In this document: positions 1 to 64,000 of the stretch, one piece after another
Position numbering within the stretch: position 1 is the stretch's first letter
Layout of the letters: each line of letters opens with the position of its first letter
Assembly (NCBI GenBank): GCA_000996025.1
Contig: LBYF01000001.1
Coordinates: 3,507-67,506, forward strand
DNA from: Parcubacteria group bacterium GW2011_GWA2_40_14
GTDB lineage: Bacteria; Patescibacteriota; Minisyncoccia; Phycocordibacterales; DATDWN01
DNA length: 64,000 bases
Direction of reading: 5' to 3'
Position numbers and translations under genes: made by a program
The notes under the pieces: generated by a model
The model's input: only the letters and a program-made list of their open reading frames with translations
What the model was told of the DNA's origin: nothing
Databases searched by the model: none

Positions 1-490
1 CTTTTGAGAGTGGTTGGCCTGTATTTTTTGCAAGCATCTTATTTAGAGTCTCACGATTTTTTAGAATGCGTTTTGCGGATATTTCTATATCAGAAGCTTG
101 TCCTTCGGTTCCGCCATGAGGTTGGTGAATCATAACTTCAGCATTTGGCAGGGCAAATCTTTTGCCTTTTGCGCCGGCGGAGAGTATGACTGCTCCCATA
201 GATGCGGCAAGTCCAACACCTACAGTAGAGATATCATTTTTGAGGTGATTCATAGTATCTACTATTGCAAGACCGGCAGTGATTGAACCTCCAGGTGAGT
301 TTACATAGAAAGAAATGTCTTTTTTGGAATCTTCAGACTGGAGGAAAAGCATTTGGGCGATAATAAGGTTTGCCACATGGTCGTCAATAGGACCATCCAG
401 GAAAATAATATTGTCGCGCAAAAGCCGTGAGAAAATATCGTAAGCTCTTTCCCCGAATTGTGATTTTTCTATTACTGTAGGTATAAGCAT
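1..490 (-). CDS. clpP: ATP-dependent Clp protease proteolytic subunit ClpP; 3' end runs off the window
   Basis: The reverse-strand translation starts [24 protein letters not shown] and contains the ClpP Ser-His region ([22 protein letters not shown]). It was not in the ORF track because it has no stop inside the window. Confidence 0.85.
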
Positions 491-572
491 AAATATACGA
501 AATAACGAATTAAAACACGAATGGCTACGAATAATTCGTTGCAATTCGTAGACTCATTTGTTACTTCGTATA
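491..572. repeat. Family-1 palindromic repeat copy (upstream of rsmE)
   Basis: The sequence atacgaaataacgaattaaaacacgaatggctacgaataattcgttgcaattcgtagactcatttgttacttcgtatat is nearly identical to the copy at 8884. Confidence 0.75.
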
Positions 573-619
573 TTATCAGAAAATAAAAAATAGTCAAAAT
601 TGTGTTATATTAGGTAATC

Positions 620-1354
620 ATGAGACTTCATAGATTTTATGTAGACAAACCTATCACCGATGAAACATTTGATGTGAATGACAGAGACTTAATTGCCCAG
701 TGGCGGAGTGTTTTTCGCTACAATGTCGGTAGTCAAGTGGTACTTTTTGATGGTTCGGGGGTAGATTATCTTTGCATGATTACATCACTTCGCAATCTTG
801 GCGCCACTGTTTCTATTATAAAAAAGACCAAGAATGATTTTGTTCCGAGTTGTGAACTGTGGCTGTGTGTTGGAATTATAAAAAAAGATAATTTTGAGCT
901 GGTGGTGGAGAAAGCAACAGAACTTGGGGTGTTACATATCGTTCCAATACTTTGCGACAGAAGCGAGAAAAAAAATATAAATATGGAACGCTTACAAAAA
1001 ATTGCAATTGAGTCTAGCGAGCAGTCCGGCAGGGGAGATGTGCCTGTTATACACGAAATCATTAACCTTTCTATGTTACTAATGTCAAAGAGTCCCTTTG
1101 ACATTATGCCAAAGGAGAAAATAGTATTACAGCTAAATAGCCGATATATCGGTGATTTTCTTGAAAAGCAACCGCTGGAAGCGAGCAGTGGTCGCATGAC
1201 CAAGTTGGCGGTTTTTATTGGTCCGGAAGGTGGATGGAGTGATAACGAACTGAAAGATTTTGCTCTGCACAACATACCCTCTGTCTCTCTTGGCCACCAA
1301 ATCCTCCGCACCGAAACCGCATCCATCGCCGTTTCAAGTTTATTGCTTTTGTAA
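620..1354 (+). CDS. rsmE: 16S rRNA (uracil1498-N3)-methyltransferase RsmE
   Basis: The 244-aa ORF has RsmE family signatures, including the C-terminal SLGxxILRTETA motif. Confidence 0.8.
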   Translation: MRLHRFYVDKPITDETFDVNDRDLIAQWRSVFRYNVGSQVVLFDGSGVDYLCMITSLRNLGATVSIIKKTKNDFVPSCELWLCVGIIKKDNFELVVEKATELGVLHIVPILCDRSEKKNINMERLQKIAIESSEQSGRGDVPVIHEIINLSMLLMSKSPFDIMPKEKIVLQLNSRYIGDFLEKQPLEASSGRMTKLAVFIGPEGGWSDNELKDFALHNIPSVSLGHQILRTETASIAVSSLLLL

Positions 1355-1357
1355 AAA

Positions 1358-1397
1358 TAAATGTGTAAGGGTTCGCCTTACACATTTGGTTTCATTT
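1358..1397 (+). terminator. Rho-independent terminator after rsmE
   Basis: An 11-bp stem (aatgtgtaagg / ccttacacatt) is followed by a T-rich run. Confidence 0.55.
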
Positions 1398-1528
1398 GAG
1401 GAGCCAGTTATTGAATTGTGTTAATAGTAGTTGTGTCACCCAAAAGGCAATTACTGACGGTATCAAACCTATTAGAAATTGTTTTGTAATTCTCATACAA
1501 ATCTCCAGTCTCCTTTCCTATTTGCATT

Positions 1529-2425
1529 TTAACATTTTTCCAGAAATTGGAATACCAACTCGTTAGTCAGAAAAGTCTCCACATACATTCGTACTCGGAA
1601 ACGGTCAGCATCTTTGTGATGGACCAGAATATTTTCCATCTCTTTTTTTACATCCTCCTCTTTTGGCACAATATTTTCTTCTTTTGCTATTGTATTTAAT
1701 ATCACTTGCGATTTGGCTCGTTTGATTGCTGTGTCTTTCCATTCCATACGCAAATCATTTTCAGTTTTCTTTATACGTTTCAAATAGTCCTCAAATGATA
1801 TGCCGGATTTACCAATATCGTCTTTGAACTGGGCCAACATTTTCTCCATCTCGCCTTCCACGATTATTTTTGGCAGGTCAATTGTTGATTCACTCATAAT
1901 TTTTTCCAAAATCCCTATTCGTCTTTTGTCTTTCTCTGTCGTAGCGTCCGCCTTATATGTTTTATTGCTTTCGGTCTCTGTCAGCGAAATACTAGATGCG
2001 ATTTTTTTGTAATCGGTTAGCGAAACCTCCGGCATAAGGGCCGTTTTTATTTTGAATTCCAAAGGATTTCTAGGAGCCATTTTTGTAATAGATATCTCTG
2101 GTCGTCCGATTGCATCCACATGATGTTCTTCTAAAATGTTTGGATACTCTTCGGACAAGGCCATTTCTGCCGCTTCTTCCAAAATTCTCATTTCGCCAAC
2201 TTTTTGTACGAGGATAGCATCCGGAACATTTCCTTTGCGAAAACCAGCTATTTCCACAGATTCTTTCAGTCTATTGAGTGCTTTTTGTCGCATAAGCGAC
2301 ATTTTTTCAACAGTGATTGCGCCTACAATCTCCAGTTCTCTCTCGGGAAGGGAATTAAGCGTTATGTCTTTGTATCCTTTTATCATAATGTTTTCTAGTC
2401 TATATTTTTCGTGGATTTTTTGCAA
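1529..2425 (-). CDS. tig: Trigger factor (short form)
   Basis: The N-terminal ribosome-binding signature GFRKGNVP is present. At 298 aa it is shorter than the canonical trigger factor. Confidence 0.7.
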   Translation of the reverse strand: MQKIHEKYRLENIMIKGYKDITLNSLPERELEIVGAITVEKMSLMRQKALNRLKESVEIAGFRKGNVPDAILVQKVGEMRILEEAAEMALSEEYPNILEEHHVDAIGRPEISITKMAPRNPLEFKIKTALMPEVSLTDYKKIASSISLTETESNKTYKADATTEKDKRRIGILEKIMSESTIDLPKIIVEGEMEKMLAQFKDDIGKSGISFEDYLKRIKKTENDLRMEWKDTAIKRAKSQVILNTIAKEENIVPKEEDVKKEMENILVHHKDADRFRVRMYVETFLTNELVFQFLEKC

Positions 2426-2429
2426 TCTA

Positions 2430-2470
2430 AAAACTTGCTAACACTGGGTGTTAGCAAGTTTTTAGATTTA
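2430..2470. repeat. Family-6 hairpin with conserved ACACTGGGTGT loop; bidirectional terminator between tig and the upstream minus-strand gene
   Basis: The sequence gctaacactgggtgttagc is flanked by A and T runs, and the same loop recurs at 26868-26935. Confidence 0.6.
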
Positions 2471-2505
2471 GAACTGCAAACTTTTTAAATCTTTTGACTT
2501 ATCTC

Positions 2506-2772
2506 TTACTCTGCTTCTGGGCTAAGGTTCGTAGTGTTTGTGCTACTTAAGTCTGCCTCTATTGAGCCCAGGTCATCTGACGAACTCATGCTTTTTATTG
2601 TTGCCGCTTCAGAAATATCTGCTGTCGGCTCACTACCGCCCCCGACTAAATTTTGAGCTGTTTTTGATTCCTCAATTCGCTTGCCCCAGAAATATAGTCC
2701 GCCGAGGATAATCAAAGCGATGATAACGATTGTGCCCACGATAGAGCCGATTGATGATTTGTTTTCTTCCAT
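2506..2772 (-). CDS. Small membrane protein (one TM, Ser/Asp-rich tail)
   Basis: The 88-aa ORF has a hydrophobic segment IVGTIVIIALIILGGLYFW. No family was recognised. Confidence 0.35.
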   Translation of the reverse strand: MEENKSSIGSIVGTIVIIALIILGGLYFWGKRIEESKTAQNLVGGGSEPTADISEAATIKSMSSSDDLGSIEADLSSTNTTNLSPEAE

Positions 2773-2806
2773 GGTGTTTGGTTAATTTTCAATTTTTAAA
2801 CAATTT

Positions 2807-3517
2807 TTAATTTTGTACTTTTGTTTCTGTTTTCACAGTAGTAGAAACTCCTTTCAGACTACCAACTGCTTTTTCTAGAGATTTGCGAGCGCTCCCCAAA
2901 TTTTTCTCAATATCTTTCGCTATTTTAGCCAAAGCGGAGAGAGAGACTTTTGCTTGTGCTCTGGTTGTTGTTGCATTTTCTAGAGCGACTGTCGCCTCTG
3001 CAGTTGTTTTGAGACTGATAAGTAAAACTTTTGCCGCCTCAAGTGATACTTTTGCATCATTAACATATCTTTCAGCAACTAGAATATCTCCTCCGGCATT
3101 TTTTATTTTTTCAATTCTACTCTGAACTCGGACTACAAGCCCTTCTAGTCGTTCAATAGTTGCTTGAAATCTCGCATTCATCTTTTCAAAACGATTTTCC
3201 ACCCTTTCTCTTAATTTCTCTATTCTCTTTTCTTCAATTTTTCCTTTTACCTCCTCTTTTCTCTCTTTTATATCACTTTTTGCCTCTTCTCGCCTATCTT
3301 TTATTTCACCCTTAGCTTCTATTCTTATAGCTTTGACATCCGCTCTTGTTTCTGTTCGAATTTCCTTTTTACCTTCAATTAATGCTTTTAACCTTGGTAA
3401 TAATTTTTGTTTTGTTTCCACCGTTACATTTGTATCCGTATCTGTTTCTGCATACGCAAATCCTGCGCTGGATAAAACAAGCATGGCAATTAATGTTTTT
3501 AGTATTATATGTTTCAT
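2807..3517 (-). CDS. Secreted coiled-coil protein (signal peptide plus K/E-rich heptads)
   Basis: MKHIILKTLIAMLVLSSAGFAYA looks like a signal peptide, and the rest is a charged repetitive coiled-coil-like sequence. Confidence 0.5.
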   Translation of the reverse strand: MKHIILKTLIAMLVLSSAGFAYAETDTDTNVTVETKQKLLPRLKALIEGKKEIRTETRADVKAIRIEAKGEIKDRREEAKSDIKERKEEVKGKIEEKRIEKLRERVENRFEKMNARFQATIERLEGLVVRVQSRIEKIKNAGGDILVAERYVNDAKVSLEAAKVLLISLKTTAEATVALENATTTRAQAKVSLSALAKIAKDIEKNLGSARKSLEKAVGSLKGVSTTVKTETKVQN

Positions 3518-3656
3518 TTGTTTTGTTATTATAATTTATTACCAGAACTTATCTGGCAGTAGCTCCATTATACAGTAAAAAGCCACTGTCTACAATAAGC
3601 AAGGGCTTTCATAACAAAAGAGGACTAAAGCCCTATTTTACTTGATAGTCTAGTTT

Positions 3657-4241
3657 TTACTCAAAATTCTTTAGATAGATATCTTTGTATCTTTGTTTAC
3701 ATTCCTCGATAACCTTGATAGCTTCATCTTTATCAAAAAAACCCTTGGTAATACCTGCACCAGGTTTTTTTAGGTATTTAATGTGTTCCCAGTAATAAGT
3801 GGTTTCTTTTTTGAATTGTTCGCCCAGGTCTTCAACTGACTGGATGTGGTCACTTCTTCGATCATCTGCAAGCACGGCGATTATTTTGTCGTCAACTTCT
3901 CCAGCATCTTCAAACTTCATAACTCCAATGATTCGAGCTTCAACTAAACACCCAGGTACAAGTGGTTCCATAACATTTACAATTTCAACATCAAGAGGAT
4001 CATTATCATAGTCCCAAGTTTGTGGGATTGCTCCGTAAGCAAAAGGGCAAGCAAGAGAGGAGTAACCAACCCGGTCAAGTTTTAACTGTCCTGATTCGGT
4101 TACGGTCTCGTATTTGTTTATAGTACCAGAATTAATCTCAACAATTGCGTTGACTCTATCTGATTGTTCGTCTACAAAAGCCGGTAGGACATGCAACAGA
4201 TTGAGCATGTATTTTGAAGGTTTGTGATTTATGTTTGCCAT
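3657..4241 (-). CDS. ppa: Inorganic pyrophosphatase (family I)
   Basis: The 194-aa ORF carries PPase-like motifs (PLDVEIV, IIAVLADD). Confidence 0.85.
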   Translation of the reverse strand: MANINHKPSKYMLNLLHVLPAFVDEQSDRVNAIVEINSGTINKYETVTESGQLKLDRVGYSSLACPFAYGAIPQTWDYDNDPLDVEIVNVMEPLVPGCLVEARIIGVMKFEDAGEVDDKIIAVLADDRRSDHIQSVEDLGEQFKKETTYYWEHIKYLKKPGAGITKGFFDKDEAIKVIEECKQRYKDIYLKNFE

Positions 4242-4255
4242 ACTGATTGATTATA

Positions 4256-5491
4256 TTATTTTTCTTCCTTAATTTCAACAGGAGTTTCTTCAACCTTCTC
4301 TTCTTTTATTTCACCTCGAGGATTTGTGGACTTTATATCTATTTTCCACCCAGTCAGTTTGGCCGCCAGCCGGACATTTTGTCCACCTTTGCCTATAGCC
4401 AAAGATTGCTGGTCTTCGGAAACAGTGACGCTTGCTTGTTTTTCTGTCTCATTTATTTCTACAGACAATACTTTGGCAGGGGACAGAGCATCTTCTATAA
4501 ATTTCTTAGGGGCTTCCGACCATTCAATAATATCTATTTTTTCTCCACCAAGCTCGGACATGACAGTAGAAACACGAACACCGCGCCCACCGACCATAGA
4601 GCCGACAGGGTCAATATGAGCATCTTTGGACGTCACGGCTATTTTTGTCCGAGAGCCGGCTTCACGGGCAATAGACTTTACAACCACAGTGCCATTGGCA
4701 ATCTCTGGTGTTTCTGTTTCAAAAAGTTTTTCTAAAAATTTTGGATGTGAACGAGAAAGTCGCAAAAACACTCCTTTGCTAGAGTCTTCCACTCGATAGA
4801 GATAGGCCCGGACACGCTCGCCTTGAGCAAATCGCTCTCCCGGAATCTGTTCTTCGTACGGTAATATACCTGGGGCACGACCCATATCTATGAAAATATT
4901 TCCTCGCTCCATTCTTTGTACTGTGCCAGAGACAATTTCACCTTCTTTCTTGCCATACTCACTGACAATATGTATTTTCTCGGCCTCGCGAATTTTCTGC
5001 ATGATAACTTGTTTGGCGGTTTGAGCGGCAATGCGACCATAGTCTCCTTGCGATTCCAGAGGGAAAACCATTTCATCACCCAAGGCAATATCTTTTTTGA
5101 TGCGTCGAGCATCGCTTAACATAATATGATGTTCGGGGTTATAGAGTTCAATTTCGGCATCGGGCGTCCCGGTGCCGATGTTGCCTTCTGCTCCGACGAC
5201 GTCACTTTTGGCCTTTTGGGACTTGCTGCCAAAGGCAGGTTCAACGTCGGCATCGGGACGCTCTGTCATAAAGACAGTATTTTCATCCACCACAATTTTA
5301 ACCTGAAACATTTCAGTTTTTCCGGTATTGAGGTCAAATTTTGCTCGCACAATCTGGCCTTTCTTGCCATATTCTTTTTTGTAGGCAGTTGCCAAAGCAA
5401 GCTCAATGGCTTCTATTATTTTTTCTTTTGGAATCCCGCGCTCTTCTTCAAGTTGGGTTAGCACAGAATTTACTACTTTTAGATCAATCAT
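4256..5491 (-). CDS. nusA: Transcription termination/antitermination factor NusA
   Basis: The N-terminal domain, S1 and KH regions are recognisable (MIDLKVV...QLEEERGIPKE), with a K/E-rich C-terminal tail. Confidence 0.9.
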   Translation of the reverse strand: MIDLKVVNSVLTQLEEERGIPKEKIIEAIELALATAYKKEYGKKGQIVRAKFDLNTGKTEMFQVKIVVDENTVFMTERPDADVEPAFGSKSQKAKSDVVGAEGNIGTGTPDAEIELYNPEHHIMLSDARRIKKDIALGDEMVFPLESQGDYGRIAAQTAKQVIMQKIREAEKIHIVSEYGKKEGEIVSGTVQRMERGNIFIDMGRAPGILPYEEQIPGERFAQGERVRAYLYRVEDSSKGVFLRLSRSHPKFLEKLFETETPEIANGTVVVKSIAREAGSRTKIAVTSKDAHIDPVGSMVGGRGVRVSTVMSELGGEKIDIIEWSEAPKKFIEDALSPAKVLSVEINETEKQASVTVSEDQQSLAIGKGGQNVRLAAKLTGWKIDIKSTNPRGEIKEEKVEETPVEIKEEK

Positions 5492-5500
5492 ACAAATAAG

Positions 5501-5540
5501 TTTATAAAGTTATAAAGTTTGTAAAGTTCATAAAGCTAAT
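5501..5540. repeat. Family-2 repeat (GTAAAGTTATAAAGTT words), partial copy upstream of nusA
   Basis: The sequence gtttataaagttataaagtttgtaaagttcataaagc recurs at 37634, 38802 and 56755. Confidence 0.6.
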
Positions 5541-5624
5541 TTTGATAAAAAGAATGTCCGCTCCCATGAGCGAACTTCAATGCACCTATACTATCATAAG
5601 CTCTATAGTCTTGTCAACAAAACA

Positions 5625-5672
5625 AAAAAAGAAAAACCCACCTAAGTCTTGCAAAGCAAAACTTAGGTGGGT
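5625..5672. terminator. Hairpin terminator between the convergent or divergent ends of nusA and the Clp-type ATPase
   Basis: The stem cccacctaagt...acttaggtggg is preceded by an A-run, which gives a T-run on the minus strand. Confidence 0.55.
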
Positions 5673-5698
5673 CCAATCCCAATGTTCAATCGGAAAGT

Positions 5699-6772
5699 TC
5701 ATAACGACACAGAGGTTCCCATCTCTTTGGAAAAGAGCATTTTGTCTACCGATTTTGCCAGATCAACCTTGATGATGTCGCCCAGGCCAATCTGTCCTGT
5801 GGCAATCAAATTGGAAAGTGGATAGACCAAAAACTTTTCGATCGCTCGCTTCAAATGACGCGCGCCATACTTTAGGTCCGTTCCTTGACGAAGCAGGAAT
5901 TCCTTGGCTTCTCCTGTGCATCTGAAGATGAACTGTTTGCCGGACTGCGACGCCAGGATGCGGTTCTGAACGTCGTTGAGTTCGATGTCCAGGATCTGCC
6001 TGAGGTGTTGTTGATTCAATGTGCGGAACACCACGACCTTATCGAGTCTGTTCATGAACTCCGGCGAAAACTTGCGCTTCGCCACTTCGAGAGCAGTGCG
6101 GTACATCTTCCGGTCGATATCGGCCAGATTGGATTCATCGGTCCGTACACCGGACGTGAATCCGATTCCGCCGGTCAGCATTTCACTCATCTCAACCGCC
6201 CCGAGGTTGGATGTCATGAACACCACGCATCGCGACAAGTCCACCTTGCGGTTGTCGCCTAAGGTGAGCGTGGCTTTATCCAGAATACCCAAGAGAAGCT
6301 GCCACAGCGCGTTATTGGCCTTTTCGATTTCGTCGAAGAGTATGAAACTTAACTTGCAAGTATCGGTCTGGTACTGATCAATTGCCCCCTGCGTCAAAAT
6401 CGGCGGAGTTTCGCGGTGTCCCAGATAGCCCGGAGGCGATCCGATGAGTTTCGCAATCTCATGGCTGTGCTGAAACTCGGCGCAATCGAGCTTGATAAAT
6501 GCCCGGGGGCTACCAAACAGGATTTCCGCGGAAGCTTCGACAACTCTGGTTTTTCCGGAACCGGTCGGTCCCAAAAACAGGAGGTTACCAATGGGACGAT
6601 TGGGCTGTGCCATACCTACCAGATAGACTTGGTACATGTTCACAATTTGACGAACTGCGCGATCCTGACCAATGATTTTGTTCAGCAGACCCTGTTCAAA
6701 GTCCAAGATTTCGTTGCTTTTTCTATCGGGGTTTAACACTACTTCTTCAGACTTTTTCATTACAGGCTTCAT
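5699..6772 (-). CDS. Stand-alone Clp/Hsp100-family AAA+ ATPase, D2 domain only
   Basis: Walker A (GPTGSGKTR), the sensor region and GSPPGYLGH are present, and the sequence aligns with the ClpB/ClpC second nucleotide-binding domain. It is noticeably more GC-rich than its neighbours and has a strong SD (aaaggagagact ATG). Confidence 0.8.
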   Translation of the reverse strand: MKPVMKKSEEVVLNPDRKSNEILDFEQGLLNKIIGQDRAVRQIVNMYQVYLVGMAQPNRPIGNLLFLGPTGSGKTRVVEASAEILFGSPRAFIKLDCAEFQHSHEIAKLIGSPPGYLGHRETPPILTQGAIDQYQTDTCKLSFILFDEIEKANNALWQLLLGILDKATLTLGDNRKVDLSRCVVFMTSNLGAVEMSEMLTGGIGFTSGVRTDESNLADIDRKMYRTALEVAKRKFSPEFMNRLDKVVVFRTLNQQHLRQILDIELNDVQNRILASQSGKQFIFRCTGEAKEFLLRQGTDLKYGARHLKRAIEKFLVYPLSNLIATGQIGLGDIIKVDLAKSVDKMLFSKEMGTSVSL

Positions 6773-6914
6773 AGTCTCTCCTTTGGATTAAAGCAGACAT
6801 TTAGAATTTGAAACACTATCAAAAAACAATCTGATTTACTTATAATATATTTACGAAAAAATATCAAATCAGAGTTTATCTGTTCTTATTCACACAATTT
6901 CGTGCCGGAGGAAG

Positions 6915-7015
6915 AATATTTTGATATACTAGATACGAAGTAACGAATAAGTTAACGAATTGCAACGAATAGAATCCATTCGTAGCCATTCGTGTTTTAA
7001 TTCGTTACTTCGTAT
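6915..7015. repeat. Family-1 palindromic repeat (TACGAA/TTCGTA words); abuts the pilB start codon
   Basis: This copy is the reverse complement of the copies at 491-572 and 8884-8967, and it ends ...cgttacttcgtatATG. Confidence 0.75.
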
Positions 7016-8785
7016 ATGCATATTGAAGAAAAACAATTAAAAGATTTTATTTTGGACTCGGGGCTTGTCTCGCGGGCTGACTTAACTCTGGCTGAAAAAG
7101 AAGGTCTGGAAAAGGGAGTAAGCTTGGGCAAAGTTTTGGTGAGCAAAGGAAAGCTTTCAGAAGATGATTTACGACGGATGCAGGCCTATATTCTGGGTAT
7201 TCCTTTTGTGGACCTCAAGGGCGAGAAATTGCCATTTGAAGTTCTCTCTCTTATTCCGGAGCCGATTGCTCGCAATCACAATATTGTAGCTTTCAAGAAA
7301 ACAGACTCTAGTTTGGAGGTAGCTATGTTAGACACCGAGGATTTGACTGCCATTGATTTTATCAAAAAGAAAGTAGGCCTCCGAATTTTACCTCGCTTGA
7401 CCGATGCCGACTCTGTCAAAAGCGCAATCCTCCAATATCAAAAGTCTCTCAAGGCGGAGTTTGGCGATTTAATTGCCAAGGAGGTTTCGTCACTTGAATT
7501 GAATCCGCTGAAACGAAGTGAAGGCGATGAAAACGAGGTCATAACTACGACAGAAGATTTGAAAAAAATGGCCGATGATGTGCCTGTGGTGCGCATAGTG
7601 GATACATTGCTGAAGCATGCCATTTTGCAAAACGCATCCGACATTCACATAGAGCCGCAGGAGCTGGAACTTCTGGTTCGCTATCGTATTGATGGCTTGC
7701 TTCACGATGCCATGCTCCTGCCGAAAAATGTGGGAGCATCCATTGCCGCTCGTATCAAAGTTTTGGCCATGCTCAAGCTTGATGAAAAGCGTTTGCCACA
7801 GGACGGCAGATTCAAAATTGACATGAATGGCGAGAAAGTTTCTTTTCGTGTTTCCACCTTGCCGACATATTATGGTGAGAAAACAGTTATGCGACTCCTC
7901 CGCGAAAATGTTTCCGGCTTTACACTGGAATCCCTCGGTTTTCATGGTGTGGGACTGGAGCGTATTCACAGAGCCGTCCAATCCACGACCGGCATGATAC
8001 TGGCTACCGGCCCGACTGGTTCTGGAAAAACCACCACTTTGTATACTATTTTGGATATTTTAAATACTGTTGATGTCAATATTTCCACAATTGAAGACCC
8101 AATAGAATATCAGATGAAGCGTATTAACCAAACTCAAGTTCGTCCAGAGATAGGATTAACATTTGCAAACGGATTGCGCACTTTGGTTCGCCAAGACCCG
8201 GATATTATTATGGTCGGTGAAATTCGTGACAATGAAACGGCTAATCTGGCTATAAATGCGTCGCTCACCGGTCATGTCGTTCTCTCAACACTTCATACAA
8301 ACTCTGCCGCCGGAGCCGTCCCTCGCTTGATAGATATGAAAGTGGAACCGTTTCTTATTGTTTCCACTGTTAATGTTATTATTGCCCAGCGTCTTATCCG
8401 AAAACTTGGAGATGGAAAAGAAAAATATTTTTTGACCAAAGCCGAGCTTCTAACTTTGGGCAAGAGAGTTAATTTAGACAAAGTCTTAGCTACTTTGAAG
8501 GAAGAAAAAATTGTAGGTCAAAGCGATGTTTGGGAACAAGTTCCTTTTTGGCGCCTGAAAAAGAATGTTTCATCCGAAGACGGTTTCTCCGGACGCATTG
8601 GCATTCACGAAATATTGAAAGTTTCTTTGCCAATAAAAGATATTATTCTCAAAGACGGCACCTCGGACGCAATCCAAAAACAAGCTGAAAGCGAAGGTAT
8701 GCTGACTATGTTTGAGGACGGCATCTTCAAAGCGGTACAAGGTGTAACCACCATTGAGGAAGTTCTTAGGGTTATCTCGGAATAG
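7016..8785 (+). CDS. pilB: Type IV pilus / type II secretion assembly ATPase PilB/GspE
   Basis: The ORF has an N-terminal GspE-N domain, Walker A GPTGSGKTTT, and Asp and His boxes. Confidence 0.9.
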   Translation: MHIEEKQLKDFILDSGLVSRADLTLAEKEGLEKGVSLGKVLVSKGKLSEDDLRRMQAYILGIPFVDLKGEKLPFEVLSLIPEPIARNHNIVAFKKTDSSLEVAMLDTEDLTAIDFIKKKVGLRILPRLTDADSVKSAILQYQKSLKAEFGDLIAKEVSSLELNPLKRSEGDENEVITTTEDLKKMADDVPVVRIVDTLLKHAILQNASDIHIEPQELELLVRYRIDGLLHDAMLLPKNVGASIAARIKVLAMLKLDEKRLPQDGRFKIDMNGEKVSFRVSTLPTYYGEKTVMRLLRENVSGFTLESLGFHGVGLERIHRAVQSTTGMILATGPTGSGKTTTLYTILDILNTVDVNISTIEDPIEYQMKRINQTQVRPEIGLTFANGLRTLVRQDPDIIMVGEIRDNETANLAINASLTGHVVLSTLHTNSAAGAVPRLIDMKVEPFLIVSTVNVIIAQRLIRKLGDGKEKYFLTKAELLTLGKRVNLDKVLATLKEEKIVGQSDVWEQVPFWRLKKNVSSEDGFSGRIGIHEILKVSLPIKDIILKDGTSDAIQKQAESEGMLTMFEDGIFKAVQGVTTIEEVLRVISE

Positions 8786-8790
8786 ACGAA

Positions 8791-8826
8791 GACTTCCAAA
8801 TCTGGCGCATTTCGTTGTTGGAAAGC
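8791..8826. repeat. Family-5 motif (GACTTCCAAATCTGGCG...GTTGTTGGA) immediately after the pilB stop
   Basis: The same words follow the tuf stop at 31221. Confidence 0.6.
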
Positions 8827-8883
8827 AAAAAATAAATCTTATACACAATTTTTGTGAAAATAAAATAAAATTTTGGTACAATA

Positions 8884-8967
8884 AACATACGAAATAACGA
8901 ATTAAAACACGAATGGCTACGGATTATTCGTTGCAATTCGTAGACCCATTCGTTACTTCGTATATTT
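8884..8967. repeat. Family-1 palindromic repeat; abuts the pilC start codon
   Basis: The copy ends ...cgttacttcgtatatttATG. Confidence 0.75.
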
Positions 8968-10182
8968 ATGTTATTTCATTACAAAGCACTGGATAGTACA
9001 GGGAAAGAGGTTGAGGCAAATCTGGAAGCCAAGGACAGGTTTGCTCTGTATCATGCCGTAAAAAAAGATGGCAATACAGTTATCTTTACAGAGGAAGTCA
9101 AAGCCAAAGGAAGATTTTCCTTGATAAAACTTTTACCATTTTTGGATAATGTTACAGCCCATGACAAAATAATTTTTGCCAGAAATCTTTCCAAAATGAT
9201 TCTGGCCGGTCTGCCCATTACTCGGGCCCTCTCTATTATGGAGAGGCAAGCCCGCGGCGGATTAAAGTCAGTTTTGAAAAATTTGAGTGAATCGGTAGGA
9301 AAAGGCACTACACTTTCCGAATCAATGAAAAATTTTCCAGATGTTTTTTCAACCCTTTTTACTTCAATGGTCCGAGCTGGAGAAGAATCAGGGAATTTGG
9401 CAACTAGCTTGGAGAATGTTGGTATGCAAATGGAGAAAACATACCAGCTTAATCGTAAAATACGCGGAGCAATGCTCTATCCGGCCATTATTCTGCTACT
9501 GATGGTCGCTATAGGTATTCTGATGATGGTTTATATGGTGCCGACATTAACTGCCACATTTATCGGTCTCAATTTAGACCTGCCGGTTTCTACACGCATT
9601 ATCATTTTTGTCAGTAATTTTCTAGCCGGTTATTTTACATTTTTTATTTTGGGAGTTGTGGTGACGACTGTCCTCCTCGTTTTTGCTTTTCGTAGCGACC
9701 AAGGGAAACGACTTTTAGAGGCGTTTCTTCTTCGCCTACCTATTATCGGAGAAATAGTAAAGGAGATTAATTCAGCGCGGACGGCCCGAACATTATCCTC
9801 GCTTCTTTCTTCGGGGGTGGATATTGTCTTGGCAGTCGGAGTGACAAAAGATGTCATACAAAACTCCTATTACAAAAAAGTTTTGGAAGAAGTGCAGATT
9901 AATATTCAAAAAGGAGAGGCCATCTCATCAGTTTTTTCATCTCATATTGATTTATATCCTATTTTTGTCGGGGAAATGGTAAATGTGGGAGAGGAAACGG
10001 GTAAAATAGCCGAAATGCTTAGCAATGTTGCTTTATTTTATGAGGAAGAAGTAGACCAAAAGACAAAAGATATTTCCTCTTTGATTGAACCGTTTTTGAT
10101 GATTTTTATTGGTTTGGCAGTTGGATTTTTCGCCATGGCGGTTATTAGCCCTATCTACTCATTAGGGGACTCCATACAATGA
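8968..10182 (+). CDS. pilC: Type IV pilus inner-membrane platform protein PilC/GspF
   Basis: There are two GspF repeats with TM segments. The stop overlaps the next start (ATGA). Confidence 0.9.
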   Translation: MLFHYKALDSTGKEVEANLEAKDRFALYHAVKKDGNTVIFTEEVKAKGRFSLIKLLPFLDNVTAHDKIIFARNLSKMILAGLPITRALSIMERQARGGLKSVLKNLSESVGKGTTLSESMKNFPDVFSTLFTSMVRAGEESGNLATSLENVGMQMEKTYQLNRKIRGAMLYPAIILLLMVAIGILMMVYMVPTLTATFIGLNLDLPVSTRIIIFVSNFLAGYFTFFILGVVVTTVLLVFAFRSDQGKRLLEAFLLRLPIIGEIVKEINSARTARTLSSLLSSGVDIVLAVGVTKDVIQNSYYKKVLEEVQINIQKGEAISSVFSSHIDLYPIFVGEMVNVGEETGKIAEMLSNVALFYEEEVDQKTKDISSLIEPFLMIFIGLAVGFFAMAVISPIYSLGDSIQ

Positions 10183-10643
10183 AATTAAATTATAAATCTG
10201 GGTTTACAATTTTTGAATTTCTCATAGCCATTTCTATCATGGCTCTTCTTGTGGCCATAGTATTTTCTGGTTTTATAAACTTGAGGAAACATCAGGCCTT
10301 AAAATTGGATACGGAAACTATCGCGGGAATATTACGAGAAGCTAGGAGTGAAACTCTGGCATCCAAAAATGGAACGCGATATGGAGTGCATTTCTCGGCT
10401 ACAAAAGTTACTCTCTTTGCCGGTTCTGTGTACAATCCAAGCGACCCCAATAACAAAGATTTTATGTTGAATGCAAGTGATGCAGTTTTTAACATCACTC
10501 TTGCCGGTGGAGGAAGCGATGTTATCTTTAATCGTTTGACCGGAGAAACATCGCAAAATGGCGTGATTACTCTTTCCTCCCCATCCACAGCACAAATAAA
10601 AACTGTTACAGTATACAAAACAGGAGTAGTTGAAAGTAATTAG
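10179..10643 (+). CDS. Prepilin-type N-terminal cleavage/methylation domain pseudopilin
   Basis: The N-terminus KSGFTIFEFLIAISIMALL is a class III signal (G|FTxxE plus a hydrophobic helix). Confidence 0.7.
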   Translation: MKLNYKSGFTIFEFLIAISIMALLVAIVFSGFINLRKHQALKLDTETIAGILREARSETLASKNGTRYGVHFSATKVTLFAGSVYNPSDPNNKDFMLNASDAVFNITLAGGGSDVIFNRLTGETSQNGVITLSSPSTAQIKTVTVYKTGVVESN

Positions 10644-10669
10644 GGAGTCTATAATACAATTTATATACA

Positions 10670-11158
10670 ATGTGGTCATACAATAAAAAAAACAATCGCG
10701 GTATGGCTCTAATAGAAATAGTCATAGGGGCCTCTATCATATCGGTCGGCATTTTGGCCATTTCTACCGCTTACAATACATATGTACAGCATGCTTTTGC
10801 AAACGAGAAAAATATCCAGGCGGCCTATATTTTGGAGGAGGGATTGGAAGCGGTAACACTCCTGCGTGACAAGGGGTGGAATGCAAATATCAAACTGCTT
10901 TCCACCACAACCACATATTATTTGACCTTGGTCCCGACCTACTGGGCTACCACAACCACACCACAATATATTGATGGAACATTTCTACGAAATATTGCTA
11001 TTACCGATGTAAAGCGCGACCTAAACGACCGTATCGCCACCGCAGGCACATATGACCCAAACACAAAACTAGTCACGGCGACAGTTTCCTATTTCCAAGG
11101 ACACGGCACGACCACGCGCTCCCTTTCAACTTATATAGCTAACATATATAACAACTGA
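10670..11158 (+). CDS. Pseudopilin (prepilin-type N-terminus)
   Basis: The N-terminus reads RGMALIEIVIGASIISVGILAI. Confidence 0.65.
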   Translation: MWSYNKKNNRGMALIEIVIGASIISVGILAISTAYNTYVQHAFANEKNIQAAYILEEGLEAVTLLRDKGWNANIKLLSTTTTYYLTLVPTYWATTTTPQYIDGTFLRNIAITDVKRDLNDRIATAGTYDPNTKLVTATVSYFQGHGTTTRSLSTYIANIYNN

Positions 11159-11160
11159 AC

Positions 11161-11670
11161 ATGAAAGTCCTTACATACAAATCAGGATATTCGCTTGTGG
11201 AAATGCTTATATATGTCTCTATTTTATCGGTCATTTCGTTTTTAATGGTTAGTACGGTGCTCTCTTTTATCGGCTCGTATAGACAGCTTGTGGCCTTGCG
11301 TATCGTGGAGCATTCGGGCATAGATGCTATGGAAAAAATGACTCGTGATATTCGGGCCGGTACGACAATTGATACAGTGAACAGCACATTTGGAACAAAT
11401 CCGGGTGTTTTGACTTTGATTACCACAGCAAACAATGTTTCCACTACCACAAAATTTTATCTTCAAAACGGTATTGTCAAAGTAGACATAAATGGAAGTT
11501 ATTTCGGTCCCATAACTTCCTCCACTGCATCCACAACCAGTATCGTATTTACAAAATTAAACAGCTCTATTTCTAACGCAGTAAAAATTGACATGACTGT
11601 ATCGGCTACAGTTGGCACGACAAGTAGAACGAAAACCTATCACTCCACGGTTATTTTAAAAGGACAATAG
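11161..11670 (+). CDS. Pseudopilin (prepilin-type N-terminus)
   Basis: The N-terminus reads KSGYSLVEMLIYVSILSVISFL. Confidence 0.65.
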   Translation: MKVLTYKSGYSLVEMLIYVSILSVISFLMVSTVLSFIGSYRQLVALRIVEHSGIDAMEKMTRDIRAGTTIDTVNSTFGTNPGVLTLITTANNVSTTTKFYLQNGIVKVDINGSYFGPITSSTASTTSIVFTKLNSSISNAVKIDMTVSATVGTTSRTKTYHSTVILKGQ

Positions 11671-11701
11671 GGAAAAATTTCTAATTTCTAATTTTTAAAT
11701 A

Positions 11702-13000
11702 ATGGAGCAGAAGCAAAAAATGAAATATGATAAGGGAGCGGCTATGTTAATAGCAGTGATTTTATTTTTATTTGTCTCCTCCACAATTGTTCTTGGCATT
11801 ACCGCGCCAATCTTAAAGCAAGCAAGAATTTCTACCGACCTCGTTCGTTCAAAAGAAAGTTATTATTACGCCGAAGGGGCGCTGGAAGATGCTTTTTACA
11901 GAATTAAAAATGGCAAGAGTATTAGTTCTGGAGATACAATAATTACAAACGGCTATACCACTACGATTACTATCACCACGGCATCTGGAGTTAAAACTAT
12001 TCTCGCCGTGTCAAATCGAGATGGCATTATTAGAAAAATGCAATCCCAAGTAGTTGCTGGTGTGGGAGCATCTTTTAATTACGGTGTTCAAGTCGGTCTT
12101 GGAGGTTTTGTTTTGGAAAATAGTTCAACCATAACGGGCAATATTTACTCTGGTGGTCCCATAACTGGTGCTGGAAATACCATAAGTGGCGATGCTGTTT
12201 CCTCCGGTTCCTCTGGACTTATAGATGATGTTCACATCACCAATTCAGCTTACGCTCATACCATACAAGATTCTGATGTAGATGCTAATGCTTATTATGT
12301 AATAAAAACTAACACTACTGTAGGTGGCACTTCTTTTCCAAATAGTCCAGACCAACCTGTTGCCAACCTACCCATTTCCGATGAGCAGATTGCTCTACTA
12401 GAAGCCGACGCGGTAGCCGGGGGAGTCATAAGTTCTCCTTGTCCTTACAAAATTACTTCTACAGTAACTTTGGGTCCAAAGAAAATTACATGTGATTTGG
12501 AGGTCAGTGGTAGCGCAGTTGTCACTCTTGCCGGTTCTGTTTGGGTAACGGGTGATATTGATATAAAAAACAGCGCCTTAATTAAAATATCTTCCAGTTT
12601 TCCGGAAAATACAAGTCCGGCTCTTATAGCTGACAATCCGGCCAACAGGTCTTCAGGCAGTAAGATATCTTTGCAAAACACCGCCACTTTCCAGGGCTCC
12701 GGAGGTTCCGGTAATTCAGACTCTTACATATTTGCCATATCTCAAAACAATAGCGCCGAAACAGGCGGTACAAATGACGCTATTTCTATGAAAAACAGCA
12801 GTGCCGGGGAGGTTGTGTTGTACGCTGGTCATGGACAAATAAGCATAGAGAACAGCGCTACATTAAGGCAAGTTACTGGCTACAAAATTAAAATGAAAAA
12901 CTCGGCCAATCTTATATATGAGGAAGGTCTGGCCGACACGCTTTTCTCTTCAGGACCTTCGGGTGGGTGGAATATTTCCACTTGGCAAGAAGTACAATAA
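11702..13000 (+). CDS. PilX-like large pilus-associated protein (N-terminal TM, Thr/Ser-rich beta-rich body)
   Basis: The N-terminal anchor is AAMLIAVILFLFVSSTIVLG, and the gene sits in the pilin operon. Confidence 0.5.
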   Translation: MEQKQKMKYDKGAAMLIAVILFLFVSSTIVLGITAPILKQARISTDLVRSKESYYYAEGALEDAFYRIKNGKSISSGDTIITNGYTTTITITTASGVKTILAVSNRDGIIRKMQSQVVAGVGASFNYGVQVGLGGFVLENSSTITGNIYSGGPITGAGNTISGDAVSSGSSGLIDDVHITNSAYAHTIQDSDVDANAYYVIKTNTTVGGTSFPNSPDQPVANLPISDEQIALLEADAVAGGVISSPCPYKITSTVTLGPKKITCDLEVSGSAVVTLAGSVWVTGDIDIKNSALIKISSSFPENTSPALIADNPANRSSGSKISLQNTATFQGSGGSGNSDSYIFAISQNNSAETGGTNDAISMKNSSAGEVVLYAGHGQISIENSATLRQVTGYKIKMKNSANLIYEEGLADTLFSSGPSGGWNISTWQEVQ

Positions 13001-13021
13001 TCCCGTGTTACAATAAAACTC

Positions 13022-13780
13022 ATGAGAAAATTCAAAAAACTGATTATTGGAAACTGGAAGATGAACCCGCTTACTCTGGAAGAGGCCAAAGAAATGACCA
13101 CAAGAATAAAACGACTAACAAAATCTCTAAAAAAGACAAAGGTCGTTCTCTGCCCACCCTTCATTTTTCTTTCCGCGCTTCTCTCTAGTAAAAGCAGAGC
13201 AGTCTCCCTCGGCGCGCAGGATGCATTCTACCAATCAGCAGGACCATACACTGGAGAAGTCAGTTCAACTCAACTTTCCGCTTTTGGTGTTGATTATGTA
13301 ATCGTTGGACATTCAGAAAGGCGCTCTCATGGCGAAAGCGACGATATTGTAAACAAAAAAGTTAAAGCGACTGTAGGTGACGGTATGACTGCCGTACTGT
13401 GTGTTGGAGAAAAAGTTCACGACCAGCATGGAGAATATTTCAGTTTGGTAAAACAGCAGATTATTTCCGGGCTGAAAGATATTTCCAAAAAATCACTTGA
13501 TAGGATTGTTATTGCTTACGAGCCGGTCTGGGCTGTTGGCGCGAAAGAGGCCATGCGTCCTGCCGACATTGCTGAAATGGCCATTTTTATAAAGAAAACT
13601 TTGCGAGACGCATACGGTATTTTTGGAGACGATGTCAGAATTTTATATGGCGGAGATGTGACAGTGGGGAATTGTCTGGAAATTACCCTCGATGGTCATG
13701 TTGGAGGACTTCTCATAGGCCGTGAAAGTTTGAAAGTCAAAAATTTTATTGAGATTATAAAGATTATTGACTCAATATGA
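13022..13780 (+). CDS. tpiA: Triosephosphate isomerase
   Basis: The motifs GNWKMN, VGHSERR and AYEPVWAIG are present. The TGA stop overlaps the pgk ATG. Confidence 0.9.
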   Translation: MRKFKKLIIGNWKMNPLTLEEAKEMTTRIKRLTKSLKKTKVVLCPPFIFLSALLSSKSRAVSLGAQDAFYQSAGPYTGEVSSTQLSAFGVDYVIVGHSERRSHGESDDIVNKKVKATVGDGMTAVLCVGEKVHDQHGEYFSLVKQQIISGLKDISKKSLDRIVIAYEPVWAVGAKEAMRPADIAEMAIFIKKTLRDAYGIFGDDVRILYGGDVTVGNCLEITLDGHVGGLLIGRESLKVKNFIEIIKIIDSI

Positions 13781-14943
13781 TTAAATATTTAGATCAGTTA
13801 GAAAAAGATGATCTAAAAGGCAAAAAAGTTTTGCTTCGGCTGGATTTAAATGTGTCTGTTGCAGATGGCAAAGTGGTTGACCAGTTTCGGCTGGAAAAAA
13901 TAATTCCGACAATTGATTTTCTGCGAGAACACGACGCTCAAACTATTATTATTTCTCATGCAGAAAATAAAGAAGGTCAAAATGAAAGTCTTTTAACTGT
14001 ATGGAATTATTTGAAAGGATATTTTCCTGTGGAATTTTGTCCGACATATTTTACGCCGGAGGCAATTGATAAACTTTTGAAAATGCAGGACAAAGACGTA
14101 TTACTTTTTGAAAATGTTAGGAATAACATGGGTGAGAAAGAAAATAATCCAGAATTTGCCAAAAAATTAGCGCAAATGGCAGATATTTACGTAAATGATG
14201 CTTTCGGAGTTTCACATCGTCAGCATGCTTCAATTGTCGGTGTGCCACAATTCCTTCCACATTACGGCGGATTACTTATGCGACAGGAAATAGAGCATCT
14301 CTCACGTATTTTCAACCCACAACATCCGTTTGTTTTTATTTTGGGTGGAGCAAAGTTTGACACTAAACTTCCTCTGATAAAAAAATATCTGGAAAAAGCT
14401 GACCATGTCTTTGTCGGTGGCGCTCTTGCAAACGATATTTTCAAAGCCCGTGGCTATGAAGTCGGCACCTCTCTTGTGTCAAAGGCCGCCTTTGACACTT
14501 CTATTTTAGAAAATCCAAAGCTTGTTTTGCCTATTGATGTGACTGTAGCGAAAGATGATAAGAGTGTTTCATTTAAAAAACCAAATGAGGTAAAAAGTGA
14601 CGAATGTATTGTAGATGCTGGACCAGAAACTATTGAACAATTAAAAAACCTTTGTAATGATGCCCATTCGACAAGCTCAGGGCAGGCAAAAACAGTTGTT
14701 TGGAACGGACCGCTTGGCAATTATGAAAAAGGTTTTGGTGATAAAACGGAAAGTCTGGCAGAAATTATTGTGGAAATGACAAAAAATGACATTGAAACAA
14801 TTATTGGTGGGGGAGACACGCTGGCCTCAATTCATAAACTCGGCTTGAACGATTCTTTCACTTTCATCTCAACCGGTGGTGGGGCAATGCTGGATTTTCT
14901 TGTCAACGAAACCCTCCCCGGTCTTCGTGCTTTAGAAAAATAA
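13777..14943 (+). CDS. pgk: Phosphoglycerate kinase
   Basis: The ORF is 388 aa, with LRLDLNV near the N-terminus and a C-terminal GGGDT / STGGGA hinge. Confidence 0.9.
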   Translation: MIKYLDQLEKDDLKGKKVLLRLDLNVSVADGKVVDQFRLEKIIPTIDFLREHDAQTIIISHAENKEGQNESLLTVWNYLKGYFPVEFCPTYFTPEAIDKLLKMQDKDVLLFENVRNNMGEKENNPEFAKKLAQMADIYVNDAFGVSHRQHASIVGVPQFLPHYGGLLMRQEIEHLSRIFNPQHPFVFILGGAKFDTKLPLIKKYLEKADHVFVGGALANDIFKARGYEVGTSLVSKAAFDTSILENPKLVLPIDVTVAKDDKSVSFKKPNEVKSDECIVDAGPETIEQLKNLCNDAHSTSSGQAKTVVWNGPLGNYEKGFGDKTESLAEIIVEMTKNDIETIIGGGDTLASIHKLGLNDSFTFISTGGGAMLDFLVNETLPGLRALEK

Positions 14944-15042
14944 TTTTGGACTATAGATTGACATATTTTTTGGTTTCGTTACACTTAATAAGTTGAACTG
15001 TTTAACAGTTGAACTTTATAGTAATCATAATACGCATATTTT

Positions 15043-15327
15043 ATGTCTATAGTCACAATCAAAAATAAATATCAAATTGTTATTCCTCAAAGTGTTCGCA
15101 AACAAGTTGGGGTTGTTGTCGGTGACTTTCTGGAAGCTACAGTTGAAAAAGGCAAGATTGTCTTTCAGCCAAAATCCCTAGTTGATCGAGGTATTGCGCA
15201 GAGTTTAAAAGAATTTAAACAAGGACATTCTTTTGGTCCATTTGCCACTGCTAATGAAGTAATAGCGTCGCTTAAAGGTCAATTGAAAAAACGCGCTCTA
15301 GAGAAACATAAAAAAGTTTTGAAATAA
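15043..15327 (+). CDS. AbrB/MazE/SpoVT-type swapped-hairpin DNA-binding protein (orphan antitoxin-like regulator)
   Basis: KNKYQIVIPQSVRKQVGVVVGDFLE is typical of the SpoVT_AbrB domain. No toxin partner is adjacent. Confidence 0.6.
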   Translation: MSIVTIKNKYQIVIPQSVRKQVGVVVGDFLEATVEKGKIVFQPKSLVDRGIAQSLKEFKQGHSFGPFATANEVIASLKGQLKKRALEKHKKVLK

Positions 15328-15354
15328 TGAAAGCAATTTATAAATCCTTATCAT

Positions 15355-15759
15355 CTAAAAACTTTTTATTTTTTCGGCTGTCTGGTTCGCTAAGTTTTTA
15401 TCATAATCATTTGTCCTCCAGTGTGTGTGACCATCCGCTATATGTCGTGGTATGAGATGGAAATGTGTATGAAATACAACTTGGCCAGCAGCCTTTTCTA
15501 TGTTTGTAATGATGTTCATACCTTCAGCATTGACTACTTTTTGAATAATTGGACCAAGTTTTTTGGCTTGGGAAGCGATATAAGCTAGTACATCATCCGG
15601 TGTTTCAAAATAATTTTTATAATGAATTTTTGGGATAAGCACTGTATGCCCGTCATTATTTGGATTGATGCTTAAAAAGGCAAGACATTTATCGTCCTCA
15701 TAAACTTTTTCTGTAGGGATTTCTCCTTTTATTATTTTACAAAAAACGCAATCTTCCAT
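15355..15759 (-). CDS. HIT-family (histidine triad) hydrolase
   Basis: The HTHFHLIP histidine triad and an N-terminal CxxC (CVFCKI) are present. Confidence 0.85.
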   Translation of the reverse strand: MEDCVFCKIIKGEIPTEKVYEDDKCLAFLSINPNNDGHTVLIPKIHYKNYFETPDDVLAYIASQAKKLGPIIQKVVNAEGMNIITNIEKAAGQVVFHTHFHLIPRHIADGHTHWRTNDYDKNLANQTAEKIKSF

Positions 15760-15821
15760 GGGAAAATAATAGCATATCTCAGTTGTTATTCACTATTTCG
15801 GACTGTGGTAGACTGATACCT

Positions 15822-17645
15822 ATGAAAACGTATGCTATTCGTGAAGAGATTCCAAAAGATGTGTACGAGGCTCTAAGAGCGCATGATCCTCTAGTGCGCT
15901 CACTCCTTTACTCTCGCGGTGTCACAGATGGCGCTGCAGCAGATGTTTTTCTCAACCCCAACTATGATACGCATACTCACGATCCATTTTTGCTCCTAAA
16001 TATGGACAAGGTTGTGGAGAGAATTTTGAAAGCAATTGAGAGTAATGAAAAAGTAGCGATTTACAGCGATTATGATTGTGATGGCATACCGGGTGCTGTA
16101 GTTCTACACGATTTTTTAAAAAAAATAGGTTTCACAAATTTTGTAAATTATATACCAATGCGCAATGAAGAGGGTTATGGTCTAAATCACGATGCCATAG
16201 AAAGTTTGATAGCTGATGACGTGAAATTAATCATTACAATAGACTGCGGTATAACTGATTATACACATGCAGAATTTGCCCAGAGTGAAGGGATTGATTT
16301 GATTATCACAGACCACCATATTCCGGGAAAGGAAGTGCCGAAAGCATTTGCGGTGATAAATCCAAAACAAAAAGGATGCAAATATCCAGAGAAAATGATT
16401 TGCGGCTCTGGTGTCATTTTCAAAGTTGTTCAGGCGCTTATGAAAACAATGTCAAGGACTGCCCTTGACATGAATCCAAAGATGTCAAAGGCAGTCCTTG
16501 ACATTCCGCTTGGTTGGGAAAAATGGCTTCTGGATATGGTTGGTCTTGCCACGTTTTCGGACATGGTGCCGCTTGTGGGGGAGAACAGAGTTTTCTCGTA
16601 CTACGGTATGAAAGTTTTGCGTAAAAGTCCGCGAGTTGGGCTTATGAAAATGTTTAAGTCGCTCAAAATAAATCAACAAACGGTGACCGAAGACGATATT
16701 GCTTTTATGATTACACCTCGTATTAACGCCGCATCGCGTATGGGTATTCCACGAGATGCTTTTACATTACTTTCCACAACAGACGAAGTGGAGGCAGGAA
16801 AATATGCTGAACATTTAAATAAAAATAATGATGAGCGCAAAGGTGTAGTAGGAAGTATGGTCAAAGAAATAAAAAAATGGATTGCAAGTAGGGATGAAAT
16901 CCCGCCGAAGCAAAGTATAAATAAAGCTCAGGCGAATGCTACGACTGAGTCAGCTACGACAGCGATGAGGGGAGTGATTGTGCATGGCAATCCGCTTTGG
17001 AAACCGTCACTTCTTGGTTTGGTGGCAAACAGTTTTTCCGATGAACATTCACGTCCAGTATTTTTCTGGGGGCGGGAGGGCAATAAAGAGGGGAGCACGA
17101 TAATAAAAGGTTCGTGTCGTGCTGGTGGAGATACAGACGTTGTTAAGCTTATGGAAAAAGTCAAAGATATCTTAGTTGATTATGGTGGACACACGGGCGC
17201 AGGAGGATTTTCACTTCTTCAGGAAAATATTCATATGCTTGAAGAGAGATTAAACGAAGCTTTTCAGAAGCTAGCTCAGGAAGAAGAAATAATCCTTGAT
17301 ACACTCGTAGATACAAAACTCTCACTTGATGATGTGAACTGGCAGACATATTCGCACATAGAAAAATTCGCCCCATTCGGACTAGCAAATCCAAAACCGT
17401 TGTTTCTTTTTGAAAATATAATTGTTGACGCGGTGAAACAGTTCGGTAAAGATAAAAATCATTTGGAATTGAAATTTAAGAAATCAGACGGAAAAGATGT
17501 CACAGCTATCGCATTTTTCTCCACACAAGAAAAGTTCCCAGTGTCTCTCGACTCTGGAAACGTAATTAACCTCGTGGCAACTCTGGAAAAATCCACATTC
17601 CGCAACTTTCCAGAATTACGTCTGCGAATCGTAGACATTTTTTAG
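15822..17645 (+). CDS. recJ: Single-stranded-DNA-specific exonuclease RecJ
   Basis: DHH motifs (YSDYDCDG, ITDHH) and a DHHA1-like C-terminus are present. I chose the ATG at 15822; the track ORF begins at an upstream TTG (15783). Confidence 0.85.
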   Translation: MKTYAIREEIPKDVYEALRAHDPLVRSLLYSRGVTDGAAADVFLNPNYDTHTHDPFLLLNMDKVVERILKAIESNEKVAIYSDYDCDGIPGAVVLHDFLKKIGFTNFVNYIPMRNEEGYGLNHDAIESLIADDVKLIITIDCGITDYTHAEFAQSEGIDLIITDHHIPGKEVPKAFAVINPKQKGCKYPEKMICGSGVIFKVVQALMKTMSRTALDMNPKMSKAVLDIPLGWEKWLLDMVGLATFSDMVPLVGENRVFSYYGMKVLRKSPRVGLMKMFKSLKINQQTVTEDDIAFMITPRINAASRMGIPRDAFTLLSTTDEVEAGKYAEHLNKNNDERKGVVGSMVKEIKKWIASRDEIPPKQSINKAQANATTESATTAMRGVIVHGNPLWKPSLLGLVANSFSDEHSRPVFFWGREGNKEGSTIIKGSCRAGGDTDVVKLMEKVKDILVDYGGHTGAGGFSLLQENIHMLEERLNEAFQKLAQEEEIILDTLVDTKLSLDDVNWQTYSHIEKFAPFGLANPKPLFLFENIIVDAVKQFGKDKNHLELKFKKSDGKDVTAIAFFSTQEKFPVSLDSGNVINLVATLEKSTFRNFPELRLRIVDIF

Positions 17646-17678
17646 TTAACCCTTGACCACACTAATCTTTCTGATAAT

Positions 17679-17722
17679 ACACATACGTTAACTTCTTGCT
17701 ATAGCAAGAAGTTAACGTATGT
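17679..17722. repeat. Perfect 19-bp-stem palindrome with GCTATAGC centre (family-7-like) after recJ
   Basis: The sequence is cacatacgttaacttcttgctatagcaagaagttaacgtatgtg. Confidence 0.6.
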
Positions 17723-17768
17723 GGGTCTAAGAAGTTATTTATTGTGGATTGCCGTGTATAATGATGAA

Positions 17769-18449
17769 ATGGAAACAGTTATATTTACTGACGGTTCCGC
17801 TCGGGGCAATCCCGGACCGGGAGGTTGGGGAGCTATTGTCTTGACGTCTGACACAGCTATGGAGCTTGGTGGTAGGGAGGGACATACAACAAACAACAGG
17901 ATGGAACTTTTGGCTGTTATTTCTGCGCTGGAAAATGTAGCAACACATGAGGAAATCACCGTTTATACTGATTCAGCCTACATAGTCAACGGTATTACTC
18001 GTTGGGTCAAAGGATGGGCAGAAAATAAATGGAAAACCACTAAGAAAGAAGAAGTTTTAAATAAAGATTTGTGGCAACAGCTTACGCGGGCAACTGAACG
18101 CAGAGTAATTAAGTGGGAATTGGTAAAAGGACATGCGGGAGTAGGGGGAAATGAAAGGTGTGACGCTATCGCCACCGAATTTGCCGACAATAATCCTCTG
18201 GTTCTCTATAATGGTTCGCGTGAACGCTATGGTGTGGATGTTTCTGGTATTCAAACCAAAGAAGCAAAAAAATCAAAATCTAAAAGCAAAACCACAGCCT
18301 ATTCGTATGTAAGCGAAATTAACGGAGAGATTAAAGTCCACAAAACATGGGAAGAATGCAAGGCTCGAGTGCATGGAGTAGCCGCTCGTTTCAAGAAATC
18401 CGTCTCACCCGCAGACGAAGAGGAAATCATTCGTGAGTTCACCGAATAA
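17769..18449 (+). CDS. rnhA: Ribonuclease HI with a C-terminal hybrid-binding (Cauli_VI / RNase H1 N-terminus-like) domain
   Basis: The RNase H core reads TDGSARGNPGPGGWGAIV...YTDSAYIVNG. The C-terminal 50 aa (AYSYVSEINGEIKVHKTWEECKARVHGVAARFKKSVSPADEEEIIREF) match the HBD consensus. Confidence 0.8.
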   Translation: METVIFTDGSARGNPGPGGWGAIVLTSDTAMELGGREGHTTNNRMELLAVISALENVATHEEITVYTDSAYIVNGITRWVKGWAENKWKTTKKEEVLNKDLWQQLTRATERRVIKWELVKGHAGVGGNERCDAIATEFADNNPLVLYNGSRERYGVDVSGIQTKEAKKSKSKSKTTAYSYVSEINGEIKVHKTWEECKARVHGVAARFKKSVSPADEEEIIREFTE

Positions 18450-18523
18450 TTTGCATATGTATTCAAGAAACTCAATTATAATTTTGGCACAGTATATTGT
18501 ACCAAAATAGAAATATTAAACTC

Positions 18524-19999
18524 ATGATTATTTCAAGTATTTTTGGTTTTATTTCAGGTATTGGCGTGGGTTCATTTTTTTATATCAATCTCGGAATTTT
18601 TCTTGCCCTCGGGTTTTTGATAATAATATTTTTTATATATAAAAATTTTGTTCCTGAGGAAAATCGTCGTGTTTTAGTTTTTATTTCCATTTTTCTTCTA
18701 GGAACACTCTGTGGATTAGCTAGAGTAACATTTTCCAATCTTTATACCACATCGCAACTCGGTTCATTTGTAGAACAGAAAATTTCTACGGAGGGTATTA
18801 TCGTCGGTGAGCCGGATGTTAGAGAAAACAATACAAAATTGACCGTGCGTTTGTCGCAAGTTAATTTTTTAAATAGCACTACTTCTGTTTCAGAGAAAAT
18901 ATTGGTAACCACATCTCTGTATCCAGAATTTCATTATGGCGACAAAGTTGCAATAGTTTTAACTTTGAAAGAGCCAAAAAATATAGATTCTGGCGATGGA
19001 CATGTCTTTGATTATAAAGGGTATCTGAAAGTCAGGGGAATTTGGTATACAGCCAGTTTTGTCAAAATAAGCCTTATTTCTAGGGGCCATGGCAGTTTGA
19101 TTAAAACGGGATTATTCAAAATAAAGCACGCATTTACGGCTTCATTAAATAGAGTATTGCCCGAGCCAGAATCCAGTCTCATGGCAGGATTACTTCTCGG
19201 TACAAAACAATCTTTGGGCAAAGATTTACTTCTGGAATTTCAGAAGACGGGTGTGTCACATATAATTGTGCTTTCTGGTTACAATATTGCCATTGTGGCA
19301 ACAAGCATTATGTCTTTTTTGAGTTTCTTGCCGAAAAGTTTTTCTTTCAGTTTTGGAATTGGCAGTATTATTTTGTTTACTATTCTCTCTGGAGGAAGCG
19401 CTTCAGCATGGCGAGCGGCTATTATGGTCATGGCCGCTCTTGTAGCCAAAAGATATAACCGCGATTACAAAGCCAGTCGCGTACTCGGCTTTGCTATCGT
19501 GCTTATGCTTGCTCCCAACCCACTCCTTCTTATTTTTGACCCATCATTTCAACTTTCAGTGTTGGCTACTATCGGAATTATTTTTGTTTCACCTCTTATT
19601 TTCCCATATTTTAAATGGGTAACAAAAAAATGGGAGTTCCGAGAAATTATTTCCACCACCATCGCCACTCAATTAACCGTCCTGCCATTTCTTATTTACA
19701 ATACAGGTCTTTTCTCTCTTGTTTCTCTGCCGGTGAACATTTTAATTCTTGCTACCATACCCACAACAATGTTTCTCGGTTTTATTACCGGTATCGCTGG
19801 TTTAATTTCACTTTATCTATCTTTCATCCCGGCATTTTTTGCTTATATTCTCCTCTGGTATCAGCTCACAGTCGTCCACATTGGAGCTAGCCTACCTTTC
19901 GGCTCAATTCTTCTCGCCACATTTTCTCCACTCGTTTTAATTTTCACCTACTTAATAATTTTCCTATTTTTGTATTTTCTAAAAAAGCAAACTATTTAA
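18524..19999 (+). CDS. comEC: ComEC/Rec2 competence membrane channel protein (N-terminal and transmembrane part only)
   Basis: It is polytopic with a ComEC-like core; no beta-lactamase domain lies in the same ORF. The track ORF begins at a TTG at 18497. Confidence 0.7.
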   Translation: MIISSIFGFISGIGVGSFFYINLGIFLALGFLIIIFFIYKNFVPEENRRVLVFISIFLLGTLCGLARVTFSNLYTTSQLGSFVEQKISTEGIIVGEPDVRENNTKLTVRLSQVNFLNSTTSVSEKILVTTSLYPEFHYGDKVAIVLTLKEPKNIDSGDGHVFDYKGYLKVRGIWYTASFVKISLISRGHGSLIKTGLFKIKHAFTASLNRVLPEPESSLMAGLLLGTKQSLGKDLLLEFQKTGVSHIIVLSGYNIAIVATSIMSFLSFLPKSFSFSFGIGSIILFTILSGGSASAWRAAIMVMAALVAKRYNRDYKASRVLGFAIVLMLAPNPLLLIFDPSFQLSVLATIGIIFVSPLIFPYFKWVTKKWEFREIISTTIATQLTVLPFLIYNTGLFSLVSLPVNILILATIPTTMFLGFITGIAGLISLYLSFIPAFFAYILLWYQLTVVHIGASLPFGSILLATFSPLVLIFTYLIIFLFLYFLKKQTI

Positions 20000-20441
20000 A
20001 GTATTTGCTGAAGTAGTCTTTACAGTACTCAAAACTATATTGAAATCCAGAATGTAATGGTTCTGGTAAGTTATCTATTTTAAACCAACCAAGCTCTTCA
20101 ATTTTATGAGGCTCATTATTTTTTACTTCATCTCAATTTACTTTGATGATAAACGGCATTGCAATCCAGTGAGTTTTTACACCGTTGAACATTCTAAAAA
20201 TATCATGTGCGGGAAGGCGCTCTGAAATCTCTCCTTTGCACCCGTATTCTTCCCGCACTTCTTGGAGAACATTTTCCTCGACTAAAAGATTAAATTCTAG
20301 TTTTCCTCCACCCGGATCCCATTTTCCTTGCTCATCCCTACACTGCAGACCTCTTTTGTGCATGAATAGATTTCCTTCTCCATCGTGGCAATAGAATGGA
20401 GTTGTGATACCAACATAGTCGTATCCAATTTTCATATCCAT
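19992..20441 (-). pseudogene. NUDIX hydrolase interrupted by an in-frame TGA at 20133-20135
   Basis: The upstream part has the Nudix box GGGKLEFNLLVEENVLQEVREEYG. After the TGA the same frame continues for 46 codons with NUDIX-like sequence (DEVKNNEPHKIEELGWFKIDNLPEPLHSGF...) to a TAG at 19992. Confidence 0.55.
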
Positions 20442-20443
20442 AC

Positions 20444-21046
20444 TTATTTTGCTACACTGTTAAAATTCTCCTCAACCTTCTTCCAATTCAGATTTGCAAA
20501 AAAATCTTCAACGTATTGTTTCTTGCCAGATGGTTGGTAGTCGGCGACAAAGGCGTGTTCCCACATATCTAAAGCGAGTATCGGAGTGCATCCAACGAGC
20601 TGGCCGAGCTGATGGTCTTCAATGTAGGCGTTCAGTAGTCTGTGTTCTTTTGTATCTAGGTAGAGCATTGCCCAGCCTACTCCGCGAGTCATGGCGATTG
20701 ACTTGAACCTCGCAAGCCAAGTGTCAAATGAACCCCATAGATAGACAATTGATTTATATAATTCTCCGTCTGGTGAAATGGGAGATGGTCCGTCGGACAG
20801 AGAATCAAAATAAACTTCATGATTTCGCATACCGTCATATTCAAATCCAAACCTTCTCTGTGTTTCGTTGATAATGATAATATATGTATCCGTCTGGCCG
20901 GATTTTGTGAACTCATCGATTTTTTCCAAAGCAAAATTGGTATGTTTGACATATCCCGCATAGAGCTTCAAATGTTCCTCAATTGTCTTGCTCGAAACTC
21001 CTTTTAATTCGGGGATATTAAATTTTTTCTCTTCAAATTGCATCAT
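20444..21046 (-). CDS. sodA: Fe/Mn superoxide dismutase
   Basis: The DMWEHAF motif and the N-terminal helical hairpin H-x-x-H are present. Confidence 0.9.
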   Translation of the reverse strand: MMQFEEKKFNIPELKGVSSKTIEEHLKLYAGYVKHTNFALEKIDEFTKSGQTDTYIIIINETQRRFGFEYDGMRNHEVYFDSLSDGPSPISPDGELYKSIVYLWGSFDTWLARFKSIAMTRGVGWAMLYLDTKEHRLLNAYIEDHQLGQLVGCTPILALDMWEHAFVADYQPSGKKQYVEDFFANLNWKKVEENFNSVAK

Positions 21047-21094
21047 AGTAGTTTTTAAATTTTAAATTAAAAATTTTCCTATATACTATAGCAT

Positions 21095-22006
21095 ATGAGG
21101 CAAATTTTTCTGAATGTTCGGACTTATCTACGATGGTATGCTCTCATTTTTCTAGTATTTTTTAGCGTCATTTTGTGGTTTGCTGTAATCCACGAAGACA
21201 GAAATGGGATTTTGACTTTTGCTGTTCTGGATGTTGGCCAAGGCGATGCCCTTTTTATTGAATCTCCCACGGGTACGCAGGTTTTGGTGGATGGCGGTCC
21301 CGGCAAAACCCTTATGCGAGAAATAACCGCTGTCATGCCATGGTATGACAGACATATAGATATGTTGGTTGTAACCAATCCGGACAAAGACCACTACGAG
21401 GGATTCATACCTCTTACGGGCAAATATTCTATTGATGTAGTGGTTGAACCGGGAACAGTATCGCTAACTTCGGAGTATGCAGTGTTGGAAAAAGAAATTG
21501 CTGTGAAGAAAATAACCAAAATTTTGGCCAGACGAGGACAAATAATAGACCTCGGTGGAGGAGCGTATTTGCAAATCCTTTTTCCTGACCGTGACGTTTC
21601 CGGATTATCCTCAAATAACGGCTCAATTGTTACGCGTTTAGTTTATGGCCATACATCCGTTATCTTACAGGGCGATTCTACTTCAAATATAGAGAATTAT
21701 CTAGTTACACTAGGGGAGGGTAACTTAAAAAGCACCATACTCAAAGCTGGTCACCACGGCTCGCGGACAAGTACATCGGAAGAATATGTTACAGCGGTTT
21801 CACCGCTGTGGACGGTTATTTCTTCTGGGATAAATAATAGTTACGGACATCCGCACAAAGAAACGTTGGACACTTTGAATAAATTAAAAATCCCCACGCT
21901 CGATACTTGTAATAATGGCAGAATCATTTTTGAATCGGATGGCAAAAGTTTTATTCTGAAAAATAAAAATCCTATTCTCGCGATATCTGGATGTGTTAAG
22001 AAATAA
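21095..22006 (+). CDS. Membrane-anchored metallo-beta-lactamase-fold protein resembling the ComEC C-terminal domain
   Basis: There is an N-terminal TM and a LDVGQGDA...H.GSRTS MBL-type motif set, as in the ComEC nuclease domain. Confidence 0.65.
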   Translation: MRQIFLNVRTYLRWYALIFLVFFSVILWFAVIHEDRNGILTFAVLDVGQGDALFIESPTGTQVLVDGGPGKTLMREITAVMPWYDRHIDMLVVTNPDKDHYEGFIPLTGKYSIDVVVEPGTVSLTSEYAVLEKEIAVKKITKILARRGQIIDLGGGAYLQILFPDRDVSGLSSNNGSIVTRLVYGHTSVILQGDSTSNIENYLVTLGEGNLKSTILKAGHHGSRTSTSEEYVTAVSPLWTVISSGINNSYGHPHKETLDTLNKLKIPTLDTCNNGRIIFESDGKSFILKNKNPILAISGCVKK

Positions 22007-22023
22007 AATTTTCATATAATAAA

Positions 22024-22072
22024 ATCATACACGTTCTTTGCGATCGCAAAGAACGTGTATGATTTTATTATG
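22024..22072. terminator. Perfect 22-bp-stem palindrome centred on GCGATCGC between the convergent MBL gene and rpmB
   Basis: The sequence is aaaatcatacacgttctttgcgatcgcaaagaacgtgtatgatttt. Confidence 0.6.
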
Positions 22073-22089
22073 AGTAAAACGTGGGAGTT

Positions 22090-22332
22090 CTAAATAAGGT
22101 CGGCTTTTTTGAGAGTAGCAAAAGCGCCGTTTTTCTGGATGGTTTTGATGCCACGAGCAGAGAGGGTCAGTGTCATTGACTTTTTCAGTTCAGGAATGTA
22201 GATCTTCTTTTTTTGAAGATTTGCGTATTTACGCTTCATTCCCGTGGGGTTGAACTGGGTTGCACGAGTGCGGTTTGAGTATCCACCTTGCAGTTGGGAA
22301 GATTTCCCAGTTATGATACATACTTTAGCCAT
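22090..22332 (-). CDS. rpmB: 50S ribosomal protein L28
   Basis: MAKVCIITGKSSQLQGGYSNRTRATQFNPTGMKRK is typical of L28. The start was moved to the internal ATG. Confidence 0.8.
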   Translation of the reverse strand: MAKVCIITGKSSQLQGGYSNRTRATQFNPTGMKRKYANLQKKKIYIPELKKSMTLTLSARGIKTIQKNGAFATLKKADLI

Positions 22333-22445
22333 AGTGTTTACGACTTCCAAATTTGGCGAACTCCTTGCTAAAATCTGAAAAATTCTCGTCACCGTACATG
22401 AGTACGACTCCTCGCTTTTTTCAGATTTTCACTTCGGATTTCATC
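22333..22445. repeat. Family-5 element forming the rpmB 5' leader (CGCCAAATTTGGAAGTC motif 10 nt upstream of the ATG)
   Basis: It shares a GTCACCGTAC..GTACG hairpin core and CCAAATTTGG terminal words with the copies at 31221 and 43411. Confidence 0.65.
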
Positions 22446-22507
22446 CAAATTATGAAAGTCTTGAATATATAATAATATCCGCGTTATGGTATCATAGAAT
22501 TATAAAT

Positions 22508-23122
22508 ATGCAAATTGATTTTATATTTTCCATTTTGATACTTATTTTTTCTGTCATTGTCCATGAGGTTTCTCACGGGTTTGCGGCATATTTGCAAGGC
22601 GACAATACGGCAAAATTTGCTGGACGATTAACCCTAAATCCCCTCAGTCATTTGGAATGGTTCGGTTCCTTCCTCCTGCCAGTCATGTCCTATTTTCTCG
22701 GAGGGTTTATTATTGGCTGGGCAAAACCGGTGCCGTTTAATCCATACAATTTACGCAACCAAAGATGGGGAGAATCCATTGTAGCTTTTGCTGGACCGGC
22801 TGCAAATATTTGTTTAGCTCTAATCTTCGGATTGCTTATTCGTTTTGGAGTTTTGATTCAGTTTGGTGAAGCTTTTGTCCAAATAGCCGTTATGATTGTT
22901 TTTATAAATCTTATCCTTGCTACATTTAATCTCATTCCCATACCACCACTGGACGGTTCCAAAATCCTTTTTTCTGTTTTGCCAAATAGTTTACTTGAAG
23001 TCCGTTCGTTTCTAGAAAGAAACAGTATATTTATTTTAATTTTCTTTATCTTTTTCCTCTGGCAATTTATTTTGCCTCTCGTATCTCTTGAATTTTCTCT
23101 CATTACTGGATTTGCCTTGTAA
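22508..23122 (+). CDS. Site-2 protease family (M50) zinc metalloprotease
   Basis: HEVSHG (HExxH) lies within a TM helix, and the protein is polytopic. Confidence 0.75.
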   Translation: MQIDFIFSILILIFSVIVHEVSHGFAAYLQGDNTAKFAGRLTLNPLSHLEWFGSFLLPVMSYFLGGFIIGWAKPVPFNPYNLRNQRWGESIVAFAGPAANICLALIFGLLIRFGVLIQFGEAFVQIAVMIVFINLILATFNLIPIPPLDGSKILFSVLPNSLLEVRSFLERNSIFILIFFIFFLWQFILPLVSLEFSLITGFAL

Positions 23123-23180
23123 AATAAAGCTTTTTGGTGGGTTAGAAAAGAAAATAGAAAAATTGCTTGATTTTCAATGT

Positions 23181-23216
23181 CATCTCATACGATATATCGT
23201 ATGAGATGAAGTTTTG
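23181..23216. repeat. Family-7 perfect palindrome (catacgatatatcgtatg)
   Basis: The sequence is tctcatacgatatatcgtatgaga. Confidence 0.55.
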
Positions 23217-23264
23217 CATTTTGTTTGCAATTTTTTTCTATACACCACGAGCTTAAAAGACTTT

Positions 23265-23400
23265 CAGATTTGAGACAAGGTCGCGTATAAAATGCAAAAG
23301 AGAAGCGGAGGCGTACTTAGTGGTACGACGAGCATCACTTTTGCATTTTAGACGATGAGATTGGCCAAATGTGGAAGTCAAAAACCACACGGTTGCAATA
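23265..23400. promoter_or_regulatory. rpsL leader: 12-bp-stem hairpin (aaaatgcaaaag...cttttgcatttt) plus a GATTGGCCAAATGTGGAAGTC family-5 motif
   Basis: The same 14-mer gagattggccaaat occurs in the rplT leader, and related motifs occur in the tuf, rpmB and rpmC leaders. Confidence 0.55.
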
Positions 23401-23429
23401 TTGGTACATATGTATTACCATTGCAACCA

Positions 23430-23843
23430 ATGTCTACGATAAATCAGTTAGTCCGTCACAAGCGAACAAAAGTTAAAGTTAAGCCGCGAGCAGTGGCTCT
23501 TACTCGCGGATTTAACAATCTGACAAACCGTCCGGTTTTTTATCCTGCTCCATTCAAACGAGGGGTTTGCACAAAAGTAACAACAAAGACTCCAAAGAAA
23601 CCAAACTCTGCTATACGAAAGATTGCCCGTGTTCGTCTGACAAACGGCATGGAAGTGACAGCTTATATTCCGGGTATGGGACATACTCTACAAGAGCACT
23701 CTGTGGTTTTGCTTCGAGGCGGAAAGGTGAAAGATGTCGGTGTACGTTATACTATTGTCCGAGGGATGTTAGACGCGACTGGGGTAGAAAAGAGAATGAA
23801 GGGGCGAAGCCGTTACGGTGCCAAGAGACCGAAAGGCAAATAA
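23430..23843 (+). CDS. rpsL: 30S ribosomal protein S12
   Basis: [12 protein letters not shown]...[10 protein letters not shown] is S12-like. The start was moved to the internal ATG. Confidence 0.9.
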
Positions 23844-23936
23844 TCGAGACACGAGTACCGAGATACGAGAAACGAAGAAAATAAATGCATTCATAATCGT
23901 AATTCGGGTCTCGTAACTCTTAACTCTATCAAAAAG
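23844..23936. repeat. Family-3 palindromic repeat (CGTAACTCT words) between rpsL and rpsG
   Basis: The arms are cgagacacgagtaccgagatacgag...cgtaattcgggtctcgtaactcttaactc, and the copy ends 10 nt before the ATG. Confidence 0.7.
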
Positions 23937-24425
23937 ATGAGAAGAAAAGTCATAAACAGAAATATAGTTGGAAAAGATATTGAGTTCAACTCGGAAAAAG
24001 TTGGCAAATTTATTAATTATGTTATGGAAAGGGGTCAGAAAGAAACTGCGCGAAAAATTGTTTACGACGCATTTGAAATAATAAAAGATAAGGCGTTAGC
24101 TACGAAAGAAGCTACGATCGCGGATGCGCTTGAAATTTTTGAAACAGCTTTGAAAAATACGGGACCTTTGACAGAAGTTCGTTCACGAAGAGTTGGTGGG
24201 GCCAACTATCAGATTCCTCGTGAAGTTCGCCCAGAGAGACGAGTTTTCCTTTCCATGAAATGGATTATTGACTCTGCTCGCGATGGCAAGGGCAAGCCAA
24301 TGGCAAAAAAATTGGCAGATGAAATTATTTTAGCAAGTAAAAATGAAGGTAAAGCTGTTAAAAAGAGGGAAGATACGCACAAGATGGCGGAGGCCAATAA
24401 GGCCTTCGCCCATTTTGCATGGTAG
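23937..24425 (+). CDS. rpsG: 30S ribosomal protein S7
   Basis: The 162-aa ORF is typical S7 (GKKETA..VGGANYQIP). Confidence 0.9.
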   Translation: MRRKVINRNIVGKDIEFNSEKVGKFINYVMERGQKETARKIVYDAFEIIKDKALATKEATIADALEIFETALKNTGPLTEVRSRRVGGANYQIPREVRPERRVFLSMKWIIDSARDGKGKPMAKKLADEIILASKNEGKAVKKREDTHKMAEANKAFAHFAW

Positions 24426-24620
24426 TTTTTCTGGTCTTTTTGCCGAATTTCTTTGCTCTCGGTTTTGCCTGCTCCACGCAACGTACTGCTGTACGTTTTG
24501 GTCACAGTCAAAACCTGCGATCTTCGAAATTCAACAAAAATCCTCACAAAAACTTACAACTTTGACCTTTGCGAAAAATCCTCGGACCGAAAATATTCTC
24601 AACATCTGAATTTAACTAGG
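24426..24620. repeat. Degenerate family-5-like element in the rpsG-fusA spacer
   Basis: It contains an acgtac..gtacgt hairpin and a ggtcac word. This is the weakest match in the family. Confidence 0.35.
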
Positions 24621-24715
24621 CAAGACCTAGTCATATATTATAGATTGCTCAAAAAGGTGTTTTAGTATATAGTCTTATCTATTCTTATCCGAGAGGATTT
24701 TTTATTTTATAAACG

Positions 24716-26857
24716 ATGAATAGAGATTACACATTAGATAAAGTCAGAAATTTTGGAATCATAGCCCACATTGATGCGGGTAAAACAACCACATCTGAAC
24801 GCGTTTTATTCTATACAGGGATGACTCACAAAATCGGTGAGGTGCATGAAGGTGAAACGGTTACTGATTGGATGGATCAGGAGCGCGAGCGCGGAATTAC
24901 TATCACGGCTGCGGCCATTACCTGCTTCTGGAATAAAACGGATACAGAGAAAAAACCTGACAGCATGTATCGTTTCAATATTATTGACACTCCTGGTCAC
25001 ATTGATTTTACTGCAGAGGTTAAACGCTCGCTTCGCGTACTTGACGGGGCAGTAGTGGTTTTTGACGGTGTTGCCGGGGTTGAACCACAATCAGAAACTA
25101 ACTGGCGATATGCAGATGACGGAAATGTTCCAAGAATATGTTTTATAAACAAACTTGACCGAACAGGAGCTTCTTTTGAGCGTTCATACGCATCTATTTT
25201 AGACCGATTAAATAAAAATGCCGTACGTATGCAGATTCCGATGGGTTTGGAAGATAAGTTTGAGGGTGTTATTGACCTTTTAAAAATGAAAGCATACTTT
25301 TTTGAAGGAAATATGGGAATAACCATACGAGAGGAAGAAATTCCAGCTGAATTTCTAGAAGAAGCGAAAAAATACAGAGCAGAACTGATAGAGAAAATAG
25401 TGGAGCAGGACGACAAGATGATGGAGGCGTTTCTAGAAGGCAAGGAGCCATCGTTTGAGGATTTGAAAAAAACTTTGCGCAAAGCAACTCTGGCGGTAAA
25501 AATTATTCCTGTTTTTGCCGGTTCTGCACTGAAAAACAAAGGCGTTCAGCTTGTCCTTGACGCAGTGGTGGATTACCTGCCATCTCCTGTTGATATGCTT
25601 CCGGTTTGCGGACTTGACCCAAAAACAGGCGAGGAGATTTTCCGTAAGCCATCAGACGAAGAGCCATTTTCTGCTCTGGCTTTCAAACTCCAAAACGACC
25701 CGTTTGTTGGGCAGCTGACATTTTTCCGTGTCTACTCCGGAACGTTAGAAGCTGGAACATATATATACAACTCAACAACGGGCGAGAAGGAACGCCTTGG
25801 ACGTATTGTTCGCCTCCAGGCAGACAAACGTGAGGAGGTCAAAAAAGTTTTCTCTGGAGAAATCGCTGCGGCAGTGGGATTAAAGAGCGCAAAAACTTCT
25901 CACACTCTCTGCGATGAAGACAAACCGATTATTCTAGACCCAATTAAATTTGTGGACCCTGTCGTCTCTTTGCGTATTGAACCAAAAACAAAAGCTGACC
26001 AAGAAAAAATGGGTATGTCACTCAAAAAACTTGGAGACGAAGACCCCACCTTTGTTATTTCCTCAAACAGCGAAACAGGTGAAAGTATTATTTCCGGAAT
26101 GGGTGAATTGCATTTGGAAATTATGGTGGAACGTTTGAAACGAGAGTTTGGGGTAGAAGTAAATGTCGGCAAACCACAAGTGGCATATAGAGAAACAATT
26201 TTGGGTACTGCAGAAGCGGAACATAAATACATAAAACAAACAGGAGGCAAAGGACAATACGGACACGTCAAACTGACACTGAAGCCTTTGGAGAAAATTG
26301 AAGAAGGAAAAAAGATTCCAAAGAACACACATAGATACGAGGATTTTGAATTTATTGACTCAATAAAGGGAGGGGTTATTCCGCAAGAATTTATTCCGGC
26401 TGTAGAAAAAGGCGTACATGAGGCCATGGACCGGGGAATTGTGGCCGGATACAAAATGGTCAATGTATCCTGCGAGCTTACCTACGGTTCTTATCACGAC
26501 GTGGACTCATCGGAAATTGCATACAAAATTGCCGCTTCGCAGGCATTTCAAGATGCGGCAAAGAGAGCTCGTCCTGTTATCCTTGAGCCGATTATGAAAG
26601 TGGAAGCAATCATGCCGGAACAGTTCATGGGAGACATCACTGGTTCGCTTTCTGGAAAACGAGGTCAGATAGAAGGTATGGATGAACGTGGAATGCTCCG
26701 AGTTATACACGCCAAAGTGCCTCTGTCTGAAATGTTTGGCTATACCACAGACATCCGTTCAATGACCCAAGGTCGCGGTTCAGTCCAAATGGAATTTGAC
26801 CACTATGAGGTGGTGCCACCGAACGTGGCTACAACAATTATAGAATCAAGAAAATAA
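24716..26857 (+). CDS. fusA: Elongation factor G
   Basis: The 713-aa ORF has the G1 motif AHIDAGKTT and all five EF-G domains. Confidence 0.95.
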
Positions 26858-26867
26858 CATAAATTTT

Positions 26868-26935
26868 AAAAACTCTACAGACACTGGGTGTCTGTAGAGT
26901 TTTTTGCTAACACTGGGTGTTAGCAAGTTTTTAAT
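26868..26935 (+). terminator. Tandem pair of family-6 hairpins (both with an ACACTGGGTGT loop) after fusA
   Basis: Each of ctctacagacactgggtgtctgtagag and gctaacactgggtgttagc is followed by a T-run. Confidence 0.65.
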
Positions 26936-26969
26936 TGCGAGTAGTTTCTAAAGGCGATACAATATAAGT

Positions 26970-29528
26970 ATGAAAACTACTCCGGAGTATCCTACTCTCG
27001 CTATTTCATCTGAACTTGATGAAGTTTTAAATTCGAAAACACCTGCGCATTTTGATATTTTGCGTAAGCAAACTGAAACACCTCTGATTAGAGGAGGTGA
27101 AAAAGCTTTTTTGCAAGCAGCCAGAGAAAATCAGCCGACAGATTTACCTATTCCTTCCGATGAGGGAATTGTTCATTTTGAAAATGTAACAGTTTCTTCC
27201 TCTCCAGATAAAAATCGCCCTGAAAAAGTAAAAAATACGGAAGAAAAGAAAGAGGAAAAATTTCTTTTGCCTTCGCAAATATTGTTATCTCTGGATGAGA
27301 TGATAAAGAGTGGTCGCCTATTAAAATTCTTGAGATTTAGTGTGGCCGATGCAACTTCAAGTGACGACGTTGAATATTTTTTATTCATTGCCTGTGAAAA
27401 GGGTGATATTACAGTAGAAGAAAAACGAGAGATGCTCGCTTTTTTGAAATCGGAGACAACAGTTTCCTCCATCAGTGAAAAAGTGAAAAATCCTCCGAAT
27501 GCTGAAGGGGATTTAAAAATAGAAGAAGTGGTTGGAGAGACTTTACCGGAGCAGATAGAGGACACTCTTAGAGAGGCGCGTTCAGAATACGCAACACAAC
27601 TTATTGCTTGGAAAAATGAAATTCGGCAGAAAAAAGGAAAATTTGCAAAAGTTCTAGCAGACCTGGGTGGAGAACGGTCTCTGCCAGACCAAGAAAAGCC
27701 CCAAGAATTGAAAGATGCAGAAGAAGCTTATCTGGTAGCTAAAAAGAAAAAGAGACAAGTAATGTTTAGTCAGAGTGAAACTATGGTTGGAATGGAAGGC
27801 GACTACCAGTTCAATATGGAAATGATAAAAGAAGCCGAGAATGAATACATTTCTCTGCAAAGAAAAATTACAGAGTCACTGCCTCCTTTGGAAAAAGGCA
27901 TTGTCACAAAGGCCTTTGAAAAATGGGCCAAACTTCCTATGCCTGCACGGGTTGCTCTTAGTACGGCATTGCTTACAGGTACTTCTGTTGCTATTGGTTC
28001 TTTGGCACTCGGCGGCGCAGCGGCATATGGCGGATATCGTCTGGCACGCGGACTTGCTGGCGCCAGTGTCTCACAAGGAGTTGGTAAATTGGTAGACGGT
28101 ATATTTAGAAAAGGAAATGAAAGAATGAAGAGTAATATACTAGAGCAATATGGTACCAATATATCAGAAGAAAATTTTGAAAAGAAAGAGAAAGAAATGA
28201 TGCGAGCATTTGAGAAAGAAGAAAACGCTATAAAACGTCAGCGTTTATACAAAGCGACCGCGATGATAACTTCCGGTGGATTTGCAGCAGGAGTGCTTGG
28301 TAAAATTTCTTCTTTACAGAGCGCTGTGAATGCGCCAACTGTCGGAGGAGGAGTTCGTCTGTCGGAAAATATTCCAAAATCTGGGGTAATTGTATCGGAA
28401 CCTACGCCTCCTCCTGTGCCTGGACCCATGCTTGGACCAAAGGTGGTGGCAGAATTGCCGACAACGAAAGTGGAGCTTTCTCCGCGTGGATTTATTCAAG
28501 ATTTTGAAAATCTAAAAGCCAAGCTTGTAGAACAATATGGCGGGACGGATAAAGTGCCTGGGCAATACGAGCATTTTGTCAAAACTCCGGCTGTGAAACT
28601 GGCACAAGAGTTTGGTTTTTACGATGCAGAAAAAAATATGAGTGGAATAGGACTGAAAGGTGAGAGTTTGATACTGGACACAAAAGGCAACCTGGTCTAT
28701 CACCAGCTGGATGGTTCTGACCACATCATGATGGATACAAATACAGGAAGCGTGGAAGAAAAATTCAGTGGGAAAATGTTTACAAAGGATATTTCCGAAG
28801 AAGCAACTGCAGATAACGTTTCAGTTGAAACCAAGCCACAATCTGAAGTTTCTGTTGAACCGGAAGTAGTAGAAAATGCTCCACAGGCAACCGAGGCAGA
28901 AAATGTTCCTGAGATAAGTGAACCTGTTTCAGAGTCTGAAATGCCTGCTGAACCTCACGGAGCTGTTGAAAGCACTCCTATGGAAGCGGAAGCTAGTGTC
29001 TCCGAACCTCAGATTTTAAGGCATTTTCCAAGAAGCTTTGAAGAAACATCCATTAGTACACCTTCTGGAGTAACTCTCCACTATGACATTTCAACTGGCA
29101 AGAGCATTCCTGAATCGCTTCTTCTCAATGAGGTAGAATTTGCCCGTCGCTATAACTCTGGCGGAGCTGAAATATGGAAACTGGATGATAAATTTCAGAA
29201 TGGGAATGAATACAAAAATGTGCGCGCACTTTTAGCCCAATCAACCGAAGACCCAAGATATGTAAAACAGTTGGGCCGAATTGTGATGTCTGTGCCGTTT
29301 GAAGATGGCAAAATCCATATTGTTCAGGGTGTAGGCGGAGGCAATCCGAATGAAGCGACAGTTCTTTTGAATGGCAAAGAAGTTGCTAGAGGCACTCTGA
29401 CCCAAACCGGCCCGAAAATAGAATTAATCAAGGGACTCAAAGGAGGATTGCTTTTCCCTGACACGGCTTACGAGCGAGCATTCAAAAAAGTTTTACCTGT
29501 TATTAAGACATTAAAAATGAGAGAATAA
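26970..29528 (+). CDS. Large hypothetical membrane protein (852 aa; acidic, two Gly/Ala-rich TM helices)
   Basis: The long ORF has no internal stops and TM segments at ARVALSTALLTGTSVAIGSLALGGAAAYGGY and ATAMITSGGFAAGVLG. No family was recognised. It lies between fusA and tuf. Confidence 0.6.
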   Translation: MKTTPEYPTLAISSELDEVLNSKTPAHFDILRKQTETPLIRGGEKAFLQAARENQPTDLPIPSDEGIVHFENVTVSSSPDKNRPEKVKNTEEKKEEKFLLPSQILLSLDEMIKSGRLLKFLRFSVADATSSDDVEYFLFIACEKGDITVEEKREMLAFLKSETTVSSISEKVKNPPNAEGDLKIEEVVGETLPEQIEDTLREARSEYATQLIAWKNEIRQKKGKFAKVLADLGGERSLPDQEKPQELKDAEEAYLVAKKKKRQVMFSQSETMVGMEGDYQFNMEMIKEAENEYISLQRKITESLPPLEKGIVTKAFEKWAKLPMPARVALSTALLTGTSVAIGSLALGGAAAYGGYRLARGLAGASVSQGVGKLVDGIFRKGNERMKSNILEQYGTNISEENFEKKEKEMMRAFEKEENAIKRQRLYKATAMITSGGFAAGVLGKISSLQSAVNAPTVGGGVRLSENIPKSGVIVSEPTPPPVPGPMLGPKVVAELPTTKVELSPRGFIQDFENLKAKLVEQYGGTDKVPGQYEHFVKTPAVKLAQEFGFYDAEKNMSGIGLKGESLILDTKGNLVYHQLDGSDHIMMDTNTGSVEEKFSGKMFTKDISEEATADNVSVETKPQSEVSVEPEVVENAPQATEAENVPEISEPVSESEMPAEPHGAVESTPMEAEASVSEPQILRHFPRSFEETSISTPSGVTLHYDISTGKSIPESLLLNEVEFARRYNSGGAEIWKLDDKFQNGNEYKNVRALLAQSTEDPRYVKQLGRIVMSVPFEDGKIHIVQGVGGGNPNEATVLLNGKEVARGTLTQTGPKIELIKGLKGGLLFPDTAYERAFKKVLPVIKTLKMRE

Positions 29529-29537
29529 ACATATTGT

Positions 29538-29837
29538 ATGAGCAACATTTTATCAAAGGATATAATAAAAGAATGGGGACTTGGTACTTTACCAGAAGCA
29601 AAACAATTGGAGATTGTAGAGCGTATGGGACGTCTCTTGTACCAGGCTTTACTTGTACGAGCTCTGGATATTCTCTCTGAAAAAGAGCAGGTGGAGTTTG
29701 ATTTGCTTTTGGACGAAGATACTACAACACCTCAAGATGTTTTAAAATTTCTGGAGTCAAAAATTCCAACATTTGACATTCTCCTTGCCGAAGAAAAACA
29801 AAAATTGAAAGAAGATTTACTTGTGCCCGTGGCGTAA
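29538..29837 (+). CDS. Hypothetical 99-aa protein, coupled to the preceding ORF by a 9-nt spacer
   Basis: This is an ORF-only call. The sequence is acidic and helical. Confidence 0.4.
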   Translation: MSNILSKDIIKEWGLGTLPEAKQLEIVERMGRLLYQALLVRALDILSEKEQVEFDLLLDEDTTTPQDVLKFLESKIPTFDILLAEEKQKLKEDLLVPVA

Positions 29838-29838
29838 T

Positions 29839-29867
29839 TTGACATTGGAAGTCATTTTGTATAGTAT
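29839..29867 (+). promoter_or_regulatory. Sigma70-type promoter for tuf (TTGACA - 17 nt - TAGTAT)
   Basis: The -35 and -10 hexamers and the spacing are a perfect consensus. Confidence 0.6.
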
Positions 29868-29940
29868 ATTAAACATCGCGTTTTCGTGATTTTTTAATTT
29901 TATAAACAATTTATTAAATAACCACACGCTTTCAGATTTG

Positions 29941-29993
29941 GATGCCGAGCACCAGAAAATTCATTGGTGCTTCGGCGCCAAATGTGGAAGCTC
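29941..29993 (+). promoter_or_regulatory. tuf 5' leader: hairpin (gccgagcacc...ggtgcttcggc) followed by the family-5 motif GCGCCAAATGTGGAAGCTC
   Basis: The motif is complementary to the tuf trailer motif at 31221-31240. Confidence 0.5.
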
Positions 29994-30016
29994 TGTGACT
30001 AACATACAAAAATACA

Positions 30017-31222
30017 ATGGCAGAATCAGCAAAATTTGATAGAAGCAAGCCCCACATCAATGTGGGTACTATTGGTCACGTTGACCACGGCAAGACTACA
30101 TTAACAGCAGCTATTTTGGCTGTGCTTGGAAGAGCTGGCGCGGGATATTCATCCAGACTAAAAGGAGTTGACCAAATCGACTCCGCACCTGAAGAAAAAG
30201 CTCGTGGAATCACCATCGCTTTATCCCACAACGAGTATGAGACACCTGCCCGTCACTATGCTCACGTGGATGCTCCTGGTCACGCCGACTATATTAAAAA
30301 CATGATTACTGGCGCCGCACAGATGGACGGCGCAGTCCTTGTGGTTGCCGCAACAGACGGTGTCATGCCTCAAACACGAGAGCATGTTCTCCTTGCAAAA
30401 CAAGTTGGTGTGCCAAAGATAATCGTATTTCTAAACAAATGCGATATGGTTCCAGACAAAGAGCTTATTGATTTGGTGGAGGAAGAAGTTCGAGAACTTC
30501 TAACAAAACAAGGTTTTGATGGCGCGGGAGCTCCTGTAATCCGAGGTTCAGGATTGAAAGCTCTTGAGTCAAAAGACAATACAGACGAATGGGCAATGAA
30601 AGTTCTGGACTTGGCTAGTGCATTGGACACATATTTCCCAATTCCACAGCGAGATTTGGACAAGCCATTCCTCATGCCAGTTGAAGACATTTTCTCTATT
30701 GAAGGACGAGGTACTGTAGTAACAGGCCGTATTGAAAGAGGCGTTGTTAAAGTTGGCGAGGAAATAGAATGTATTGGATTGAAAGACACACAGAAATATA
30801 CAGTTACTGGTATTGAAATGTTCAACAAGTCTCTTGACCAAGGTCAGGCAGGAGACAACGCTGGAATCTTGCTCCGTGGTGCCAAGAAAGAAGAAATTCA
30901 CCGAGGTCAGGTGCTGTCAAAGCCAAAGTCTGTTACTCCTCACACAGAATTTACAGCAGAGGTTTATATCTTGAAGAAAGAAGAAGGTGGACGACACACA
31001 CCTTTCTTTACTGGTTACAAACCGCAGTTTTACATCCGAACAACAGATGTTACAGGTGACGTTACTCTAAACGAAGGTGTTGAGATGGTCATGCCTGGAG
31101 ATACAGTCACTTTCAAAGTAAAGCTCGTTGCTCCGGTTGCGCTTGAAGACAATACGCGATTTGCTATACGCGAGGGAGGAAAGACTGTTGGCGCTGGGGT
31201 CGTTACCAAGATCATAGCGTAA
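30017..31222 (+). CDS. tuf: Elongation factor Tu
   Basis: The G1 motif [10 protein letters not shown] and the rest of the 401-aa ORF are canonical EF-Tu. Confidence 0.95.
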
Positions 31223-31340
31223 CTTCCAAATTCGGCGTACTGCGTTGTTGGACTTCAAAATTTGATTGTCACCGTACGACGAGTACGGCTCCAATCAAAT
31301 TCCTCGTCCGCCTAGCATCGCATCTAAATTTGAAAGTTAG
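31221..31340. repeat. Family-5 element after tuf (AACTTCCAAATTCGGCG ... GTCACCGTACGACGAGTACGGCTCC ... AAATTTGAAAGTT)
   Basis: It has CCAAAT-type terminal inverted repeats and a central hairpin, and there are about nine related copies. Confidence 0.7.
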
Positions 31341-31374
31341 AGATTACTTACTATTTAGTTTTCAAAAGTTATAA

Positions 31375-31405
31375 TAAAAAACTGCTCATGTGAGCAGTTT
31401 TTTGT
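31375..31405 (+). terminator. Rho-independent terminator downstream of tuf
   Basis: The sequence aaaaactgctcatgtgagcagttttttg has a 9-bp stem and a T-run. Confidence 0.65.
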
Positions 31406-31740
31406 ATTGACTTTTATTTTTCATCTTCTATTTTAAATCCGTCTGCAGGTTGACCTTCTTTTAATGCTCGTACCGCAGCTTCCAAAGCAAGCACACTCAT
31501 TTTATATTGGTCTTCCTTGGCTTTGTTAATTATAGATAGAATTTATTCTCCTAAAGCTTTTTTCTTTTCAATTTCTCCCACTTGTTCTGGTGGCATCTCC
31601 ATACTGGATGTTTCTTCACTCATGATTTTTTGTTATTTAATATGTCATCATTATAGCATGGGAAGTGATTTTGAGTTAATAACTTCACTACGATACCCCA
31701 TCATTTAGAGGCGGGGGTTTGTTTTGCCAAAAATTCATCT

Positions 31741-31805
31741 CTTACGATATCTCGTAATAAATACACCTATCATACGCTATAGCGTATGATAGGTGTATAG
31801 TGAAC
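31741..31805. repeat. Family-7 perfect palindromes (cttacgatatctcgtaa; atacacctatcatacgctatagcgtatgataggtgtat)
   Basis: The second palindrome is nearly identical to the copy at 40262. Confidence 0.6.
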
Positions 31806-31925
31806 TATTCATTTTAGGGTTACTATGTAGTTTTGTTTTTGTCAAAAATTTGCCAAAATTTAATTTAAAACTGATATAATTTAGTAAATGATTAATTTCA
31901 AAAAACTACTGAAAGAGAAAAGGGC

Positions 31926-32291
31926 TTGATATATAAAACTGTCGGAAAAGTTTATCGTCCTATTTTGAAAGAATATGTTACTTTTAATTCTAAAGGTTTT
32001 TATCACTTACGATACGATACTCACGAGAAAGCGAGAAGGGTGAAAGAACAAATATACAAATTTAATTTGCTTCCACTTATTATTCCCGCAATTAAAAACG
32101 CAAAAAATGTGTTTGATTATAAAAAAGAGCAGTATTCCAAACTCCTTGGCAAATATTACGAAATATGGGAACTTCGAGAAACTGTTGGAGGGAAAAACCC
32201 AACTTCGCTATCTGTGATTTTGAGAAGGATCGGGAACGGAAATATTACATTTCTTAGTGTGTATGACAGAAAACCAAAAATGAAAAAATAG
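31926..32291 (+). CDS. Hypothetical protein; the C-terminal half weakly resembles RelE/ParE-fold toxins
   Basis: YEIWELRETVGG...SVILRRIGNGNITFLSVYDRK echoes the RelE pattern (ELR..YRIIY..V.IL.IGHRK). The match is weak. Confidence 0.3.
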   Translation: MIYKTVGKVYRPILKEYVTFNSKGFYHLRYDTHEKARRVKEQIYKFNLLPLIIPAIKNAKNVFDYKKEQYSKLLGKYYEIWELRETVGGKNPTSLSVILRRIGNGNITFLSVYDRKPKMKK

Positions 32292-32435
32292 AAACAAAAA
32301 AGCCATCATGGGGATGGTATTTTTGTGACGTCCACTTTCGGCGTAGAGTAACCTCAAGCCGAATAAAGCTTGCGCTTGATGGACGCTAGAGGCAGTATAT
32401 ATGGAAAGGCATTAAAAGTCAATGAATGAATAAAT

Positions 32436-32464
32436 TTGACCCCATAACTATTCTCTGCTAGTAT
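32436..32464 (+). promoter_or_regulatory. Sigma70-type promoter for the S10 operon (TTGACC - 17 nt - TAGTAT)
   Basis: The hexamer spacing is exact, and the promoter lies 12 nt upstream of rpsJ. Confidence 0.55.
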
Positions 32465-32475
32465 CTTTCTTACAT

Positions 32476-32898
32476 ATGGTAACGAAAGAAGCTCCTACAA
32501 AGAAAGTGGCGGGAAAGACGGCGGTCAAAAAGACTGCGGCTAAAGTTGTTGCCAAACCTAAAGTTGCAAAGGCGCCCGCAAAGCAAGAAACAGTTTCCAA
32601 ACTGCGTATTCGGGTACAGGCCTACGAATACAAGATTCTTGATTTGTCAGTCAAGCAAATCATAGATACGGCTATTCGTTATGATGCTGTAGTGCAAGGA
32701 CCTATTCCTCTTCCGACAAATATAAAAAAATACACTGTCAATCGTTCGGCATTTATTTTTAAAAACGCCCGCGAGCAGTTTGAAATGCGAATTCACAAAC
32801 GACTGATTGATATTTTGAACCCTACTCCAAAGATAATGGAGGCACTGACGAATCTCTCACTTCCGAGTGGTGTAAATATTGATGTAAAAATTATTTAA
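32476..32898 (+). CDS. rpsJ: 30S ribosomal protein S10 with a 40-aa Lys/Ala-rich N-terminal extension
   Basis: The S10 core begins KLRIRVQAYEYKILD. The N-terminus KKVAGKTAVKKTAAKVVAKPKVAKAPAK is histone H1-like. Confidence 0.9.
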   Translation: MVTKEAPTKKVAGKTAVKKTAAKVVAKPKVAKAPAKQETVSKLRIRVQAYEYKILDLSVKQIIDTAIRYDAVVQGPIPLPTNIKKYTVNRSAFIFKNAREQFEMRIHKRLIDILNPTPKIMEALTNLSLPSGVNIDVKII

Positions 32899-33019
32899 CC
32901 GTATGGTTGAATAAAAAGCTGATATCTGCTAATGTATCTCAATCCCATTAGAACTAACGGATTTATAAAATCCTATTTCTAACGGGATAAATCGCCGTTA
33001 CGGCATTTTTATTTTTCTT

Positions 33020-33655
33020 ATGACTAAATTTATATTAGGCACAAAAATAAATATGACCCAAATCTTTGACGAGGCGGGGATTGTTCATCCAGTAACTGCC
33101 ATCAAGGCGGGACCGATGATTGTCACACAGGTTAAGTCTGAAAAAACAGATGGTTATTCTGCCATCCAAGTCGGTTTTGGCGCACGCAAAGCAAAAAATA
33201 TAAATAAACCTTTGAGAGGTCATATTAAAGATAATAATTTTATGTATCTTCGCGAATTTCGTACAGATGATACACAGGGTAACCCTGTGTATACTGTCGG
33301 CGATGCGATTGACATTTCCACTTTTTCTGAAGGTGATAAAGTTACTGTTTCCAGTATTTCAAAAGGCAAAGGTTTTCAAGGTGTTGTAAAGCGACACGGT
33401 TTTAAAGGGGGTCCTCGTTCACACGGACAAAAGCATTCCGAACGCGAGCCGGGCTCTATAGGTGGCGGTGGTCGTGACGGCGGACGTGTGGCAAAAGGAA
33501 AAAGAATGGCAGGTCGTATGGGCGGAGACAGAATCACTTCAAAAGGTTTGACGATAGTTTCTGTCAAACCAGAAACAGGCGAGCTTTTTATTCGTGGAGC
33601 GGTGCCGGGAAGAAGGGGAACATTAATAGAGATAAGAGATACGAGTAAAGAGTAA
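33020..33655 (+). CDS. rplC: 50S ribosomal protein L3
   Basis: MTKFILGTKINMTQIFDEAG begins a typical L3. The last 7 codons are encoded by the family-3 repeat arm. Confidence 0.9.
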   Translation: MTKFILGTKINMTQIFDEAGIVHPVTAIKAGPMIVTQVKSEKTDGYSAIQVGFGARKAKNINKPLRGHIKDNNFMYLREFRTDDTQGNPVYTVGDAIDISTFSEGDKVTVSSISKGKGFQGVVKRHGFKGGPRSHGQKHSEREPGSIGGGGRDGGRVAKGKRMAGRMGGDRITSKGLTIVSVKPETGELFIRGAVPGRRGTLIEIRDTSKE

Positions 33656-33710
33656 CGGATTTGAATTATTCGTAACTCGTATCTCGATACTCGTAACTCT
33701 ATTCAAAATT
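33640..33710. repeat. Family-3 palindromic repeat overlapping the rplC 3' end
   Basis: The arms are agagataagagatacgagtaaagagtaacg / cgtaactcgtatctcgatactcgtaactct, and the copy ends at the rplD ATG. Confidence 0.75.
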
Positions 33711-34427
33711 ATGGAAGGAACAATTTACAACCAAAAAGGAAAGGAATCAGGAAAAATCTCCCTGCCGGAAGCAGTTTTTGGTTTGAAGTGGAATGCCGAC
33801 CTTGTGCATCAGGTTGTTGTTTCTATGGAATCAAGCGCCCGTACACCTGTGGCTCATGCAAAAAACCGTGGGGATGTAAGAGGCGGAGGTAAAAAGCCAT
33901 GGAAGCAAAAAGGCACTGGTCGTGCTCGCCATGGTTCAATCCGTTCTCCCCTCTGGAGACATGGAGGTGTTACGCACGGCCCAACAAATCTGAAAAATTT
34001 TGATAGAAAAATAAACAAGAAAATGAAAGCCAAAGCGCTTTACACAATCCTTTCCAAAAAATTTAAAGATAATCAGGTAGTTTTTGTTGATAAGATTGAA
34101 TTTTCTTCTATAAAAACAAAATTTGCGAAAGAAGTGATGGATTCACTGTTTGATAAAGCTTCAAAAAAGAAAAACAATGCAATTCTTCTTACAATTCCAA
34201 AGAAAGATAAAAACGTGGAAAAAAGTTTCAGTAATTTTGGCAATCTAAAAGTGGATGAAATTCGAAACATTAGTCCGATTGATTTGATGAAATATAAATA
34301 TGTTGCTATCGTTGATCCAGAAAAAGGTCTACCACAAATTTCTAATAAAATCGAGGTAAGAGTAAAGAGTAAAGAGTTACGAAAAATCCAAAATTCAGAT
34401 TCTAAACTCGATACTCATAACTCGTAA
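33711..34427 (+). CDS. rplD: 50S ribosomal protein L4 with a repeat-encoded C-terminal tail
   Basis: The L4 core is followed by 25 aa (VRVKSKELRKIQNSDSKLDTHNS) encoded by a family-3 repeat. Confidence 0.9.
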   Translation: MEGTIYNQKGKESGKISLPEAVFGLKWNADLVHQVVVSMESSARTPVAHAKNRGDVRGGGKKPWKQKGTGRARHGSIRSPLWRHGGVTHGPTNLKNFDRKINKKMKAKALYTILSKKFKDNQVVFVDKIEFSSIKTKFAKEVMDSLFDKASKKKNNAILLTIPKKDKNVEKSFSNFGNLKVDEIRNISPIDLMKYKYVAIVDPEKGLPQISNKIEVRVKSKELRKIQNSDSKLDTHNS

Positions 34428-34438
34428 CTCTACCCAAT
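34355..34438. repeat. Family-3 palindromic repeat overlapping the rplD 3' end
   Basis: The copy reads gagtaaagagtaaagagttacg...cgatactcataactcgtaactct. Confidence 0.7.
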
Positions 34439-34717
34439 ATGAATGATCTGACACATATTTTAATAAGACCGCACATTACCGAGAAAGCAACAATATCGGC
34501 GGAGTCTTCAGTCTATGTTTTTGAAATAGATGCTCGTACCACAAAAGCTATAGTGAAAAAAGCATTTGTAGAAAAATACAAAATCACTCCGCTAAAAATC
34601 AGAACGGTTACTATTCCAGCCAAGCAAGTTTTTGTCCGAGGCAAGAGAGGGACAAAGGCCAGTTACAAAAAGGCCTACATTTATTTAAAGAAAGGAACTA
34701 AGGTAGAAAATTTATAG
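34439..34717 (+). CDS. rplW: 50S ribosomal protein L23
   Basis: The 92-aa ORF reads ...ITEKAT....VFEID. Confidence 0.85.
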   Translation: MNDLTHILIRPHITEKATISAESSVYVFEIDARTTKAIVKKAFVEKYKITPLKIRTVTIPAKQVFVRGKRGTKASYKKAYIYLKKGTKVENL

Positions 34718-34772
34718 GAATAATAAAGCCGCGCTAAAAGGACGGTTGCGCGACATGATTTCGCTAAATCAC

Positions 34773-35615
34773 ATGAAAAGATATAAACCAACAACAAAAT
34801 CCCGCCGACAAATGACAACTATTTCATTTGGGGATTTTGTGACAACAAACGAGCCGGAGAAATCGTTAACGCACGGTTTCCGAAGACAAATGGGACGAAA
34901 CCATCACGGCAAAGTAACAACTCGTCACAAAGGAGGTGGTCACAAAAGACTCTTCCGAGAGATTGATTTTAAATACGACAAAATAAATGTTCCGTACACT
35001 ATAAAAACAGTAGAGTATGACCCAAACCGCTCTGGCTTTATTGGCTTGGCACAGTATAAAGATGGTGAGAAAAGATACGTTCTTCTTCCTCGTGGAGTAA
35101 AAGTGGGCGATATCCTAGTGACTTCGGAGACAGCAGAAGTAAAAGTTGGAAACAGGCTACCTCTCCGTAACATCACTATCGGCACATTTGTTTACAATGT
35201 AGAAGTCAAGCCAAAAGGTGGCGCAAAAATGGCTCGTTCTGCAGGAAACTTTGTGGAGGTCATTGCAAAGGACGCCGGTTATGTGGACATCAAACTTCCT
35301 TCTACTGAAATCCGCAAAGTGTTGGACACAGCATGGGCATCAATTGGAGATGTTTCAAATCAGGAAAACCGACTGGTCAATCTCGGCAAAGCCGGCCGTT
35401 CACGATGGCTTGGCATACGCCCAACTGTTCGTGGTACGGCCATGAACCCAGTTGACCACCCACACGGAGGAGGTGAAGGTCGCCAAGGTCGCGGCCGCAG
35501 ACGAGCAATCTCCATCTACGGTAAGGGAACAGGAAAGGGTCAGAAGTCCCGAACTCCAAAGAAGTACTCCAATAAATTCATCGTCTCACGAAGAAAAGTT
35601 GGAAAAAGAAAGTAA
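34773..35615 (+). CDS. rplB: 50S ribosomal protein L2
   Basis: MKRYKPTTKSRRQMT...GGGHKR...HPHGGGEG are L2 signatures. The start was moved to the internal ATG. Confidence 0.9.
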   Translation: MKRYKPTTKSRRQMTTISFGDFVTTNEPEKSLTHGFRRQMGRNHHGKVTTRHKGGGHKRLFREIDFKYDKINVPYTIKTVEYDPNRSGFIGLAQYKDGEKRYVLLPRGVKVGDILVTSETAEVKVGNRLPLRNITIGTFVYNVEVKPKGGAKMARSAGNFVEVIAKDAGYVDIKLPSTEIRKVLDTAWASIGDVSNQENRLVNLGKAGRSRWLGIRPTVRGTAMNPVDHPHGGGEGRQGRGRRRAISIYGKGTGKGQKSRTPKKYSNKFIVSRRKVGKRK

Positions 35616-35644
35616 AAATGATATAGTTGGTTGAGGAGGGACAC

Positions 35645-35893
35645 ATGAGTCTAGAAGAGAGAGAGAGCTTAGAGACAATCGCCAGTCAATTAGGAAAAGA
35701 ATTGGTCGGAGTTATTCCGGGCGTTTGGGGCACCAGTCTTACTGCAAGGCCTGTAAAAGAGCCAGAGTTAAAGCTTAAAGTGATTTGTACCGAGGAAGCT
35801 AAACAAAAAGTTCTTCAAAAATACGGCGACGATAGTTACCGAGGTCATAAACTTTATTTTCAAATTTCAGAACAAGGTCCTCGATTTGCGTAA
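35645..35893 (+). CDS. Hypothetical 82-aa protein inserted between rplB and rpsS, with a strong SD (GAGGAGGG) and its own terminator
   Basis: This is an ORF call. It has an SD 6 nt upstream of the ATG and is followed by a GC hairpin plus T-run. No family was recognised. Confidence 0.5.
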   Translation: MSLEERESLETIASQLGKELVGVIPGVWGTSLTARPVKEPELKLKVICTEEAKQKVLQKYGDDSYRGHKLYFQISEQGPRFA

Positions 35894-35905
35894 CCATAAT
35901 TTTCT

Positions 35906-35936
35906 CCAGGGCGGTCCAGGCGACCGCCCTTTTTCA
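35906..35936 (+). terminator. Rho-independent terminator (gggcggtc caggc gaccgccc plus a T-run)
   Basis: The GC-rich stem is unusual in this AT-rich context. Confidence 0.7.
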
Positions 35937-35965
35937 TTTGACAATATATAGTATATTATATAGTA
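35937..35965 (+). promoter_or_regulatory. Internal sigma70-type promoter ahead of rpsS (TTGACA - 17 nt - TAGTAT)
   Basis: The hexamers and spacing are a perfect consensus, directly after the terminator. Confidence 0.55.
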
Positions 35966-36055
35966 TGTAGCCCAAGTAAAGAGCCCATTACCTCTTATAC
36001 GATTTGTTTGCGGTAGTCGACAGAATACCACTAACAAAGTGGTTTTTAATTTGTT

Positions 36056-36100
36056 TTTTTATTCGTATCCATTCGTGTTTTAATTCGTTATTTCGTATTT
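36056..36100. repeat. Family-1 repeat half-copy abutting the rpsS ATG
   Basis: The sequence is attcgtatccattcgtgttttaattcgttatttcgtatttATG. Confidence 0.65.
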
Positions 36101-36454
36101 ATGACAAGGTCATCAAAAAAAGGTCCATATGTAGATGAACGAGTTCTCAAGAAAATTGAGGGCAAAAAGCCACTTGAAACAGGGGTTATTAAAACGTGGT
36201 CAAGAGCTTGTGTCATATCACCAGAAATGGTCGGTTTTAATTTTGGTGTTCACAATGGCAGAACTCATCTGGAAGTTCTTGTCTCCGAAGACATGGTCGG
36301 ACACCGTCTGGGTGAATTTTCTCCAACTAAAAAGTTTATAAAACACGGAGGAAAGATGCAGAAAGAGCAAGAGCAGAAAGCAAAGGAAGGCGAGATTGCC
36401 GCCGCACAGTCTGCAAAGGCAGTGACCGCTGAACCAGCAGGAGCAAAAAAATAA
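36101..36454 (+). CDS. rpsS: 30S ribosomal protein S19 with a 24-aa K/Q/A-rich C-terminal extension
   Basis: [13 protein letters not shown]...GHRLGEF is the S19 core. Confidence 0.9.
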
Positions 36455-36465
36455 CCGCGATACAA

Positions 36466-36545
36466 ATATGCGAATACATACGAATAAAACGAATAGAATA
36501 CAAGAAATGGAATTAATTTTCGTATCATTCGCATAAATTCGTATA
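36466..36545. repeat. Degenerate family-1 repeat upstream of rplV
   Basis: The tacgaata / attcgcata words are arranged palindromically. Confidence 0.5.
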
Positions 36546-36563
36546 TTGGTATCGATAAACTAT

Positions 36564-36962
36564 ATGAAAACTGCTCACGCCACACTTTCAAATTTCCGAC
36601 AAGCACCACGCAAAATGCGTATGGTGGCAAATACTGTACGTGGTAAAAGAGTTGTTGATGCCTTGATTAATTTGGAATTTACTGCAAAAAAAGCCTCACT
36701 TCCTATAAAAACTCTTATACAATCTGCCGTGGCAAATGCAAAAGCTATGGACTTGCCTACAGAAAATCTAATAATAAAAACTATCAAAGTAGATTCAGGC
36801 AAAATTTTATACAGGCGAATGCCAGCCGCTCAAGGAAGCGCGCACCCTATACGTAAGAGAACCAGTTCAATCTTTGTTGAACTGGGCGAGAATCGAGAAC
36901 CGAGTACCGAGAAACGAAAAATCAAGAATCCAAAATCGAAACTCGTATCTCGTATCTCTTAA
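36564..36962 (+). CDS. rplV: 50S ribosomal protein L22 with a repeat-encoded C-terminal tail
   Basis: The L22 core is followed by ENREPSTEKRKIKNPKSKLVSRIS, which is encoded by the family-3 repeat. Confidence 0.85.
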   Translation: MKTAHATLSNFRQAPRKMRMVANTVRGKRVVDALINLEFTAKKASLPIKTLIQSAVANAKAMDLPTENLIIKTIKVDSGKILYRRMPAAQGSAHPIRKRTSSIFVELGENREPSTEKRKIKNPKSKLVSRIS

Positions 36963-36973
36963 CTCTACCTACC
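36885..36973. repeat. Family-3 palindromic repeat overlapping the rplV 3' end
   Basis: The copy reads gagaatcgagaaccgagtaccgagaaacg...cgaaactcgtatctcgtatctcttaactct. Confidence 0.7.
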
Positions 36974-37633
36974 ATGACACATACCGTTCATCCATATTCA
37001 CATCGCCTAGGAATCATCCGAGATTGGAAATCTCGCTGGTTTGGCGTAAAAAATAAATACAAGGAATTTTTGAAAAGTGATGTGCTTTTACGGGAGTATT
37101 TGGAGAAAAAACTTCGTGATAACTATGTCAGCAATATAGAAATGGAGCGAGGTGAGAAAGTGTTGCGTATTATTATTGAGACATCTCGTCCAGGTATGAT
37201 TATTGGTCGCTCAGGTGATGGCGCCGTTAAATTAAAAAAGGATATTTCTGCATTTTTGAATAAACATAAACTTTCTCCTCTCGGCGAAGTGAAAGTGGAT
37301 ATAAAAGAAATTAAATCTCCCGAGTCAAACGCCACAATCGTTGCCCAAATGGTTGCCGATGGATTGGAAAAGCGTTTGCCTTTCCGCCGTGTGGTGAAAC
37401 AGATGGTGGAAAAAGTTATGGCAAATCGTGATGTCCTTGGTGTAAAGATAGAATTGTCTGGACGACTCGGTGGCGCTTCAATGGCACGTCAGGAAAAAAT
37501 AAAGAAAGGTCGTATTCCGCTTCAGACTTTCCGCGCCGATGTGGATTTTTGTAAATATAAAACAAGAGTCCCTTATGGGGGTGTTGGTATTAAGGTTTGG
37601 ATATATAAGGGAGAAGTGTTCGCAAAAAAGTAA
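36974..37633 (+). CDS. rpsC: 30S ribosomal protein S3
   Basis: The 219-aa ORF has a KH domain and the S3 C-terminus. Confidence 0.9.
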   Translation: MTHTVHPYSHRLGIIRDWKSRWFGVKNKYKEFLKSDVLLREYLEKKLRDNYVSNIEMERGEKVLRIIIETSRPGMIIGRSGDGAVKLKKDISAFLNKHKLSPLGEVKVDIKEIKSPESNATIVAQMVADGLEKRLPFRRVVKQMVEKVMANRDVLGVKIELSGRLGGASMARQEKIKKGRIPLQTFRADVDFCKYKTRVPYGGVGIKVWIYKGEVFAKK

Positions 37634-37721
37634 AAAGTTTGTAAAGTTATAAAGTTCATAAAGTAAAATCCATAATCCACTTTACAAACTTTAAAAACTT
37701 TCAACTTTATAAACTAAATTT
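37634..37721. repeat. Family-2 palindromic repeat between rpsC and rplP
   Basis: The copy reads aaagtttgtaaagttataaagttcataaagt ... ctttacaaactttaaaaactttcaactttataaact. Confidence 0.75.
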
Positions 37722-38138
37722 ATGTTGTTACCAAAAAAAGTAAAATACAGAAAGTGGCAAACATTTCGAAAGAACGCTAATAAAGTTGGTGTGGCTTCAC
37801 GTGGTACCACTATTTCTTTCGGCTCTCATGCCTTGAAAGCCCTGTCAGGAGCGCGTATTATGTCAAACCAGATTGAAGCTGGCAGAAAAGCCCTATCTCG
37901 CGCAGTTGGTAAGACCGGCAAGATTTGGATCCGCATTTTTCCAGATATGCCCCTGACCAAAAAGCCAGCTGAAGTGAAGCTTGGTAAAGGAAAGGGTGAT
38001 TTGTTTGGCTACTGCGCGCCGGTTAAGCCAGGAAGAATTATTTTTGAAGTTGATGGTGTTACGGATGCAGTTGCCAGAGAAGCTTTGCGAAAAGCTGGAA
38101 CGAAATTACCCCTCAAAACAAAGATAATCTCTCACTAG
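37722..38138 (+). CDS. rplP: 50S ribosomal protein L16
   Basis: [11 protein letters not shown]...GKGKGD is typical of L16. Confidence 0.9.
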
Positions 38139-38320
38139 AACTTCCAAATTATGACCAATGTGATTTTTCACAATTCAACTTCAGATTTTCCTCCTTACAG
38201 GAGCAGTACACCTTTTCGATCTTTTGAGTACAAAAACTCTGAAAAGGTCTTGCGAAGTCATACCCATGACTTCTCACTCGACCTTGGCCAAATTTGAAAG
38301 TTCTAGCCAAATGTGAAATT
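38139..38320. repeat. Family-5 element after rplP with 14-bp terminal inverted repeats (AGAACTTCCAAATT / AATTTGAAAGTTCT); it also supplies the rpmC leader motif GCCAAATGTGAAAT
   Basis: It has a terminal-inverted-repeat structure and shares its internal start AAATTATGACC with the copy at 43411. Confidence 0.7.
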
Positions 38321-38333
38321 TAGTGTATATTAA

Positions 38334-38537
38334 ATGAAATTTATGAAAGAGTTTACAAACAAAAGTAAAAAGGAACTACAGACAATACTTTCAGAAAAAA
38401 GACTAGCTTTGCGCACATTTCGCTTTTCCATAGCGGGTAGCAATATGCGCAATGTGAAAGAAGGTAGCGCACTGAAGAAAGATATTGCTATGGTGTTGAC
38501 TCTTTTGAATGTGAAAGCAAAAGTGAATAACGAATAA
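38334..38537 (+). CDS. rpmC: 50S ribosomal protein L29
   Basis: The helical ORF is 67 aa, begins KSKKELQTIL, and is in the expected operon position. Confidence 0.75.
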   Translation: MKFMKEFTNKSKKELQTILSEKRLALRTFRFSIAGSNMRNVKEGSALKKDIAMVLTLLNVKAKVNNE

Positions 38538-38543
38538 AGAATA

Positions 38544-38801
38544 ATGAATAATGAAAAAATAAAAAATAATACAGTAAAAACTCTCTCGGGAGTAGTAGTG
38601 TCAAATAAGATGACAGACACTGTTGTGGTGGAAGTTGTTCGTTTTGTAAAACATCCAAAGTACGGCAAGTACGTCTCTAAAAGCAAAAAGTTTAAAGCCC
38701 ACGATGTCGGCAATACAAAGCAAATTGGGGATAAGGTTACCATAGAGGAGTGCAGACCAATTTCAAAAGATAAACACTTTAGAATAGTCGAAAGTTCGTA
38801 A
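38544..38801 (+). CDS. rpsQ: 30S ribosomal protein S17
   Basis: [18 protein letters not shown]...HD is the S17 OB fold. Confidence 0.85.
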
Positions 38802-38878
38802 AGTTATAAAGTTCATAAAGCAGACTCAAAACCCACTTTACAAACTTTAAAAACTTTATAACTTTATAAACTAAAATT
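38802..38878. repeat. Family-2 palindromic repeat between rpsQ and rplN
   Basis: The copy reads gaaagttcgtaaagttataaagttcataaagc...ctttacaaactttaaaaactttataactttataaact. Confidence 0.75.
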
Positions 38879-39250
38879 ATGATCCAACCGCAATCAATTG
38901 TCAAAATAGCAGATAACACCGGAGCAAAAATCGGACGCGTGTTCAAAGTGCTCGGAAGTTCCAAAAAGAGATACGCCAGCATAGGCGAGTTGGTGGTTCT
39001 CTCTGTCCAGAAAGCTGAACCTAGAAAAACAACAAAGAAAAAAGATATTTTGTATGCAGTGGTTGTCCGTCAACGAGCGCCTTTTCGAAGAAAGGACGGC
39101 TCATATATTCGTTTTGACGAAAATGCAGTAGTTATAGTGGTCAAAGATAAAAAAGAGCCGGTAGCAGGACGTATTTTCGGTCCTATCCCGCGGGAACTTG
39201 GTGAGATGGGGTATCAAAAGATTATTAGTTTAGCCCCAGAAGTAGTCTAA
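38879..39250 (+). CDS. rplN: 50S ribosomal protein L14
   Basis: MIQPQSIVKIADNTGAK is typical of L14. Confidence 0.9.
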   Translation: MIQPQSIVKIADNTGAKIGRVFKVLGSSKKRYASIGELVVLSVQKAEPRKTTKKKDILYAVVVRQRAPFRRKDGSYIRFDENAVVIVVKDKKEPVAGRIFGPIPRELGEMGYQKIISLAPEVV

Positions 39251-39335
39251 AATTGAGTCAAGAGTAGCGAGATAAGAGTCACGAAGAATGCAAAATCGTA
39301 ACTCGAGTCTCGGAACTCGTAACTCTATCAATATC
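39251..39335. repeat. Family-3 palindromic repeat between rplN and rplX
   Basis: The copy reads gagtagcgagataagagtcacg...cgtaactcgagtctcggaactcgtaactct. It creates a spurious upstream ORF extension of rplX. Confidence 0.7.
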
Positions 39336-39602
39336 ATGAATGTAAAAAAAGATGACAAAGTAATAGTGCTCACCGGTAAAGACAAAGGTAAAACAGGAAC
39401 CGTTGTCAAATCATTTCCAAAAGAAAACAGAGTCATTGTTTCTGGTGTAAATATTTTGAAAGTTCATCAGAAGCCTCGAAAGAGTGGAGAGAAAGGACAG
39501 ATACTAGACAAGACCATGCCGATAGATGTATCCAACGTAAAAAGGGTCGAGGCACGAGGTACGAGAAAAGAGACCCGAAAAATCAAAGGCTCAAAATCGT
39601 AA
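39336..39602 (+). CDS. rplX: 50S ribosomal protein L24 with a repeat-encoded C-terminal tail
   Basis: MNVKKDDKVIVLTGKDKGK is the KOW domain. The track ORF starts 16 codons upstream, inside the repeat. Confidence 0.85.
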   Translation: MNVKKDDKVIVLTGKDKGKTGTVVKSFPKENRVIVSGVNILKVHQKPRKSGEKGQILDKTMPIDVSNVKRVEARGTRKETRKIKGSKS

Positions 39603-39637
39603 CTCTATACTCGTAACTCTTAACTCTATTAAAAACT
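39560..39637. repeat. Family-3 palindromic repeat overlapping the rplX 3' end
   Basis: The copy reads gtacgagaaaagagacccg...cgtaactctatactcgtaactcttaactct. Confidence 0.7.
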
Positions 39638-40234
39638 ATGGAATCAATCAAAGAAAAAACAAAAGAAGCTTTTGATATTATGAAATCGGAGTTTCATTAT
39701 AAAAACATCATGCAAGCCCCAAAAATAGAAAAGGTGGTGATTTCTTGTGGTGTTGGTTCGCAGAAAGACAAAAAGAAACTAGACCTTATAGAAGACCGCC
39801 TCTTAAAAATCACAGGACAGAAACCTGTTCGCAAGGGCGCAAAAATATCAATCGCCGCTTTCAAAGTGCGAGAAGGGGATACTGTCGGTATGCAAATCAC
39901 TTTGCGTGGACAGAGAATGTATGATTTTCTGGACCGATTGGTCAATATTGCACTTCCTCGCACGAAAGATTTTCGAGGAATCTCAGCAAATGCAGTTGAT
40001 GAAATGGGTAACTACACTTTAGGTATAAAAGAAAACACTATTTTCCCAGAGTCGTCCGATGAAGATTTGAAAGATGTTTTCGGTCTTGCCGTTACTATTG
40101 TTACAAATGTTAAAAACAAAGATGAGACAAAAGCTTTTTTGACTCACCTCGGTTTTCCCTTCAAAAAACAATCAGCCGATAAGGCGAAAGCTACGACAGT
40201 CCATGTATCAAAAAGCCGAGCCCCAAAGAAGTAA
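39638..40234 (+). CDS. rplE: 50S ribosomal protein L5
   Basis: The 198-aa ORF has L5 motifs and a basic C-terminal tail. Confidence 0.9.
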   Translation: MESIKEKTKEAFDIMKSEFHYKNIMQAPKIEKVVISCGVGSQKDKKKLDLIEDRLLKITGQKPVRKGAKISIAAFKVREGDTVGMQITLRGQRMYDFLDRLVNIALPRTKDFRGISANAVDEMGNYTLGIKENTIFPESSDEDLKDVFGLAVTIVTNVKNKDETKAFLTHLGFPFKKQSADKAKATTVHVSKSRAPKK

Positions 40235-40261
40235 AATTATTTTCATCTACAATAAATGGAA

Positions 40262-40310
40262 TTTTTTACTCATACACCTATCACACGCTATAGCGTGTGA
40301 TAGGTGTATG
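40262..40310. repeat. Family-7 perfect palindrome (20-bp stem, GCTATAGC centre)
   Basis: The sequence is actcatacacctatcacacgctatagcgtgtgataggtgtatgagt. Confidence 0.7.
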
Positions 40311-40424
40311 AGTTGAACAAGTTTTAATAGGTTTATATATTATTATGTGCTAATATTAATAATAGAAGTTGAGACAGTTTAGTCTCAATATATTTTGTCA
40401 GAAATCACGACTAAAGGAGAAAGT

Positions 40425-40664
40425 ATGAAGTCAAAGAGTTATCTTGGATTTTTGATGTTGTTGGCGTTGATGTTATTTTTGGTTTTGCTTCCGTCCGCAT
40501 TTTCAAGTGTCTATCAAAACACCGGAAACGGGTTGATTCCAGAGTGGACATTTGGAACAAAAACACAAGACCGTGTTGAGACAAACCAAAAGAAGGAGTG
40601 TTTTGAGACGGATGCAAAACAGCCATTCAAGTTTGATGTCTGTTATGTGCCAAACAGACCTTAG
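40425..40664 (+). CDS. Small secreted/membrane protein (signal-anchor) with an SD (AAGGAG)
   Basis: MKSKSYLGFLMLLALMLFLVLLPSAF is a hydrophobic N-terminus. The ORF is inserted between rplE and rpsN. Confidence 0.45.
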   Translation: MKSKSYLGFLMLLALMLFLVLLPSAFSSVYQNTGNGLIPEWTFGTKTQDRVETNQKKECFETDAKQPFKFDVCYVPNRP

Positions 40665-40937
40665 AGAAAGAAAGACGTTCCAGCTTCGACCTTGCCGAAC
40701 TTTTCTCTGCTGTAAAGTCCACGAACTATAAGGAGTTAAAACTTGTATTTGTGGCCACAAGTAGGAGTGGAGATGTAAGTAAAGTTGAATGCACATTCAA
40801 GTTTCAATGAACTGGGCGGGTGGATTTTCAAGGCGGTGAGGAGAGACCTGCCGCCTTTTTGTTTTGTTTGACAATTTGTGTGTATATATGGTAGTTTGTT
40901 TTTAGAATCAGTTCGTCAAAAACAGGGGGGATTATCG

Positions 40938-41912
40938 ATGTCAAAGACTCAACAGCTTGGCAAAAACATGAGTCCAAGCAAAACAAAACTGGGAAAGTTT
41001 TTACGAAAATGTCGTATTAAACTTGGATTAAGGCAAGTTGAAGTAGGCAGACTTTCAATGGTTAAACAATCAGACTACAGTCATTTTGAAACTGGTAGAT
41101 CCAAATATCTCAATCCCAAACAAATCAAAGGTTTAGCCAAAACTCTGAAGTGTCAAGAGGTGGAATTGGAAATTCTTGTTCCACCAAAACCAAAACCAAA
41201 ACAGGAACCTACAACTGAACTCGGCTTACTTATCCGCAACCGAAGGGAAGAGCTTGGGCTGACGATTGAGACTTTTGCCAAAAAGCTCAAAATATCCCTG
41301 GCACAAGCAAAATGTTTGGAAACCCGAATAGCCGAGCGAATGAAGTACAAGTTGTTTGAACCTCTTTTAAGAGTTCTGGAATTAAAACCGTCAGATTTAG
41401 GTAGATTTGTGGGCTGGACTAAAAACGAAAGCCTCACCAGTTTAGGTCAAGTCATCCGTTCACGCCGTAAAGAGCTTGGATTTTCGTTAGCAAGTCTTGG
41501 CCAGAAATTAGGTATCACTCGCGAGCGAGTACGTCAGATTGAGAATAATCGGTCTTCCTTTAGTAATAAAGGGAATAAACTTAAGAAGATAGCTAAAATT
41601 CTCAATCTGAATTTTTCTGAATTGCAAGCATTACAGCCGGCGCGGAGATTCAAAAGAGGCAAGATAGGTACCGACACATTTGGTGGGTTTCTGACTGCTC
41701 GGAGGGTAGAACTTCACCTGACACAATACGAACTTGCTGAACGTGTGGGAATTTCACCAAACACAATCTGTGCCACAGAATTAGGAAAATTTGTGCCTAA
41801 TTCCGATATGTTGGGAAAGATGGCGACGGCTCTTGACTGCGTTATTCCATCTCAACTCATTCTGATTCCTCGTAAGCGCGGTCGTCCTCGGAAGGATTTG
41901 ATTAACTCGTGA
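40938..41912 (+). CDS. Four-repeat XRE-type helix-turn-helix DNA-binding protein with a C-terminal AT-hook (RGRPRK)
   Basis: There are four HTH_XRE-like units (LRQVEVGRLS..., LTIETFAKKL..., FSLASLGQKLGITRERVRQIE..., LTQYELAERVGISPNTIC...), an SD (aggggg), and the ORF sits inside the spc operon. Confidence 0.7.
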   Translation: MSKTQQLGKNMSPSKTKLGKFLRKCRIKLGLRQVEVGRLSMVKQSDYSHFETGRSKYLNPKQIKGLAKTLKCQEVELEILVPPKPKPKQEPTTELGLLIRNRREELGLTIETFAKKLKISLAQAKCLETRIAERMKYKLFEPLLRVLELKPSDLGRFVGWTKNESLTSLGQVIRSRRKELGFSLASLGQKLGITRERVRQIENNRSSFSNKGNKLKKIAKILNLNFSELQALQPARRFKRGKIGTDTFGGFLTARRVELHLTQYELAERVGISPNTICATELGKFVPNSDMLGKMATALDCVIPSQLILIPRKRGRPRKDLINS

Positions 41913-41924
41913 CTGAACTGAATA

Positions 41925-41965
41925 GCCCGTGACCCTCTTTTGGGGTCATGGGCTCATTTATTTTC
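41925..41965 (+). terminator. Rho-independent terminator after the HTH gene (gcccgtgaccc / gggtcatgggc plus a T-run)
   Basis: The GC-rich stem is followed by a T-run. Confidence 0.65.
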
Positions 41966-42030
41966 ATTTGACTTTGTAGATTCTCTTTGCTACTATCTTT
42001 TGAGCTTGCAAAAGCTATTTTTTGTTAGAT

Positions 42031-42216
42031 ATGGCGAAAACATCCGTAAAAGCTAGAGCGGCAAAAGTGCCGAAATTTAAAACACGAGCTACAAATCGTT
42101 GTTTTAAATGCGGACGCGGACATGGATTTATGAGAGACTTCGGTCTATGCAGAATCTGTTTTAGGGAATTAGCAAACGAAGGCAAAATCCCCGGTGTTAA
42201 AAAGTCTAGCTGGTAA
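42031..42216 (+). CDS. rpsZ: 30S ribosomal protein S14, zinc-binding Z-type
   Basis: The 61-aa ORF has CFKCGR...CRICFR (two CxxC pairs). Confidence 0.85.
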
Positions 42217-42345
42217 CCAGAAAAATGTAAACTGTAAAAATCAAAATGGAAAATGACAGATTAAAATTAAAAATGATGAATTCAGAAATTTTGCATTTTA
42301 CATTGTCATTTTGATTTTTGATATTTACATTTTTAATTATATTTT
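42217..42345. repeat. Family-4 AT-rich ~120-bp palindromic repeat (core AGATTAAAATTAAAAATGATGAATTCAGAAATTTTGCATTTT)
   Basis: Three copies share an identical 42-nt core, and each ends at the next start codon. Confidence 0.8.
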
Positions 42346-42732
42346 ATGGACCCAATTGCAGACATGATTGTCCGAATAAAGAATGCATCAGATTCAAAGA
42401 AAAAATCTGTGGTTTTTCCACATTCAAAATTGAAACTGACTATTGCGGACGTTTTGATGAAAGAGGGATTTATAAAATCTTTCAGTAAGAAAGGCAAAAA
42501 ATTGATTAAGTTTATTGAAGTGGAGCTTATTCATACGGATGGCGTCCCAAGAATTCACGGAGTAGAGCGTGTATCAAAATCTTCCAAGAGGATTTATCAA
42601 AAATCTAAAGATATTCGAAAAGTTAAATCTGGAATGGGAGCTCTTGTACTTTCCACACCAAAAGGCATTATGACGGACAAGCAAGCAAGGATAGAAAATG
42701 TCGGTGGAGAAGCTCTCTTCAAAGTGTGGTAA
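42346..42732 (+). CDS. rpsH: 30S ribosomal protein S8
   Basis: MDPIADMIVRIKNA is typical of S8. Confidence 0.9.
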   Translation: MDPIADMIVRIKNASDSKKKSVVFPHSKLKLTIADVLMKEGFIKSFSKKGKKLIKFIEVELIHTDGVPRIHGVERVSKSSKRIYQKSKDIRKVKSGMGALVLSTPKGIMTDKQARIENVGGEALFKVW

Positions 42733-42864
42733 CACTTTGAAGAATGTAAAGTGTAAATATCAAAATGAAAAATTATAGATTAAAATTAAAAATGATGAAT
42801 TCAGAAATTTTGCATTTTACATTGTCATTTTACACTTCGATTTTTTAATTTTACATTTACTACC
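42733..42864. repeat. Family-4 repeat copy
   Basis: It has the same core as the copy at 42217. Confidence 0.8.
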
Positions 42865-43410
42865 ATGTCAAGAATCGGAAAAAAAGTAATAGCAATTCCT
42901 GAAAAGACCGAAGTATCCATAACTTACGGAATTTTCACCGTAAAAGGCCCGTTAGGAACTCTTACAAAAAAATTCAAGCCAGAAATTGAAATCACAATCG
43001 GGGCAAATGAAAAAAGTAGCGAAGTTAGACTTGTGCCAAAGCGTATAACTCTAGAGAACAAAGCTTTGTGGGGGACATACGCTTCTCATATTATGAATAT
43101 GATTTCTGGTGTAACTACCCCATACATTAAGAAATTGATTATTGAAGGTATTGGATACAAATCAGAAGTTAAGGGTGATAAACTTGTTCTTGCTCTCGGC
43201 TTTTCTCATCCTGTTATTGTTCCTATACCGGCGACACTTAAAGTTACTGCCGAGAAAAATATAATCACAGTAACTGGTATAGACAAAGAGGAGGTCGGTG
43301 GATTTGTGGCCAATATTCGCTCTCTCAAAGTACCAGAGCCATATAAAGGAAAAGGAATTAGGTATGAGGGGGAAGTAATCAAACGCAAGCAAGGCAAGAA
43401 AACTGCCTAA
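42865..43410 (+). CDS. rplF: 50S ribosomal protein L6
   Basis: MSRIGKKVIAIPEK is typical of L6. Confidence 0.9.
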   Translation: MSRIGKKVIAIPEKTEVSITYGIFTVKGPLGTLTKKFKPEIEITIGANEKSSEVRLVPKRITLENKALWGTYASHIMNMISGVTTPYIKKLIIEGIGYKSEVKGDKLVLALGFSHPVIVPIPATLKVTAEKNIITVTGIDKEEVGGFVANIRSLKVPEPYKGKGIRYEGEVIKRKQGKKTA

Positions 43411-43535
43411 ACTTTCAAATTATGACCCATCTCATCGTCTAAAATTTGAAAAAGAATCGTCACCTACGCACTCAGGTAGGCTCCAATTCTTTTTCAAATT
43501 TTATACGCGACCTAGGTCAAATTTGAAAGTTTAGG
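43411..43535. repeat. Family-5 element with a perfect 13-bp terminal inverted repeat (AAACTTTCAAATT / AATTTGAAAGTTT) and a central hairpin GTCACCTAC...GTAGGCTCC
   Basis: It has terminal inverted repeats, and its internal hairpin is shared with the copy at 56405. Confidence 0.75.
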
Positions 43536-43539
43536 TATC

Positions 43540-43899
43540 ATGGAAATTATGAAATCATCAAATGTAAAAAAAGAAAAGAGAATACGGAGACATGCCAGGA
43601 TTCGGGCAAAGATTTCTGGCACGGCGGATTTACCACGCTTATCGGTTTTCAAATCAAATAAACATATCTCCGTTCAACTTATTGATGACCAAAATGGACA
43701 AACGCTCGCTTCAGCTCACTCACGCGATGTTAAAGGTAAAACCATGATGGAAAAAGCAGGCGAGGTCGGACAGCTCATTGCCGAAAAAGCAAAAGCAAAA
43801 AAAATCACTGAAGTTGCCTTTGACCGCGGAGGATTTATTTATACAGGAAACATTAAAACACTGGCGGACGGAGCTAGGAAAGGAGGGTTACATTTTTAA
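43540..43899 (+). CDS. rplR: 50S ribosomal protein L18
   Basis: RRHARIRAKISGT...LSVFKSNKHI is typical of L18. Confidence 0.85.
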   Translation: MEIMKSSNVKKEKRIRRHARIRAKISGTADLPRLSVFKSNKHISVQLIDDQNGQTLASAHSRDVKGKTMMEKAGEVGQLIAEKAKAKKITEVAFDRGGFIYTGNIKTLADGARKGGLHF

Positions 43900-43908
43900 T
43901 TTATTATC

Positions 43909-44487
43909 ATGGAACCAGAAATACAAAAAGAAATAATAAACGAAGAAGTCATAGAAACACCTGTTGTAAAGGGTATTATTTCTGTACCTGCTATCCGTGA
44001 ATTCAGAAAGAATTCTCGCAAGCCATCTCCTCGTCGGGAAGGACGTGTCAAAGCGGAGTTTGACCAGAAAATTGTCAGCATCAGACGTGTTACTCGTGTT
44101 GTTACCGGTGGTCGTCGCTTTGCTTTCTCTGTCGGTATAGTTATCGGTGATAGAAAGGGCAGAGTGGGTGTTGGACAAGGAAAGGCCGGAGATACACCTC
44201 TTGCTATAGACAAAGCGGTACGCGATGCAAGAAAAAATATGATTAGAGTGGCTATGACAAAGAACTCCTCCATTTCTCACGAGGTGGATGCCAAGTTCGG
44301 GAGCTCTCGCGTTCTTATCATGCGAGCTCCGGGCAAGGGAATTCTAGCGGGTTCTTCTGTCCGAACAGTTCTGGAATTTGCCGGTGTAAAAGAAGTAAGC
44401 GCAAAGTTGTTTTCTAGGAGCAAAAATAAAGTAAACAATGCCAAAGCGGCCATTAAAGCTTTAGCACAGCTAAAGCCTAAAATGTAA
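43909..44487 (+). CDS. rpsE: 30S ribosomal protein S5
   Basis: The S5 dsRBD and C-terminal domain are present (RRVTRVVTGGRRF). Confidence 0.9.
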   Translation: MEPEIQKEIINEEVIETPVVKGIISVPAIREFRKNSRKPSPRREGRVKAEFDQKIVSIRRVTRVVTGGRRFAFSVGIVIGDRKGRVGVGQGKAGDTPLAIDKAVRDARKNMIRVAMTKNSSISHEVDAKFGSSRVLIMRAPGKGILAGSSVRTVLEFAGVKEVSAKLFSRSKNKVNNAKAAIKALAQLKPKM

Positions 44488-44602
44488 AATTTAAAAATCA
44501 AAATGGAAAATGACAGATTAAAATTAAAAATGATGAATTCAGAAATTTTGCATTTTGTATTGTCATTTTAATTTTTGATATTTACATTTTTAATTTATTA
44601 TC
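44488..44602. repeat. Family-4 repeat copy (in the position where rpmD/L30 would normally sit)
   Basis: It has the same core as the copy at 42217. Confidence 0.8.
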
Positions 44603-45043
44603 ATGCAATCCCATAACTTAAAAAGAAATCACCCGAACAAAAAGTCCCGACAAAAAGGTCGTGGCGGTACTCGTGGCAAGACAGCTGGTCGTGGTACAAA
44701 AGGCCAAAATGCCAGAGCTGGACACAAAAAACGTCCGGAAATTCGCGATTTTATAAAACGAATACCAAAGCTTCGCGGTCGTGGTAAAAATATAAACACA
44801 AGCATCCAAAACAAACCTTCTGTTGTTAATGTTGGAGATTTGAATAAAATGTTTAAGGCGGGAGATATCGTATCACCTCAAACACTTCTAAAAAATGGTA
44901 TGGTTAAGATGTTCGCTGGTGTTCTGCCGAGAGTAAAAATTCTTGCTACTGGAGCTTTGGATAAAATCCTTATAATAAAAGATTGCCAAGTTTCAGCATC
45001 TGCAAAGGTCGCTATAGAAAAAGCAGGTGGGCAGATAGTTTAA
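44603..45043 (+). CDS. rplO: 50S ribosomal protein L15
   Basis: GRGGTRGKTAGRGTKGQ is the L15 glycine/arginine signature. Confidence 0.85.
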   Translation: MQSHNLKRNHPNKKSRQKGRGGTRGKTAGRGTKGQNARAGHKKRPEIRDFIKRIPKLRGRGKNINTSIQNKPSVVNVGDLNKMFKAGDIVSPQTLLKNGMVKMFAGVLPRVKILATGALDKILIIKDCQVSASAKVAIEKAGGQIV

Positions 45044-45070
45044 AGCAAAGCATAACTTACACAACTAATC

Positions 45071-46330
45071 ATGAATAAATTAAAACTAGTTTTACAAGAC
45101 AAAATACTGCGAAAGCGCATACTTTTTACTCTTTCTGCATTGGTTATTTTCCGCATACTGGCCTCTATCCCCGTTCCTGGTGTGGATGGCAGTCGCTTGG
45201 CCCAATTTTTTGCAAGTAATGAATTTTTTGGCTTGCTTAATATTTTCTCTGGAGGCGGACTTTCTCAATTATCCATCGTTATGCTTGGTGTTGGTCCATA
45301 TATCACTGGCTCTATCATCATGCAGCTTTCAACCATCATGTTTCCCAAGCTGAAGGAGATGTATCAAGAAGAAGGCCAAGCTGGTCGCAGAAAATTTGCA
45401 CAGTATGGTCGTATCTTGACTATTCCCCTGGCTCTTATCCAAGGTTTCAGTTTTATTAAAATCCTTCAGAGTCAACAAGTTCTCGGGGAATTGTCCTATT
45501 TTACTCTGGGAGTTGACCTTATTATTATTACGGCTGGTTCAATTCTCCTGATGTGGATTGGAGAACTTATTTCTGAATATGGCGTAGGCAATGGGCTTTC
45601 GCTTATTATATTTGCCGGCATTGTGGCTAGTTTGCCTGCAACCGTCAGTCAGCTCATCTTTGCTTTTGACCCTGCACAGCTTCCACTTTATATTGTGGCT
45701 TTCGTTGCTTCTATTTTGGTTATTATCGGTGTGGTTATTATCACCGAAGCGGAGCGGCCAATACCTGTGACCTATGCCAAGCAAGTTCGCGGTAATAGGG
45801 TCTATGGCGGTACCTCTACCTATCTGCCTTTGCGCATAAATCAAGCTGGGGTTATTCCTATTATATTTGCTTTGTCCATTTTACTTTTTCCTCAAATGAT
45901 TTTGCGCTTTTTGCAGAATTCAAGCTATACATTTCTAAGTAGCATTTCAAGGACTCTCCTAGATGTTTTGGCTAATCAATGGTTCTATGCCATAGCATAT
46001 TTCTTTTTGGTTTTTGTTTTTACTTATTTCTACACGGCTGTTACATTTGACCCTGACCAAATCTCTACAAATCTCCAGAAAAATGGGGCTTTCATTCCTG
46101 GTGTTCGTCCAGGACACTCAACTTCCGAGCACATCTCTCGGATACTCACTCGTTTGACCTTGGTTGGGGCTATTTTCCTCGGTTTTATCGCCGTTCTTCC
46201 CCTCATCATGAGTGGGGTTACGGGCATTACTGCAATTTCCATCGGAGGGACAGCCCTTTTGATTGTTGTGTCGGTGGTTATTGACCTGATTAAAAAAATC
46301 GACGCGCAAGTTTCTATTAGAGAATATTAG
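45071..46330 (+). CDS. secY: Preprotein translocase subunit SecY
   Basis: The 419-aa ORF has 10 TM segments and LNIFSGGGLSQLSI. Confidence 0.9.
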   Translation: MNKLKLVLQDKILRKRILFTLSALVIFRILASIPVPGVDGSRLAQFFASNEFFGLLNIFSGGGLSQLSIVMLGVGPYITGSIIMQLSTIMFPKLKEMYQEEGQAGRRKFAQYGRILTIPLALIQGFSFIKILQSQQVLGELSYFTLGVDLIIITAGSILLMWIGELISEYGVGNGLSLIIFAGIVASLPATVSQLIFAFDPAQLPLYIVAFVASILVIIGVVIITEAERPIPVTYAKQVRGNRVYGGTSTYLPLRINQAGVIPIIFALSILLFPQMILRFLQNSSYTFLSSISRTLLDVLANQWFYAIAYFFLVFVFTYFYTAVTFDPDQISTNLQKNGAFIPGVRPGHSTSEHISRILTRLTLVGAIFLGFIAVLPLIMSGVTGITAISIGGTALLIVVSVVIDLIKKIDAQVSIREY

Positions 46331-46407
46331 TAAAAACCTCGATAAAAGACTTCCATACTGTTGTTTGTTTTTAACTTTTGTAAGAAAATTGCATATGCTA
46401 TAATCTT

Positions 46408-47022
46408 ATGTATATGGACAGAGGAGAAGAATACAAAAAAAGGCTAAAAGACTTTCTAGATTCTGATACTACAGAAGCAAAAATTGCAATGGTGGCTCTT
46501 TGTGTATTTGCTGTAGCCTCCCTCCCCATTCTCGTGGTTGGGGTTGCGGCTATGGGTAATGTGGTGCAGACGTTTCAGATGTTTAAGAGGTCTAAAAAGT
46601 ATTCTAGAATGCAAATTCAAAGCGCGGTTGAAAGTACTAAGCGTCAAAAGCTTATAGAATATGTTACTGACAAAGACGGAAAAACAATAGTAAAAATTAC
46701 AAAGAAAGGTGAAACTAAGTTAAGAACTTTTGACATTGAGCTTATGTGTATTAATACGCCAAAGAAATGGGATGGTAAATGGAGATTGGTCATGTTTGAT
46801 ATTCCTATGCGATTTACAAAAGGCAGAGAAGCTCTGAGATATCATTTGAAAAATTTAGGTTTTCTCCAATTTCAGAAATCCGCATGGATACACCCTTTTC
46901 CTTGTGAAGATGAAATCTTGTTTATTGCCGATTTTTTTGGAATAGGGAAGCACGTGGAAATTTTAACTGTAGAAAATCTCTTAAACGACGAAAAATTAAA
47001 GAAACATTTCCGACTTGATTAG
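46408..47022 (+). CDS. Membrane-anchored PaaX C-terminal-domain-like (Cas2/VapD-fold) protein
   Basis: There is an N-terminal TM. KKWDGKWRLVMFDIPMRFTKGREALRYHLKNLGFLQFQKSAWIHP matches the PaaX_C W-G-W motif region. Confidence 0.5.
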   Translation: MYMDRGEEYKKRLKDFLDSDTTEAKIAMVALCVFAVASLPILVVGVAAMGNVVQTFQMFKRSKKYSRMQIQSAVESTKRQKLIEYVTDKDGKTIVKITKKGETKLRTFDIELMCINTPKKWDGKWRLVMFDIPMRFTKGREALRYHLKNLGFLQFQKSAWIHPFPCEDEILFIADFFGIGKHVEILTVENLLNDEKLKKHFRLD

Positions 47023-47098
47023 TTTTTTTCTTACATAAGATTACAGCATATGCAGAAAAGTTATTAATTATACAAATCATATAAATTGAAACAATGTT

Positions 47099-47845
47099 TT
47101 GCAAGTTGTGGTTTCCGACATTCTTATACAAGACATAAATGACCAGAAAGAGTTTTTCTGCTATACTTATTTAAGTATGTTTATATGGAATCTATTAGTT
47201 AAAAATTTTCCTGAATACTGTGAATCAGTAGCTGGCTTTTGGACGGTTGAACCACTGAACGCACTAACTAACTTCGCGTTTTTTATCGGAGCATATTATT
47301 TATTGAAATATATCCGTGTTAATAATTTAAAAAACCGCTTAAGCATTTTCTTGACAGGATTAATGGTAGTTATGGGATTAGGCAGTCTATTGTGGCATTC
47401 GTATAGATCAGAAATAACGATGTTGCTTGATACCTTGCCGATTTACATTTTCTTTATTTTAGCCCTTTATCTTTTTGTACAGGTTCTTACAAAAAATAAA
47501 AAACTTACCATTGTTATTTTGGCTTTATTAGGATTAATATATTATTTAATTTTTACTTATATTCCTGGTCTAAATATTTTTAGTGGTTCACTAAAGTATA
47601 TTTTTATTCTTATAGTTTTAGTAGCATTAAGTTTTTTTATAAGAAAGAAGTATGGATATGATTATAACTTTTTAACACCACTAGGCATCTTTTTAGTGGC
47701 GATAATGTTAAGGACGATTGATATTTTTATGTGTCCATTTTTCCCATTCGGAACTCATTTTATATGGCATATTTTGATTGCAATAGCTATGTATTTCGGT
47801 TCAACTCTAATTTTGCGTTTAAATGCTAAAATGAATCAAGTCTGA
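47099..47845 (+). CDS. Polytopic membrane protein (7-TM, possibly ceramidase-like hydrolase)
   Basis: This is a hydrophobic ORF with conserved His residues (WHSYRSE, THFIWHIL). The family assignment is uncertain. Confidence 0.35.
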   Translation: MQVVVSDILIQDINDQKEFFCYTYLSMFIWNLLVKNFPEYCESVAGFWTVEPLNALTNFAFFIGAYYLLKYIRVNNLKNRLSIFLTGLMVVMGLGSLLWHSYRSEITMLLDTLPIYIFFILALYLFVQVLTKNKKLTIVILALLGLIYYLIFTYIPGLNIFSGSLKYIFILIVLVALSFFIRKKYGYDYNFLTPLGIFLVAIMLRTIDIFMCPFFPFGTHFIWHILIAIAMYFGSTLILRLNAKMNQV

Positions 47846-47863
47846 TTAACAATTTCAATTCTC

Positions 47864-48184
47864 GTGTTTTTGGTGTATAATAAAGAAATGAAATTAAGTA
47901 TTGAGGAAATAAAAGAAAAAATAACTCCGATTTTGGAGAAGTACGGCGTGACTTACGCCGGTGTTTTCGGTAGTGTGGCGCGCGGTGATGCTCGTCCGGA
48001 CAGTGACGTGGATATTCTCGTTAAAATCCGTAATCCCATTAGCATATTCGTCTTTTTTAAGATGAATGATGAATTGGAAGAAATATTGGGACGAAAGGTG
48101 GATTTAGTGACGGAAAACTCTCTTATTCGTTATTTCAAGCCATATGTGATGCTTGATTTAAAGCCACTCTATGAAGTCAGATAA
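47864..48184 (+). CDS. Nucleotidyltransferase antitoxin MntA (minimal NTase)
   Basis: GVFGSVARGDARPDSDVDILV is the pol-beta-type NTase signature. Confidence 0.8.
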   Translation: MFLVYNKEMKLSIEEIKEKITPILEKYGVTYAGVFGSVARGDARPDSDVDILVKIRNPISIFVFFKMNDELEEILGRKVDLVTENSLIRYFKPYVMLDLKPLYEVR

Positions 48185-48488
48185 AGTATACTGCGAATAT
48201 ATTATCAGTTGTATAGATAAAGTTGGCCGTTTTACTTCTGGAATGAAACGAGAGGATTTTCTTGCAAGTGAGTTAGTGCAAAGTGCAGTAATCTTGCAAC
48301 TCCTTCTTATTGGTGAATTGTCAAAAAATTTATCGTCTGAATTTAAGAAAAGTACTGATTTGCCTTGGACACAAATTTCCGGTTTCCGAAATAGAGCAAT
48401 CCATAATTATTATGAACTTGAGCTGGAATTCGTTTGGTTTGCAGTTCAAAATGATTTGTTTCCTATTAAAGAAGCTGTCTCCAAATAA
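48171..48488 (+). CDS. HepT (DUF86) HEPN-family toxin
   Basis: RNRAIHNY matches the R-x4-H-x-Y HEPN motif. The gene overlaps the NTase gene by 14 nt. Confidence 0.8.
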   Translation: MKSDKVYCEYIISCIDKVGRFTSGMKREDFLASELVQSAVILQLLLIGELSKNLSSEFKKSTDLPWTQISGFRNRAIHNYYELELEFVWFAVQNDLFPIKEAVSK

Positions 48489-48493
48489 AAATC

Positions 48494-49084
48494 ATGTCTC
48501 CTCAAACTTTTATTTTTATCGGCAGGTCCGGGTGTGGTAAAGGAACACAGGCCGAGCTTTTACAAAAACGGGTCAAAGAAAAAGACCAATCGAGTGAGAT
48601 TTTTTATCTTGAAACTGGAGCATATTTCAGAGAGTTTTTAAGGGGAGAAAAATATTCAAATAAATTAGCAAATGAAATATATAAAAAAGGCGAGCGCCAG
48701 CCGGACTTTCTGGCTGTGCATATTTGGTCGCATATTCTTATCGGAGATTTCAAAGGCACAGAGCACGCATTTTTTGACGGTATTTGCCGCTCTCTTCCGG
48801 AAGCCACCACTTTTACCACTGCTTTGGAGTTTTATGGACGCAAAGCCATTGTAATTTATCTGAATGTTTCGCGGGAATGGTCGGAGGAGCGCCTTCTTCT
48901 CCGCGGGCGAGCAGATGACAAGAGTAAGGAAGAAATAAAAAAACGACTTGACTGGTTTGATAAAGATTCGTATCCTGCAGTAGAGTATTTTAATATGCAC
49001 AAACAATATACTCTTTTGGATATAAACGGCGAGCAGAGTATAGAAAAGGTACATGCCGATATTGTAGGGAAGCTGGGATGGTAG
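48494..49084 (+). CDS. adk: Adenylate kinase (short-LID type)
   Basis: The P-loop is GRSGCGKGTQ, the LID is short (RGRADD), and the gene is in the expected operon position. Confidence 0.7.
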   Translation: MSPQTFIFIGRSGCGKGTQAELLQKRVKEKDQSSEIFYLETGAYFREFLRGEKYSNKLANEIYKKGERQPDFLAVHIWSHILIGDFKGTEHAFFDGICRSLPEATTFTTALEFYGRKAIVIYLNVSREWSEERLLLRGRADDKSKEEIKKRLDWFDKDSYPAVEYFNMHKQYTLLDINGEQSIEKVHADIVGKLGW

Positions 49085-49129
49085 CAAAACCCTTGACTTC
49101 TGTATATACTCCGCATATACTGTGTATAT

Positions 49130-49399
49130 ATGACACAAGTAGTTATAAATTTCAAAACGGATGCTAAGCTAAAGAGCGCAGCCAAAGATGTTCTCGATGA
49201 GATGGGTCTGAATTTTTCCATTGCTTTTAACGCCTACATGAAAAAGTTGATTACTGAGAGGAGAATAGAGTTTACCACGCCAGAGATACCCAACGCTCGA
49301 CTCCGGAAAGCAATAAAAGAGGCGGATAAAGAGTATAAGAGCGGTAAGTTAAAGTTTTATACTGATATGCGCGAGATGCGCAAGTCATTAGGTGTATAA
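49130..49399 (+). CDS. RelB/DinJ-family antitoxin
   Basis: The small RHH-like protein immediately precedes a YafQ-like toxin. Confidence 0.6.
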   Translation: MTQVVINFKTDAKLKSAAKDVLDEMGLNFSIAFNAYMKKLITERRIEFTTPEIPNARLRKAIKEADKEYKSGKLKFYTDMREMRKSLGV

Positions 49400-49402
49400 A
49401 CT

Positions 49403-49663
49403 ATGCACATCGCTTTTTCTTCGAGTCTTAATAAAAAGATTAAGAAAATTCCAACAAAAATAGTTGATAAATTTTTTGAGCGATTGGAGATTTTTAAAAA
49501 GGATATATTTAGTCCAATTTTAAACAATCATAAATTGCACGCTGAATACGAAGGGTGTAGCAGTATAAATGTCACAGGTAATTTTCGAGCGATATTTAAG
49601 CATGTCGATGATAATCATGTCGTTTTTTCTGATTTAGATACTCACCCCGAACTCTACGGCTAA
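49403..49663 (+). CDS. YafQ/RelE-family mRNA interferase toxin
   Basis: The C-terminus HKLHAEYEGCSSINVTGNFRAIFKHVDDNHVVFSDLDTHPELYG parallels the YafQ C-terminus. Confidence 0.65.
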   Translation: MHIAFSSSLNKKIKKIPTKIVDKFFERLEIFKKDIFSPILNNHKLHAEYEGCSSINVTGNFRAIFKHVDDNHVVFSDLDTHPELYG

Positions 49664-49679
49664 TTTTTATTTTTGAATT

Positions 49680-50447
49680 ATGATTACAATAAAAAAACCA
49701 GAAGAAATAGAAATTTTGAAAGAAGGCGGGAGACGGCTTGGTATTGTTTTGCGCAAAGTAAGCGAGATTGTCAAACCAGGCATTTCTACACAGGAACTTG
49801 AGGACTTGGCACGCAAACTGATAGAAGATGGTGGTGATACCGCATCATTTCTAAATTACAAACCGCGTGGAGCAAAACGGCCGTTTCCTGCGGCCATATG
49901 TGTGTCCATAAACAACGAAATCGTTCACGGTATTCCCAACGAAAGGCCACGCATAATTCAAGAGGGCGACATTGTTTCTCTTGATTTAGGTATTACACAC
50001 AAAGGTATAATAACAGACAGTGCCGTGTCTGTGGGTGTTGGTAAAATGGCGCCTATTGACCAGAAGCTGATAGACCATTGCAGGGAAGCTTTAGCACTCG
50101 GTATCAAGGCCGCTCGCGGCGGTAATCACATAGGCGATATTGGCTATGCAATAGAGTCGTTTGCCCGCCCTCTGGGCTACGGGCTATCAGAGGGGCTTGC
50201 AGGACATGGGGTTGGTTACAAGGTTCACGAAGACCCATTTGTGCCAAACGAAGGGGAAATCGGTAGAGGCGAGCTTCTGCGTCCAGGTATGGTCCTAGCC
50301 CTTGAGCCGATGCTGACTCTCGGCACAGACAAAATAGTTCTAGACAAAGATGGCTATACATACAAAACCGCCGATGGTACAAACGCCGCCCACTGGGAAC
50401 ATTCTATTGTCATCACGGAAGGAGAGCCGATAATTTTGACAAAATAA
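49680..50447 (+). CDS. map: Methionine aminopeptidase type I
   Basis: The pita-bread metal ligands are in typical context (D..D, H, E, E). Confidence 0.9.
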   Translation: MITIKKPEEIEILKEGGRRLGIVLRKVSEIVKPGISTQELEDLARKLIEDGGDTASFLNYKPRGAKRPFPAAICVSINNEIVHGIPNERPRIIQEGDIVSLDLGITHKGIITDSAVSVGVGKMAPIDQKLIDHCREALALGIKAARGGNHIGDIGYAIESFARPLGYGLSEGLAGHGVGYKVHEDPFVPNEGEIGRGELLRPGMVLALEPMLTLGTDKIVLDKDGYTYKTADGTNAAHWEHSIVITEGEPIILTK

Positions 50448-50503
50448 ATATTTAAACATACAAATAGTTGCTTTTCAGAGAAATATGATTTACTATACGT
50501 TAC

Positions 50504-50692
50504 ATGAACACTATGACTAAAAAAGTAAAAAAACAAAAAAATCTTTTACAGCATATTTTTAACGAAATCCGCTTATTGCGAAGCGAGGTAACTTTATTTA
50601 TGCCTGACGAAAATTTAAATGGGTATGCCCATCCATCAAGAATAAAAAAATCTTTCGAAAGAGCTTTACGTCAATACCCAAGAACAATCTAA
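50504..50692 (+). CDS. Putative antitoxin partner of the downstream RelE/ParE toxin
   Basis: The small basic ORF overlaps the toxin start (TAATG). Confidence 0.35.
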   Translation: MNTMTKKVKKQKNLLQHIFNEIRLLRSEVTLFMPDENLNGYAHPSRIKKSFERALRQYPRTI

Positions 50693-50949
50693 TGTATGTC
50701 ATTAAAACTTCTGATTTTGAAAGAGCATATAAAAGGTTACCTTTTGGCATACAAAAACTTTGTCTTATTCAAGAAGAAAGATTTGCTTTAAGTTCTCGCG
50801 ATCCAAGGTTACATATAAAAAAACTGAAAGATTTTGATGATGCCTTTTCTTTCAGGATTACTAGAAAATATCGGGCATTGTTTTATTTTCAAAATGCAGA
50901 GACTGTGATATGTTTTGATATTGACCATCGTAAAGATGTTTACAAATAG
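50692..50949 (+). CDS. RelE/ParE-family toxin
   Basis: LHIKKLK...FSFRITRKYRALFYF...VICFDIDHRKDVYK matches the RelE/ParE fold pattern. Confidence 0.7.
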   Translation: MYVIKTSDFERAYKRLPFGIQKLCLIQEERFALSSRDPRLHIKKLKDFDDAFSFRITRKYRALFYFQNAETVICFDIDHRKDVYK

Positions 50950-50985
50950 TTGCTTTTTATTACCGTATCGATATACTGATGCTCT

Positions 50986-52056
50986 ATGAAAGTTGATACT
51001 TTGAAGCTGTCCAGAACTAAAGTTGCTGGTCTTACAAAAAAATTTGATTTAAATAACCCCGTATCGCGCAAGCTATATTTTGTGGCTAAGGTGGGTAAAG
51101 AGATAAAGGCTCTGCAAAAATATTTAAAATCGGGCAAGCGTTTTGTGGCATTTCTCATTGGTATAAAAAATTCCGGTAAAGGAACGTATGCAAAATTGTT
51201 TCTGGAAGCAGTAGGTCCTCTCGCCGTCCATATATCTATCGGGGATATTGTGCGCGATGTTCATACGAGCATCGAAACCCCAACTGGCAAGAAAAAATTA
51301 ATCAATTTTTTGAAGAAAAACTATCGCGGATTTCATAGTCCAGAAGAAACTATTAAAGCAATACTCGGACGCAGTCAATCAACTCTCATTACTTCTGAAC
51401 TTATTTTGGCCCTTATCAAATTTGAAATAAGCAAACATCCGAACCAGTCATTATTTATTGACGGTTTCCCTCGCGCTTTTGACCAGATTCCGTACTCACT
51501 CTTTTTGAAAGAGATTATTGGTTATCAAGGAGTGCCAGACGTTTTTGTTTTCTTTAATGTTCCAACCAGTGTGATTGACGAGCGCATTAAGACTCGGGTT
51601 ATTTGTCCTGTTTGCAAAACATCGAGGGGTTTGAAACTTTTGCCAACAACAAAAGTCGGATATGATGCAAAAAATAAAAAGTTTTATCTAGAATGTGACA
51701 ATCTTTCCTGTCCTGGCTCACGAATGATAGCGAAAGAGGGCGACGAGCTTGGTATAGAACCTATCCGTGAACGAATCGAAACTGATTCAAAAATTTCCAA
51801 AGAATTACAAAAAATTCACGGTGTGCCAAAAGTATTTCTGCGCAACGCCATTCCAGTTGTACACGCCAAAAAAATCGTAGATGATTACGAAATTACCCCT
51901 GAATATCAGTACAAACTAGATAAATCAGGTAAGGCGGTTATTGTAGAAGTACCATGGACAGTTAAAGACGACCAGGGAGTAAAATCTTACAGTCTCCTGC
52001 CCTCTGCGGTTGTCATTTCACTTATAAAGCAATTAGCCAATATTCTTACTAAATAA
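50986..52056 (+). CDS. Second adenylate/nucleoside-monophosphate kinase paralog with a zinc-ribbon LID and N- and C-terminal extensions
   Basis: The P-loop is GIKNSGKGT, followed by IDGFPRAFDQ and a LID with CPVC...CDNLSCPG (four Cys). Only the middle ~250 aa of the 356-aa ORF is the kinase core. Confidence 0.65.
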   Translation: MKVDTLKLSRTKVAGLTKKFDLNNPVSRKLYFVAKVGKEIKALQKYLKSGKRFVAFLIGIKNSGKGTYAKLFLEAVGPLAVHISIGDIVRDVHTSIETPTGKKKLINFLKKNYRGFHSPEETIKAILGRSQSTLITSELILALIKFEISKHPNQSLFIDGFPRAFDQIPYSLFLKEIIGYQGVPDVFVFFNVPTSVIDERIKTRVICPVCKTSRGLKLLPTTKVGYDAKNKKFYLECDNLSCPGSRMIAKEGDELGIEPIRERIETDSKISKELQKIHGVPKVFLRNAIPVVHAKKIVDDYEITPEYQYKLDKSGKAVIVEVPWTVKDDQGVKSYSLLPSAVVISLIKQLANILTK

Positions 52057-52589
52057 GCTTTCTCATGACAAAGTCATTAATTATCACTTAGTTCAGGAAG
52101 ACATTCTCTACGACGTTAATTTAGACGGTATATTAGAATAGAAGCTGCTTCGCGCTTTTATTTCACTCACCCTACGTCAGGCTTAAAAGTCAATAGCCCA
52201 ACTTCATCGTGTATTCCTCCAGCTGTGATACAATATAAACAGGGTTACGTATATTTTCTACCTAACCATTTTTTAGGGAGTCCAATATTTTTGTGCCACG
52301 ATGAGTAAAATTTATTATTTTGTTCTGACGAGTACAATTGCGGACACCCACCTACGAGTTTTGTAGGAGAATATTCGTAATCCGATTAAGCTATCCAGTA
52401 TTTTTGCAAAAAGAGCTGGATGTTTTAATTTATCTTATTTTCGGATTTTTTGTAATCCTGAATACACATCATCAAAATTACAAAATCGTTAATAAGTACT
52501 TATTTATAGCCATATATACTTTGTTAATTCATTGAATATATTAACTTAATCAATTTGGATTATAAACAAATTCGTGTTAAAATAGATGT

Positions 52590-52868
52590 ATGAATACACC
52601 CTTAAGTCAGTTTATAAAACAGAGGCCTCATTTGATTTGGTATACCAAAAACTATGACGGTTTGGACGCCGAATCCATCGTTGAAGCTACACTAAACTAT
52701 GGTAATTGGGACGATGTGCAGGAACTTATAAAAATTCTAGGAATGAAAAAAACCGCCCAGATTTTCCGAGAAAAATCCAAACCGGATAAATTTGGCAGAC
52801 AGAATTACGATTCTCGGGTAAAAAATTATTTTCAACTATACTTTGGTAAATATGTCAAACATGCATAA
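52590..52868 (+). CDS. Hypothetical protein, possible cognate partner of the downstream AbiEii-like toxin
   Basis: The ORF overlaps the next gene by 26 nt. No family was recognised. Confidence 0.3.
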   Translation: MNTPLSQFIKQRPHLIWYTKNYDGLDAESIVEATLNYGNWDDVQELIKILGMKKTAQIFREKSKPDKFGRQNYDSRVKNYFQLYFGKYVKHA

Positions 52869-53472
52869 AGAAATTTTTACACAAGAACAGATTAAACTTC
52901 TACCTTTGATTAGGAAATTTTCCAAGGATTTCGGTCTTGTTGGTGGGACAGCCATTGCATTGCATTTAGGTCATAGGCGCTCAATAGACTTTGACATGTT
53001 TTCCAATAAACCGTTCAATAATGTGGCTGTGCGTAGGAAAATAAAAAATACGCACAGTATTCAAAAGGTCTTCAAAGACGAAACAGGACAATACACTTTT
53101 TTTGTTAATGAGGTGCAAATGACTTTTTATCATTTTCCCTATGAGATTGATTATTCGGAAAAATTTGAAGATTATGTCAAAATACCAAATCTGCTCATTC
53201 TCGCTGCGATGAAAGCTTTTGCTCTTGGTGGAAGAAATAAATGGAAGGACTATGTTGATTTATATTTTATTCTCAATAACCGTTTTTCTGTAGATGAAAT
53301 CTCCAAAAAAGCCAAAGAACTTTTCCAGGGAGAATTTAATGAAAAAATTTTTCGAAATCAGCTAGCTTATTTTGACGATATAAATTACAAGGAAACGGTG
53401 GACTTTCTGCCGGATTTTGAAGTGAGCGATGAAACGGTAAAAAAAGCTCTGATTGATTTTAGTATTTCCTGA
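52843..53472 (+). CDS. AbiEii/AbiGii-family nucleotidyltransferase toxin (DUF1814)
   Basis: GLVGGTAIALHLGHRRSIDFDMF is the characteristic DUF1814 motif. Confidence 0.7.
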   Translation: MVNMSNMHKEIFTQEQIKLLPLIRKFSKDFGLVGGTAIALHLGHRRSIDFDMFSNKPFNNVAVRRKIKNTHSIQKVFKDETGQYTFFVNEVQMTFYHFPYEIDYSEKFEDYVKIPNLLILAAMKAFALGGRNKWKDYVDLYFILNNRFSVDEISKKAKELFQGEFNEKIFRNQLAYFDDINYKETVDFLPDFEVSDETVKKALIDFSIS

Positions 53473-53654
53473 CATTGAAAGGGATATGTATAAAAACGAT
53501 TTATTTAAGTTCACAGATTTTACTTTCGAGCCCAAACACATTCAATTTTCCCAAGAAATTTTAAGAGAATCTCGAGTGCCGAACGAGGTATGGGTCATTG
53601 CTTCCCGGAAGTTCGAGTAAAATTGGACGAACTTAAAGCTATTAAAGTCACAGT

Positions 53655-54056
53655 ATGATGTTTCAAACAAAACTTTTTAAACAAGCATTCCTTCTGCTTT
53701 TTGTTGTTGGTATTTTAAATTTGGTTGGAACAGAACTATATTTGTATTGGACACTCTGGTGGTATGACATTATTCTACATTTTCTCTCTGCTGGGGTGGT
53801 TTCTCTAGCTACCATTGTATTCTTTCGCATCTTTCTTGGAAAACGGTTGTCAGGTCAGACATTAATTAAATATGCGGTTTTTTGCGCCCTAGTAGTTGGT
53901 ATTATCTGGGAAATATATGAACTTTATTTTGAGATGACATATCTTTCTGACGGCATGATTTATGTAACAGACACAGTATCAGACCTTATTATGGACATTG
54001 CAGGTGGACTTCTCGGTTCAATATATGCAATTAGATTAGTAAAAAATAATGAGTAA
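53655..54056 (+). CDS. Small 4-TM membrane protein
   Basis: The hydrophobic ORF overlaps the downstream beta-CASP gene by 8 nt. Confidence 0.4.
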   Translation: MMFQTKLFKQAFLLLFVVGILNLVGTELYLYWTLWWYDIILHFLSAGVVSLATIVFFRIFLGKRLSGQTLIKYAVFCALVVGIIWEIYELYFEMTYLSDGMIYVTDTVSDLIMDIAGGLLGSIYAIRLVKNNE

Positions 54057-55422
54057 ATTACAAATAACTTTTTATGGCGGAGTAGGCACTGTTACAGGGG
54101 CAAATTTCTTGCTTGAAAGTAATAACACCAAGATTCTTATTGATTGTGGACTATTACAAGGCACACCCGATGGAGTGGAGGAAAATAGGAAACCATTTCC
54201 ATATGATACAAAATCAATAGATTATCTTTTTATCACCCATGCTCACATGGACCATATAGGCAGAGTGTGCAAGCTAGTCAGAGATGGTTTTAGAGGGACA
54301 ATTTATTCAACACCTGAAACAAGAGAGATTGCTAGTGTCATGATTCTTGATGCATTAAAAATAATGGACCAAAATTATCGCAATCCACAAAACGGAGTTA
54401 GCGAAAGGCCATTATATGAACTAGCTGACTATAACCAAGCGTTTTCTATATGGAAAACCATAGAATATGATACCCAAACTGAAATTAATGAAGAATTTTC
54501 AGTTTATCTGAAAGATGGTGGGCATATTCTGGGCTCTGCCATGTATGAATTTAGTTATAATGGTAAAAAAGTTGTTTTTACGGGCGATTCTGGGAATTCT
54601 CCCTCACCGCTTTTGAAAAATACAGAAAATGTGACTGATGCAGATTATCTAATCATTGACAGTGTTTATGGCGACAGAAATCATGAGCCAAAAGAGGAAA
54701 GAGACCAAAGATTTAAGCAAATTATTTTAGATACGATAGAAAAAAGAGGGGCACTAGTTATTCCAGCATTTTCTGTAGAGCGAACGCAAGTTATTTTGTA
54801 TGAATTAAATAATCTAGTTGAAGAAAAAAAGATCCCATCTGTGCCAGTTTTTCTAGATTCACCTTTGGGTTCAAAAGTGACGAACATTTACGCTAGAAGT
54901 TCAAAAGATTTTAATACTGGAGTGCAGAGAGAAATAAAAGAAGGAGATGATATTTTTAATTTTCCAAAACTGACTATCACTGCGGGTTCAGGGGATTCCA
55001 AACAGATTGTCAGTATTCCAAATCCCAAAATAATCGTGGCGGGTTCAGGAATGTCTTCTGGTGGCAGGGTATTGTGGCACGAGATGCAATACTTGCCAGA
55101 CCCAAAGAACACAGTACTTCTCATGGGCTACCAAGCACTTGGCACATTGGGTAGAAGAATACAGGACAAACCAAAGGAAGTGGAAATACATGGTCAAATC
55201 GTACCCATTCGTGCTCGTATAGAAATGATTTCCGGCTACTCATCGCACAAAGACTCTGATAGCTTGGTGGCTATGGTTGAGCAAACAAAAGCTACGTTGA
55301 AAAAAGTTTTTGTAGTCATGGGCGAACCAAAGTCATCCACATATCTGGCCCAGCGTCTGCGCGATGAGCTTCTCGTGGAAGCTATTTACCCAGAAAAAGG
55401 CAAACCTTATCTATTGGAGTAA
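54049..55422 (+). CDS. Beta-CASP / MBL-fold RNA-metabolising metallo-hydrolase (RNase J/CPSF-like)
   Basis: ITHAHMDHIG (HxHxDH), DSVYGD, and a beta-CASP middle region with an RNA-specificity C-terminus are present. Confidence 0.8.
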   Translation: MSKLQITFYGGVGTVTGANFLLESNNTKILIDCGLLQGTPDGVEENRKPFPYDTKSIDYLFITHAHMDHIGRVCKLVRDGFRGTIYSTPETREIASVMILDALKIMDQNYRNPQNGVSERPLYELADYNQAFSIWKTIEYDTQTEINEEFSVYLKDGGHILGSAMYEFSYNGKKVVFTGDSGNSPSPLLKNTENVTDADYLIIDSVYGDRNHEPKEERDQRFKQIILDTIEKRGALVIPAFSVERTQVILYELNNLVEEKKIPSVPVFLDSPLGSKVTNIYARSSKDFNTGVQREIKEGDDIFNFPKLTITAGSGDSKQIVSIPNPKIIVAGSGMSSGGRVLWHEMQYLPDPKNTVLLMGYQALGTLGRRIQDKPKEVEIHGQIVPIRARIEMISGYSSHKDSDSLVAMVEQTKATLKKVFVVMGEPKSSTYLAQRLRDELLVEAIYPEKGKPYLLE

Positions 55423-55467
55423 ATTGCTAATTGATTTTTAATGACGAAGTGATATACTGGAGGCACT

Positions 55468-55656
55468 ATGAGCAAAGCTGAAAAGGAAATTGTAAAAGTG
55501 GTCAAAAAGACAATTCTCGAATCTATTCATGGGGTTTTTGCCGACCCTGATCAAGGACTGGAACTCAAAGAATCTATAAAAAGACGCCTGAAAAAAGCAT
55601 CGTTATCTCCCAAAGGATTTATTACCCTTCCATCCGCCAGAAGAAAATTTGCTTAA
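55468..55656 (+). CDS. Putative antitoxin for the downstream RelE/ParE toxin
   Basis: The 62-aa ORF has an SD (GGAGG) and sits 5 nt before the toxin gene. Confidence 0.45.
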   Translation: MSKAEKEIVKVVKKTILESIHGVFADPDQGLELKESIKRRLKKASLSPKGFITLPSARRKFA

Positions 55657-55661
55657 TTTAT

Positions 55662-55925
55662 ATGTTGCGCTGGAAAGTAATTTTTTCGCTTGACGCACAA
55701 GATGATTTGGATAATTTGTCTCGCTCAGTGCGGGATAGGGTTTTTGATAAGCTGGGATGGTTTGAAAATAATTTTGACTCAATAACACCTCTCCTTTTAA
55801 CTGGGAAGTTTAACGGTTTCTACAAGTTGCGAGTGGGTGATTGGCGGGTAATGTATCAGATTGATTGGAATAAAAATTATATTATTATTCATGTTATTGA
55901 CCACAGATCAAACATCTACAAGTAA
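55662..55925 (+). CDS. RelE/ParE-family toxin
   Basis: YKLRVGDWRVMYQIDWNKNYIIIHVIDHRSNIYK is the canonical RelE/ParE C-terminus. Confidence 0.75.
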   Translation: MLRWKVIFSLDAQDDLDNLSRSVRDRVFDKLGWFENNFDSITPLLLTGKFNGFYKLRVGDWRVMYQIDWNKNYIIIHVIDHRSNIYK

Positions 55926-56059
55926 CTGTTATGAGGAAACGCTTTAAAAATAAGAGAGAGAGTCATGTGCTTTATGTAAACCCCATAAGCGAGGTTGGGC
56001 AATGCGCTGGAGTTCAAAAGAAGCCGAACTACTTAGAGTTTTTGAAAGAGAGAAGGCTC

Positions 56060-56404
56060 TTACTTTGCGAATTCCAGAATTTTTTTAAATGTATTAGGAT
56101 TTTCAATAACAAGAGTAGCTAGAATTTTGCGGTCTAGGAGGATGCCTTTCTTTTTTAAACCACCCATAAGTTTGCTATATGATGTCCCAAGTTCTTTTGA
56201 GGCGTATGAAATTTTGACATTCCAGAGTTTGCGAGCGTCGCCCTTTTTGTCTCGTCTGTGCGCAAAAGCGTAAGCTCCAGCGTGAAAGATGGCTTCTTGG
56301 GCTTCCCGCTCCTTTGTAGAACGGCCATGTCGATAGCCTTTTGTCTTACGAAGAATGTTTTTACGATTCTTTAATGCATTGACCCCTTTTTTTACTCGTG
56401 TCAT
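56060..56404 (-). CDS. rplT: 50S ribosomal protein L20
   Basis: MTRVKKGVNALKNRKNILRKTKGYRHGRS is typical of L20. Confidence 0.9.
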   Translation of the reverse strand: MTRVKKGVNALKNRKNILRKTKGYRHGRSTKEREAQEAIFHAGAYAFAHRRDKKGDARKLWNVKISYASKELGTSYSKLMGGLKKKGILLDRKILATLVIENPNTFKKILEFAK

Positions 56405-56530
56405 AAATGTTACGATTTACATATTTGGCCAATCTCTGCGTTAAAACTGCAAAAATGCTCGTCACCTACCAACGAGGTAGGCTCCTCAATTTTTGCAATT
56501 TTGCCTTGATATTGTCTCAAATCTGTAAAT
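56405..56530. repeat. Family-5 element forming the rplT 5' leader (minus strand); GAGATTGGCCAAATATG lies 20 nt upstream of the ATG
   Basis: It shares the 14-mer gagattggccaaat with the rpsL leader and the hairpin CGTCACCTAC..GTAGGCTCC with the copy at 43411. Confidence 0.7.
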
Positions 56531-56563
56531 CTCGTTTTCATAATTATTTTTAATTTTTAACTT

Positions 56564-56752
56564 TTAATTTGTAATAAATCTTGCCTTATCTTTGTTACTC
56601 ATCGGGAAATTGACCATGCCTTTTTTGGCAAGTTGAGAACGGCGACTTTCTTTTGCATTGAAATGGTTTTGACCAGTTTTTCTTGCCGAAATTTTTCCAT
56701 TCTTGCTGACTTTTAGTCGTTTTGTAAAACTTTTATTTGTTTTTGTGCTCAT
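56564..56752 (-). CDS. rpmI: 50S ribosomal protein L35
   Basis: The small basic ORF (MSTKTNKSFTKRLKVSKNGK) sits between infC and rplT. Confidence 0.85.
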   Translation of the reverse strand: MSTKTNKSFTKRLKVSKNGKISARKTGQNHFNAKESRRSQLAKKGMVNFPMSNKDKARFITN

Positions 56753-56754
56753 AT

Positions 56755-56844
56755 GTTTAGTTTGTAAAGTTATAAAGTTTGTAAAGTTTCTAAAGTGGAA
56801 TGCATTTGATGTTACTTTATGAACTTTATAACTTTATGAACTTT
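56755..56844. repeat. Family-2 palindromic repeat between infC and rpmI
   Basis: The copy reads tttgtaaagttataaagtttgtaaagtttctaaagt...ctttatgaactttataactttatgaactttc. Confidence 0.75.
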
Positions 56845-57354
56845 CTAACTTCTCTCGATTACTATCGAGAGACCTTTCAAACTTTTCTTGGCGGGATCTG
56901 CCACTTTATATTCTTCGGTAATCAGTTTCAAAACCCTTTCTATGCGTTCCTTTAGAAACTTGATATCCATATATTTGGTTCTACCTGGCAAAAAAAGGTC
57001 TATTTTGATGCGATTTCCTTCCTTGAGCCAGCCACTGGCCTTTTTGGCTTTGAGCTCTAAGTCGTGTTCCCCAGTGCCTACTTTTATTTGAATATTCTTT
57101 ACCTCTACCGTATGTTGCTTGGTTTTTGCTGTTTTAAGCTTTTTGTTTTCAGCGTATTGAAATTTACCATAATCCATGATTTTTGCAACCGGTGGGTTGG
57201 CGTTTGGTGATATTAGAATAAGGTCAAGCCCCGCCTCACGGGCTTTTTCCAAAGCTTCTTTGAAAGAGATAACTCCCAGATTCGTGCCATCATCTAAAAG
57301 CACACGTAACTCTGGAGCTTGGATTTGATTGTTTATTTTTACGAATGTAGACAA
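56845..57354 (-). CDS. infC: Translation initiation factor IF-3
   Basis: IRAPELRVLLDDG..GVISFKEAL and the C-terminal domain are present. The true start codon may be non-canonical. Confidence 0.9.
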   Translation of the reverse strand: MSTFVKINNQIQAPELRVLLDDGTNLGVISFKEALEKAREAGLDLILISPNANPPVAKIMDYGKFQYAENKKLKTAKTKQHTVEVKNIQIKVGTGEHDLELKAKKASGWLKEGNRIKIDLFLPGRTKYMDIKFLKERIERVLKLITEEYKVADPAKKSLKGLSIVIERS

Positions 57355-57514
57355 TATTTTAGAACTGAATGTTCGCGATTTAACTTATAATAAAATATAG
57401 CAATAAGATATCATATTTTTTTTGGGAATGCAAAATTCATACAAGCAGTTGACTTTGGAGAGATATTACTTTAGTTTTATCTATGGATTAGCACATCGAC
57501 ATAAGGAGGCATTC

Positions 57515-58252
57515 ATGGATGCAAAAGAAAAAATTATCCTCGCACTGGATGTTAATTCCAGAGAGGAAGCACTAGAGTTGGTTCGGATATTCAGGAATTT
57601 CGTTTCAATGTTCAAAGTAGGATTGCGGCTTTTTGTGGCTTGCGGGCCAAACCTTGTCAAAGAAATCATCGGGCAAGGGAATAAGGTTTTTCTTGACTTG
57701 AAATTTAATGATACGCCAAAGACAGTAGGAGAGGCGACCAAAGAAGCTTCCATGCTGGGCGTGGAAATGTTCACTGTTCACGCCTCTGCTGGTATTTCTG
57801 CCATGAAGGAGGCAGTTGCCAATAAGGGGAATTCAAAACTGCTGATTACCACGGTTCTGACCTCGCTTTCGGATAACCATCTGAATCCTCGTAATACTAC
57901 GCGTTATATTTTAGGAGAAATAACACAACAGAAGGTCAGGCACTTCTCCGAAGACGCTGTTTATGTTGGGGCAGATGGCATTACCTGTTCACCTCAAGAC
58001 CTCAAAATGCTTGAGTTTCACATGGGACATGAATCCTTTCGGCGGTTACTAAAAGTAACTCCTGGAATTTGCGAAACAAATGATCTGCCAAGTGGTCAAA
58101 AACGCACAATGACAGCAAGAGAAGCTATCTTGGATGGAGCAGATTATCTCGTTCTTAGCCGAGTTATTACAGAAACAAAAGTAGGTAGTCCGATGAACGC
58201 GCTACTTCGCATCACTGCGGAAATTTCTTCCGTCGAAAGGAGAACGAATTGA
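57515..58252 (+). CDS. pyrF: Orotidine 5'-phosphate decarboxylase
   Basis: ILALDV...DLKFNDTPKT is the catalytic Asp-Lys-Asp context. An SD (AAGGAGG) is present and GC is higher than in flanking DNA. Confidence 0.8.
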   Translation: MDAKEKIILALDVNSREEALELVRIFRNFVSMFKVGLRLFVACGPNLVKEIIGQGNKVFLDLKFNDTPKTVGEATKEASMLGVEMFTVHASAGISAMKEAVANKGNSKLLITTVLTSLSDNHLNPRNTTRYILGEITQQKVRHFSEDAVYVGADGITCSPQDLKMLEFHMGHESFRRLLKVTPGICETNDLPSGQKRTMTAREAILDGADYLVLSRVITETKVGSPMNALLRITAEISSVERRTN

Positions 58253-58980
58253 ATATTTTGGAAATGAATCGAGCGAAGCTTATGACCTTGCCTATCTGGA
58301 AAGTGCGGGAGCCGTTCAGTGCCGACGAAATTTTCCACATCGTAGATGTTTTCGGGGCTTCCTGGTCGTATGACTATGAAGCGGCAAAAAGAGGTAAGGT
58401 AGGCTTGCATGCTAAGCTGAAATCCGGCCGACACGCCAATCGAGCCTTTAATTCGCGGGTCTTGTTTCAAGCTCCGAATATCAGACGTATCATGGCTTGC
58501 CAGATTGCCATGCGTTTGTATGGAGTTCTTCCGCAAACCCCTGACTATGTAGCCGGCATTCCCAACGGCGCAACAGACTTGGGTAAAGACCTTGCCTGGA
58601 TATTGAGCGCCAAAGAAGCCGAGATGAAAAAGTGTAATGGGAAGATTCATCTTGTAACGAACATTGGCTTGAGCTCAATTCTTTTTGTGGACGATTTCTT
58701 TTCCGTAGGTACAGGCTTGCGAGAAGCAGTCTTGCAGACTCACCAATCTCAACCGGAGGCAAATATAGTAAACTGCGCTCCATCCATTCTGAATCTGGGA
58801 GAGAAAAACCTTATTGTAGTTGAAGATGTCGGGATTTTTCCAATATTTTCAGTCGCCGATGGAAAAGTTCAAAGTTGGGAAAAATCTAAGTGTGTGCTCT
58901 GCAATGAGTTTGGTTCCAAACCAATAAAGTTCAAAGAGACCGATGAAAACTGGACTCTTCTGACCACATCTCAAAAATAA
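58249..58980 (+). CDS. Phosphoribosyltransferase-family protein (orotate PRTase-like)
   Basis: ILFVDDFFSVGTGL resembles a PRPP-binding motif. It is coupled to pyrF by a TTGA overlap and has an SD (AGGAGA). Confidence 0.55.
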   Translation: MNILEMNRAKLMTLPIWKVREPFSADEIFHIVDVFGASWSYDYEAAKRGKVGLHAKLKSGRHANRAFNSRVLFQAPNIRRIMACQIAMRLYGVLPQTPDYVAGIPNGATDLGKDLAWILSAKEAEMKKCNGKIHLVTNIGLSSILFVDDFFSVGTGLREAVLQTHQSQPEANIVNCAPSILNLGEKNLIVVEDVGIFPIFSVADGKVQSWEKSKCVLCNEFGSKPIKFKETDENWTLLTTSQK

Positions 58981-59094
58981 AGAAAGGAGAAACGGGGCGG
59001 ACTGCATGTTCGCCTCTGTTTATGTTTATGGCATATATACAAAAAGTATGTTATTGTGGAGAGTAAACTATTTAATATTTTTAAAATCAAAAAC

Positions 59095-59691
59095 ATGAAA
59101 ACAGAAAATTCTGTACTGATGAAACAGGCACGAGAAGCACTCTCGGGCAAATGGGGTTTAGCGATTTGGGCATTTTTTCTCTACTTTTTAATTACTTTGA
59201 TCATTCAAAATATTCCAAAAGTTGGGTCATTTATCCCGTTGTTCATCAGTGGACCAATGGCTCTTGGCTTTGCTATTTTTTCTTTGTCTATATCAAGAAA
59301 TCAAAACCCAAAACTTGAACAAATATTTGAGGGTTTTAAAAGATTCGGTACATCACTTGTAGCGTTTATACTGATGAGTTTGTTTACATTATTATGGACG
59401 CTCCTTCTCATAGTTCCGGGCATTATAGCCAGTTTATCGTATTCAATGACATTTTATATTATCGCTGATGACAGTTCTATGGGAGCAATAGAAACCATAA
59501 AAAGAAGCAAAAAAATGATGTACGGTTTCAAATGGAAGTATTTAGAACTACAACTTCGATTTTTAGGTTGGGCTCTCTTGTCTATCCTGACGCTCGGCAT
59601 TGGTCTCCTTTGGCTTGTTCCGTATATGAGTATCAGTAATGCTAAATTCTACGAGGATATAAAAATAGTTAACCTGACACCTGTATTTTAA
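59095..59691 (+). CDS. DUF975-like polytopic membrane protein
   Basis: This is a hydrophobic ORF with a conserved GxW / LLW pattern. Confidence 0.45.
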   Translation: MKTENSVLMKQAREALSGKWGLAIWAFFLYFLITLIIQNIPKVGSFIPLFISGPMALGFAIFSLSISRNQNPKLEQIFEGFKRFGTSLVAFILMSLFTLLWTLLLIVPGIIASLSYSMTFYIIADDSSMGAIETIKRSKKMMYGFKWKYLELQLRFLGWALLSILTLGIGLLWLVPYMSISNAKFYEDIKIVNLTPVF

Positions 59692-59732
59692 TACAGGTGT
59701 TGCAATTGATTGTTGAACTAGATTAATTATAC

Positions 59733-59760
59733 AAAAAGCCTTAAAAATAGGGCTTTTTGT
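59733..59760 (+). terminator. Rho-independent terminator (aaaagcc ttaaaaatag ggctttt)
   Basis: A stem plus T-run is present, and a near-identical copy occurs at 61353-61380. Confidence 0.55.
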
Positions 59761-59908
59761 TAGTTTGTGGACATGGACCCAAATACTTGGAACCAGTTGC
59801 ATGATTATGTACTGGAATGGCACCCGGCTGTAGAGGAAAATTCTCGTCGAGTGGAAGAAAAGTAATCAATAATTGAAATATTAAAAATAATTTGAGACAA
59901 TACAGTCA

Positions 59909-60295
59909 ATGAAAAAAGATTTTGATGATTGGAACAAAAAGAAAAAGAAAATTCATAAAAATGATAATGCTCCATTTTGTCACGAAAGGGAGCTCTGGTG
60001 GGGTGCTCTCGGTGTGAACATAGGTTCTGAACAAGATGGTTCTGGTAAAGAAGATTCTCGTCCAATACTTGTACTGAAAGGTTTGAGTGTCCAAACATGC
60101 GTCGTTATACCTCTTACTACTTCTACAAGTATTCATACACTGCGACCATCAGTCGGAATTGTGGAAGATGAAGAAGCACATGCTTTGATGTCACAAATTA
60201 GAGTCATTGATACAAAACGACTAATCCGCAAAATAGGTTATCTTGATAAAAAGATATTTCAACAGATACGAAAAATCGCCAAAGACATGCTTTAG
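59909..60295 (+). CDS. MazF/PemK-family toxin (no adjacent antitoxin gene recognised)
   Basis: WWGALGVNIGSEQDGSGKEDSRPILVL...VVIPLTTS parallels the MazF/Kid fold motifs. Confidence 0.65.
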   Translation: MKKDFDDWNKKKKKIHKNDNAPFCHERELWWGALGVNIGSEQDGSGKEDSRPILVLKGLSVQTCVVIPLTTSTSIHTLRPSVGIVEDEEAHALMSQIRVIDTKRLIRKIGYLDKKIFQQIRKIAKDML

Positions 60296-60383
60296 CGATT
60301 TTTCTCCCTCTTATTTTTTCTGCCGTTTGCCTCTTACGAGGCGAGGCCGAAGCCACTTGTACTGTAAGTATAGCAAGTCTCTA

Positions 60384-61340
60384 ATGAATGTCAAATTAAA
60401 TATAATAAAACGAATGAAAGAAAATCTACAACTTAATGAAGAAATTGTAAAAATTATTCAAAAATTAAAACTAGAACCAGTTCGAATGTCTTTTGCAGTT
60501 ATAAATTTACATACTCCAGAGCCAGAAATTGCTGGATATCACATGGATGAGTTTATATATCCCGCAAGTATATATAAAGTTTTTGTGGGAGCAGAAATTT
60601 TGCGGAAAGTTTATGAAAAAATATTGAACCTATCGGATATAGTAGAAATCAAATCTCCAAATGATGTTGATAGGGATATTTGCCTTTTTCCTAAAACTAC
60701 TAGCAAAGACCACAGACCACCCTTGAAAGCTGGCGATAAAATGACCATTGATTATCTCCTTGATCTTGTATTCAGTCGAAGTGACAATACTGCTTCTAAT
60801 ACGCTCATAGATATTGCAGGTAGAGAAGATATCAATAGCCATATTATTTTACCAAATGGATGGAAAGGAAGTGAAGTTACTAGAAAATTTCTTGACCGAT
60901 TAAAAGAAGAAAAAGAATATAGAGTTTCGCGTATTACCGTATCAAATGCTCGGTATCTGGCAGAATTTTTTTATAAAATAGAAAAAGGAGAATTAGTTAG
61001 TAAATGGGTCTCAGAGAAATTAAAAGCTTACATGCAAAATTGGAATCGTGAAGGAAGAAGTGGATTAAACCTTCCTGAGTTTGTTAATTACTATAGAAAA
61101 GGCGGATGGCTTGAAATAAATGGATACAAATATAACTTTTTAAGCGCGATAAAAAACGTCACCAAGAAAGGATATGCGGTCAACAAATGGAGTAATGACG
61201 CTGGAGTAGTCACTGGTCAAAATTCACATTATGCTCTGGCACTTTTATCACTTACTAAGTCAGCGTGGCCATGGACAGAGTTTCCTTTGAAATCATTTGC
61301 AAAAGAGATACACATCTTGATGGAAAAATTAGATAGATAA
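60384..61340 (+). CDS. Class A beta-lactamase-related serine hydrolase
   Basis: S-x-x-K (ASIYK), SDN (SRSDN) and a KGG triad-like motif are present. The start was moved to the internal ATG. Confidence 0.6.
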   Translation: MNVKLNIIKRMKENLQLNEEIVKIIQKLKLEPVRMSFAVINLHTPEPEIAGYHMDEFIYPASIYKVFVGAEILRKVYEKILNLSDIVEIKSPNDVDRDICLFPKTTSKDHRPPLKAGDKMTIDYLLDLVFSRSDNTASNTLIDIAGREDINSHIILPNGWKGSEVTRKFLDRLKEEKEYRVSRITVSNARYLAEFFYKIEKGELVSKWVSEKLKAYMQNWNREGRSGLNLPEFVNYYRKGGWLEINGYKYNFLSAIKNVTKKGYAVNKWSNDAGVVTGQNSHYALALLSLTKSAWPWTEFPLKSFAKEIHILMEKLDR

Positions 61341-61352
61341 ATTTTATACAAC

Positions 61353-61380
61353 AAAATAGCCTTATTTTAGGGCTTTTTGT
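61353..61380 (+). terminator. Rho-independent terminator paralogous to the one at 59733
   Basis: The sequence is aaatagccttattttagggctttttgtt. Confidence 0.5.
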
Positions 61381-61919
61381 TGTTGTGGCGCTTCACGAGT
61401 ACATTCAGCATCCTACAAAAATATAGTCGCTTCGCTTGTTATTTTGTGGAAGTGGCGATATCGAAATCGCATGCATACAGAGAATTGAAACGAATCTACA
61501 GCGCGTAGTTTATTTAATGTTTAAATCATATTGCTTGGAACAAACAAAATGCGATACAATCGAGTCTTCTTTATTTCAAAATATTTCCGAGACAAAAAAT
61601 ATTTCTAACCTCAAGTTATGTCAATCAACTCCTCGTACGAGATATGTGAGGAGCGACCGTCTCTTAGGGCTGTTGTTTAGACAGTGGCGTAAGAGAAAGC
61701 GAAGTCGTTTGCTCCATAAAATGGAGAGACGATTGCTTTAGATAAGTTTTTTACACTTAATCTTTCCAAACTGTTTTAGGAGAGCTTGGCGCTCCGCGTT
61801 GCCTGAATCAATGTCATCTATATGTCAAAACCTGTCACTCCCGAAAAATAGTAGTCAATAGCTAGTATTTAGTAGCCAGGTGAAGACAACTACTTTTCGG
61901 GAATTTTTGGTTTATCTTG

Positions 61920-62363
61920 TCAACGATCTTTAAAATCTCTTCCTATCTCTCTTTCCGTATCTCGTTTTTTCAATGTCTCGCGTTTATCAAACTTTTTCTT
62001 ACCTTTTGCAGTGGCAATATCAATCTTCACTTTCGGTCCTTTATTATATACCGAAAGAGGGACAATTGTCAACCTGTTTTTTTGGTCTATGGATACGAGC
62101 TCGGATATCTCTTTTTTTGTAAGCAATAGTTTGCGATTGCGGTAGGGGTCATAATCTTTCGGCGTATTTGCCGGCTGATATGGTGGAACGAACATCCCAA
62201 CTACGTATGCTTCACCACCTCGTATGGTAATATGAGCACCCTCCAATGAGCCCTGACCAGCTTTTAGGGATTTTACTTCAAAACCAAAAAGCTCTATGCC
62301 AGCAACATAGGTATCCAATATCTCGTAATTAAACCTAGCTTTTTTATTGGTTATGAGTGACAT
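61920..62363 (-). CDS. smpB: SsrA-binding protein SmpB
   Basis: ARFNYEILDTYVAGIEL.G.EVKSL is the SmpB signature. Confidence 0.9.
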   Translation of the reverse strand: MSLITNKKARFNYEILDTYVAGIELFGFEVKSLKAGQGSLEGAHITIRGGEAYVVGMFVPPYQPANTPKDYDPYRNRKLLLTKKEISELVSIDQKNRLTIVPLSVYNKGPKVKIDIATAKGKKKFDKRETLKKRDTEREIGRDFKDR

Positions 62364-62433
62364 GCCATAATCCTAACACAAAAACTTTTACTTCACTTTT
62401 ACTTTACTTAAATTCGTGTATACTACGGCTAAT

Positions 62434-64000
62434 ATGAATAGTCCCAATCAAAAGTCATCAGAAAAGACCAAGATAATTATAAAGAAAACAAACAAAGGTG
62501 ACAAAGGGCCAGAAGGTAACTCTATTGTCAGCTACATTGTTTCTGTGCTGATCATGTTTATTGTTTTATCCGCATTGTACTCTTTTGTTTCTGGCAAAAC
62601 TGAGAAGAAAGCGGAAAACATTCCTATTTCAGAGTTGGCGGCGGATATTAAATCTGGCGTCGTAAAAAATATTATCGTCAAAGGAGATGTGCTTCTCGTT
62701 GAGTATACATCCGGCGACGAAAAAACATCCAAGAAAGAAACAGACGTTGCTTTATCGCAAACCCTGGTGAATTATAGTGTGACCAAAGAGCAACTTGCTC
62801 TTATAAGCATAAATATAAAAGAGGAAAGCAGTCTTAGTTACTGGCTCATGAATCTGGCGCCGATTATTTTTCCAATTTTATTTATTTTTGTTTTTATTTG
62901 GTTTATCTCCAGGCAAGTTAAAGGTGCTGGCATACAAGCGTTGACTTTTGGCCAGTCCAAAGCGCGGATGATTGACCCAAACGACAAGAACAGCCGAGTA
63001 ACTTTCAAAGACGTGGCTGGTTGCAAGGAAGCAAAAGAAGAACTGGCAGAAATAGTGGACTTTCTGCGTAATCCAAAAAAGTTTTTAGACATTGGGGCTC
63101 GTATTCCAAAAGGTATTCTACTTATGGGGCCACCGGGTAGTGGAAAAACTCTACTGGCAAGAGCTGTTAGCGGTGAAGCTGGTGTGGCCTTTTTTTCCAT
63201 CTCTGGCTCGGAGTTCGTGGAAATGTTTGTTGGTGTGGGAGCGTCACGAGTCAGAGATTTGTTTCTCTTGGCCAAGAAAAATGCCCCAGCTATTATTTTT
63301 GTAGATGAGATAGATGCTGTTGGGCGAATACGTGGCGCTGGTCTCGGTGGGGGAAACGACGAGCGCGAACAAACATTGAATCAGATTCTAGTTGAGATGG
63401 ATGGTTTTGAGCCGAATGAAAAAGTTATTGTTATGGCTGCAACGAATCGTCCAGACGTTCTGGACCCTGCCCTCCTTCGTCCCGGCAGGTTTGATAGGCG
63501 AGTAACTCTGGACTTACCAGACCGCAAAGACCGTGAAGATATTTTGATTGTTCATAGCAAAGAAAAACCATTTGCAGAAGATGTAAATCTGAAAGTTATA
63601 GCCGAACGTACTCCGGGATTTTCTGGCGCGGATTTGTATTCACTTATGAACGAAGGAGCAATACTTGCCGCTCGTGAAAATCGCACCACGGTTGCTCAAT
63701 ACGACCTTATACGTTCTATTGAAAAAGTTATGCTCGGTCCTGAACGCAAAAGTCACATTCTTTCCAAAAAAGAAAAAGAAATCACTGCCTATCACGAAGC
63801 GGGACACGCAGTTTTGGCATCTCTTTTGCCATATGCCGACCCGGTACACAAGATTTCAATTATTGCTCGTGGTCATGCCGCTGGGTATGTTTTGAAACTT
63901 CCACTAGAAGACAGCAGAATGCAATCAAAAAAAGAATTTCTGGATGATATTGCAGTTTCCCTAGGAGGATATGTTACAGAGAAATTGCTTTTTGATGACT
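62434..64000 (+). CDS. ftsH: ATP-dependent zinc metalloprotease FtsH; 3' end runs off the window
   Basis: Two TM segments, an AAA domain ([16 protein letters not shown]), SRH, and the start of the HEAGHA zinc site are present. It is absent from the ORF track because there is no stop inside the window. Confidence 0.9.

What the first reader, a model, noticed from the sequence alone, without database searches (positions are those of the whole stretch)
26970..29837. 852-aa acidic membrane protein plus a 99-aa partner inserted inside the str operon between fusA and tuf
rpsL-rpsG-fusA-tuf is among the most conserved gene strings in bacteria. Here fusA ends with tandem terminators, and an 852-aa ORF follows with two Gly/Ala-rich TM helices, long Glu/Lys-rich and PE/PQ-rich low-complexity regions, and a C-terminal globular part. 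A tightly coupled 99-aa ORF comes next, and tuf gets its own perfect-consensus promoter. No known domain is recognisable. This is a candidate novel lineage-specific membrane or surface module.
Basis: seen in the sequence. Interest (0 to 1): 0.65.

Follow-up and report, generated by a model that had tools for sequence, protein, structure and literature searches.

The report
Conserved unknown gene pair between fusA/tuf
Between the genes for elongation factors EF-G and EF-Tu, a group of tiny uncultured bacteria (Zambryskibacteria and relatives) always carries its own two-gene unit: a large, fast-evolving scaffold protein and a small, very conserved acidic protein (DUF5663). Both genes are real, their function is unknown, and their conserved parts most likely sit inside the cell rather than on its surface.

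Summary
Both ORFs are real: 852 aa at 26970-29528 and 99 aa at 29538-29837. They sit between fusA and tuf in a Ca. Zambryskibacteria genome. This is a clade-wide cassette, not a one-off insertion. All 45 species-level genome loci found with the small protein have fusA, then a homolog of the large protein (232-1438 aa), then DUF5663, then tuf. The large family has at least 577 clusters at 50% identity in public data.

The cassette is its own transcription unit. A terminator follows fusA, then a conserved promoter whose -10 ends 6 nt before the ATG (a leaderless mRNA). The two ORFs are tightly coupled. A conserved tuf promoter, a hairpin and a structured leader follow.

The 99-aa protein belongs to Pfam DUF5663. 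It is an acidic five-helix bundle and is nearly as conserved as S7/S10. The large protein matches no known family or fold.

The "membrane/surface" reading is weak. The hydrophobic segments are marginal, and short homologs lack them and have no signal peptide. Rare fusions (J-like, deformylase, TPR) are to cytoplasmic-type modules.

Best reading: a cytoplasmic modular scaffold whose basic C-terminal domain binds acidic DUF5663. A role in translation or protein biogenesis is inferred, not shown.

The parts
24716..26857 (+). fusA (EF-G, 713 aa), upstream neighbour
   Evidence: ORF; homologs carry the EF-G Pfam domains; median 89% identity across loci.
26869..26932 (+). Tandem intrinsic terminators of fusA: a 35-nt hairpin and a 23-nt hairpin, each followed by a T-run
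   Evidence: MFE -40 kcal/mol, z = -7.24; a hairpin plus T-run follows fusA in 26 of 32 related loci.
26935..26963 (+). Promoter of the cassette: -35 TTGCGA, 17 nt, -10 TACAAT. The -10 ends 6 nt before the ATG, which implies a leaderless mRNA.
   Evidence: site; the same -35/-10 is found in 31 of 39 loci. The -10-to-ATG spacing is exactly 6 nt in 19 of them. No transcript data.
26970..29528 (+). 852-aa modular scaffold protein from an unnamed family (KKR46188.1, 'hypothetical protein')
   Evidence: No Pfam, NCBIfam, PDB, PADLOC or PHROG match.
27258..27455 (+). N-terminal four-helix module (aa 97-162). It is kept in short homologs and duplicated in several long ones.
   Evidence: pLDDT 71-81, helices 102-161. 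HMM positions about 17-152 match once to three times per protein.
27537..27869 (+). Conserved charged helical region (aa 190-300). Motif: L..AR..YA...WKN..R.KK..F.K...DLG..K..P....EL..AE.AY..AKK
27945..28013 (+). Hydrophobic Gly/Ala-rich segment 1 (aa 326-348). Marginal as a TM helix, and possibly a membrane-associating helix.
   Evidence: KD19 1.58; family median 1.68, with 68% at or above 1.6; dG19 +2.3 in the window and median +2.5 in the family, with K/R-rich flanks on both sides.
28251..28313 (+). Hydrophobic Gly/Ala-rich segment 2 (aa 428-448). Unlikely to be a TM helix.
   Evidence: median KD19 1.27, with 7% at or above 1.6; dG19 +6.0 in the window and median +5.5 in the family.
28461..28763 (+). 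Middle alpha/beta domain (aa 498-598). Conserved motif VELSSKGFI...LAKEFGFYDP...GLKGE. Absent from short homologs.
   Evidence: pLDDT 73-83..
28764..29039 (+). Acidic Pro/Glu-rich disordered spacer (aa 599-690), variable in length and sequence
   Evidence: pI 4.15, charge -15; pLDDT below 50; low occupancy and identity.
29040..29525 (+). C-terminal beta-rich domain (aa 691-852). Its last ~85 aa are the best-conserved and the only basic part of the protein. Proposed docking site for DUF5663.
   Evidence: pLDDT 71-86, five strands plus a helix in aa 771-846; retained in nearly all homologs (absent from L039, L048 and the deformylase fusion P0230); net positive in 86% of members, median pI 9.0.
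29538..29837 (+). 99-aa acidic five-helix protein of the DUF5663 (PF18908) family. Starts 9 nt after the scaffold gene's stop codon.
   Evidence: AF2 pLDDT 86.8; pI 4.26-4.60 across the family, and gap of 10 nt or less in 30 of 44 loci; median 68% identity.
29839..29867 (+). tuf promoter: TTGACA, 17 nt, TAGTAT (10 of 12 consensus positions)
   Evidence: TTGACn-N16-18-TAnnnT (17-nt spacer in 34 of the 36) lies within 100 nt after the DUF5663 stop in 36 of 47 loci.
29875..29898 (+). Short hairpin (ATCGCG..CGTGAT) plus T-run just downstream of the tuf promoter. Probably the terminator of the cassette, the 5' stem-loop of tuf mRNA, or both.
   Evidence: an equivalent hairpin plus T-run is present in 33 loci.
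29923..29997 (+). Long hairpin in the tuf 5' leader. This is a shortened version of the 'form A' leader found in related loci.
   Evidence: z = -7.35; 25 of 34 consensus pairs show compensatory changes in 11 loci; no Rfam match.
30017..31222 (+). tuf (EF-Tu, 401 aa), downstream neighbour
   Evidence: EF-Tu Pfam domains in homologs; median 91% identity.

Best explanation
This is a clade-specific housekeeping cassette of Zambryskibacteria and related Paceibacteria (CPR). It is fixed between fusA and tuf but expressed as its own unit.

Transcription (inferred from sequence): fusA transcription stops at an intrinsic terminator. A conserved sigma-70-type promoter then starts a leaderless bicistronic mRNA at or near the ATG of the large gene.

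Gene 1 encodes a fast-evolving modular scaffold. Its conserved core is an N-terminal helical module plus a small basic beta-rich C-terminal domain, and the core has no signal peptide. Most members, including the window's, also carry three optional parts: a Gly/Ala-rich hydrophobic helical hairpin region that may tether the protein to the inner face of the membrane, a middle alpha/beta domain, and an acidic Pro/Glu-rich disordered spacer.

Gene 2 is translationally coupled to gene 1. It encodes DUF5663, a slowly evolving, strongly acidic five-helix bundle.

Inferred, not shown: DUF5663 docks on the basic C-terminal domain. The complex then acts in the cytoplasm as an adaptor or hub, possibly membrane-proximal, that is linked to translation or the handling of newly made proteins.
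For: Shown by tool results:
- Every one of the 45 species-level loci has the order fusA, scaffold homolog, DUF5663, tuf wherever the flanks are long enough. Each locus has one DUF5663 copy.
- The family has 577 clusters at 50% identity.
- Own transcription signals: a terminator after fusA in 26 of 32 loci; a conserved -35/-10 ending 6-9 nt before the ATG in 30 of 39 loci; and a conserved tuf promoter plus hairpin after DUF5663 in 33-36 of 47 loci.
- Coupling: the stop-start gap is 10 nt or less in 30 of 44 loci and zero or overlapping in 11.
- Cytoplasmic core: short homologs have no hydrophobic segment and no signal peptide. The only fused domains are J-like x3, deformylase x1 and TPR x1.
- Charge complementarity across the family: the C-terminal ~85 aa are net positive in 86% of members (median pI 9.0), and DUF5663 always has pI 4.26-4.60.
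- DUF5663 evolves almost as slowly as ribosomal proteins. Median identity to the window is 68%, against 79% for S7, 82% for S10 and 33% for the scaffold.
- Codon usage of both genes lies in the ribosomal/EF range.
- DUF5663 folds confidently (pLDDT 86.8) into five helices.

Inferred: the physical interaction, the membrane tethering, and the link to translation or protein biogenesis.
Against: - There is no direct evidence that the two proteins interact. A co-folding prediction could not be run.
- The translation link rests on gene position, conservation rate and rare fusions. The cassette has its own terminator and promoter, so position may simply reflect frozen synteny.
- Other unrelated ORFs have inserted into the same interval in some loci: L002, L008, L026 and L050.
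- All three J-like domains lack the canonical HPD motif (HSD, HSD, NTD), so they may not activate DnaK.
- The deformylase fusion sits in a rearranged locus without DUF5663 on a short contig.
- The CAI signal is weak, because a neighbouring unrelated small ORF scores as high.
- The scaffold model has low overall confidence (pLDDT 54.8), and no fold match was found.
- Topology was judged with simple scales, not a trained predictor.
Confidence: 0.45

Rival explanations
1. The cassette is a cytoplasmic scaffold pair with a function unrelated to translation. Candidates are a polarity, division or attachment-organelle hub, analogous to acidic proline-rich cytoskeletal proteins of Mycoplasma terminal organelles or to HubP/FimV/ZipA-type landmark proteins. 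Under this view it sits between fusA and tuf only because that region rarely rearranges.
For: - The architecture fits a hub: conserved small terminal domains, a variable acidic Pro/Glu-rich spacer, an optional membrane-associating segment and duplicated N-terminal modules.
- The scaffold evolves fast, at a median 33% identity.
- The unit has its own promoter and terminator, so co-transcription with EF genes is not required.
- The fusA-tuf interval accepts other insertions.
- The comparison with Mycoplasma proteins and HubP/ZipA rests on my own knowledge and was not tested.
Against: - It does not explain why the position is invariant in all 45 genomes.
- It does not explain why DUF5663 is conserved at near-ribosomal-protein level.
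Confidence: 0.27
2. One reading: the large protein is an integral membrane or surface protein with two TM helices, and its Pro/Glu-rich linker and C-terminal globular part are displayed outside the cell. DUF5663 would be a cytoplasmic partner or chaperone.
For: - Segment 1 reaches KD19 of 1.6 or more in 68% of family members.
- Pro/Glu-rich spacers resemble wall-spanning regions of Gram-positive surface proteins (my own knowledge).
- The flank after segment 2 is poor in Lys/Arg: 1.1 against 6.1 before it. This would fit an 'outside' C-terminal half if segment 2 alone crossed the membrane.
Against: - Segment 2 is very weak, with median dG19 of +5.5. Segment 1 has Lys/Arg-rich flanks on both sides.
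- Short homologs keep the same C-terminal domain with no TM segment and no signal peptide. That domain therefore works in the cytoplasm in those organisms.
- A C-terminal deformylase fusion and J-like/TPR fusions are cytoplasmic modules.
- There is no N-terminal signal peptide (sequence).
- There is no real linkage to pilus genes.
Confidence: 0.15
3. The pair is a mobile, selfish or defence element (toxin-antitoxin, defence system or prophage remnant) that has landed in the str region.
For: - It is a two-gene, tightly coupled cassette with its own promoter.
- The large partner evolves fast.
Against: - It is single-copy, always at the same site in all 45 genomes, with none elsewhere in the window.
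- GC content and codon usage are native.
- There is no meaningful PADLOC or PHROG hit (only a chance-level Cas7_IIIg hit for the 99-aa protein, E 0.031) and no match in 50,697 phage records.
- The small partner is far too conserved for an antitoxin.
Confidence: 0.03

Closest known systems
Pfam DUF5663 (PF18908), an uncharacterised small protein family of Patescibacteria
   Same: The 99-aa protein aligns end to end with the profile: residues 9-92 against positions 1-82 of 84. Homologs at 66-84% identity carry precomputed PF18908 hits and are named 'DUF5663 domain-containing protein' by NCBI. In a direct scan, 97 of 121 subfamily members match the profile.
   Different: The window copy scores below Pfam's gathering threshold (17.6 against 23.7 bits), so this str-locus subfamily is a divergent branch. 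The family has no known function, and no paper in the searchable library mentions it.
Canonical bacterial str operon (rpsL-rpsG-fusA-tuf)
   Same: The same four genes occur in the same order and on the same strand, followed by the S10 operon.
   Different: fusA ends at a terminator. A two-gene unit with its own promoter is interposed. tuf has its own promoter and a long structured leader. The string is therefore split into at least three transcription units, as judged from sequence signals.
Membrane-anchored or scaffold-type J-domain co-chaperones (e.g. DjlA; Mycoplasma TopJ/MG200 with a J domain plus an acidic proline-rich region). Comparison from my own knowledge.
   Same: Three divergent family members carry a Pfam-significant DnaJ-type domain (best E = 6.9e-15) together with acidic Pro-rich low-complexity regions.
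   Different: The window protein has no J domain. The three J-like domains have HSD, HSD and NTD in place of the catalytic HPD. No homology to DjlA or TopJ was tested or seen.
Hub or tether proteins with a disordered P/Q/E-rich linker and a small C-terminal binding domain (ZipA, FimV/HubP). Comparison from my own knowledge.
   Same: The design logic is similar: a possible membrane-associating element, a long variable acidic or proline-rich spacer, and a small conserved C-terminal globular domain that could hold a partner.
   Different: The hydrophobic element is internal, marginal and dispensable. No fold or sequence similarity was found.

Membership tests
Pfam DUF5663 (PF18908), for the 99-aa protein | Score at or above Pfam's gathering threshold (23.7 bits) | tested here: not met
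   17.6 bits, E = 0.006 for the window copy.
Pfam DUF5663 (PF18908), for the 99-aa protein | Full-length collinear match to the profile, and close homologs that are accepted members | tested here: met
   residues 9-92 against profile positions 1-82 of 84; most homologs at 66-84% identity carry PF18908; 97 of 121 members match, best E = 5.9e-7.
Integral membrane protein with two TM helices, for the 852-aa protein | Two segments hydrophobic enough to span the bilayer (KD19 of 1.6 or more; apparent dG near or below 0-1 kcal/mol) | tested here: not met
   In the window, segment 1 has KD 1.58 and dG +2.3, and segment 2 has dG +6.0. Family medians are +2.5 and +5.5. Only simple scales were used (the dG scale from memory), not a trained predictor.
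Integral membrane protein with two TM helices, for the 852-aa protein | Charge distribution consistent with an in-out-in hairpin (loop poor in Lys/Arg) | tested here: not met
   The loop flanks are rich in Lys/Arg: 2.3 after segment 1 and 6.1 before segment 2. The N-flank of segment 1 has 4.5.
Integral membrane protein with two TM helices, for the 852-aa protein | Hydrophobic segments conserved in all family members | tested here: not met
   six short homologs in the same genomic slot have none (one, L036, shows a single weak hydropathy peak).
Secreted or surface protein | N-terminal signal peptide | tested here: not met
   sequences. MKTTPEYPTLAISSELDEV... and MSNILSKDIIKEWGLG... have no hydrophobic h-region. 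This was judged by eye, and no SignalP run was available.
J-domain (Hsp40) co-chaperones | Pfam DnaJ domain present | tested here: not met
   none in the window protein. Only 3 of 143 family representatives have one.
J-domain (Hsp40) co-chaperones | Catalytic HPD tripeptide | tested here: not met
   the three J-like domains have HSD, HSD and NTD.
Co-transcribed member of the str operon | No terminator or promoter between it and fusA or tuf | tested here: not met
   terminator after fusA; own promoter; tuf promoter plus hairpin. These are sequence signals only, and transcript data are needed.
Anti-phage defence system, toxin-antitoxin or phage gene | Match to PADLOC or PHROG models or to phage genomes; variable genomic location | tested here: not met
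   no significant match (PADLOC gave one chance-level Cas7_IIIg hit, E 0.031); fixed location in all loci.
Any family with a solved structure | Significant sequence or fold similarity | tested here: not met

The most novel reading that the evidence does not exclude
DUF5663 and its scaffold could be a previously unrecognised, clade-specific component of the translation or nascent-protein machinery of Paceibacteria. One possibility is a partly membrane-tethered adaptor that binds ribosomes, EF-Tu, EF-G or chaperones. That would explain three things: its fixed place between the two elongation-factor genes, the near-ribosomal-protein conservation and codon usage of DUF5663, and the rare fusions to J-like, TPR and deformylase modules.
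Probability: 0.2. Interest if true: 0.8.

Novelty: categorically new. Interest (0 to 1): 0.5.

Why it matters
CPR/Patescibacteria make up a large share of bacterial diversity. They have reduced genomes and unusual ribosomes, and about half of their genes have no assigned function. This gene pair is present in every genome of a whole clade and always sits between the EF-G and EF-Tu genes. It has a conserved leaderless promoter, and its small partner is conserved almost like a ribosomal protein. Those are the features of a core function, not an accessory one.

If the pair turns out to act on translation or on newly made proteins, it would be a new lineage-specific part of a machinery usually regarded as universal. 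If it is instead a cytoskeletal or attachment hub, it would bear on how these episymbionts organise their cells.

Either way, the analysis gives DUF5663 a defined partner, a defined locus and testable hypotheses. 'Categorically new' here means unassignable to any known family or system by sequence or fold. It does not mean that a new mechanism has been demonstrated.

Tried and rejected
- **Profile libraries.** Pfam, NCBIfam, PADLOC and PHROGs scans of both proteins gave only the sub-threshold DUF5663 hit, plus chance-level hits for the 99-aa protein (NCBIfam APH(3'')-Ib, E 0.041; PADLOC Cas7_IIIg, E 0.031).
- **Permissive Pfam scans.** Scans of 41 scaffold homologs and 121 DUF5663 members at E up to 1 found no recurring known domain. 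The only recurring extras were weak DUF6165, Sdh5 and AadA_C hits for DUF5663.
- **Second homology search.** A profile of 8 homologs added nothing, probably because low-complexity words saturated the candidate list.
- **PDB sequence searches.** Profiles of both families found nothing.
- **Structure prediction with a deeper alignment.** The scaffold had to be folded with 8 sequences, giving pLDDT 54.8.
- **Idea: the N-terminal module or another scaffold domain is a DUF5663 paralog or an internal duplication.** Rejected. HHalign probabilities were 1.4% or less.
- **Idea: link to type IV pili via contig L004.** Rejected as a probable assembly chimera at a repeated hairpin.
- **Idea: extra ORFs in the fusA-tuf interval of other loci are family paralogs.** Rejected. 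The two tested, L026 (1064 aa) and L002 (388 aa), have no solved relatives.
- **Rfam.** Scans of the operon region and of 5 related loci found no known RNA family for the leaders.
- **Literature.** Searches for DUF5663, PF18908, fusA/tuf/Parcubacteria, str operon/CPR and Zambryskibacteria found nothing relevant.
- **A count that failed.** My count of 'members lacking segment 1' based on hmmalign was invalid, because the forced alignment fills those columns. The statement about short forms rests on direct hydropathy.
Full report
**What is there**

The window carries rpsL, rpsG and fusA (24716-26857). Next come an 852-aa ORF (26970-29528) and a 99-aa ORF (29538-29837), followed by tuf (30017-31222), rpsJ and rplC. 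All are on the + strand. GC content across the two ORFs (0.39-0.44) matches the neighbouring genes.

The exact 852-aa sequence is deposited as 'hypothetical protein' from Candidatus Zambryskibacteria / Parcubacteria MAGs (KKR46188.1, OHB09224.1). It occurs on several independently assembled contigs.

**Not a private insertion**

A search with the 99-aa protein found 228 relatives. The 120 that were listed are 66-84% identical. Most carry PF18908 (DUF5663) and come from Paceibacteria/Parcubacteria. The 852-aa protein found only 9 relatives by the word-indexed search, at 37-50% identity. An exhaustive profile search found 577 clusters at 50% identity with E of 1e-3 or better, and 393 with E of 1e-10 or better.

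I scanned one genome per species with a DUF5663 alignment and obtained 45 loci from Zambryskibacteria, Paceibacterota and Minisyncoccia MAGs. Wherever a flank is long enough, the order is the same: fusA, a homolog of the large protein (232-1438 aa), DUF5663, then tuf. Profile searches confirm that even the most divergent upstream ORFs belong to the family. Each locus has exactly one DUF5663 copy, and there is no second copy in the window.

A few loci have extra unrelated ORFs in the interval: L002/L003, L008, L026 and L050.

**Expression signals**

- *After fusA.* The two hairpins with T-runs after fusA are real (MFE -40 kcal/mol, z = -7.2). A hairpin plus T-run follows fusA in 26 of 32 related loci.
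- *Cassette promoter.* Upstream of the large gene sits a conserved promoter: -35 TTGCnn, 17 nt, -10 TAyAAT. Its -10 ends 6 nt before the ATG. The arrangement is found in 31 of 39 loci, and the spacing is exactly 6 nt in 19 of them. Where my ORF caller over-extended the N-terminus, the in-frame peptide 'YN..M' is this TACAAT-N6-ATG read as protein. The implication is a leaderless mRNA, but this is inferred and I have no transcript data. In the window only 3 of 46 genes have a full -35/-10 at that distance.
- *Coupling.* The 99-aa gene starts 9 nt after the large gene's stop. Across loci the gap is 10 nt or less in 30 of 44 and zero or overlapping in 11.
- *tuf promoter.* Within 100 nt after the DUF5663 stop (mostly within the first 50 nt) there is TTGACn-N16-18-TAnnnT (17-nt spacer in 34 of the 36) in 36 of 47 loci. 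A short hairpin plus T-run follows in 33. In the window the promoter is TTGACA-17-TAGTAT, which matches 10 of 12 positions and is not a perfect consensus.
- *tuf leader.* tuf is preceded by a long structured leader (z = -7.35).

Judged by these signals, the classical str string is split into at least three units, and the pair forms one of them.

**The small protein**

It is a DUF5663 member. The window copy aligns full-length to the profile but scores below Pfam's threshold (17.6 against 23.7 bits). Of 121 subfamily members, 97 match the profile.

It is strongly conserved. In a 121-sequence alignment, 18 columns are invariant. Median identity to the window across loci is 68%. The comparison values are 79% for S7, 82% for S10, 89% for EF-G, 91% for EF-Tu and only 33% for the large protein.

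**The large protein**

It has no match in Pfam, NCBIfam, PADLOC or PHROGs, and no match in PDB by sequence. The AF2 model is poor overall (pLDDT 54.8) but contains moderately confident modules.

| Module | Residues | Notes |
|---|---|---|
| Four-helix N module | 97-162 | Kept in short homologs; duplicated in some long ones |
| Charged helical region | 190-300 | Conserved sequence motif |
| Two long helices | 357-450 | Bracketed by the two hydrophobic segments |
| Alpha/beta middle domain | 498-598 | Absent from short homologs |
| Disordered acidic Pro/Glu spacer | 599-690 | Variable in length and sequence |
| Beta-rich C-terminal domain | 691-852 | Five strands plus a helix in aa 771-846 |

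Conservation mapping agrees with this layout. The most conserved stretch is aa 781-840. Fold searches gave only generic helical matches or nothing.

Short homologs (232-513 aa) keep the N module and the last ~90 aa. They lack the hydrophobic region proper, the middle domain and much of the spacer. Long homologs duplicate the N module.

**Is it a membrane or surface protein?**

The evidence is against the surface reading, and only weakly for any membrane association.

- *Hydrophobicity.* Segment 1 (aa 326-348) has KD19 of 1.58 in the window. The family median is 1.68, and 68% of members reach 1.6. Segment 2 has a median of 1.27.
- *Insertion energy.* On a Hessa-type scale, recalled from memory, the best 19-residue windows have median apparent dG of +2.5 for segment 1 and +5.5 kcal/mol for segment 2.
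- *Flanks.* Lys/Arg-rich flanks lie on both sides of segment 1 and before segment 2. This contradicts an in-out-in hairpin.
- *Short homologs.* Six of them, in the same genomic slot, have no hydrophobic segment (one, L036, has a single weak peak) and no signal peptide. They retain the C-terminal domain.
- *Fusions.* Among 143 representatives scanned, the only fused domains are J-like (three mutually divergent proteins), peptide deformylase (one, at the C-terminus) and TPR (one). All are cytoplasmic module types.

The conserved core therefore most likely works in the cytoplasm. The Gly/Ala-rich segments may tether the long forms to the inner face of the membrane, or they may be buried in a helical bundle. 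I could not run a trained topology predictor.

**How it most likely works**

Three observations point to the scaffold's C-terminal domain holding DUF5663. The two genes are translationally coupled. They co-occur in every complete locus examined; the one exception seen is the rearranged deformylase-fusion contig L051. The charges are complementary across the whole family: the C-terminal ~85 aa are the only basic module (net positive in 86% of members, median pI 9.0) in an otherwise acidic protein, and DUF5663 is always acidic. The interaction itself is inferred.

What the complex does is not established. Four points favour a link to translation or protein biogenesis:
- the invariant position between the two elongation-factor genes
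- the near-ribosomal-protein conservation of DUF5663
- codon usage in the ribosomal/EF range (CAI 0.760 and 0.728, against a median of 0.708 for other genes)
- the J-like, TPR and deformylase fusions

Each point has a weakness:
- The pair has its own promoter and terminator.
- A neighbouring unknown ORF has an equally high CAI.
- The J-like domains lack HPD.
- The deformylase fusion sits in a rearranged locus without DUF5663.

A translation-unrelated hub function (polarity, division or attachment) is therefore a serious rival. A mobile or defence origin is very unlikely.

**Comparison with known systems**

The 99-aa protein can be filed under DUF5663, as a divergent subfamily. That name carries no functional information. 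The large protein cannot be filed anywhere. It works like a modular hub or tether in its design logic, comparable to ZipA, HubP or Mycoplasma J-domain/APR proteins. That comparison comes from my own knowledge, and no membership feature of those families was met. The locus is a variant of the str operon in which an autonomous unit is interposed.

**Verdict**

The 'membrane/surface' part does not.
- Novelty: the pair cannot be assigned to any known family or system. The proteins themselves are already in public databases as hypothetical or DUF entries.
- Interest is moderate at 0.5. This is a clade-wide, probably core, two-gene unit with a concrete set of decisive tests, but so far there is no demonstrated unusual mechanism.

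Noticed in passing
window 29923-29997 (tuf 5' leader); equivalents in L012, L014, L016, L027, L029, L031, L034, L045, L048, L050: There is a long structured RNA immediately upstream of tuf ('form A', about 130 nt in most loci and shortened to about 75 nt in the window). The window fold has z = -7.35. In an 11-sequence alignment, 25 of 34 consensus pairs show compensatory changes. It has no Rfam match. It may be a cis-regulatory leader of tuf.
   Followed up: partly
L006, L012, L017, L020, L021, L023, L027, L028, L032, L033, L035-L040, L043-L046 (100-200 nt upstream of tuf); not present in the window: A second conserved leader hairpin ('form B') has the form GAAGTTCCCAAAAyTCAG...TCTCGAAC...TGAGTTTTTGGArTTTC, followed by an invariant CAAAATGGCA. 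In the alignment, 92.8% of cells are paired, against 66% or less when partners are slid. Two pairs show clean compensatory switches (CG/UA 12:8 and AU/GC 15:5). Some loci carry both forms. It has no Rfam match.
   Followed up: partly
window 29839-29898: The tuf promoter lies directly after the DUF5663 stop codon. A short TCGC..GCGA-type hairpin plus T-run sits just downstream of its -10. This layout is conserved in 33 of 47 loci. The same hairpin could terminate the upstream cassette and also form the 5' stem-loop of tuf mRNA.
   Followed up: partly
L004 versus L005 (around position 7835 in both): The same 1064-aa family protein (P0009) is preceded by fusA in one contig (L005). In the other contig (L004) it is preceded by a type IV pilus cluster (pilM...pilB, response regulator, pilT, pilC). 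The contigs are identical to the right of position 7835 and diverge at a partly similar terminator-like hairpin. This is probably an assembly chimera or a recombination at a repeated hairpin, and I do not take it as evidence for a pilus link.
   Followed up: partly
window 3657-4241 (-), 13022, 21095, 22508, 23433: Several other first-in-unit genes also have a -10-like hexamer ending 5-8 nt before their ATG. These include ppa, tpiA, the 303-aa ORF at 21095, the M50 peptidase gene and rpsL. Few genes show a Shine-Dalgarno sequence. Leaderless initiation may be common for promoter-proximal genes in this organism.
   Followed up: partly
window 31926-32291 (+): A 121-aa ORF with a TTG start lies in the 1.25-kb gap between tuf and rpsJ. 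It has no Pfam or PHROG match but very high CAI (0.773). Related loci have different small ORFs in this gap. It is unclear whether this is a real gene.
   Followed up: no
window 32476-32898 (rpsJ): Ribosomal protein S10 carries an N-terminal Lys/Ala-rich extension of about 35 aa (MVTKEAPTKKVAGKTAVKKTAAKVVAKPKVAKAPAKQ...). In many related loci the tblastn match to the window's S10 begins only at residue ~30-40, so the extension varies by lineage.
   Followed up: no
L002/L003 11056-12222; L008 10566-11336; L026 4987-8181; L050 10634-11942; L011 5608-6744: The fusA-tuf interval accepts further lineage-specific ORFs of 129 to 1064 aa. These are not paralogs of the scaffold family. The two tested, from L026 (1064 aa) and L002 (388 aa), have no relatives with solved structures.
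   Followed up: partly
L051 2420-6193 (P0230); L052 1492-5577 (P0180): These are rare architectural variants of the scaffold in the same post-fusA slot. One has its middle and C-terminal domains replaced by a peptide deformylase domain and is followed by an Fpg/Nei-like ORF (judged by eye, not scanned) instead of DUF5663. The other has an N-terminal J-like domain with HSD in place of HPD.
   Followed up: partly
window 7016-13000 and 18497-22006: A type IV pilus/competence cluster lies 14 kb upstream of the finding: pilB at 7016-8785, pilC at 8968-10182 and three prepilin-like genes at 10179-11670. ComEC is at 18497-19999. A separate 303-aa ORF at 21095-22006 has homologs with weak metallo-beta-lactamase hits. 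It looks like the ComEC C-terminal domain split off and separated by a superoxide dismutase gene on the opposite strand.
   Followed up: no

What the first reader, a model, noticed from the sequence alone, without database searches (positions are those of the whole stretch)
35627..35965. S10 operon split: 82-aa SD-bearing ORF with GC-rich terminator inserted between rplB and rpsS, followed by a new consensus promoter
Between L2 and S19, which are normally adjacent and co-transcribed, sits an ORF with a strong GAGGAGGG SD. It is followed by an atypically GC-rich intrinsic terminator, then TTGACA-17-TAGTAT, then a family-1 repeat abutting the rpsS ATG. This is a cassette-like insertion that rewires transcription of the downstream ribosomal genes.
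Basis: seen in the sequence. Interest (0 to 1): 0.55.

Follow-up and report, generated by a model that had tools for sequence, protein, structure and literature searches.

The report
Small gene in split ribosomal operon
A real but uncharacterised 82-residue gene with its own terminator sits between ribosomal genes L2 and S19 in a groundwater Parcubacteria genome. The promoter that restarts transcription at S19 is an old feature of the whole clade, and this gap is a recurrent landing site for unrelated genes.

Summary
There is an 82-aa ORF (35645-35893) behind GAGGAGGG. A 9-bp GC-rich hairpin plus U-tract follows (35908-35935). Then come TTGACA-17-TAGTAT (35938-35966), a 134-nt leader, an ATTCGT repeat, and the rpsS ATG (36101).

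The ORF is a genuine gene. It belongs to a tiny unannotated family of about 83-aa proteins, and pN is far below pS. AlphaFold gives a confident alpha-beta-beta-alpha-beta fold. Four family members lie in the rplB|rpsS gap. Others follow secY or a comEC-like gene. Each of the six members with DNA available has an AGGAGG-type SD and a strong terminator.

The "cassette that rewires transcription" reading is only half right. In 19 related Paceibacteria species the rplB|rpsS junction is expanded in at least 14, with unrelated contents. Neighbouring junctions from L3 to L16 stay compact. A TTGAC-N17-TAGTAT promoter precedes rpsS in 8 of 12 relatives, including two with almost no insert. Homology between the window and an X-less relative starts exactly at the -35 box.

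So the rpsS promoter is ancestral. X contributes the terminator that makes the split complete. The function of X is unknown: it is near-neutral in charge, has no family match, and shows only weak fold resemblance to nucleotidyltransferase and KH domains. Interest is moderate.

The parts
34812..35615 (+). rplB (L2), last conserved gene of the upstream transcription unit rpsJ-rplC-rplD-rplW-rplB
   Evidence: PF00181/PF03947 on the identical gene in L001. ORF list. The stop codon TAA is at 35613-35615.
35599..35627 (+). Candidate promoter of gene X itself, overlapping the rplB 3' end: TTGGAA-17-TATAGT preceded by TG (extended -10, TGaTATAGT). Inferred, not shown.
   Evidence: Scored 9/12 with TG. 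The same TGaTA(G/C)T(A/C)T motif lies 4-12 nt before the SD of the X homologues in L089, L086 and L090.
35633..35640 (+). Shine-Dalgarno sequence GAGGAGGG of gene X
   Evidence: Sequence. All six homologous loci have AGGAGG or GGGAGG at the same distance. SD-led genes are rare in this window, and the ribosomal protein genes lack an SD (and sequences).
35645..35893 (+). Gene X: an 82-aa near-neutral (pI 6.6) alpha-beta-beta-alpha-beta protein. It is a member of a small unannotated family found only in Zambryskibacteria-like metagenome contigs.
   Evidence: Homologues at 31-59% identity. pN 0.26-0.48 against pS 0.63-0.82. AF2 pLDDT 80.5. No Pfam, NCBIfam, PHROGs or PADLOC match. NCBI names it a hypothetical protein.
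35908..35935 (+). Intrinsic terminator ending the rpsJ...rplB-X unit: 9-bp stem, 5-nt loop, U5
   Evidence: -17.9 kcal/mol. The equivalent hairpin plus U-tract follows every X homologue at -13.9 to -17.4 kcal/mol. Window versus L089 shows a compensatory G-C to A-U change at the stem base.
35938..35966 (+). rpsS promoter TTGACA-17-TAGTAT, ancestral to the clade
   Evidence: It is conserved in L087 and L003, and the exact pattern is present upstream of rpsS in 8 of 12 relatives.
35967..36100 (+). Conserved rpsS leader of about 130 nt. It holds a 5' hairpin (AAGAG 35979-35983 / CUCUU 35992-35996). It also holds a terminator-like hairpin ACCAC-UAACAAA-GUGGU (36027-36043) plus U5 (36044-36048). That hairpin competes with an alternative stem (36003-36015 / 36026-36038). 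ATTCGT repeats (36061-36100) follow.
   Evidence: Leader identity to L087 and L003 is 68-73%, while synonymous sites in X are saturated. The alifold consensus picks the alternative stem. The terminator scan picks the ACCAC hairpin. A hairpin plus U-tract occurs in the rpsS leader of 10 of 14 loci, against 0.09 expected per 140 nt. No Rfam family matches.
36101..36454 (+). rpsS (S19), first gene of the downstream unit rpsS-rplV-rpsC-rplP-rpmC-rpsQ-rplN-rplX-rplE
   Evidence: PF00203. ORF list.

Best explanation
**Organism.** The window comes from a Parcubacteria (Paceibacteria, Zambryskibacteria-like) genome.

**Ancestral state.** In this clade the otherwise universal rplB-rpsS adjacency is an operon boundary. 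rpsS and the genes after it have their own strong sigma-70-type promoter (TTGAC-N17-TAGTAT) and a structured leader. Because downstream expression no longer depends on read-through from rplB, the interval between the rplB stop codon and the rpsS -35 box tolerates insertions. That interval has become a turnover hot spot holding unrelated genes in different lineages.

**The occupant here.** In this genome and a few close relatives the occupant is gene X, an 82-aa member of a small uncharacterised protein family.
- X behaves as a self-contained expression unit.
- It has a probable extended -10 promoter inside the rplB 3' end, a strong SD that is unusual for this genome, the ORF, and a GC-rich intrinsic terminator.
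- X is probably also transcribed by read-through from rplB, because the 29-nt spacer holds no terminator.

**Effect on transcription.** The X terminator ends the rpsJ...rplB(-X) transcript. Eight nucleotides after the stem (3 nt past the U5 tract), the ancestral rpsS promoter starts the rpsS...rplE transcript. X therefore supplies the insulation, and the clade supplies the restart.

**Shown.** The elements exist and are conserved. X is a real gene. The breakpoint is clade-wide and the promoter predates X.

**Inferred.** Actual termination and initiation have not been measured. X's own promoter is a prediction. X most likely encodes a small cytoplasmic binding or regulatory protein that is not an enzyme. 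It lacks the catalytic carboxylates of the nucleotidyltransferase cores it weakly resembles. I treat it as an accessory gene rather than a ribosome component.
For: - **Elements at the stated coordinates:**
- **Breakpoint:** The rplB|rpsS gap exceeds 300 nt in 10 of 12 relatives, and 4 more have no rpsS within 4 kb. None of 11-19 relatives exceeds 300 nt at the L3|L4, L4|L23, L23|L2, S19|L22, L22|S3 or S3|L16 junctions. None of 60 genomes in other phyla does at rplB|rpsS.
- **Unrelated slot contents:** DUF5674, DAGK, a PurC-like gene on the minus strand, a large methyltransferase-like ORF, and orphans. The PurC-like and methyltransferase labels come from reading the translations, not from a search.
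- **Promoter older than X:** The exact pattern sits upstream of rpsS in 8 of 12 relatives, including those with 67-nt and 177-nt gaps. These account for 8 of only 13 occurrences in 306 kb. Window/L087/L003 homology starts at the -35 box.
- **X is real:** homologues, pN far below pS, and the AF2 model.
- **Module conserved around X homologues in three different genomic contexts:**
- **No foreign signature:** X is 42% GC against 39% for the window.
- **A parallel case:** A second terminator-then-promoter junction of the same design (41924-41996) follows another insertion between rplE and rpsN in this window.
Against: - There are no transcript data, so termination efficiency and promoter use are predictions.
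- Single promoter matches are only modestly better than shuffles in this AT-rich DNA.
- Four of seven X-family contexts lie in the rplB|rpsS slot and a fifth follows secY. This could mean a functional tie to translation rather than a neutral landing site.
- X homologues after secY (L086) also carry a TTGACT directly behind the terminator. A portable terminator-promoter pair is therefore not fully excluded.
- The relatives sampled number only 19 species representatives, chosen by L2 similarity.
Confidence: 0.7

Rival explanations
1. X arrived as a cassette that carried its own terminator and an outward-facing promoter. Its insertion split a previously continuous S10 operon and rewired rpsS expression.
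For: A terminator immediately followed by TTGAC occurs behind X here and in L087. It also occurs behind the distant homologue placed after secY in L086. X homologues occupy at least three different genomic sites in close relatives, which suggests mobility.
Against: The rpsS promoter and leader are present without X in L003, L017, L009 and five further relatives. Homology to the X-less L003 starts at the -35 box. In L089 another gene follows X rather than a promoter and rpsS. No flanking repeats, no integrase or transposase, and no viral copies were found.
Confidence: 0.1
2. X is a lineage-specific factor associated with translation or the ribosome. It might be an RNA-binding KH-like protein or a regulator of ribosomal protein operons. 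On this view its position in ribosomal gene clusters reflects function, not tolerance.
Confidence: 0.15
3. X is a degenerate minimal nucleotidyltransferase (MNT-like, antitoxin-derived) domain that has lost catalysis.
Against: Profile-profile comparison of the X family with a 35-sequence MNT alignment gives 3% probability, and it aligns a different segment. No family member hits PF01909 or PF18765 at E <= 10. The DxD and third carboxylate are absent. There is no HEPN partner.
Confidence: 0.1
4. The ORF is spurious or the arrangement is an assembly artefact.
For: The family is very small, and most homologues sit on short contigs.
Against: More than 20 independent contigs show the same arrangement. 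Length and motifs are conserved at 31-59% identity. pN is far below pS. The SD and terminator are conserved. The AF2 fold is confident.
Confidence: 0.02

Closest known systems
Internal promoters and operon boundaries in the bacterial ribosomal protein supercluster (E. coli S10 / spc / alpha operons; internal promoters in the Bacillus S10-spc-alpha cluster)
   Same: A long, conserved run of ribosomal protein genes is cut into several transcription units by terminator-promoter pairs. Each unit starts with a leader (established knowledge).
   Different: The boundary lies between rplB and rpsS, inside what is a single S10 operon elsewhere. In 60 non-CPR genomes this gap has a median of 24 nt. The boundary is clade-specific and doubles as an insertion hot spot.
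E. coli S10 leader, where L4 and NusA drive attenuation
   Same: The rpsS leader contains a hairpin plus U-tract between promoter and first gene, with an alternative competing stem. This is the layout of an attenuator.
   Different: There is no sequence or Rfam similarity. The element lies in front of rpsS, not rpsJ. No regulator is known. With only three alignable sequences there is no covariation support.
Minimal nucleotidyltransferase (MNT; PF01909/PF18765) and type II KH domains
   Different: There is no sequence or profile similarity. There are no catalytic DxD carboxylates and no GXXG loop. Foldseek gives nothing at E <= 1e-3.
Integron-type gene cassettes
   Different: Integron cassettes lack a promoter and end in an attC site next to an integrase. 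X has an SD, probably its own promoter, and a plain Rho-independent terminator. I saw no attC core sites and no integrase nearby (sequence inspection; ORFs).

Membership tests
Intrinsic (Rho-independent) terminator | A G+C-rich stem-loop immediately followed by a U-tract, downstream of a stop codon | tested here: met
   35908-35930 plus U5, at -17.9 kcal/mol and z = -3.5. It is conserved behind all six X homologues, with one compensatory change.
Intrinsic (Rho-independent) terminator | Transcripts actually end there | not testable with these tools
   This needs Term-seq or RNA-seq.
Sigma-70-type promoter | -35 TTGACA and -10 TATAAT-like hexamers 17 +/- 1 nt apart, conserved in orthologous positions | tested here: met
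   TTGACA-17-TAGTAT. It is conserved in L087 and L003 while the spacer diverges. It is present in 8 of 12 relatives upstream of rpsS.
Known ribosomal protein leaders and other Rfam families | A match to a curated covariance model | tested here: not met
   No hit at gathering thresholds anywhere near the locus. Only sub-threshold chance-level hits at E <= 10.
Transcription attenuator | Mutually exclusive terminator and antiterminator helices supported by covariation | tested here: inconclusive
   Both helices can be drawn. Only three alignable sequences exist, and just one pair changes on both sides.
Minimal nucleotidyltransferase (PF01909/PF18765) | The hG[GS] motif, [DE]x[DE] catalytic carboxylates, and profile similarity | tested here: not met
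   hhalign probability of 3-6%. No Pfam hit for any of 8 members at E <= 10. The alignment shows no DxD.
Type II KH domain | A GXXG loop between two helices, and significant structural similarity | tested here: not met
Ribosomal protein | Broad conservation, a strongly basic protein, and a known family | tested here: not met
   pI 6.6. Absent from 19 related species. No Pfam or NCBIfam match.
Phage or defence-system gene | A match to PHROGs or PADLOC, or presence on viral contigs | tested here: not met
Integron gene cassette | An attC recombination site and an integron integrase context | not tested
   Sequence inspection only. Only a simple terminator hairpin follows the ORF, and the neighbours are ribosomal genes.

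The most novel reading that the evidence does not exclude
The rplB|rpsS slot, together with similar sites at the ends of highly expressed operons such as secY and comEC, could be a preferred landing pad. The cargo would be a new class of tiny self-contained expression modules: an extended -10 promoter, a strong SD, an ORF of about 83 aa, and a terminator. These modules would move among Paceibacteria genomes by an unknown mechanism. Alternatively or additionally, the conserved rpsS leader, with its competing hairpins and U-tract, could be a previously undescribed CPR attenuator that autoregulates the S19-L5 operon.
Probability: 0.15. Interest if true: 0.65.

Novelty: new variant of a known kind. 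Interest (0 to 1): 0.4.

Why it matters
The order L3-L4-L23-L2-S19-L22-S3 is among the most conserved gene arrangements in prokaryotes. Here a whole CPR clade has L2|S19 as a promoter-bearing boundary that repeatedly accepts foreign or orphan genes. This shows how an internal promoter can relax selection on operon continuity. It also gives a concrete, testable locus for studying transcription signals in uncultivated Parcubacteria. Those signals include the TTGAC-N17-TAGTAT consensus, terminators abutting promoters, and SD-less ribosomal genes beside an SD-led accessory gene. The analysis also defines a new small protein family and a conserved rpsS leader that could be regulatory. Nothing here overturns known principles.

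Tried and rejected
- **Family libraries.** Single-sequence and per-member scans of Pfam, NCBIfam, PHROGs and PADLOC found nothing.
- **Spurious hit.** The 3331-aa hit P0005 in the full HMMER search is a repeat-rich surface protein. I treat the match as spurious, on my reading of its sequence.
- **PDB sequence search.** A profile search gave only chance RGS4 hits at E of 0.06.
- **Fold searches.** Foldseek against PDB and viral structures gave nothing at E <= 1e-3. The afdb50 library was unavailable.
- **MNT homology.** I suspected it by eye, but two hhalign tests rejected it.
- **Metagenome scans.** A scan with the 8-sequence alignment failed for lack of conserved blocks. The 4-sequence scan returned only a contig I already had.
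- **Viral contigs.** No relative was found.
- **Cluster variants.** All members at 90% identity have identical sequence and differ only in the called start. They offer no population-level test.
- **Literature.** Searches for Parcubacteria or Patescibacteria ribosomal operon organisation found nothing on this junction.
- **Target-site duplications.** Only a 7-mer, ATATAGT, is shared by the two edges of the slot. That is not meaningful in AT-rich DNA (sequence inspection).
- **Minus strand.** The 56-aa ORF at 35867-36037 has no support.

Full report
**Source and observation.**
The window matches Parcubacteria group bacterium GW2011_GWF2_39_8b and several Candidatus Zambryskibacteria MAGs.
- rplB ends at 35615.
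- GAGGAGGG lies at 35633-35640, and the ATG at 35645 opens an 82-codon ORF ending at 35893.
- A 9-bp hairpin with 7 G-C pairs sits at 35908-35930, followed by U5.
- TTGACA (35938), a 17-nt spacer and TAGTAT (ending at 35966) come next.
- A 47-nt ATTCGT-type repeat (36061-36107) abuts the rpsS ATG at 36101.

The hairpin is 78% GC in a 39% GC window and folds at -17.9 kcal/mol. More than 20 independently assembled contigs carry the same arrangement.

**Is the ORF a gene?**
Yes. The word-indexed search found only the protein itself. The exhaustive HMMER search of 1.84 billion representatives found seven small proteins of 83-108 aa at 31-59% identity. They share the motifs LGxELVG(I/V)(I/M)PGVWG, CTEEAK, KYG and YRGxKLYF. 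An eighth hit, a 3331-aa repeat-rich protein, I treat as spurious.

Between loci, non-synonymous differences (pN 0.26-0.48) are far below saturated synonymous differences (pS 0.63-0.82). AlphaFold2 gives the same alpha-beta-beta-alpha-beta fold with or without the alignment, at pLDDT 77 and 80.5.

No family library recognises any member: Pfam, NCBIfam, PHROGs and PADLOC all fail. No viral contig encodes a relative.

**What the fold says.**
- Foldseek finds nothing at E <= 1e-3 in PDB or BFVD, with TM-scores below 0.5 against PDB.
- I suspected a degenerate MNT domain by eye. Profile-profile comparison with a 35-member MNT alignment gave 3% probability. The catalytic carboxylates are also missing.
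- X is near-neutral (pI 6.6), unlike its neighbours L2, S19 and L23 (pI 9.7-10.6).

The function remains unknown. My best guess is a small non-enzymatic binding or regulatory protein.

**Context of the family.**

| Context | Loci |
|---|---|
| Between rplB and rpsS | the window; the P0009 contig (L23-L2-X-S19-L22); L089 (L2 91% identical; another ORF follows X); L087 (X then S19, 87.5% identical) |
| 29 nt after secY | L086 (secY 83% identical to the window's) |
| After a comEC-like gene | L090 |
| Unrelated neighbours | L083 |

- All six loci with DNA available have an AGGAGG-type SD. All have a strong hairpin (-13.9 to -17.9 kcal/mol) plus U-tract right after the stop codon.
- Four also have a TGaTAnnnT extended -10-like motif a few nucleotides before the SD.
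- In the window this motif pairs with TTGGAA inside the rplB 3' end (35599-35627).
- SD-led genes are rare in this window, and the ribosomal protein genes have no SD.

X therefore looks like a self-contained expression unit.

**The decisive comparison.**
I fetched 80 loci around L2 homologues from species-representative genomes. Nineteen of them are close Paceibacteria relatives with 59-86% L2 identity.
- None encodes X.
- The rplB|rpsS interval exceeds 300 nt in 10 of the 12 where rpsS lies within 4 kb (median 718 nt, maximum 3.6 kb).
- Four more have no rpsS within 4 kb.
- The junctions L3|L4, L4|L23, L23|L2, S19|L22, L22|S3 and S3|L16 are never expanded.
- S10|L3 is a second, weaker hot spot, expanded in 5 of 15.
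- In 60 genomes from other phyla the rplB|rpsS gap has a median of 24 nt and never exceeds 300 nt.

The inserted genes are unrelated to one another. They include DUF5674, diacylglycerol kinase, a PurC-like gene on the opposite strand, a large methyltransferase-like ORF, peptidoglycan-binding-like proteins and many orphans. Only DUF5674 and the kinase were confirmed by a Pfam search. The other labels are my reading of the translations.

**The promoter predates X.**
- A TTGAC(A/T/C)-N17-TAGTAT promoter lies upstream of rpsS in 8 of 12 relatives. These include L017, whose gap is only 67 nt, and L009, with 177 nt.
- The exact pattern occurs only 13 times in 306 kb of these loci, and 8 of the 13 are at rpsS.
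- In the 64-kb window it occurs five times. Two of those sites are in front of rpsJ (32436) and rpsS (35938).
- Aligning the window with L087 (has X) and L003 (has a different 132-aa ORF) shows that homology starts exactly at the -35 hexamer. It continues through the leader to the ATG at 68-73% identity. The sequence upstream of the -35 box is unrelated in L003.

The rpsS promoter and leader are therefore ancestral. X supplies only the terminator. Relatives with short gaps (L017, L009) show no terminator between rplB and the promoter. The internal promoter thus probably came first and made the site permissive.

**How it most likely works.**
1. The rpsJ promoter (32436) drives S10-L3-L4-L23-L2.
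2. Transcription reads into X, because the 29-nt spacer holds no terminator. X may also fire from its own extended -10 promoter.
3. The hairpin at 35908-35930 terminates the transcript.
4. Eight nucleotides after the stem, the rpsS promoter starts the S19...L5 transcript with a leader of about 130 nt.

A second junction of the same design lies downstream. A terminator at 41924-41954 is followed by TTGACT-17-TACTAT at 41968. It follows another insertion, of 89-aa and 344-aa ORFs, between rplE and rpsN.

**The leader.**
- It contains a terminator-like hairpin (ACCAC/GUGGU, 36027-36043, plus U5) and a competing stem (36003-36015 with 36026-36038), which RNAalifold prefers.
- A hairpin plus U-tract lies between promoter and rpsS in 10 of 14 loci, against 0.09 expected per 140 nt.
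- This is attenuator-like. It could equally be a 5' stabiliser plus a U-rich ribosome loading site for an SD-less mRNA.
- Three alignable sequences give no covariation test, and Rfam has no match.

**Literature.**
Full-text searches found nothing on this junction or on this protein family.

**Verdict.**
The locus is a new variant of a known kind: an operon boundary with terminator and promoter that hosts an accessory gene. Two points are moderately interesting. One is a clade-wide break of the near-universal L2-S19 adjacency that acts as an insertion hot spot. The other is a new small protein family that travels with its own expression signals.

Noticed in passing
window 33618-33701, 34349-34432, 36884-36967, 39244-39327, 39545-39628, 23842-23940; also 37626-37724, 38783-38881, 5499-5535, 56759-56842; ATTCGT/ACGAAT type at 489-574, 8881-8966, 6978-7024, 36061-36107, 36460-36545: Most spacers between ribosomal protein genes carry families of short-period (about 9-10 nt) repeats. 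They are arranged as long imperfect inverted repeats (for example GAGTTACGAG ... CTCGTAACTC). The 5' arm often lies inside the C-terminal tail of the upstream gene, and the 3' arm ends at the next ATG. These genes have no SD. The copy at rpsS has only the 3' (ATTCGT) half. A similar TACGAA/TTCGTA array precedes rpsS in the distant CPR locus L023 (3530-3626).
   Followed up: partly
window 31761-31798 and 40272-40309; L001 10608-10721: Two near-identical 38-bp perfect palindromes (ATACACCTATCA(T/C)ACGCTATAGCGT(A/G)TGATAGGTGTAT) bracket the 8.5-kb rpsJ...rplE block. One public assembly (ERZ27254759) folds back into an inverted duplicate exactly at the second palindrome. That is probably an assembly artefact caused by the palindrome.
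   Followed up: partly
window 40395-41996: A second interruption of the ribosomal cluster lies between rplE and rpsN. An 89-aa ORF with a hydrophobic N-terminus (SD-led start at 40425) and a 344-aa ORF are followed by a 13-bp GC-rich terminator (41924-41954). I read the 344-aa product as a multi-HTH protein, without a domain search. TTGACT-17-TACTAT (41968-41996) comes next. A 5' hairpin AGCUUGCAAAAGCU plus U-tract lies before the rpsN ATG (42033). The design matches the X/rpsS junction.
   Followed up: partly
rpsS leaders in L006, L009, L011, L012, L019, L020, L021 (and by eye L007, L016); window 36027-36048 and 42003-42022: A short hairpin followed by a U-tract sits between the promoter and the first gene of ribosomal protein units. 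It occurs in 10 of 14 rpsS leaders, against 0.09 expected per 140 nt. Three cases share the sequence AGCU(C/U)-loop-(A/G)AGCU. It may be an attenuator, or a 5' stabiliser plus a U-rich ribosome loading site.
   Followed up: partly
window-wide; for example the starts at 33711, 34439, 36101, 36974, 39638: Ribosomal protein genes and most other genes in this window lack a Shine-Dalgarno sequence. Only about eight plausible genes have one: starts at 6772(-), 7325, 9857(-), 35645, 40425, 53119, 55468 and 57515. Some genes look nearly leaderless; at 46408 a TATAAT lies 9 nt before the ATG.
   Followed up: partly
window 47864-48488 and 49130-49663: Two apparent toxin-antitoxin pairs are inserted between secY and the adk/map genes of the ribosomal supercluster. 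The first is an MNT nucleotidyltransferase (PF18765/PF01909 on the identical protein) followed by an overlapping HEPN-like ORF with an RNRAIH motif. The second is an 89-aa plus 86-aa pair that looks RelB/RelE-like. The HEPN and RelBE assignments come from inspection only.
   Followed up: no
window 31926-32291; L001 2300-2551: An unannotated ORF lies between tuf and rpsJ, so that junction is interrupted too. It is 121 aa in the window but was called as 83 aa in another assembly of the same population, so the strains or gene calls differ there.
   Followed up: no
window 61444-61842 (-): A tmRNA gene (Rfam RF00023, 76.9 bits). ARAGORN reported no tRNA or tmRNA in the window.
   Followed up: no
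L003 4847-5291: In the closest species representative the slot holds an unrelated 132-aa orphan ORF. It has its own TTGACA-16-TAGTAT promoter directly after rplB, followed by two long hairpins without U-tracts before the rpsS promoter.
   Followed up: partly
L004 7304-8208: In one relative, ORFs that I read by eye as rplJ and rplL lie about 2.5 kb downstream of rplB, and no rpsS is found within 4 kb. The rplB|rpsS junction may therefore also be a rearrangement breakpoint. No domain search was run.
   Followed up: no

What the first reader, a model, noticed from the sequence alone, without database searches (positions are those of the whole stretch)
40395..41965. Four-HTH XRE-type regulator with AT-hook, plus a small secreted protein, embedded between rplE and rpsN in the spc operon
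The 325-aa protein consists of four tandem HTH_XRE-like units and ends in PRKRGRPRKD (AT-hook). It has an SD and its own terminator. Quadruple-HTH single-chain regulators are rare, and their location within the ribosomal spc operon is unexpected. The protein could bind the palindromic repeat families that pervade this region, since the DNA is unusually AT-rich and palindromic.
Basis: partly seen in the sequence, partly recalled or inferred. Interest (0 to 1): 0.6.

Follow-up and report, generated by a model that had tools for sequence, protein, structure and literature searches.

The report
Four-domain XRE DNA-binding protein in ribosomal operon
A real gene for a very basic DNA-binding protein made of four linked helix-turn-helix domains sits between two ribosomal protein genes of a groundwater "Zambryskibacteria" (CPR) bacterium, but the position is a species-specific occupant of a spot where this whole bacterial group keeps inserting unrelated genes, so the location says little about what the protein does.

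Summary
Window 40938-41912 encodes a 324-aa protein with four Cro/C1 (XRE) HTH domains and a disordered C-terminal PRKRGRPRKD tail. It has its own promoter-like site, SD and terminator, and lies between rplE and rpsN.

It belongs to an uncharacterised family: about 120 clusters at E<=1e-30, modally four collinear units (range 3-11). All 96 full-length members are very basic (pI>9.5). Named sources are CPR bacteria.

- **Location.** Homologues lie elsewhere, often near tRNA genes, never in this operon. In 41 related CPR loci, rplE|rpsN is the only one of 13 ribosomal-gene junctions that is expanded (median 632 nt against 3-32 nt). It holds unrelated ORFs, often small membrane or secreted proteins.
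- **Small secreted protein.** It is a truncated allele. A 127-nt deletion cuts a 170-aa orphan protein to 79 aa, and another strain carries a different C-terminal half.
- **Strain variants.** In some contigs the four-HTH gene is interrupted at 41179-41185 next to a large serine recombinase gene.

Best reading: a monomeric multi-subsite DNA-binding regulator acting as a "single-chain tetramer". Its targets are unknown, and a link to the local repeat families is not supported. Interest is moderate.

The parts
39638..40234 (+). rplE (L5), upstream flank of the insert
   Evidence: ORF of 198 aa; Pfam Ribosomal_L5 and L5_C on the identical gene in sister contigs
40268..40313 (.). Perfect 46-bp palindrome just after rplE. 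It is one of two copies of a palindrome family; the other is at 31761-31798.
   Evidence: I3, I11; 4 arm matches against 0 expected. RNA hairpin of -41.1 kcal/mol, z -10.5. Found only in contigs of this species. No Rfam family.
40313..40341 (+). Promoter-like site (TTGAAC-17-TATATT) abutting the palindrome, upstream of the secreted-protein gene
   Evidence: A similar TGAACT...TATGTA arrangement follows the other palindrome copy. Consensus match only.
40425..40664 (+). Truncated (79-aa) allele of a 170-aa orphan secreted protein. N-terminus MKSKSYLGFLMLLALMLFLVLLPSAFS has n-, h- and c-regions. SD AAAGGAG lies upstream.
   Evidence: Hydrophobic maximum 2.8 at residues 6-22. No Pfam, NCBIfam, PHROG or PADLOC match. 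Only two clusters of relatives among 5.8 billion.
40662..40664 (+). Site of the 127-nt deletion relative to sister contigs (L001 9600-9726). It creates an in-frame TAG.
40665..40810 (+). Out-of-frame remnant of the 3' part of the 170-aa gene
   Evidence: Alignment to L001 9727-9873
40815..40866 (+). Terminator-like hairpin plus U-rich tail after the secreted-protein gene
   Evidence: Fold (second sequence); sequence
40868..40897 (+). Promoter-like site of the four-HTH gene: TTGACA (40868-40873), 18-nt spacer, TAGTTT (40892-40897)
   Evidence: Sequence. A TTGAC box 70-120 nt upstream of the start codon occurs in all 12 distinct family loci.
40925..40931 (+). Shine-Dalgarno GGGGGGA, 6 nt before the ATG
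   Evidence: A conserved GGAGGAnTACCGATG context is seen in homologues.
40938..41912 (+). Four-HTH protein gene (324 aa; pI 10.46, net charge +37)
40986..41177 (+). XRE HTH unit 1 (residues 17-80)
41179..41185 (.). Break point (TTCCACC, shared core about CACC) in the unit 1-unit 2 linker. In strain-variant contigs a large-serine-recombinase element is joined here.
   Evidence: L104 matches the window up to 41185; L011 matches from 41179. The recombinase has Resolvase, Recombinase and Zn_ribbon_recom domains.
41217..41408 (+). XRE HTH unit 2 (residues 94-157)
41439..41630 (+). XRE HTH unit 3 (residues 168-231). Its recognition helix ITRERVRQIE resembles sigma-70 region 4.2.
   Evidence: HTH_3 best stretch 173-229; Sigma70_r4 E 2.3e-8
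41679..41858 (+). XRE HTH unit 4 (residues 248-307)
41868..41897 (+). AT-hook-like tail PRKRGRPRKD (residues 311-320) in a disordered segment
   Evidence: Pfam AT_hook 10.5 bits, below threshold. pLDDT about 50. GRP-type tails occur in about 10-13 of 166 family members.
41924..41964 (+). Intrinsic terminator (13-bp stem, 8 GC pairs, T-run)
   Evidence: (z -4.2)
41968..41996 (+). Promoter-like site (TTGACT-17-TACTAT with TG) ahead of rpsN
   Evidence: Consensus match only.
42031..42216 (+). rpsN (zinc-type S14, 61 aa), downstream flank
   Evidence: Pfam Ribosomal_S14 in sister contigs

Best explanation
The 324-aa product is a sequence-specific double-stranded-DNA-binding regulator built as a 'single-chain tetramer'. 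Ordinary XRE/Cro/cI repressors bring several HTH domains together by oligomerising. This protein instead has four diverged XRE domains (20-29% identical to one another) joined covalently by 10-16-residue linkers that are Pro/Lys-rich or basic.

One monomer could therefore place four different recognition helices in successive major grooves. That would read a long asymmetric site of roughly 40-45 bp. The C-terminal RGRP tail would add a minor-groove contact on an adjacent A/T tract.

The gene is an autonomous unit with its own promoter-like site, SD and terminator. It occupies a clade-wide variable slot between rplE and rpsN, and its position there is incidental rather than functional.

Shown: the four-domain architecture, the basic charge, the family, the autonomous signals and the slot. 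Inferred: DNA binding itself, monomeric multi-site reading, and a regulatory role. The target sites are unknown.
For: - Four HTH_3 stretches. Four separate helical bundles with high pLDDT and low pTM (0.51), that is, beads on a string.
- Each unit matches DNA-bound repressor domains such as P22 c2, 434 Cro, SinR and C.AhdI.
- pI 10.46 and net charge +37. All 96 full-length four-unit relatives have pI>9.5.
- Units align position for position across the family, with Arg-rich helix 1 conserved and recognition helices more variable. This fits diverging DNA specificity.
- There is no extra oligomerisation or sensor domain in this member.
- A conserved TTGAC promoter box lies upstream in all family loci.
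- Documented precedent: the archaeal protein Cbp1 aligns three tandem HTH domains 5' to 3' along one CRISPR repeat as a single chain (PMC10883916).
- Incidental location: homologues sit elsewhere. rplE|rpsN is the only expanded junction of 13 (median 632 nt, 31 of 41 loci above 300 nt) and holds unrelated ORFs.
Against: - No binding site has been identified. The window's own promoter region shows no convincing four-part motif.
- The very high positive charge, and the conservation of this charge across the family, would also fit a low-specificity architectural or RNA-binding protein.
- 7 of 11 homologue loci lie within about 1 kb of tRNA genes, and one lies beside alaS. This hints that genomic position may not be wholly random for the family.
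- Monomeric action is inferred only from the absence of a recognisable dimerisation domain.
Confidence: 0.55

Rival explanations
1. It is a nucleoid-associated or architectural protein. It coats or bridges A/T-rich intergenic DNA, possibly including the periodic TAAAGTT arrays (four copies per arm) and the long palindromes in this genome's ribosomal gene cluster. It would not act as a gene-specific regulator.
For: - Extreme basic charge across the whole family.
- AT-hook-like tail.
- The window holds TAAAGTT arrays with four repeats per arm at 37634-37715, 38791-38872, 56759-56851 and 5498-5535 (13 pattern hits against 0.02 expected).
- It also holds a two-copy 38-46-bp perfect palindrome.
- Family members range from 3 to 11 units, as expected if unit number is flexible.
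Against: - The four units have different recognition helices, so four identical sub-sites are not the expected target.
- The TAAAGTT arrays occur in relatives whose rplE-rpsN slot lacks this gene, and are absent from all homologue loci fetched.
- The palindrome is confined to this species.
- The AT-hook-like tail is present in only about 10-13 of 166 members.
- The gene is interrupted in some strains, which is unlikely for a major chromatin protein.
Confidence: 0.2
2. It is a repressor left by, or belonging to, a mobile element: a phage-CI-like immunity or maintenance regulator. It would have been carried into the rplE-rpsN slot together with the neighbouring orphan secreted-protein gene.
For: - The slot is an insertion hot spot that elsewhere holds a reverse transcriptase (L023), pilins and other cargo.
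- The best structural match in the viral library is a 316-aa 'Repressor protein CI' from a siphovirus metagenome, aligned over the whole chain (E 4e-11).
- PHROG hits are to phage repressors.
- The insertion is species-specific.
- A serine-recombinase element targets the gene in some strains.
Against: - There is no integrase, transposase or other mobile-element gene in the insert.
- There is no compositional anomaly.
- The family was not found in 2.9 million viral contigs.
- Homologue loci show ordinary chromosomal neighbours such as def, fmt, efp, aminoacyl-tRNA synthetases, ftsZ and uvrC.
- PHROG matches are generic XRE matches.
Confidence: 0.15
3. It is an RNA- or ribosome-associated factor. 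The XRE-type domains would bind rRNA, tRNA or mRNA, as the HTH domain of MBF1/EDF1 does on the ribosome. This would explain a position among translation genes.
For: - Its pI is like that of ribosomal proteins.
- The window copy lies inside the ribosomal operon. 7 of 11 homologue loci lie within about 1 kb of tRNA genes, and others lie next to alaS/infA-rpsM or def-fmt-efp.
- Sequence and fold hits include MBF1/EDF1 bound to ribosomes.
- A conserved 5'-UTR hairpin with G-U wobbles occurs in six homologue loci.
Against: - The MBF1 model score is far below its cut-off (49 against 110), and the hits are generic XRE hits.
- No homologue other than this one lies in a ribosomal operon.
- Close relatives with the same operon lack the gene.
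- It is interrupted in some strains.
- tRNA proximity can also reflect integration hot spots.
Confidence: 0.07

Closest known systems
XRE / Cro-cI family repressors (434 repressor and Cro, P22 c2, SinR, C.AhdI controller proteins)
   Same: Each of the four units has the same five-helix HTH fold and sequence signature (Pfam HTH_3). Single units superpose with TM about 0.8.
   Different: Those proteins carry one HTH domain per chain and reach two- or four-site occupancy by dimerising or tetramerising on palindromic operators. Here four diverged domains sit in one chain with no oligomerisation domain, which predicts a long asymmetric site.
Cbp1, the CRISPR-repeat binding protein of Sulfolobales (PMC10883916)
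   Same: A single chain of tandem duplicated HTH domains joined by short linkers. Its domains align 5' to 3' along one DNA site as a monomer. This is the best documented mechanistic analogue.
   Different: It is archaeal, has three units, and its target is CRISPR repeats, with Cren7 recruitment. Homology to the present family was not tested. No CRISPR array is present in the window.
Wmk (prophage WO male-killing candidate), a two-HTH XRE protein (PMC6736233)
   Same: Tandem XRE-type HTH domains in one chain. The NCBIfam Wmk model hits two stretches (E 7e-10).
   Different: Score 38.8 against a cut-off of 300, so this protein is not a member. Wmk has two units, is encoded by a Wolbachia prophage and acts in a eukaryotic host.
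POU domain proteins and engineered single-chain 434 repressors (recalled from general knowledge, not tested here)
   Same: They covalently link Cro/cI-like HTH modules through a flexible linker, so that one chain reads adjacent sub-sites. The Pfam Pou model hits unit 3 weakly (E 9e-7).
   Different: They are eukaryotic or artificial and have two modules only.
HMGA-type AT-hook
   Same: An RGRP core flanked by Lys/Arg residues in a disordered tail.
   Different: The Pfam score is below threshold. There is a single copy, and only a minority of family members have it.
Uncharacterised multi-HTH 'Repressor protein CI' of a siphovirus metagenome (BFVD A0A8S5SGL7, 316 aa)
   Same: It aligns along the full chain (327 columns, E 4e-11), consistent with a similar multi-HTH chain.
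   Different: 22% identity and no experimental data. The present family was not found in viral contigs.

Membership tests
XRE / Cro-C1 HTH superfamily (Pfam HTH_3, PF01381) | Sequence match to the family model above the curated cut-off | tested here: met
   106 bits against a cut-off of 23, E 9e-31, four separate stretches. HTH_31 and HTH_19 are also above their cut-offs.
XRE / Cro-C1 HTH superfamily (Pfam HTH_3, PF01381) | Compact helical bundle containing the helix-turn-helix, superposable on solved repressor DNA-binding domains | tested here: met
   The AF2 model has four bundles. Foldseek TM normalised to target is 0.75-0.88 for P22 c2, 434 Cro, SinR, C.AhdI and CapH.
XRE / Cro-C1 HTH superfamily (Pfam HTH_3, PF01381) | Sequence-specific binding to operator DNA | not testable with these tools
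   No binding assay is possible, and no operator was identified.
AT-hook (Pfam PF02178) | GRP core flanked by basic residues, scoring above the family cut-off | tested here: inconclusive
   The motif PRKRGRPRKD is present at residues 311-320, but the score is 10.5 bits against a cut-off of 17.4 (E 0.62).
AT-hook (Pfam PF02178) | Located in an intrinsically disordered segment | tested here: met
   pLDDT is 46-52 for residues 311-324, with no secondary structure.
Type II antitoxin HipB / Y4mF family (TIGR03070) | Model score above cut-off | tested here: inconclusive
   93.6 bits against 71.65, but this is summed over four stretches of a 58-position single-domain model.
Type II antitoxin HipB / Y4mF family (TIGR03070) | Adjacent cognate toxin gene (HipA-type kinase or similar) | tested here: not met
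   The neighbours are an orphan secreted-protein gene and rpsN. Homologue loci have no conserved partner.
Wmk (NF047948) | Equivalog model score of at least 300 bits | tested here: not met
   38.8 bits
MBF1 (TIGR00270) | Equivalog model score of at least 110 bits | tested here: not met
   49.3 bits
Conserved gene content of the spc ribosomal operon | Gene present at this position in related genomes | tested here: not met
   None of 80 rplE loci (57 of them CPR relatives) has a homologue in the 6 kb downstream. Homologues lie elsewhere.
Conserved gene content of the spc ribosomal operon | Co-transcription with flanking ribosomal genes (no own promoter or terminator) | tested here: not met
   There is a strong hairpin after rplE, a promoter-like TTGACA-18-TAGTTT site, the gene's own terminator, and a promoter-like site before rpsN. 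These are sequence predictions only; no transcript data exist.
Uncharacterised poly-XRE family (defined here: P0003-P0166) | Collinear alignment over all four units with relatives | tested here: met
   35-46% identity over 92-98% of the length to 20 proteins. 120 clusters at E<=1e-30; 98 of 166 sequences have four units.
Sec-type signal peptide (small upstream ORF) | Basic n-region, hydrophobic h-region, small-residue c-region | tested here: inconclusive
   MKSK / SYLGFLMLLALMLFLVLL / PSAFS by inspection, with a hydropathy maximum of 2.8. No dedicated predictor was available.
Large serine recombinase (in variant contig L104, not in the window) | Resolvase, Recombinase and zinc-ribbon domains | tested here: met
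   PF00239 (22.8 bits, just under its 23.3 cut-off), PF07508 and PF13408 on L104 4219-5532 (-)

The most novel reading that the evidence does not exclude
The poly-XRE proteins would be a CPR-specific class of single-chain, multi-groove DNA (or RNA) binders tied to the translation apparatus. In this organism the protein would sit inside the ribosomal operon because it binds the periodic four-repeat TAAAGTT arrays or long hairpins that directly precede ribosomal-protein start codons. It would thereby tune ribosomal gene expression in genomes that have very few conventional regulators.
Probability: 0.08. Interest if true: 0.75.

Novelty: new variant of a known kind. Interest (0 to 1): 0.4.

Why it matters
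XRE regulators are among the commonest bacterial transcription factors, and they are understood as dimers on palindromes. A natural family that fuses four (up to eleven) diverged XRE domains into one very basic chain would recognise long asymmetric sites by a different logic. No member has been studied.

CPR bacteria have few regulators, so such a protein may be a major one. Separately, the work shows that one junction of the otherwise rigid ribosomal operon (rplE|rpsN) is a clade-wide variable gene slot. That is useful for annotating CPR genomes, for strain typing, and as a caution against reading function from that position.

Tried and rejected
1. **Operon-linked function.** Rejected as the main reading. 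The nine homologue contexts fetched with gene tables lie outside ribosomal operons, and close relatives lack the gene.
2. **Toxin-antitoxin antitoxin (HipB, MqsA, HigA hits).** Rejected. There is no partner gene, and the scores come from summed generic HTH stretches.
3. **Defence-system component.** PADLOC gives only generic HTH hits.
4. **Phage origin.** The family is absent from viral contigs, and the palindrome is absent too. This reading is kept only as a minor rival.
5. **Known RNA element in the intergenic hairpins.** Rfam gives only spurious miRNA hits.
6. **Palindrome or TAAAGTT arrays as the target.** No co-occurrence with the family was found. This remains untested rather than disproved.
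7. **Autoregulatory operator.** Several homologues share a hairpin (AAUCAnGCC...GGCUUGAUU) just after the predicted transcription start. It keeps pairing through G-U wobbles, so it looks like an RNA-level element, and the window has only its left half.
8. **Compositional evidence for recent transfer.** None found.
9. **AFDB fold search.** The library was unavailable.
10. **Literature searches for four-HTH or tandem XRE proteins.** No study of this family was found.
Full report
**Source and setting.** The window matches metagenomic contigs of one organism at 99.9-100% identity. That organism is 'Candidatus Zambryskibacteria bacterium RIFCSPLOWO2_12_FULL...' (CPR/Parcubacteria, groundwater; GCA_001824095.1). 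The region is the S10-spc ribosomal gene string: tuf, rpsJ ... rplX, rplE, then the insert, then rpsN, rpsH ... secY.

**Checking the observation.**
- Between rplE (39638-40234) and rpsN (42031-42216) lie 1,796 nt instead of the usual few tens.
- ORF 40938-41912 encodes 324 aa. The family alignment supports the ATG at 40938, preceded by GGGGGGA, rather than the upstream GTG.
- Pfam finds HTH_3 in four separate stretches (E 9e-31, 106 bits against a cut-off of 23). HTH_31 and HTH_19 are also found four times.
- AlphaFold2, run with a 21-sequence alignment, gives mean pLDDT 85.9 and four helical bundles at residues 17-80, 94-157, 168-231 and 248-307. Linkers are 10-16 residues long and residues 308-324 are disordered. 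pTM of 0.51 fits independently mobile domains.
- Against the PDB, only single-domain matches appear: P22 c2, 434 Cro and repressor, SinR, C.AhdI, CapH and MBF1/EDF1. TM is 0.75-0.88 normalised to the target. No solved chain has several XRE domains.
- The tail PRKRGRPRKD (residues 311-320) has the RGRP core of an AT-hook but scores below Pfam's threshold.
- The gene has a strong intrinsic terminator at 41924-41954.
- The architecture claim is therefore correct.

**The small upstream ORF.**
- It starts at ATG 40425 behind AAAGGAG and has a signal-peptide-like N-terminus.
- Seven sister contigs carry 127 additional nt at window position 40663 and encode a 170-aa protein there, five of them in full and two cut by a contig end (L001 9361-9873). 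The window's deletion shifts the frame into an immediate TAG after 79 aa.
- The protein has no family match in four libraries. Only two clusters of relatives exist among 5.8 billion.
- One relative (L110) is a co-occurring strain. Its flanks are 99.7-100% identical, but the C-terminal half of this gene, from about residue 95 onward at the DNA level, is replaced by unrelated sequence.
- The gene is thus a fast-changing, strain-variable orphan. The window holds a broken allele.

**The four-HTH protein belongs to a family.**
- A word-indexed search found 22 relatives of 300-528 aa, 35-46% identical over 92-98% of the query.
- An exhaustive HMMER search of 1.84 billion representatives found 1,030 hits at E<=1e-3, 299 at E<=1e-10 and 120 at E<=1e-30. 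Most are 290-350 aa and collinear with the whole query.
- Counting units with a profile built from the family gives 4 units in 98 of 166 sequences, 5 in 23, 3 in 33 (many of these are fragments), and up to 11 units in an 883-aa protein.
- Units align position for position between proteins. Within the window protein they are only 20-29% identical to one another, so the duplication is old and the four units are not equivalent.
- Helix 1 (LGxxIRxRRxELGL) and the ExG motif are conserved in every unit. The recognition helices are more variable.
- All 96 full-length four-unit members have pI>9.5 (median 10.45, median net charge +29). The window protein has pI 10.46 and net charge +37.
- Some members add a fifth or sixth unit and a C-terminal domain (IKEL...LLRRLLEKQ...). 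That domain looks ribbon-helix-helix-like by eye; this was not tested.
- About 10-13 members end in a GRP-type basic tail like the window's.
- Named sources are Zambryskibacteria and a Microgenomates bacterium.
- The family was not found in 2.9 million viral contigs. However, the best structural match among predicted viral proteins is a 316-aa 'Repressor protein CI' aligned along the whole chain.
- Literature searches found no study of such proteins.

**Is the position meaningful?**
- All nine homologue contexts fetched with gene tables lie outside ribosomal operons, and they share no conserved neighbour.
- A scan of species-representative genomes with this rplE returned 80 loci. None has a relative of the four-HTH protein or of the secreted protein within 6 kb downstream of rplE.
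- Gap sizes were measured at 13 consecutive gene junctions from rpsC to secY. In the CPR relatives the rplE|rpsN junction has a median of 632 nt, with 31 of 41 loci above 300 nt, 21 above 600 nt and a maximum of 5.7 kb. The other twelve junctions have medians from -38 to 32 nt and almost never exceed 300 nt.
- In the non-CPR genomes rplE|rpsN is tight, with a maximum of 87 nt.
- In further CPR loci rpsN is not found within 6 kb at all.
- The slot holds unrelated ORFs: a response-regulator-like protein, a reverse transcriptase, pilin-like proteins and YfcE-like phosphoesterases. In 11 of 27 cases it holds small proteins with an N-terminal hydrophobic segment.
- The rplE|rpsN junction is therefore a clade-wide variable slot. 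The secreted-protein gene fits its commonest kind of occupant, and the four-HTH gene is a species-specific addition. GC content gives no sign of recent import.

**Signals around the genes.**
- A perfect 46-bp palindrome (40268-40313; RNA hairpin -41 kcal/mol, z -10.5) follows rplE and abuts a promoter-like site.
- A second copy of the same palindrome (31761-31798) precedes another non-ribosomal ORF between tuf and rpsJ.
- The secreted-protein gene ends with a hairpin and a U-rich tail.
- The four-HTH gene has TTGACA-18-TAGTTT at 40868-40897. A TTGAC box 70-120 nt upstream of the start codon is found in all 12 distinct family loci.
- After its terminator, a TTGACT-17-TACTAT site precedes rpsN.
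- By sequence, the spc operon here is split into separate units. No transcript data were available.

**Search for targets.**
- The window contains real repeat families. One is the palindrome above. The other is a set of 9-bp TAAAGTT arrays with about four copies per arm, usually as inverted pairs. They lie at 37634-37715 (ending 6 nt before the rplP ATG), 38791-38872 (before the rplN ATG), 56759-56851 and 5498-5535. The pattern gives 13 hits against 0.02 expected.
- The arrays also occur in seven related loci but in no homologue locus.
- The palindrome is restricted to this species.
- Neither repeat family lies at the four-HTH promoter, and the four units differ in their recognition helices.

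**Mechanism.** The best-supported model is a monomeric multi-subsite DNA binder, a natural single-chain equivalent of a repressor tetramer, with the basic tail as a minor-groove anchor. The documented precedent is Cbp1, whose three tandem HTH domains line up 5' to 3' along one CRISPR repeat (PMC10883916). Wmk is the closest named tandem-XRE protein, but the window protein fails its model (38.8 against 300 bits; PMC6736233). The rivals are an architectural protein, a mobile-element repressor and an RNA/ribosome factor. They are listed with their evidence in the rival explanations.

**Strain variation in the gene itself.**
- Contig L104 is identical to the window up to 41185 and then continues into a 438-aa large serine recombinase on the opposite strand. 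That recombinase has Resolvase, Recombinase and Zn_ribbon_recom domains, and its last codons run into the host sequence.
- Contig L011 is unrelated DNA (Peptidase_S51, a 100-aa XRE protein, a DUF5677-like protein) up to the same point, and is identical to the window from 41179 onward.
- The shared core is about CACC, within the linker between units 1 and 2.
- This is best read as a recombinase-borne element integrated into the gene in some strains. The window would then carry the uninterrupted site. The two junctions come from different samples, so the element is not closed.
- This suggests that the gene is dispensable, or switchable.

**Verdict.** The finding is real and its architecture is correctly described. 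It is a new architectural variant of a very well known domain family, and it belongs to an unstudied family found mainly in CPR bacteria. The striking location is explained by a clade-wide insertion slot and carries little functional weight. Interest is moderate (0.4).

Noticed in passing
window 39638-42216; loci L016-L072: In CPR relatives, rplE|rpsN is the only expanded junction of 13 ribosomal-gene junctions (median 632 nt, up to 5.7 kb). It holds unrelated ORFs, often small proteins with an N-terminal hydrophobic segment. In non-CPR genomes the junction is tight.
   Followed up: yes
window 41179-41185; L104 4216-5532 (-); L011 1-3871: In strain-variant contigs the four-HTH gene is interrupted between units 1 and 2. 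One junction carries a large serine recombinase whose 3' end crosses into host DNA. The other carries unrelated cargo. The element is not closed, and the junctions come from different samples.
   Followed up: partly
window 40663; L001 9600-9726; L110 6286-6559: There are three alleles of the orphan secreted-protein gene among near-identical strains: 170 aa, 178 aa with an unrelated C-terminal half, and the window's 127-nt deletion allele (79 aa). The variable part starts close to where the deletion starts.
   Followed up: partly
window 37634-37715, 38791-38872, 56759-56851, 5498-5535: Arrays of a 9-bp TAAAGTT repeat, about four copies per arm, usually form inverted pairs (long AU-rich hairpins). 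They end 6-7 nt before start codons (rplP, rplN and two minus-strand genes) that lack an obvious SD. The pattern gives 13 hits against 0.02 expected, and it also occurs in seven related loci.
   Followed up: partly
window 31761-31798 and 40268-40313: A two-copy family of perfect 38-46-bp palindromes (ATACACCTATCAYACGCTA|TAGCGTRTGATAGGTGTAT). Each copy is followed by a promoter-like site and precedes a non-ribosomal ORF inserted in the ribosomal gene string. It is confined to this species' contigs.
   Followed up: partly
window 31926-32291, and about 35627-35893 (L001 4563-4829): Further ORFs without any family match sit inside the ribosomal gene string: 121 aa between tuf and rpsJ, and 88 aa between rplB and rpsS. 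Downstream of secY lie PaaX-like, ceramidase-like, MNT/HepT and RelB-type genes.
   Followed up: no
window 42221-42341, 43436-43507, 17680-17723, 22009-22078, 2424-2468: Long A/T-rich or perfect inverted repeats lie in many intergenic regions. The one between rpsN and rpsH folds at -30 kcal/mol (z -4.1) and ends just before the rpsH ATG.
   Followed up: no
L007, L008, L012, L097, L098, L101 (5' UTRs of homologues): A conserved hairpin (AAUCAnGCC-loop-GGCUUGAUU) starts about 7-13 nt after the predicted -10 box. Pairing is kept through G-U wobbles. The window has only the left half, at 40907-40913.
   Followed up: partly
L008, L010, L012, L013, L098, L099, L100: tRNA genes lie within about 1 kb of the four-HTH homologue in 7 of 11 loci. 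Another homologue (L108) lies next to alaS and 4.5 kb from infA-rpsM. No background rate was computed.
   Followed up: partly
L011 1278-1323 and 3689-3734: A 46-bp perfect inverted repeat flanks a 2.4-kb segment (XRE, DUF5677-like and 296-aa ORFs) inside the putative integrated element.
   Followed up: no
A1 columns 500-565 (P0003, P0005-P0009, P0012, P0015, P0016 and others): About 20-25 family members carry a conserved C-terminal domain (IKEL...VRKAxxLLRxLLEKQ...VVxLE). It looks ribbon-helix-helix-like by eye; this was not tested.
   Followed up: no
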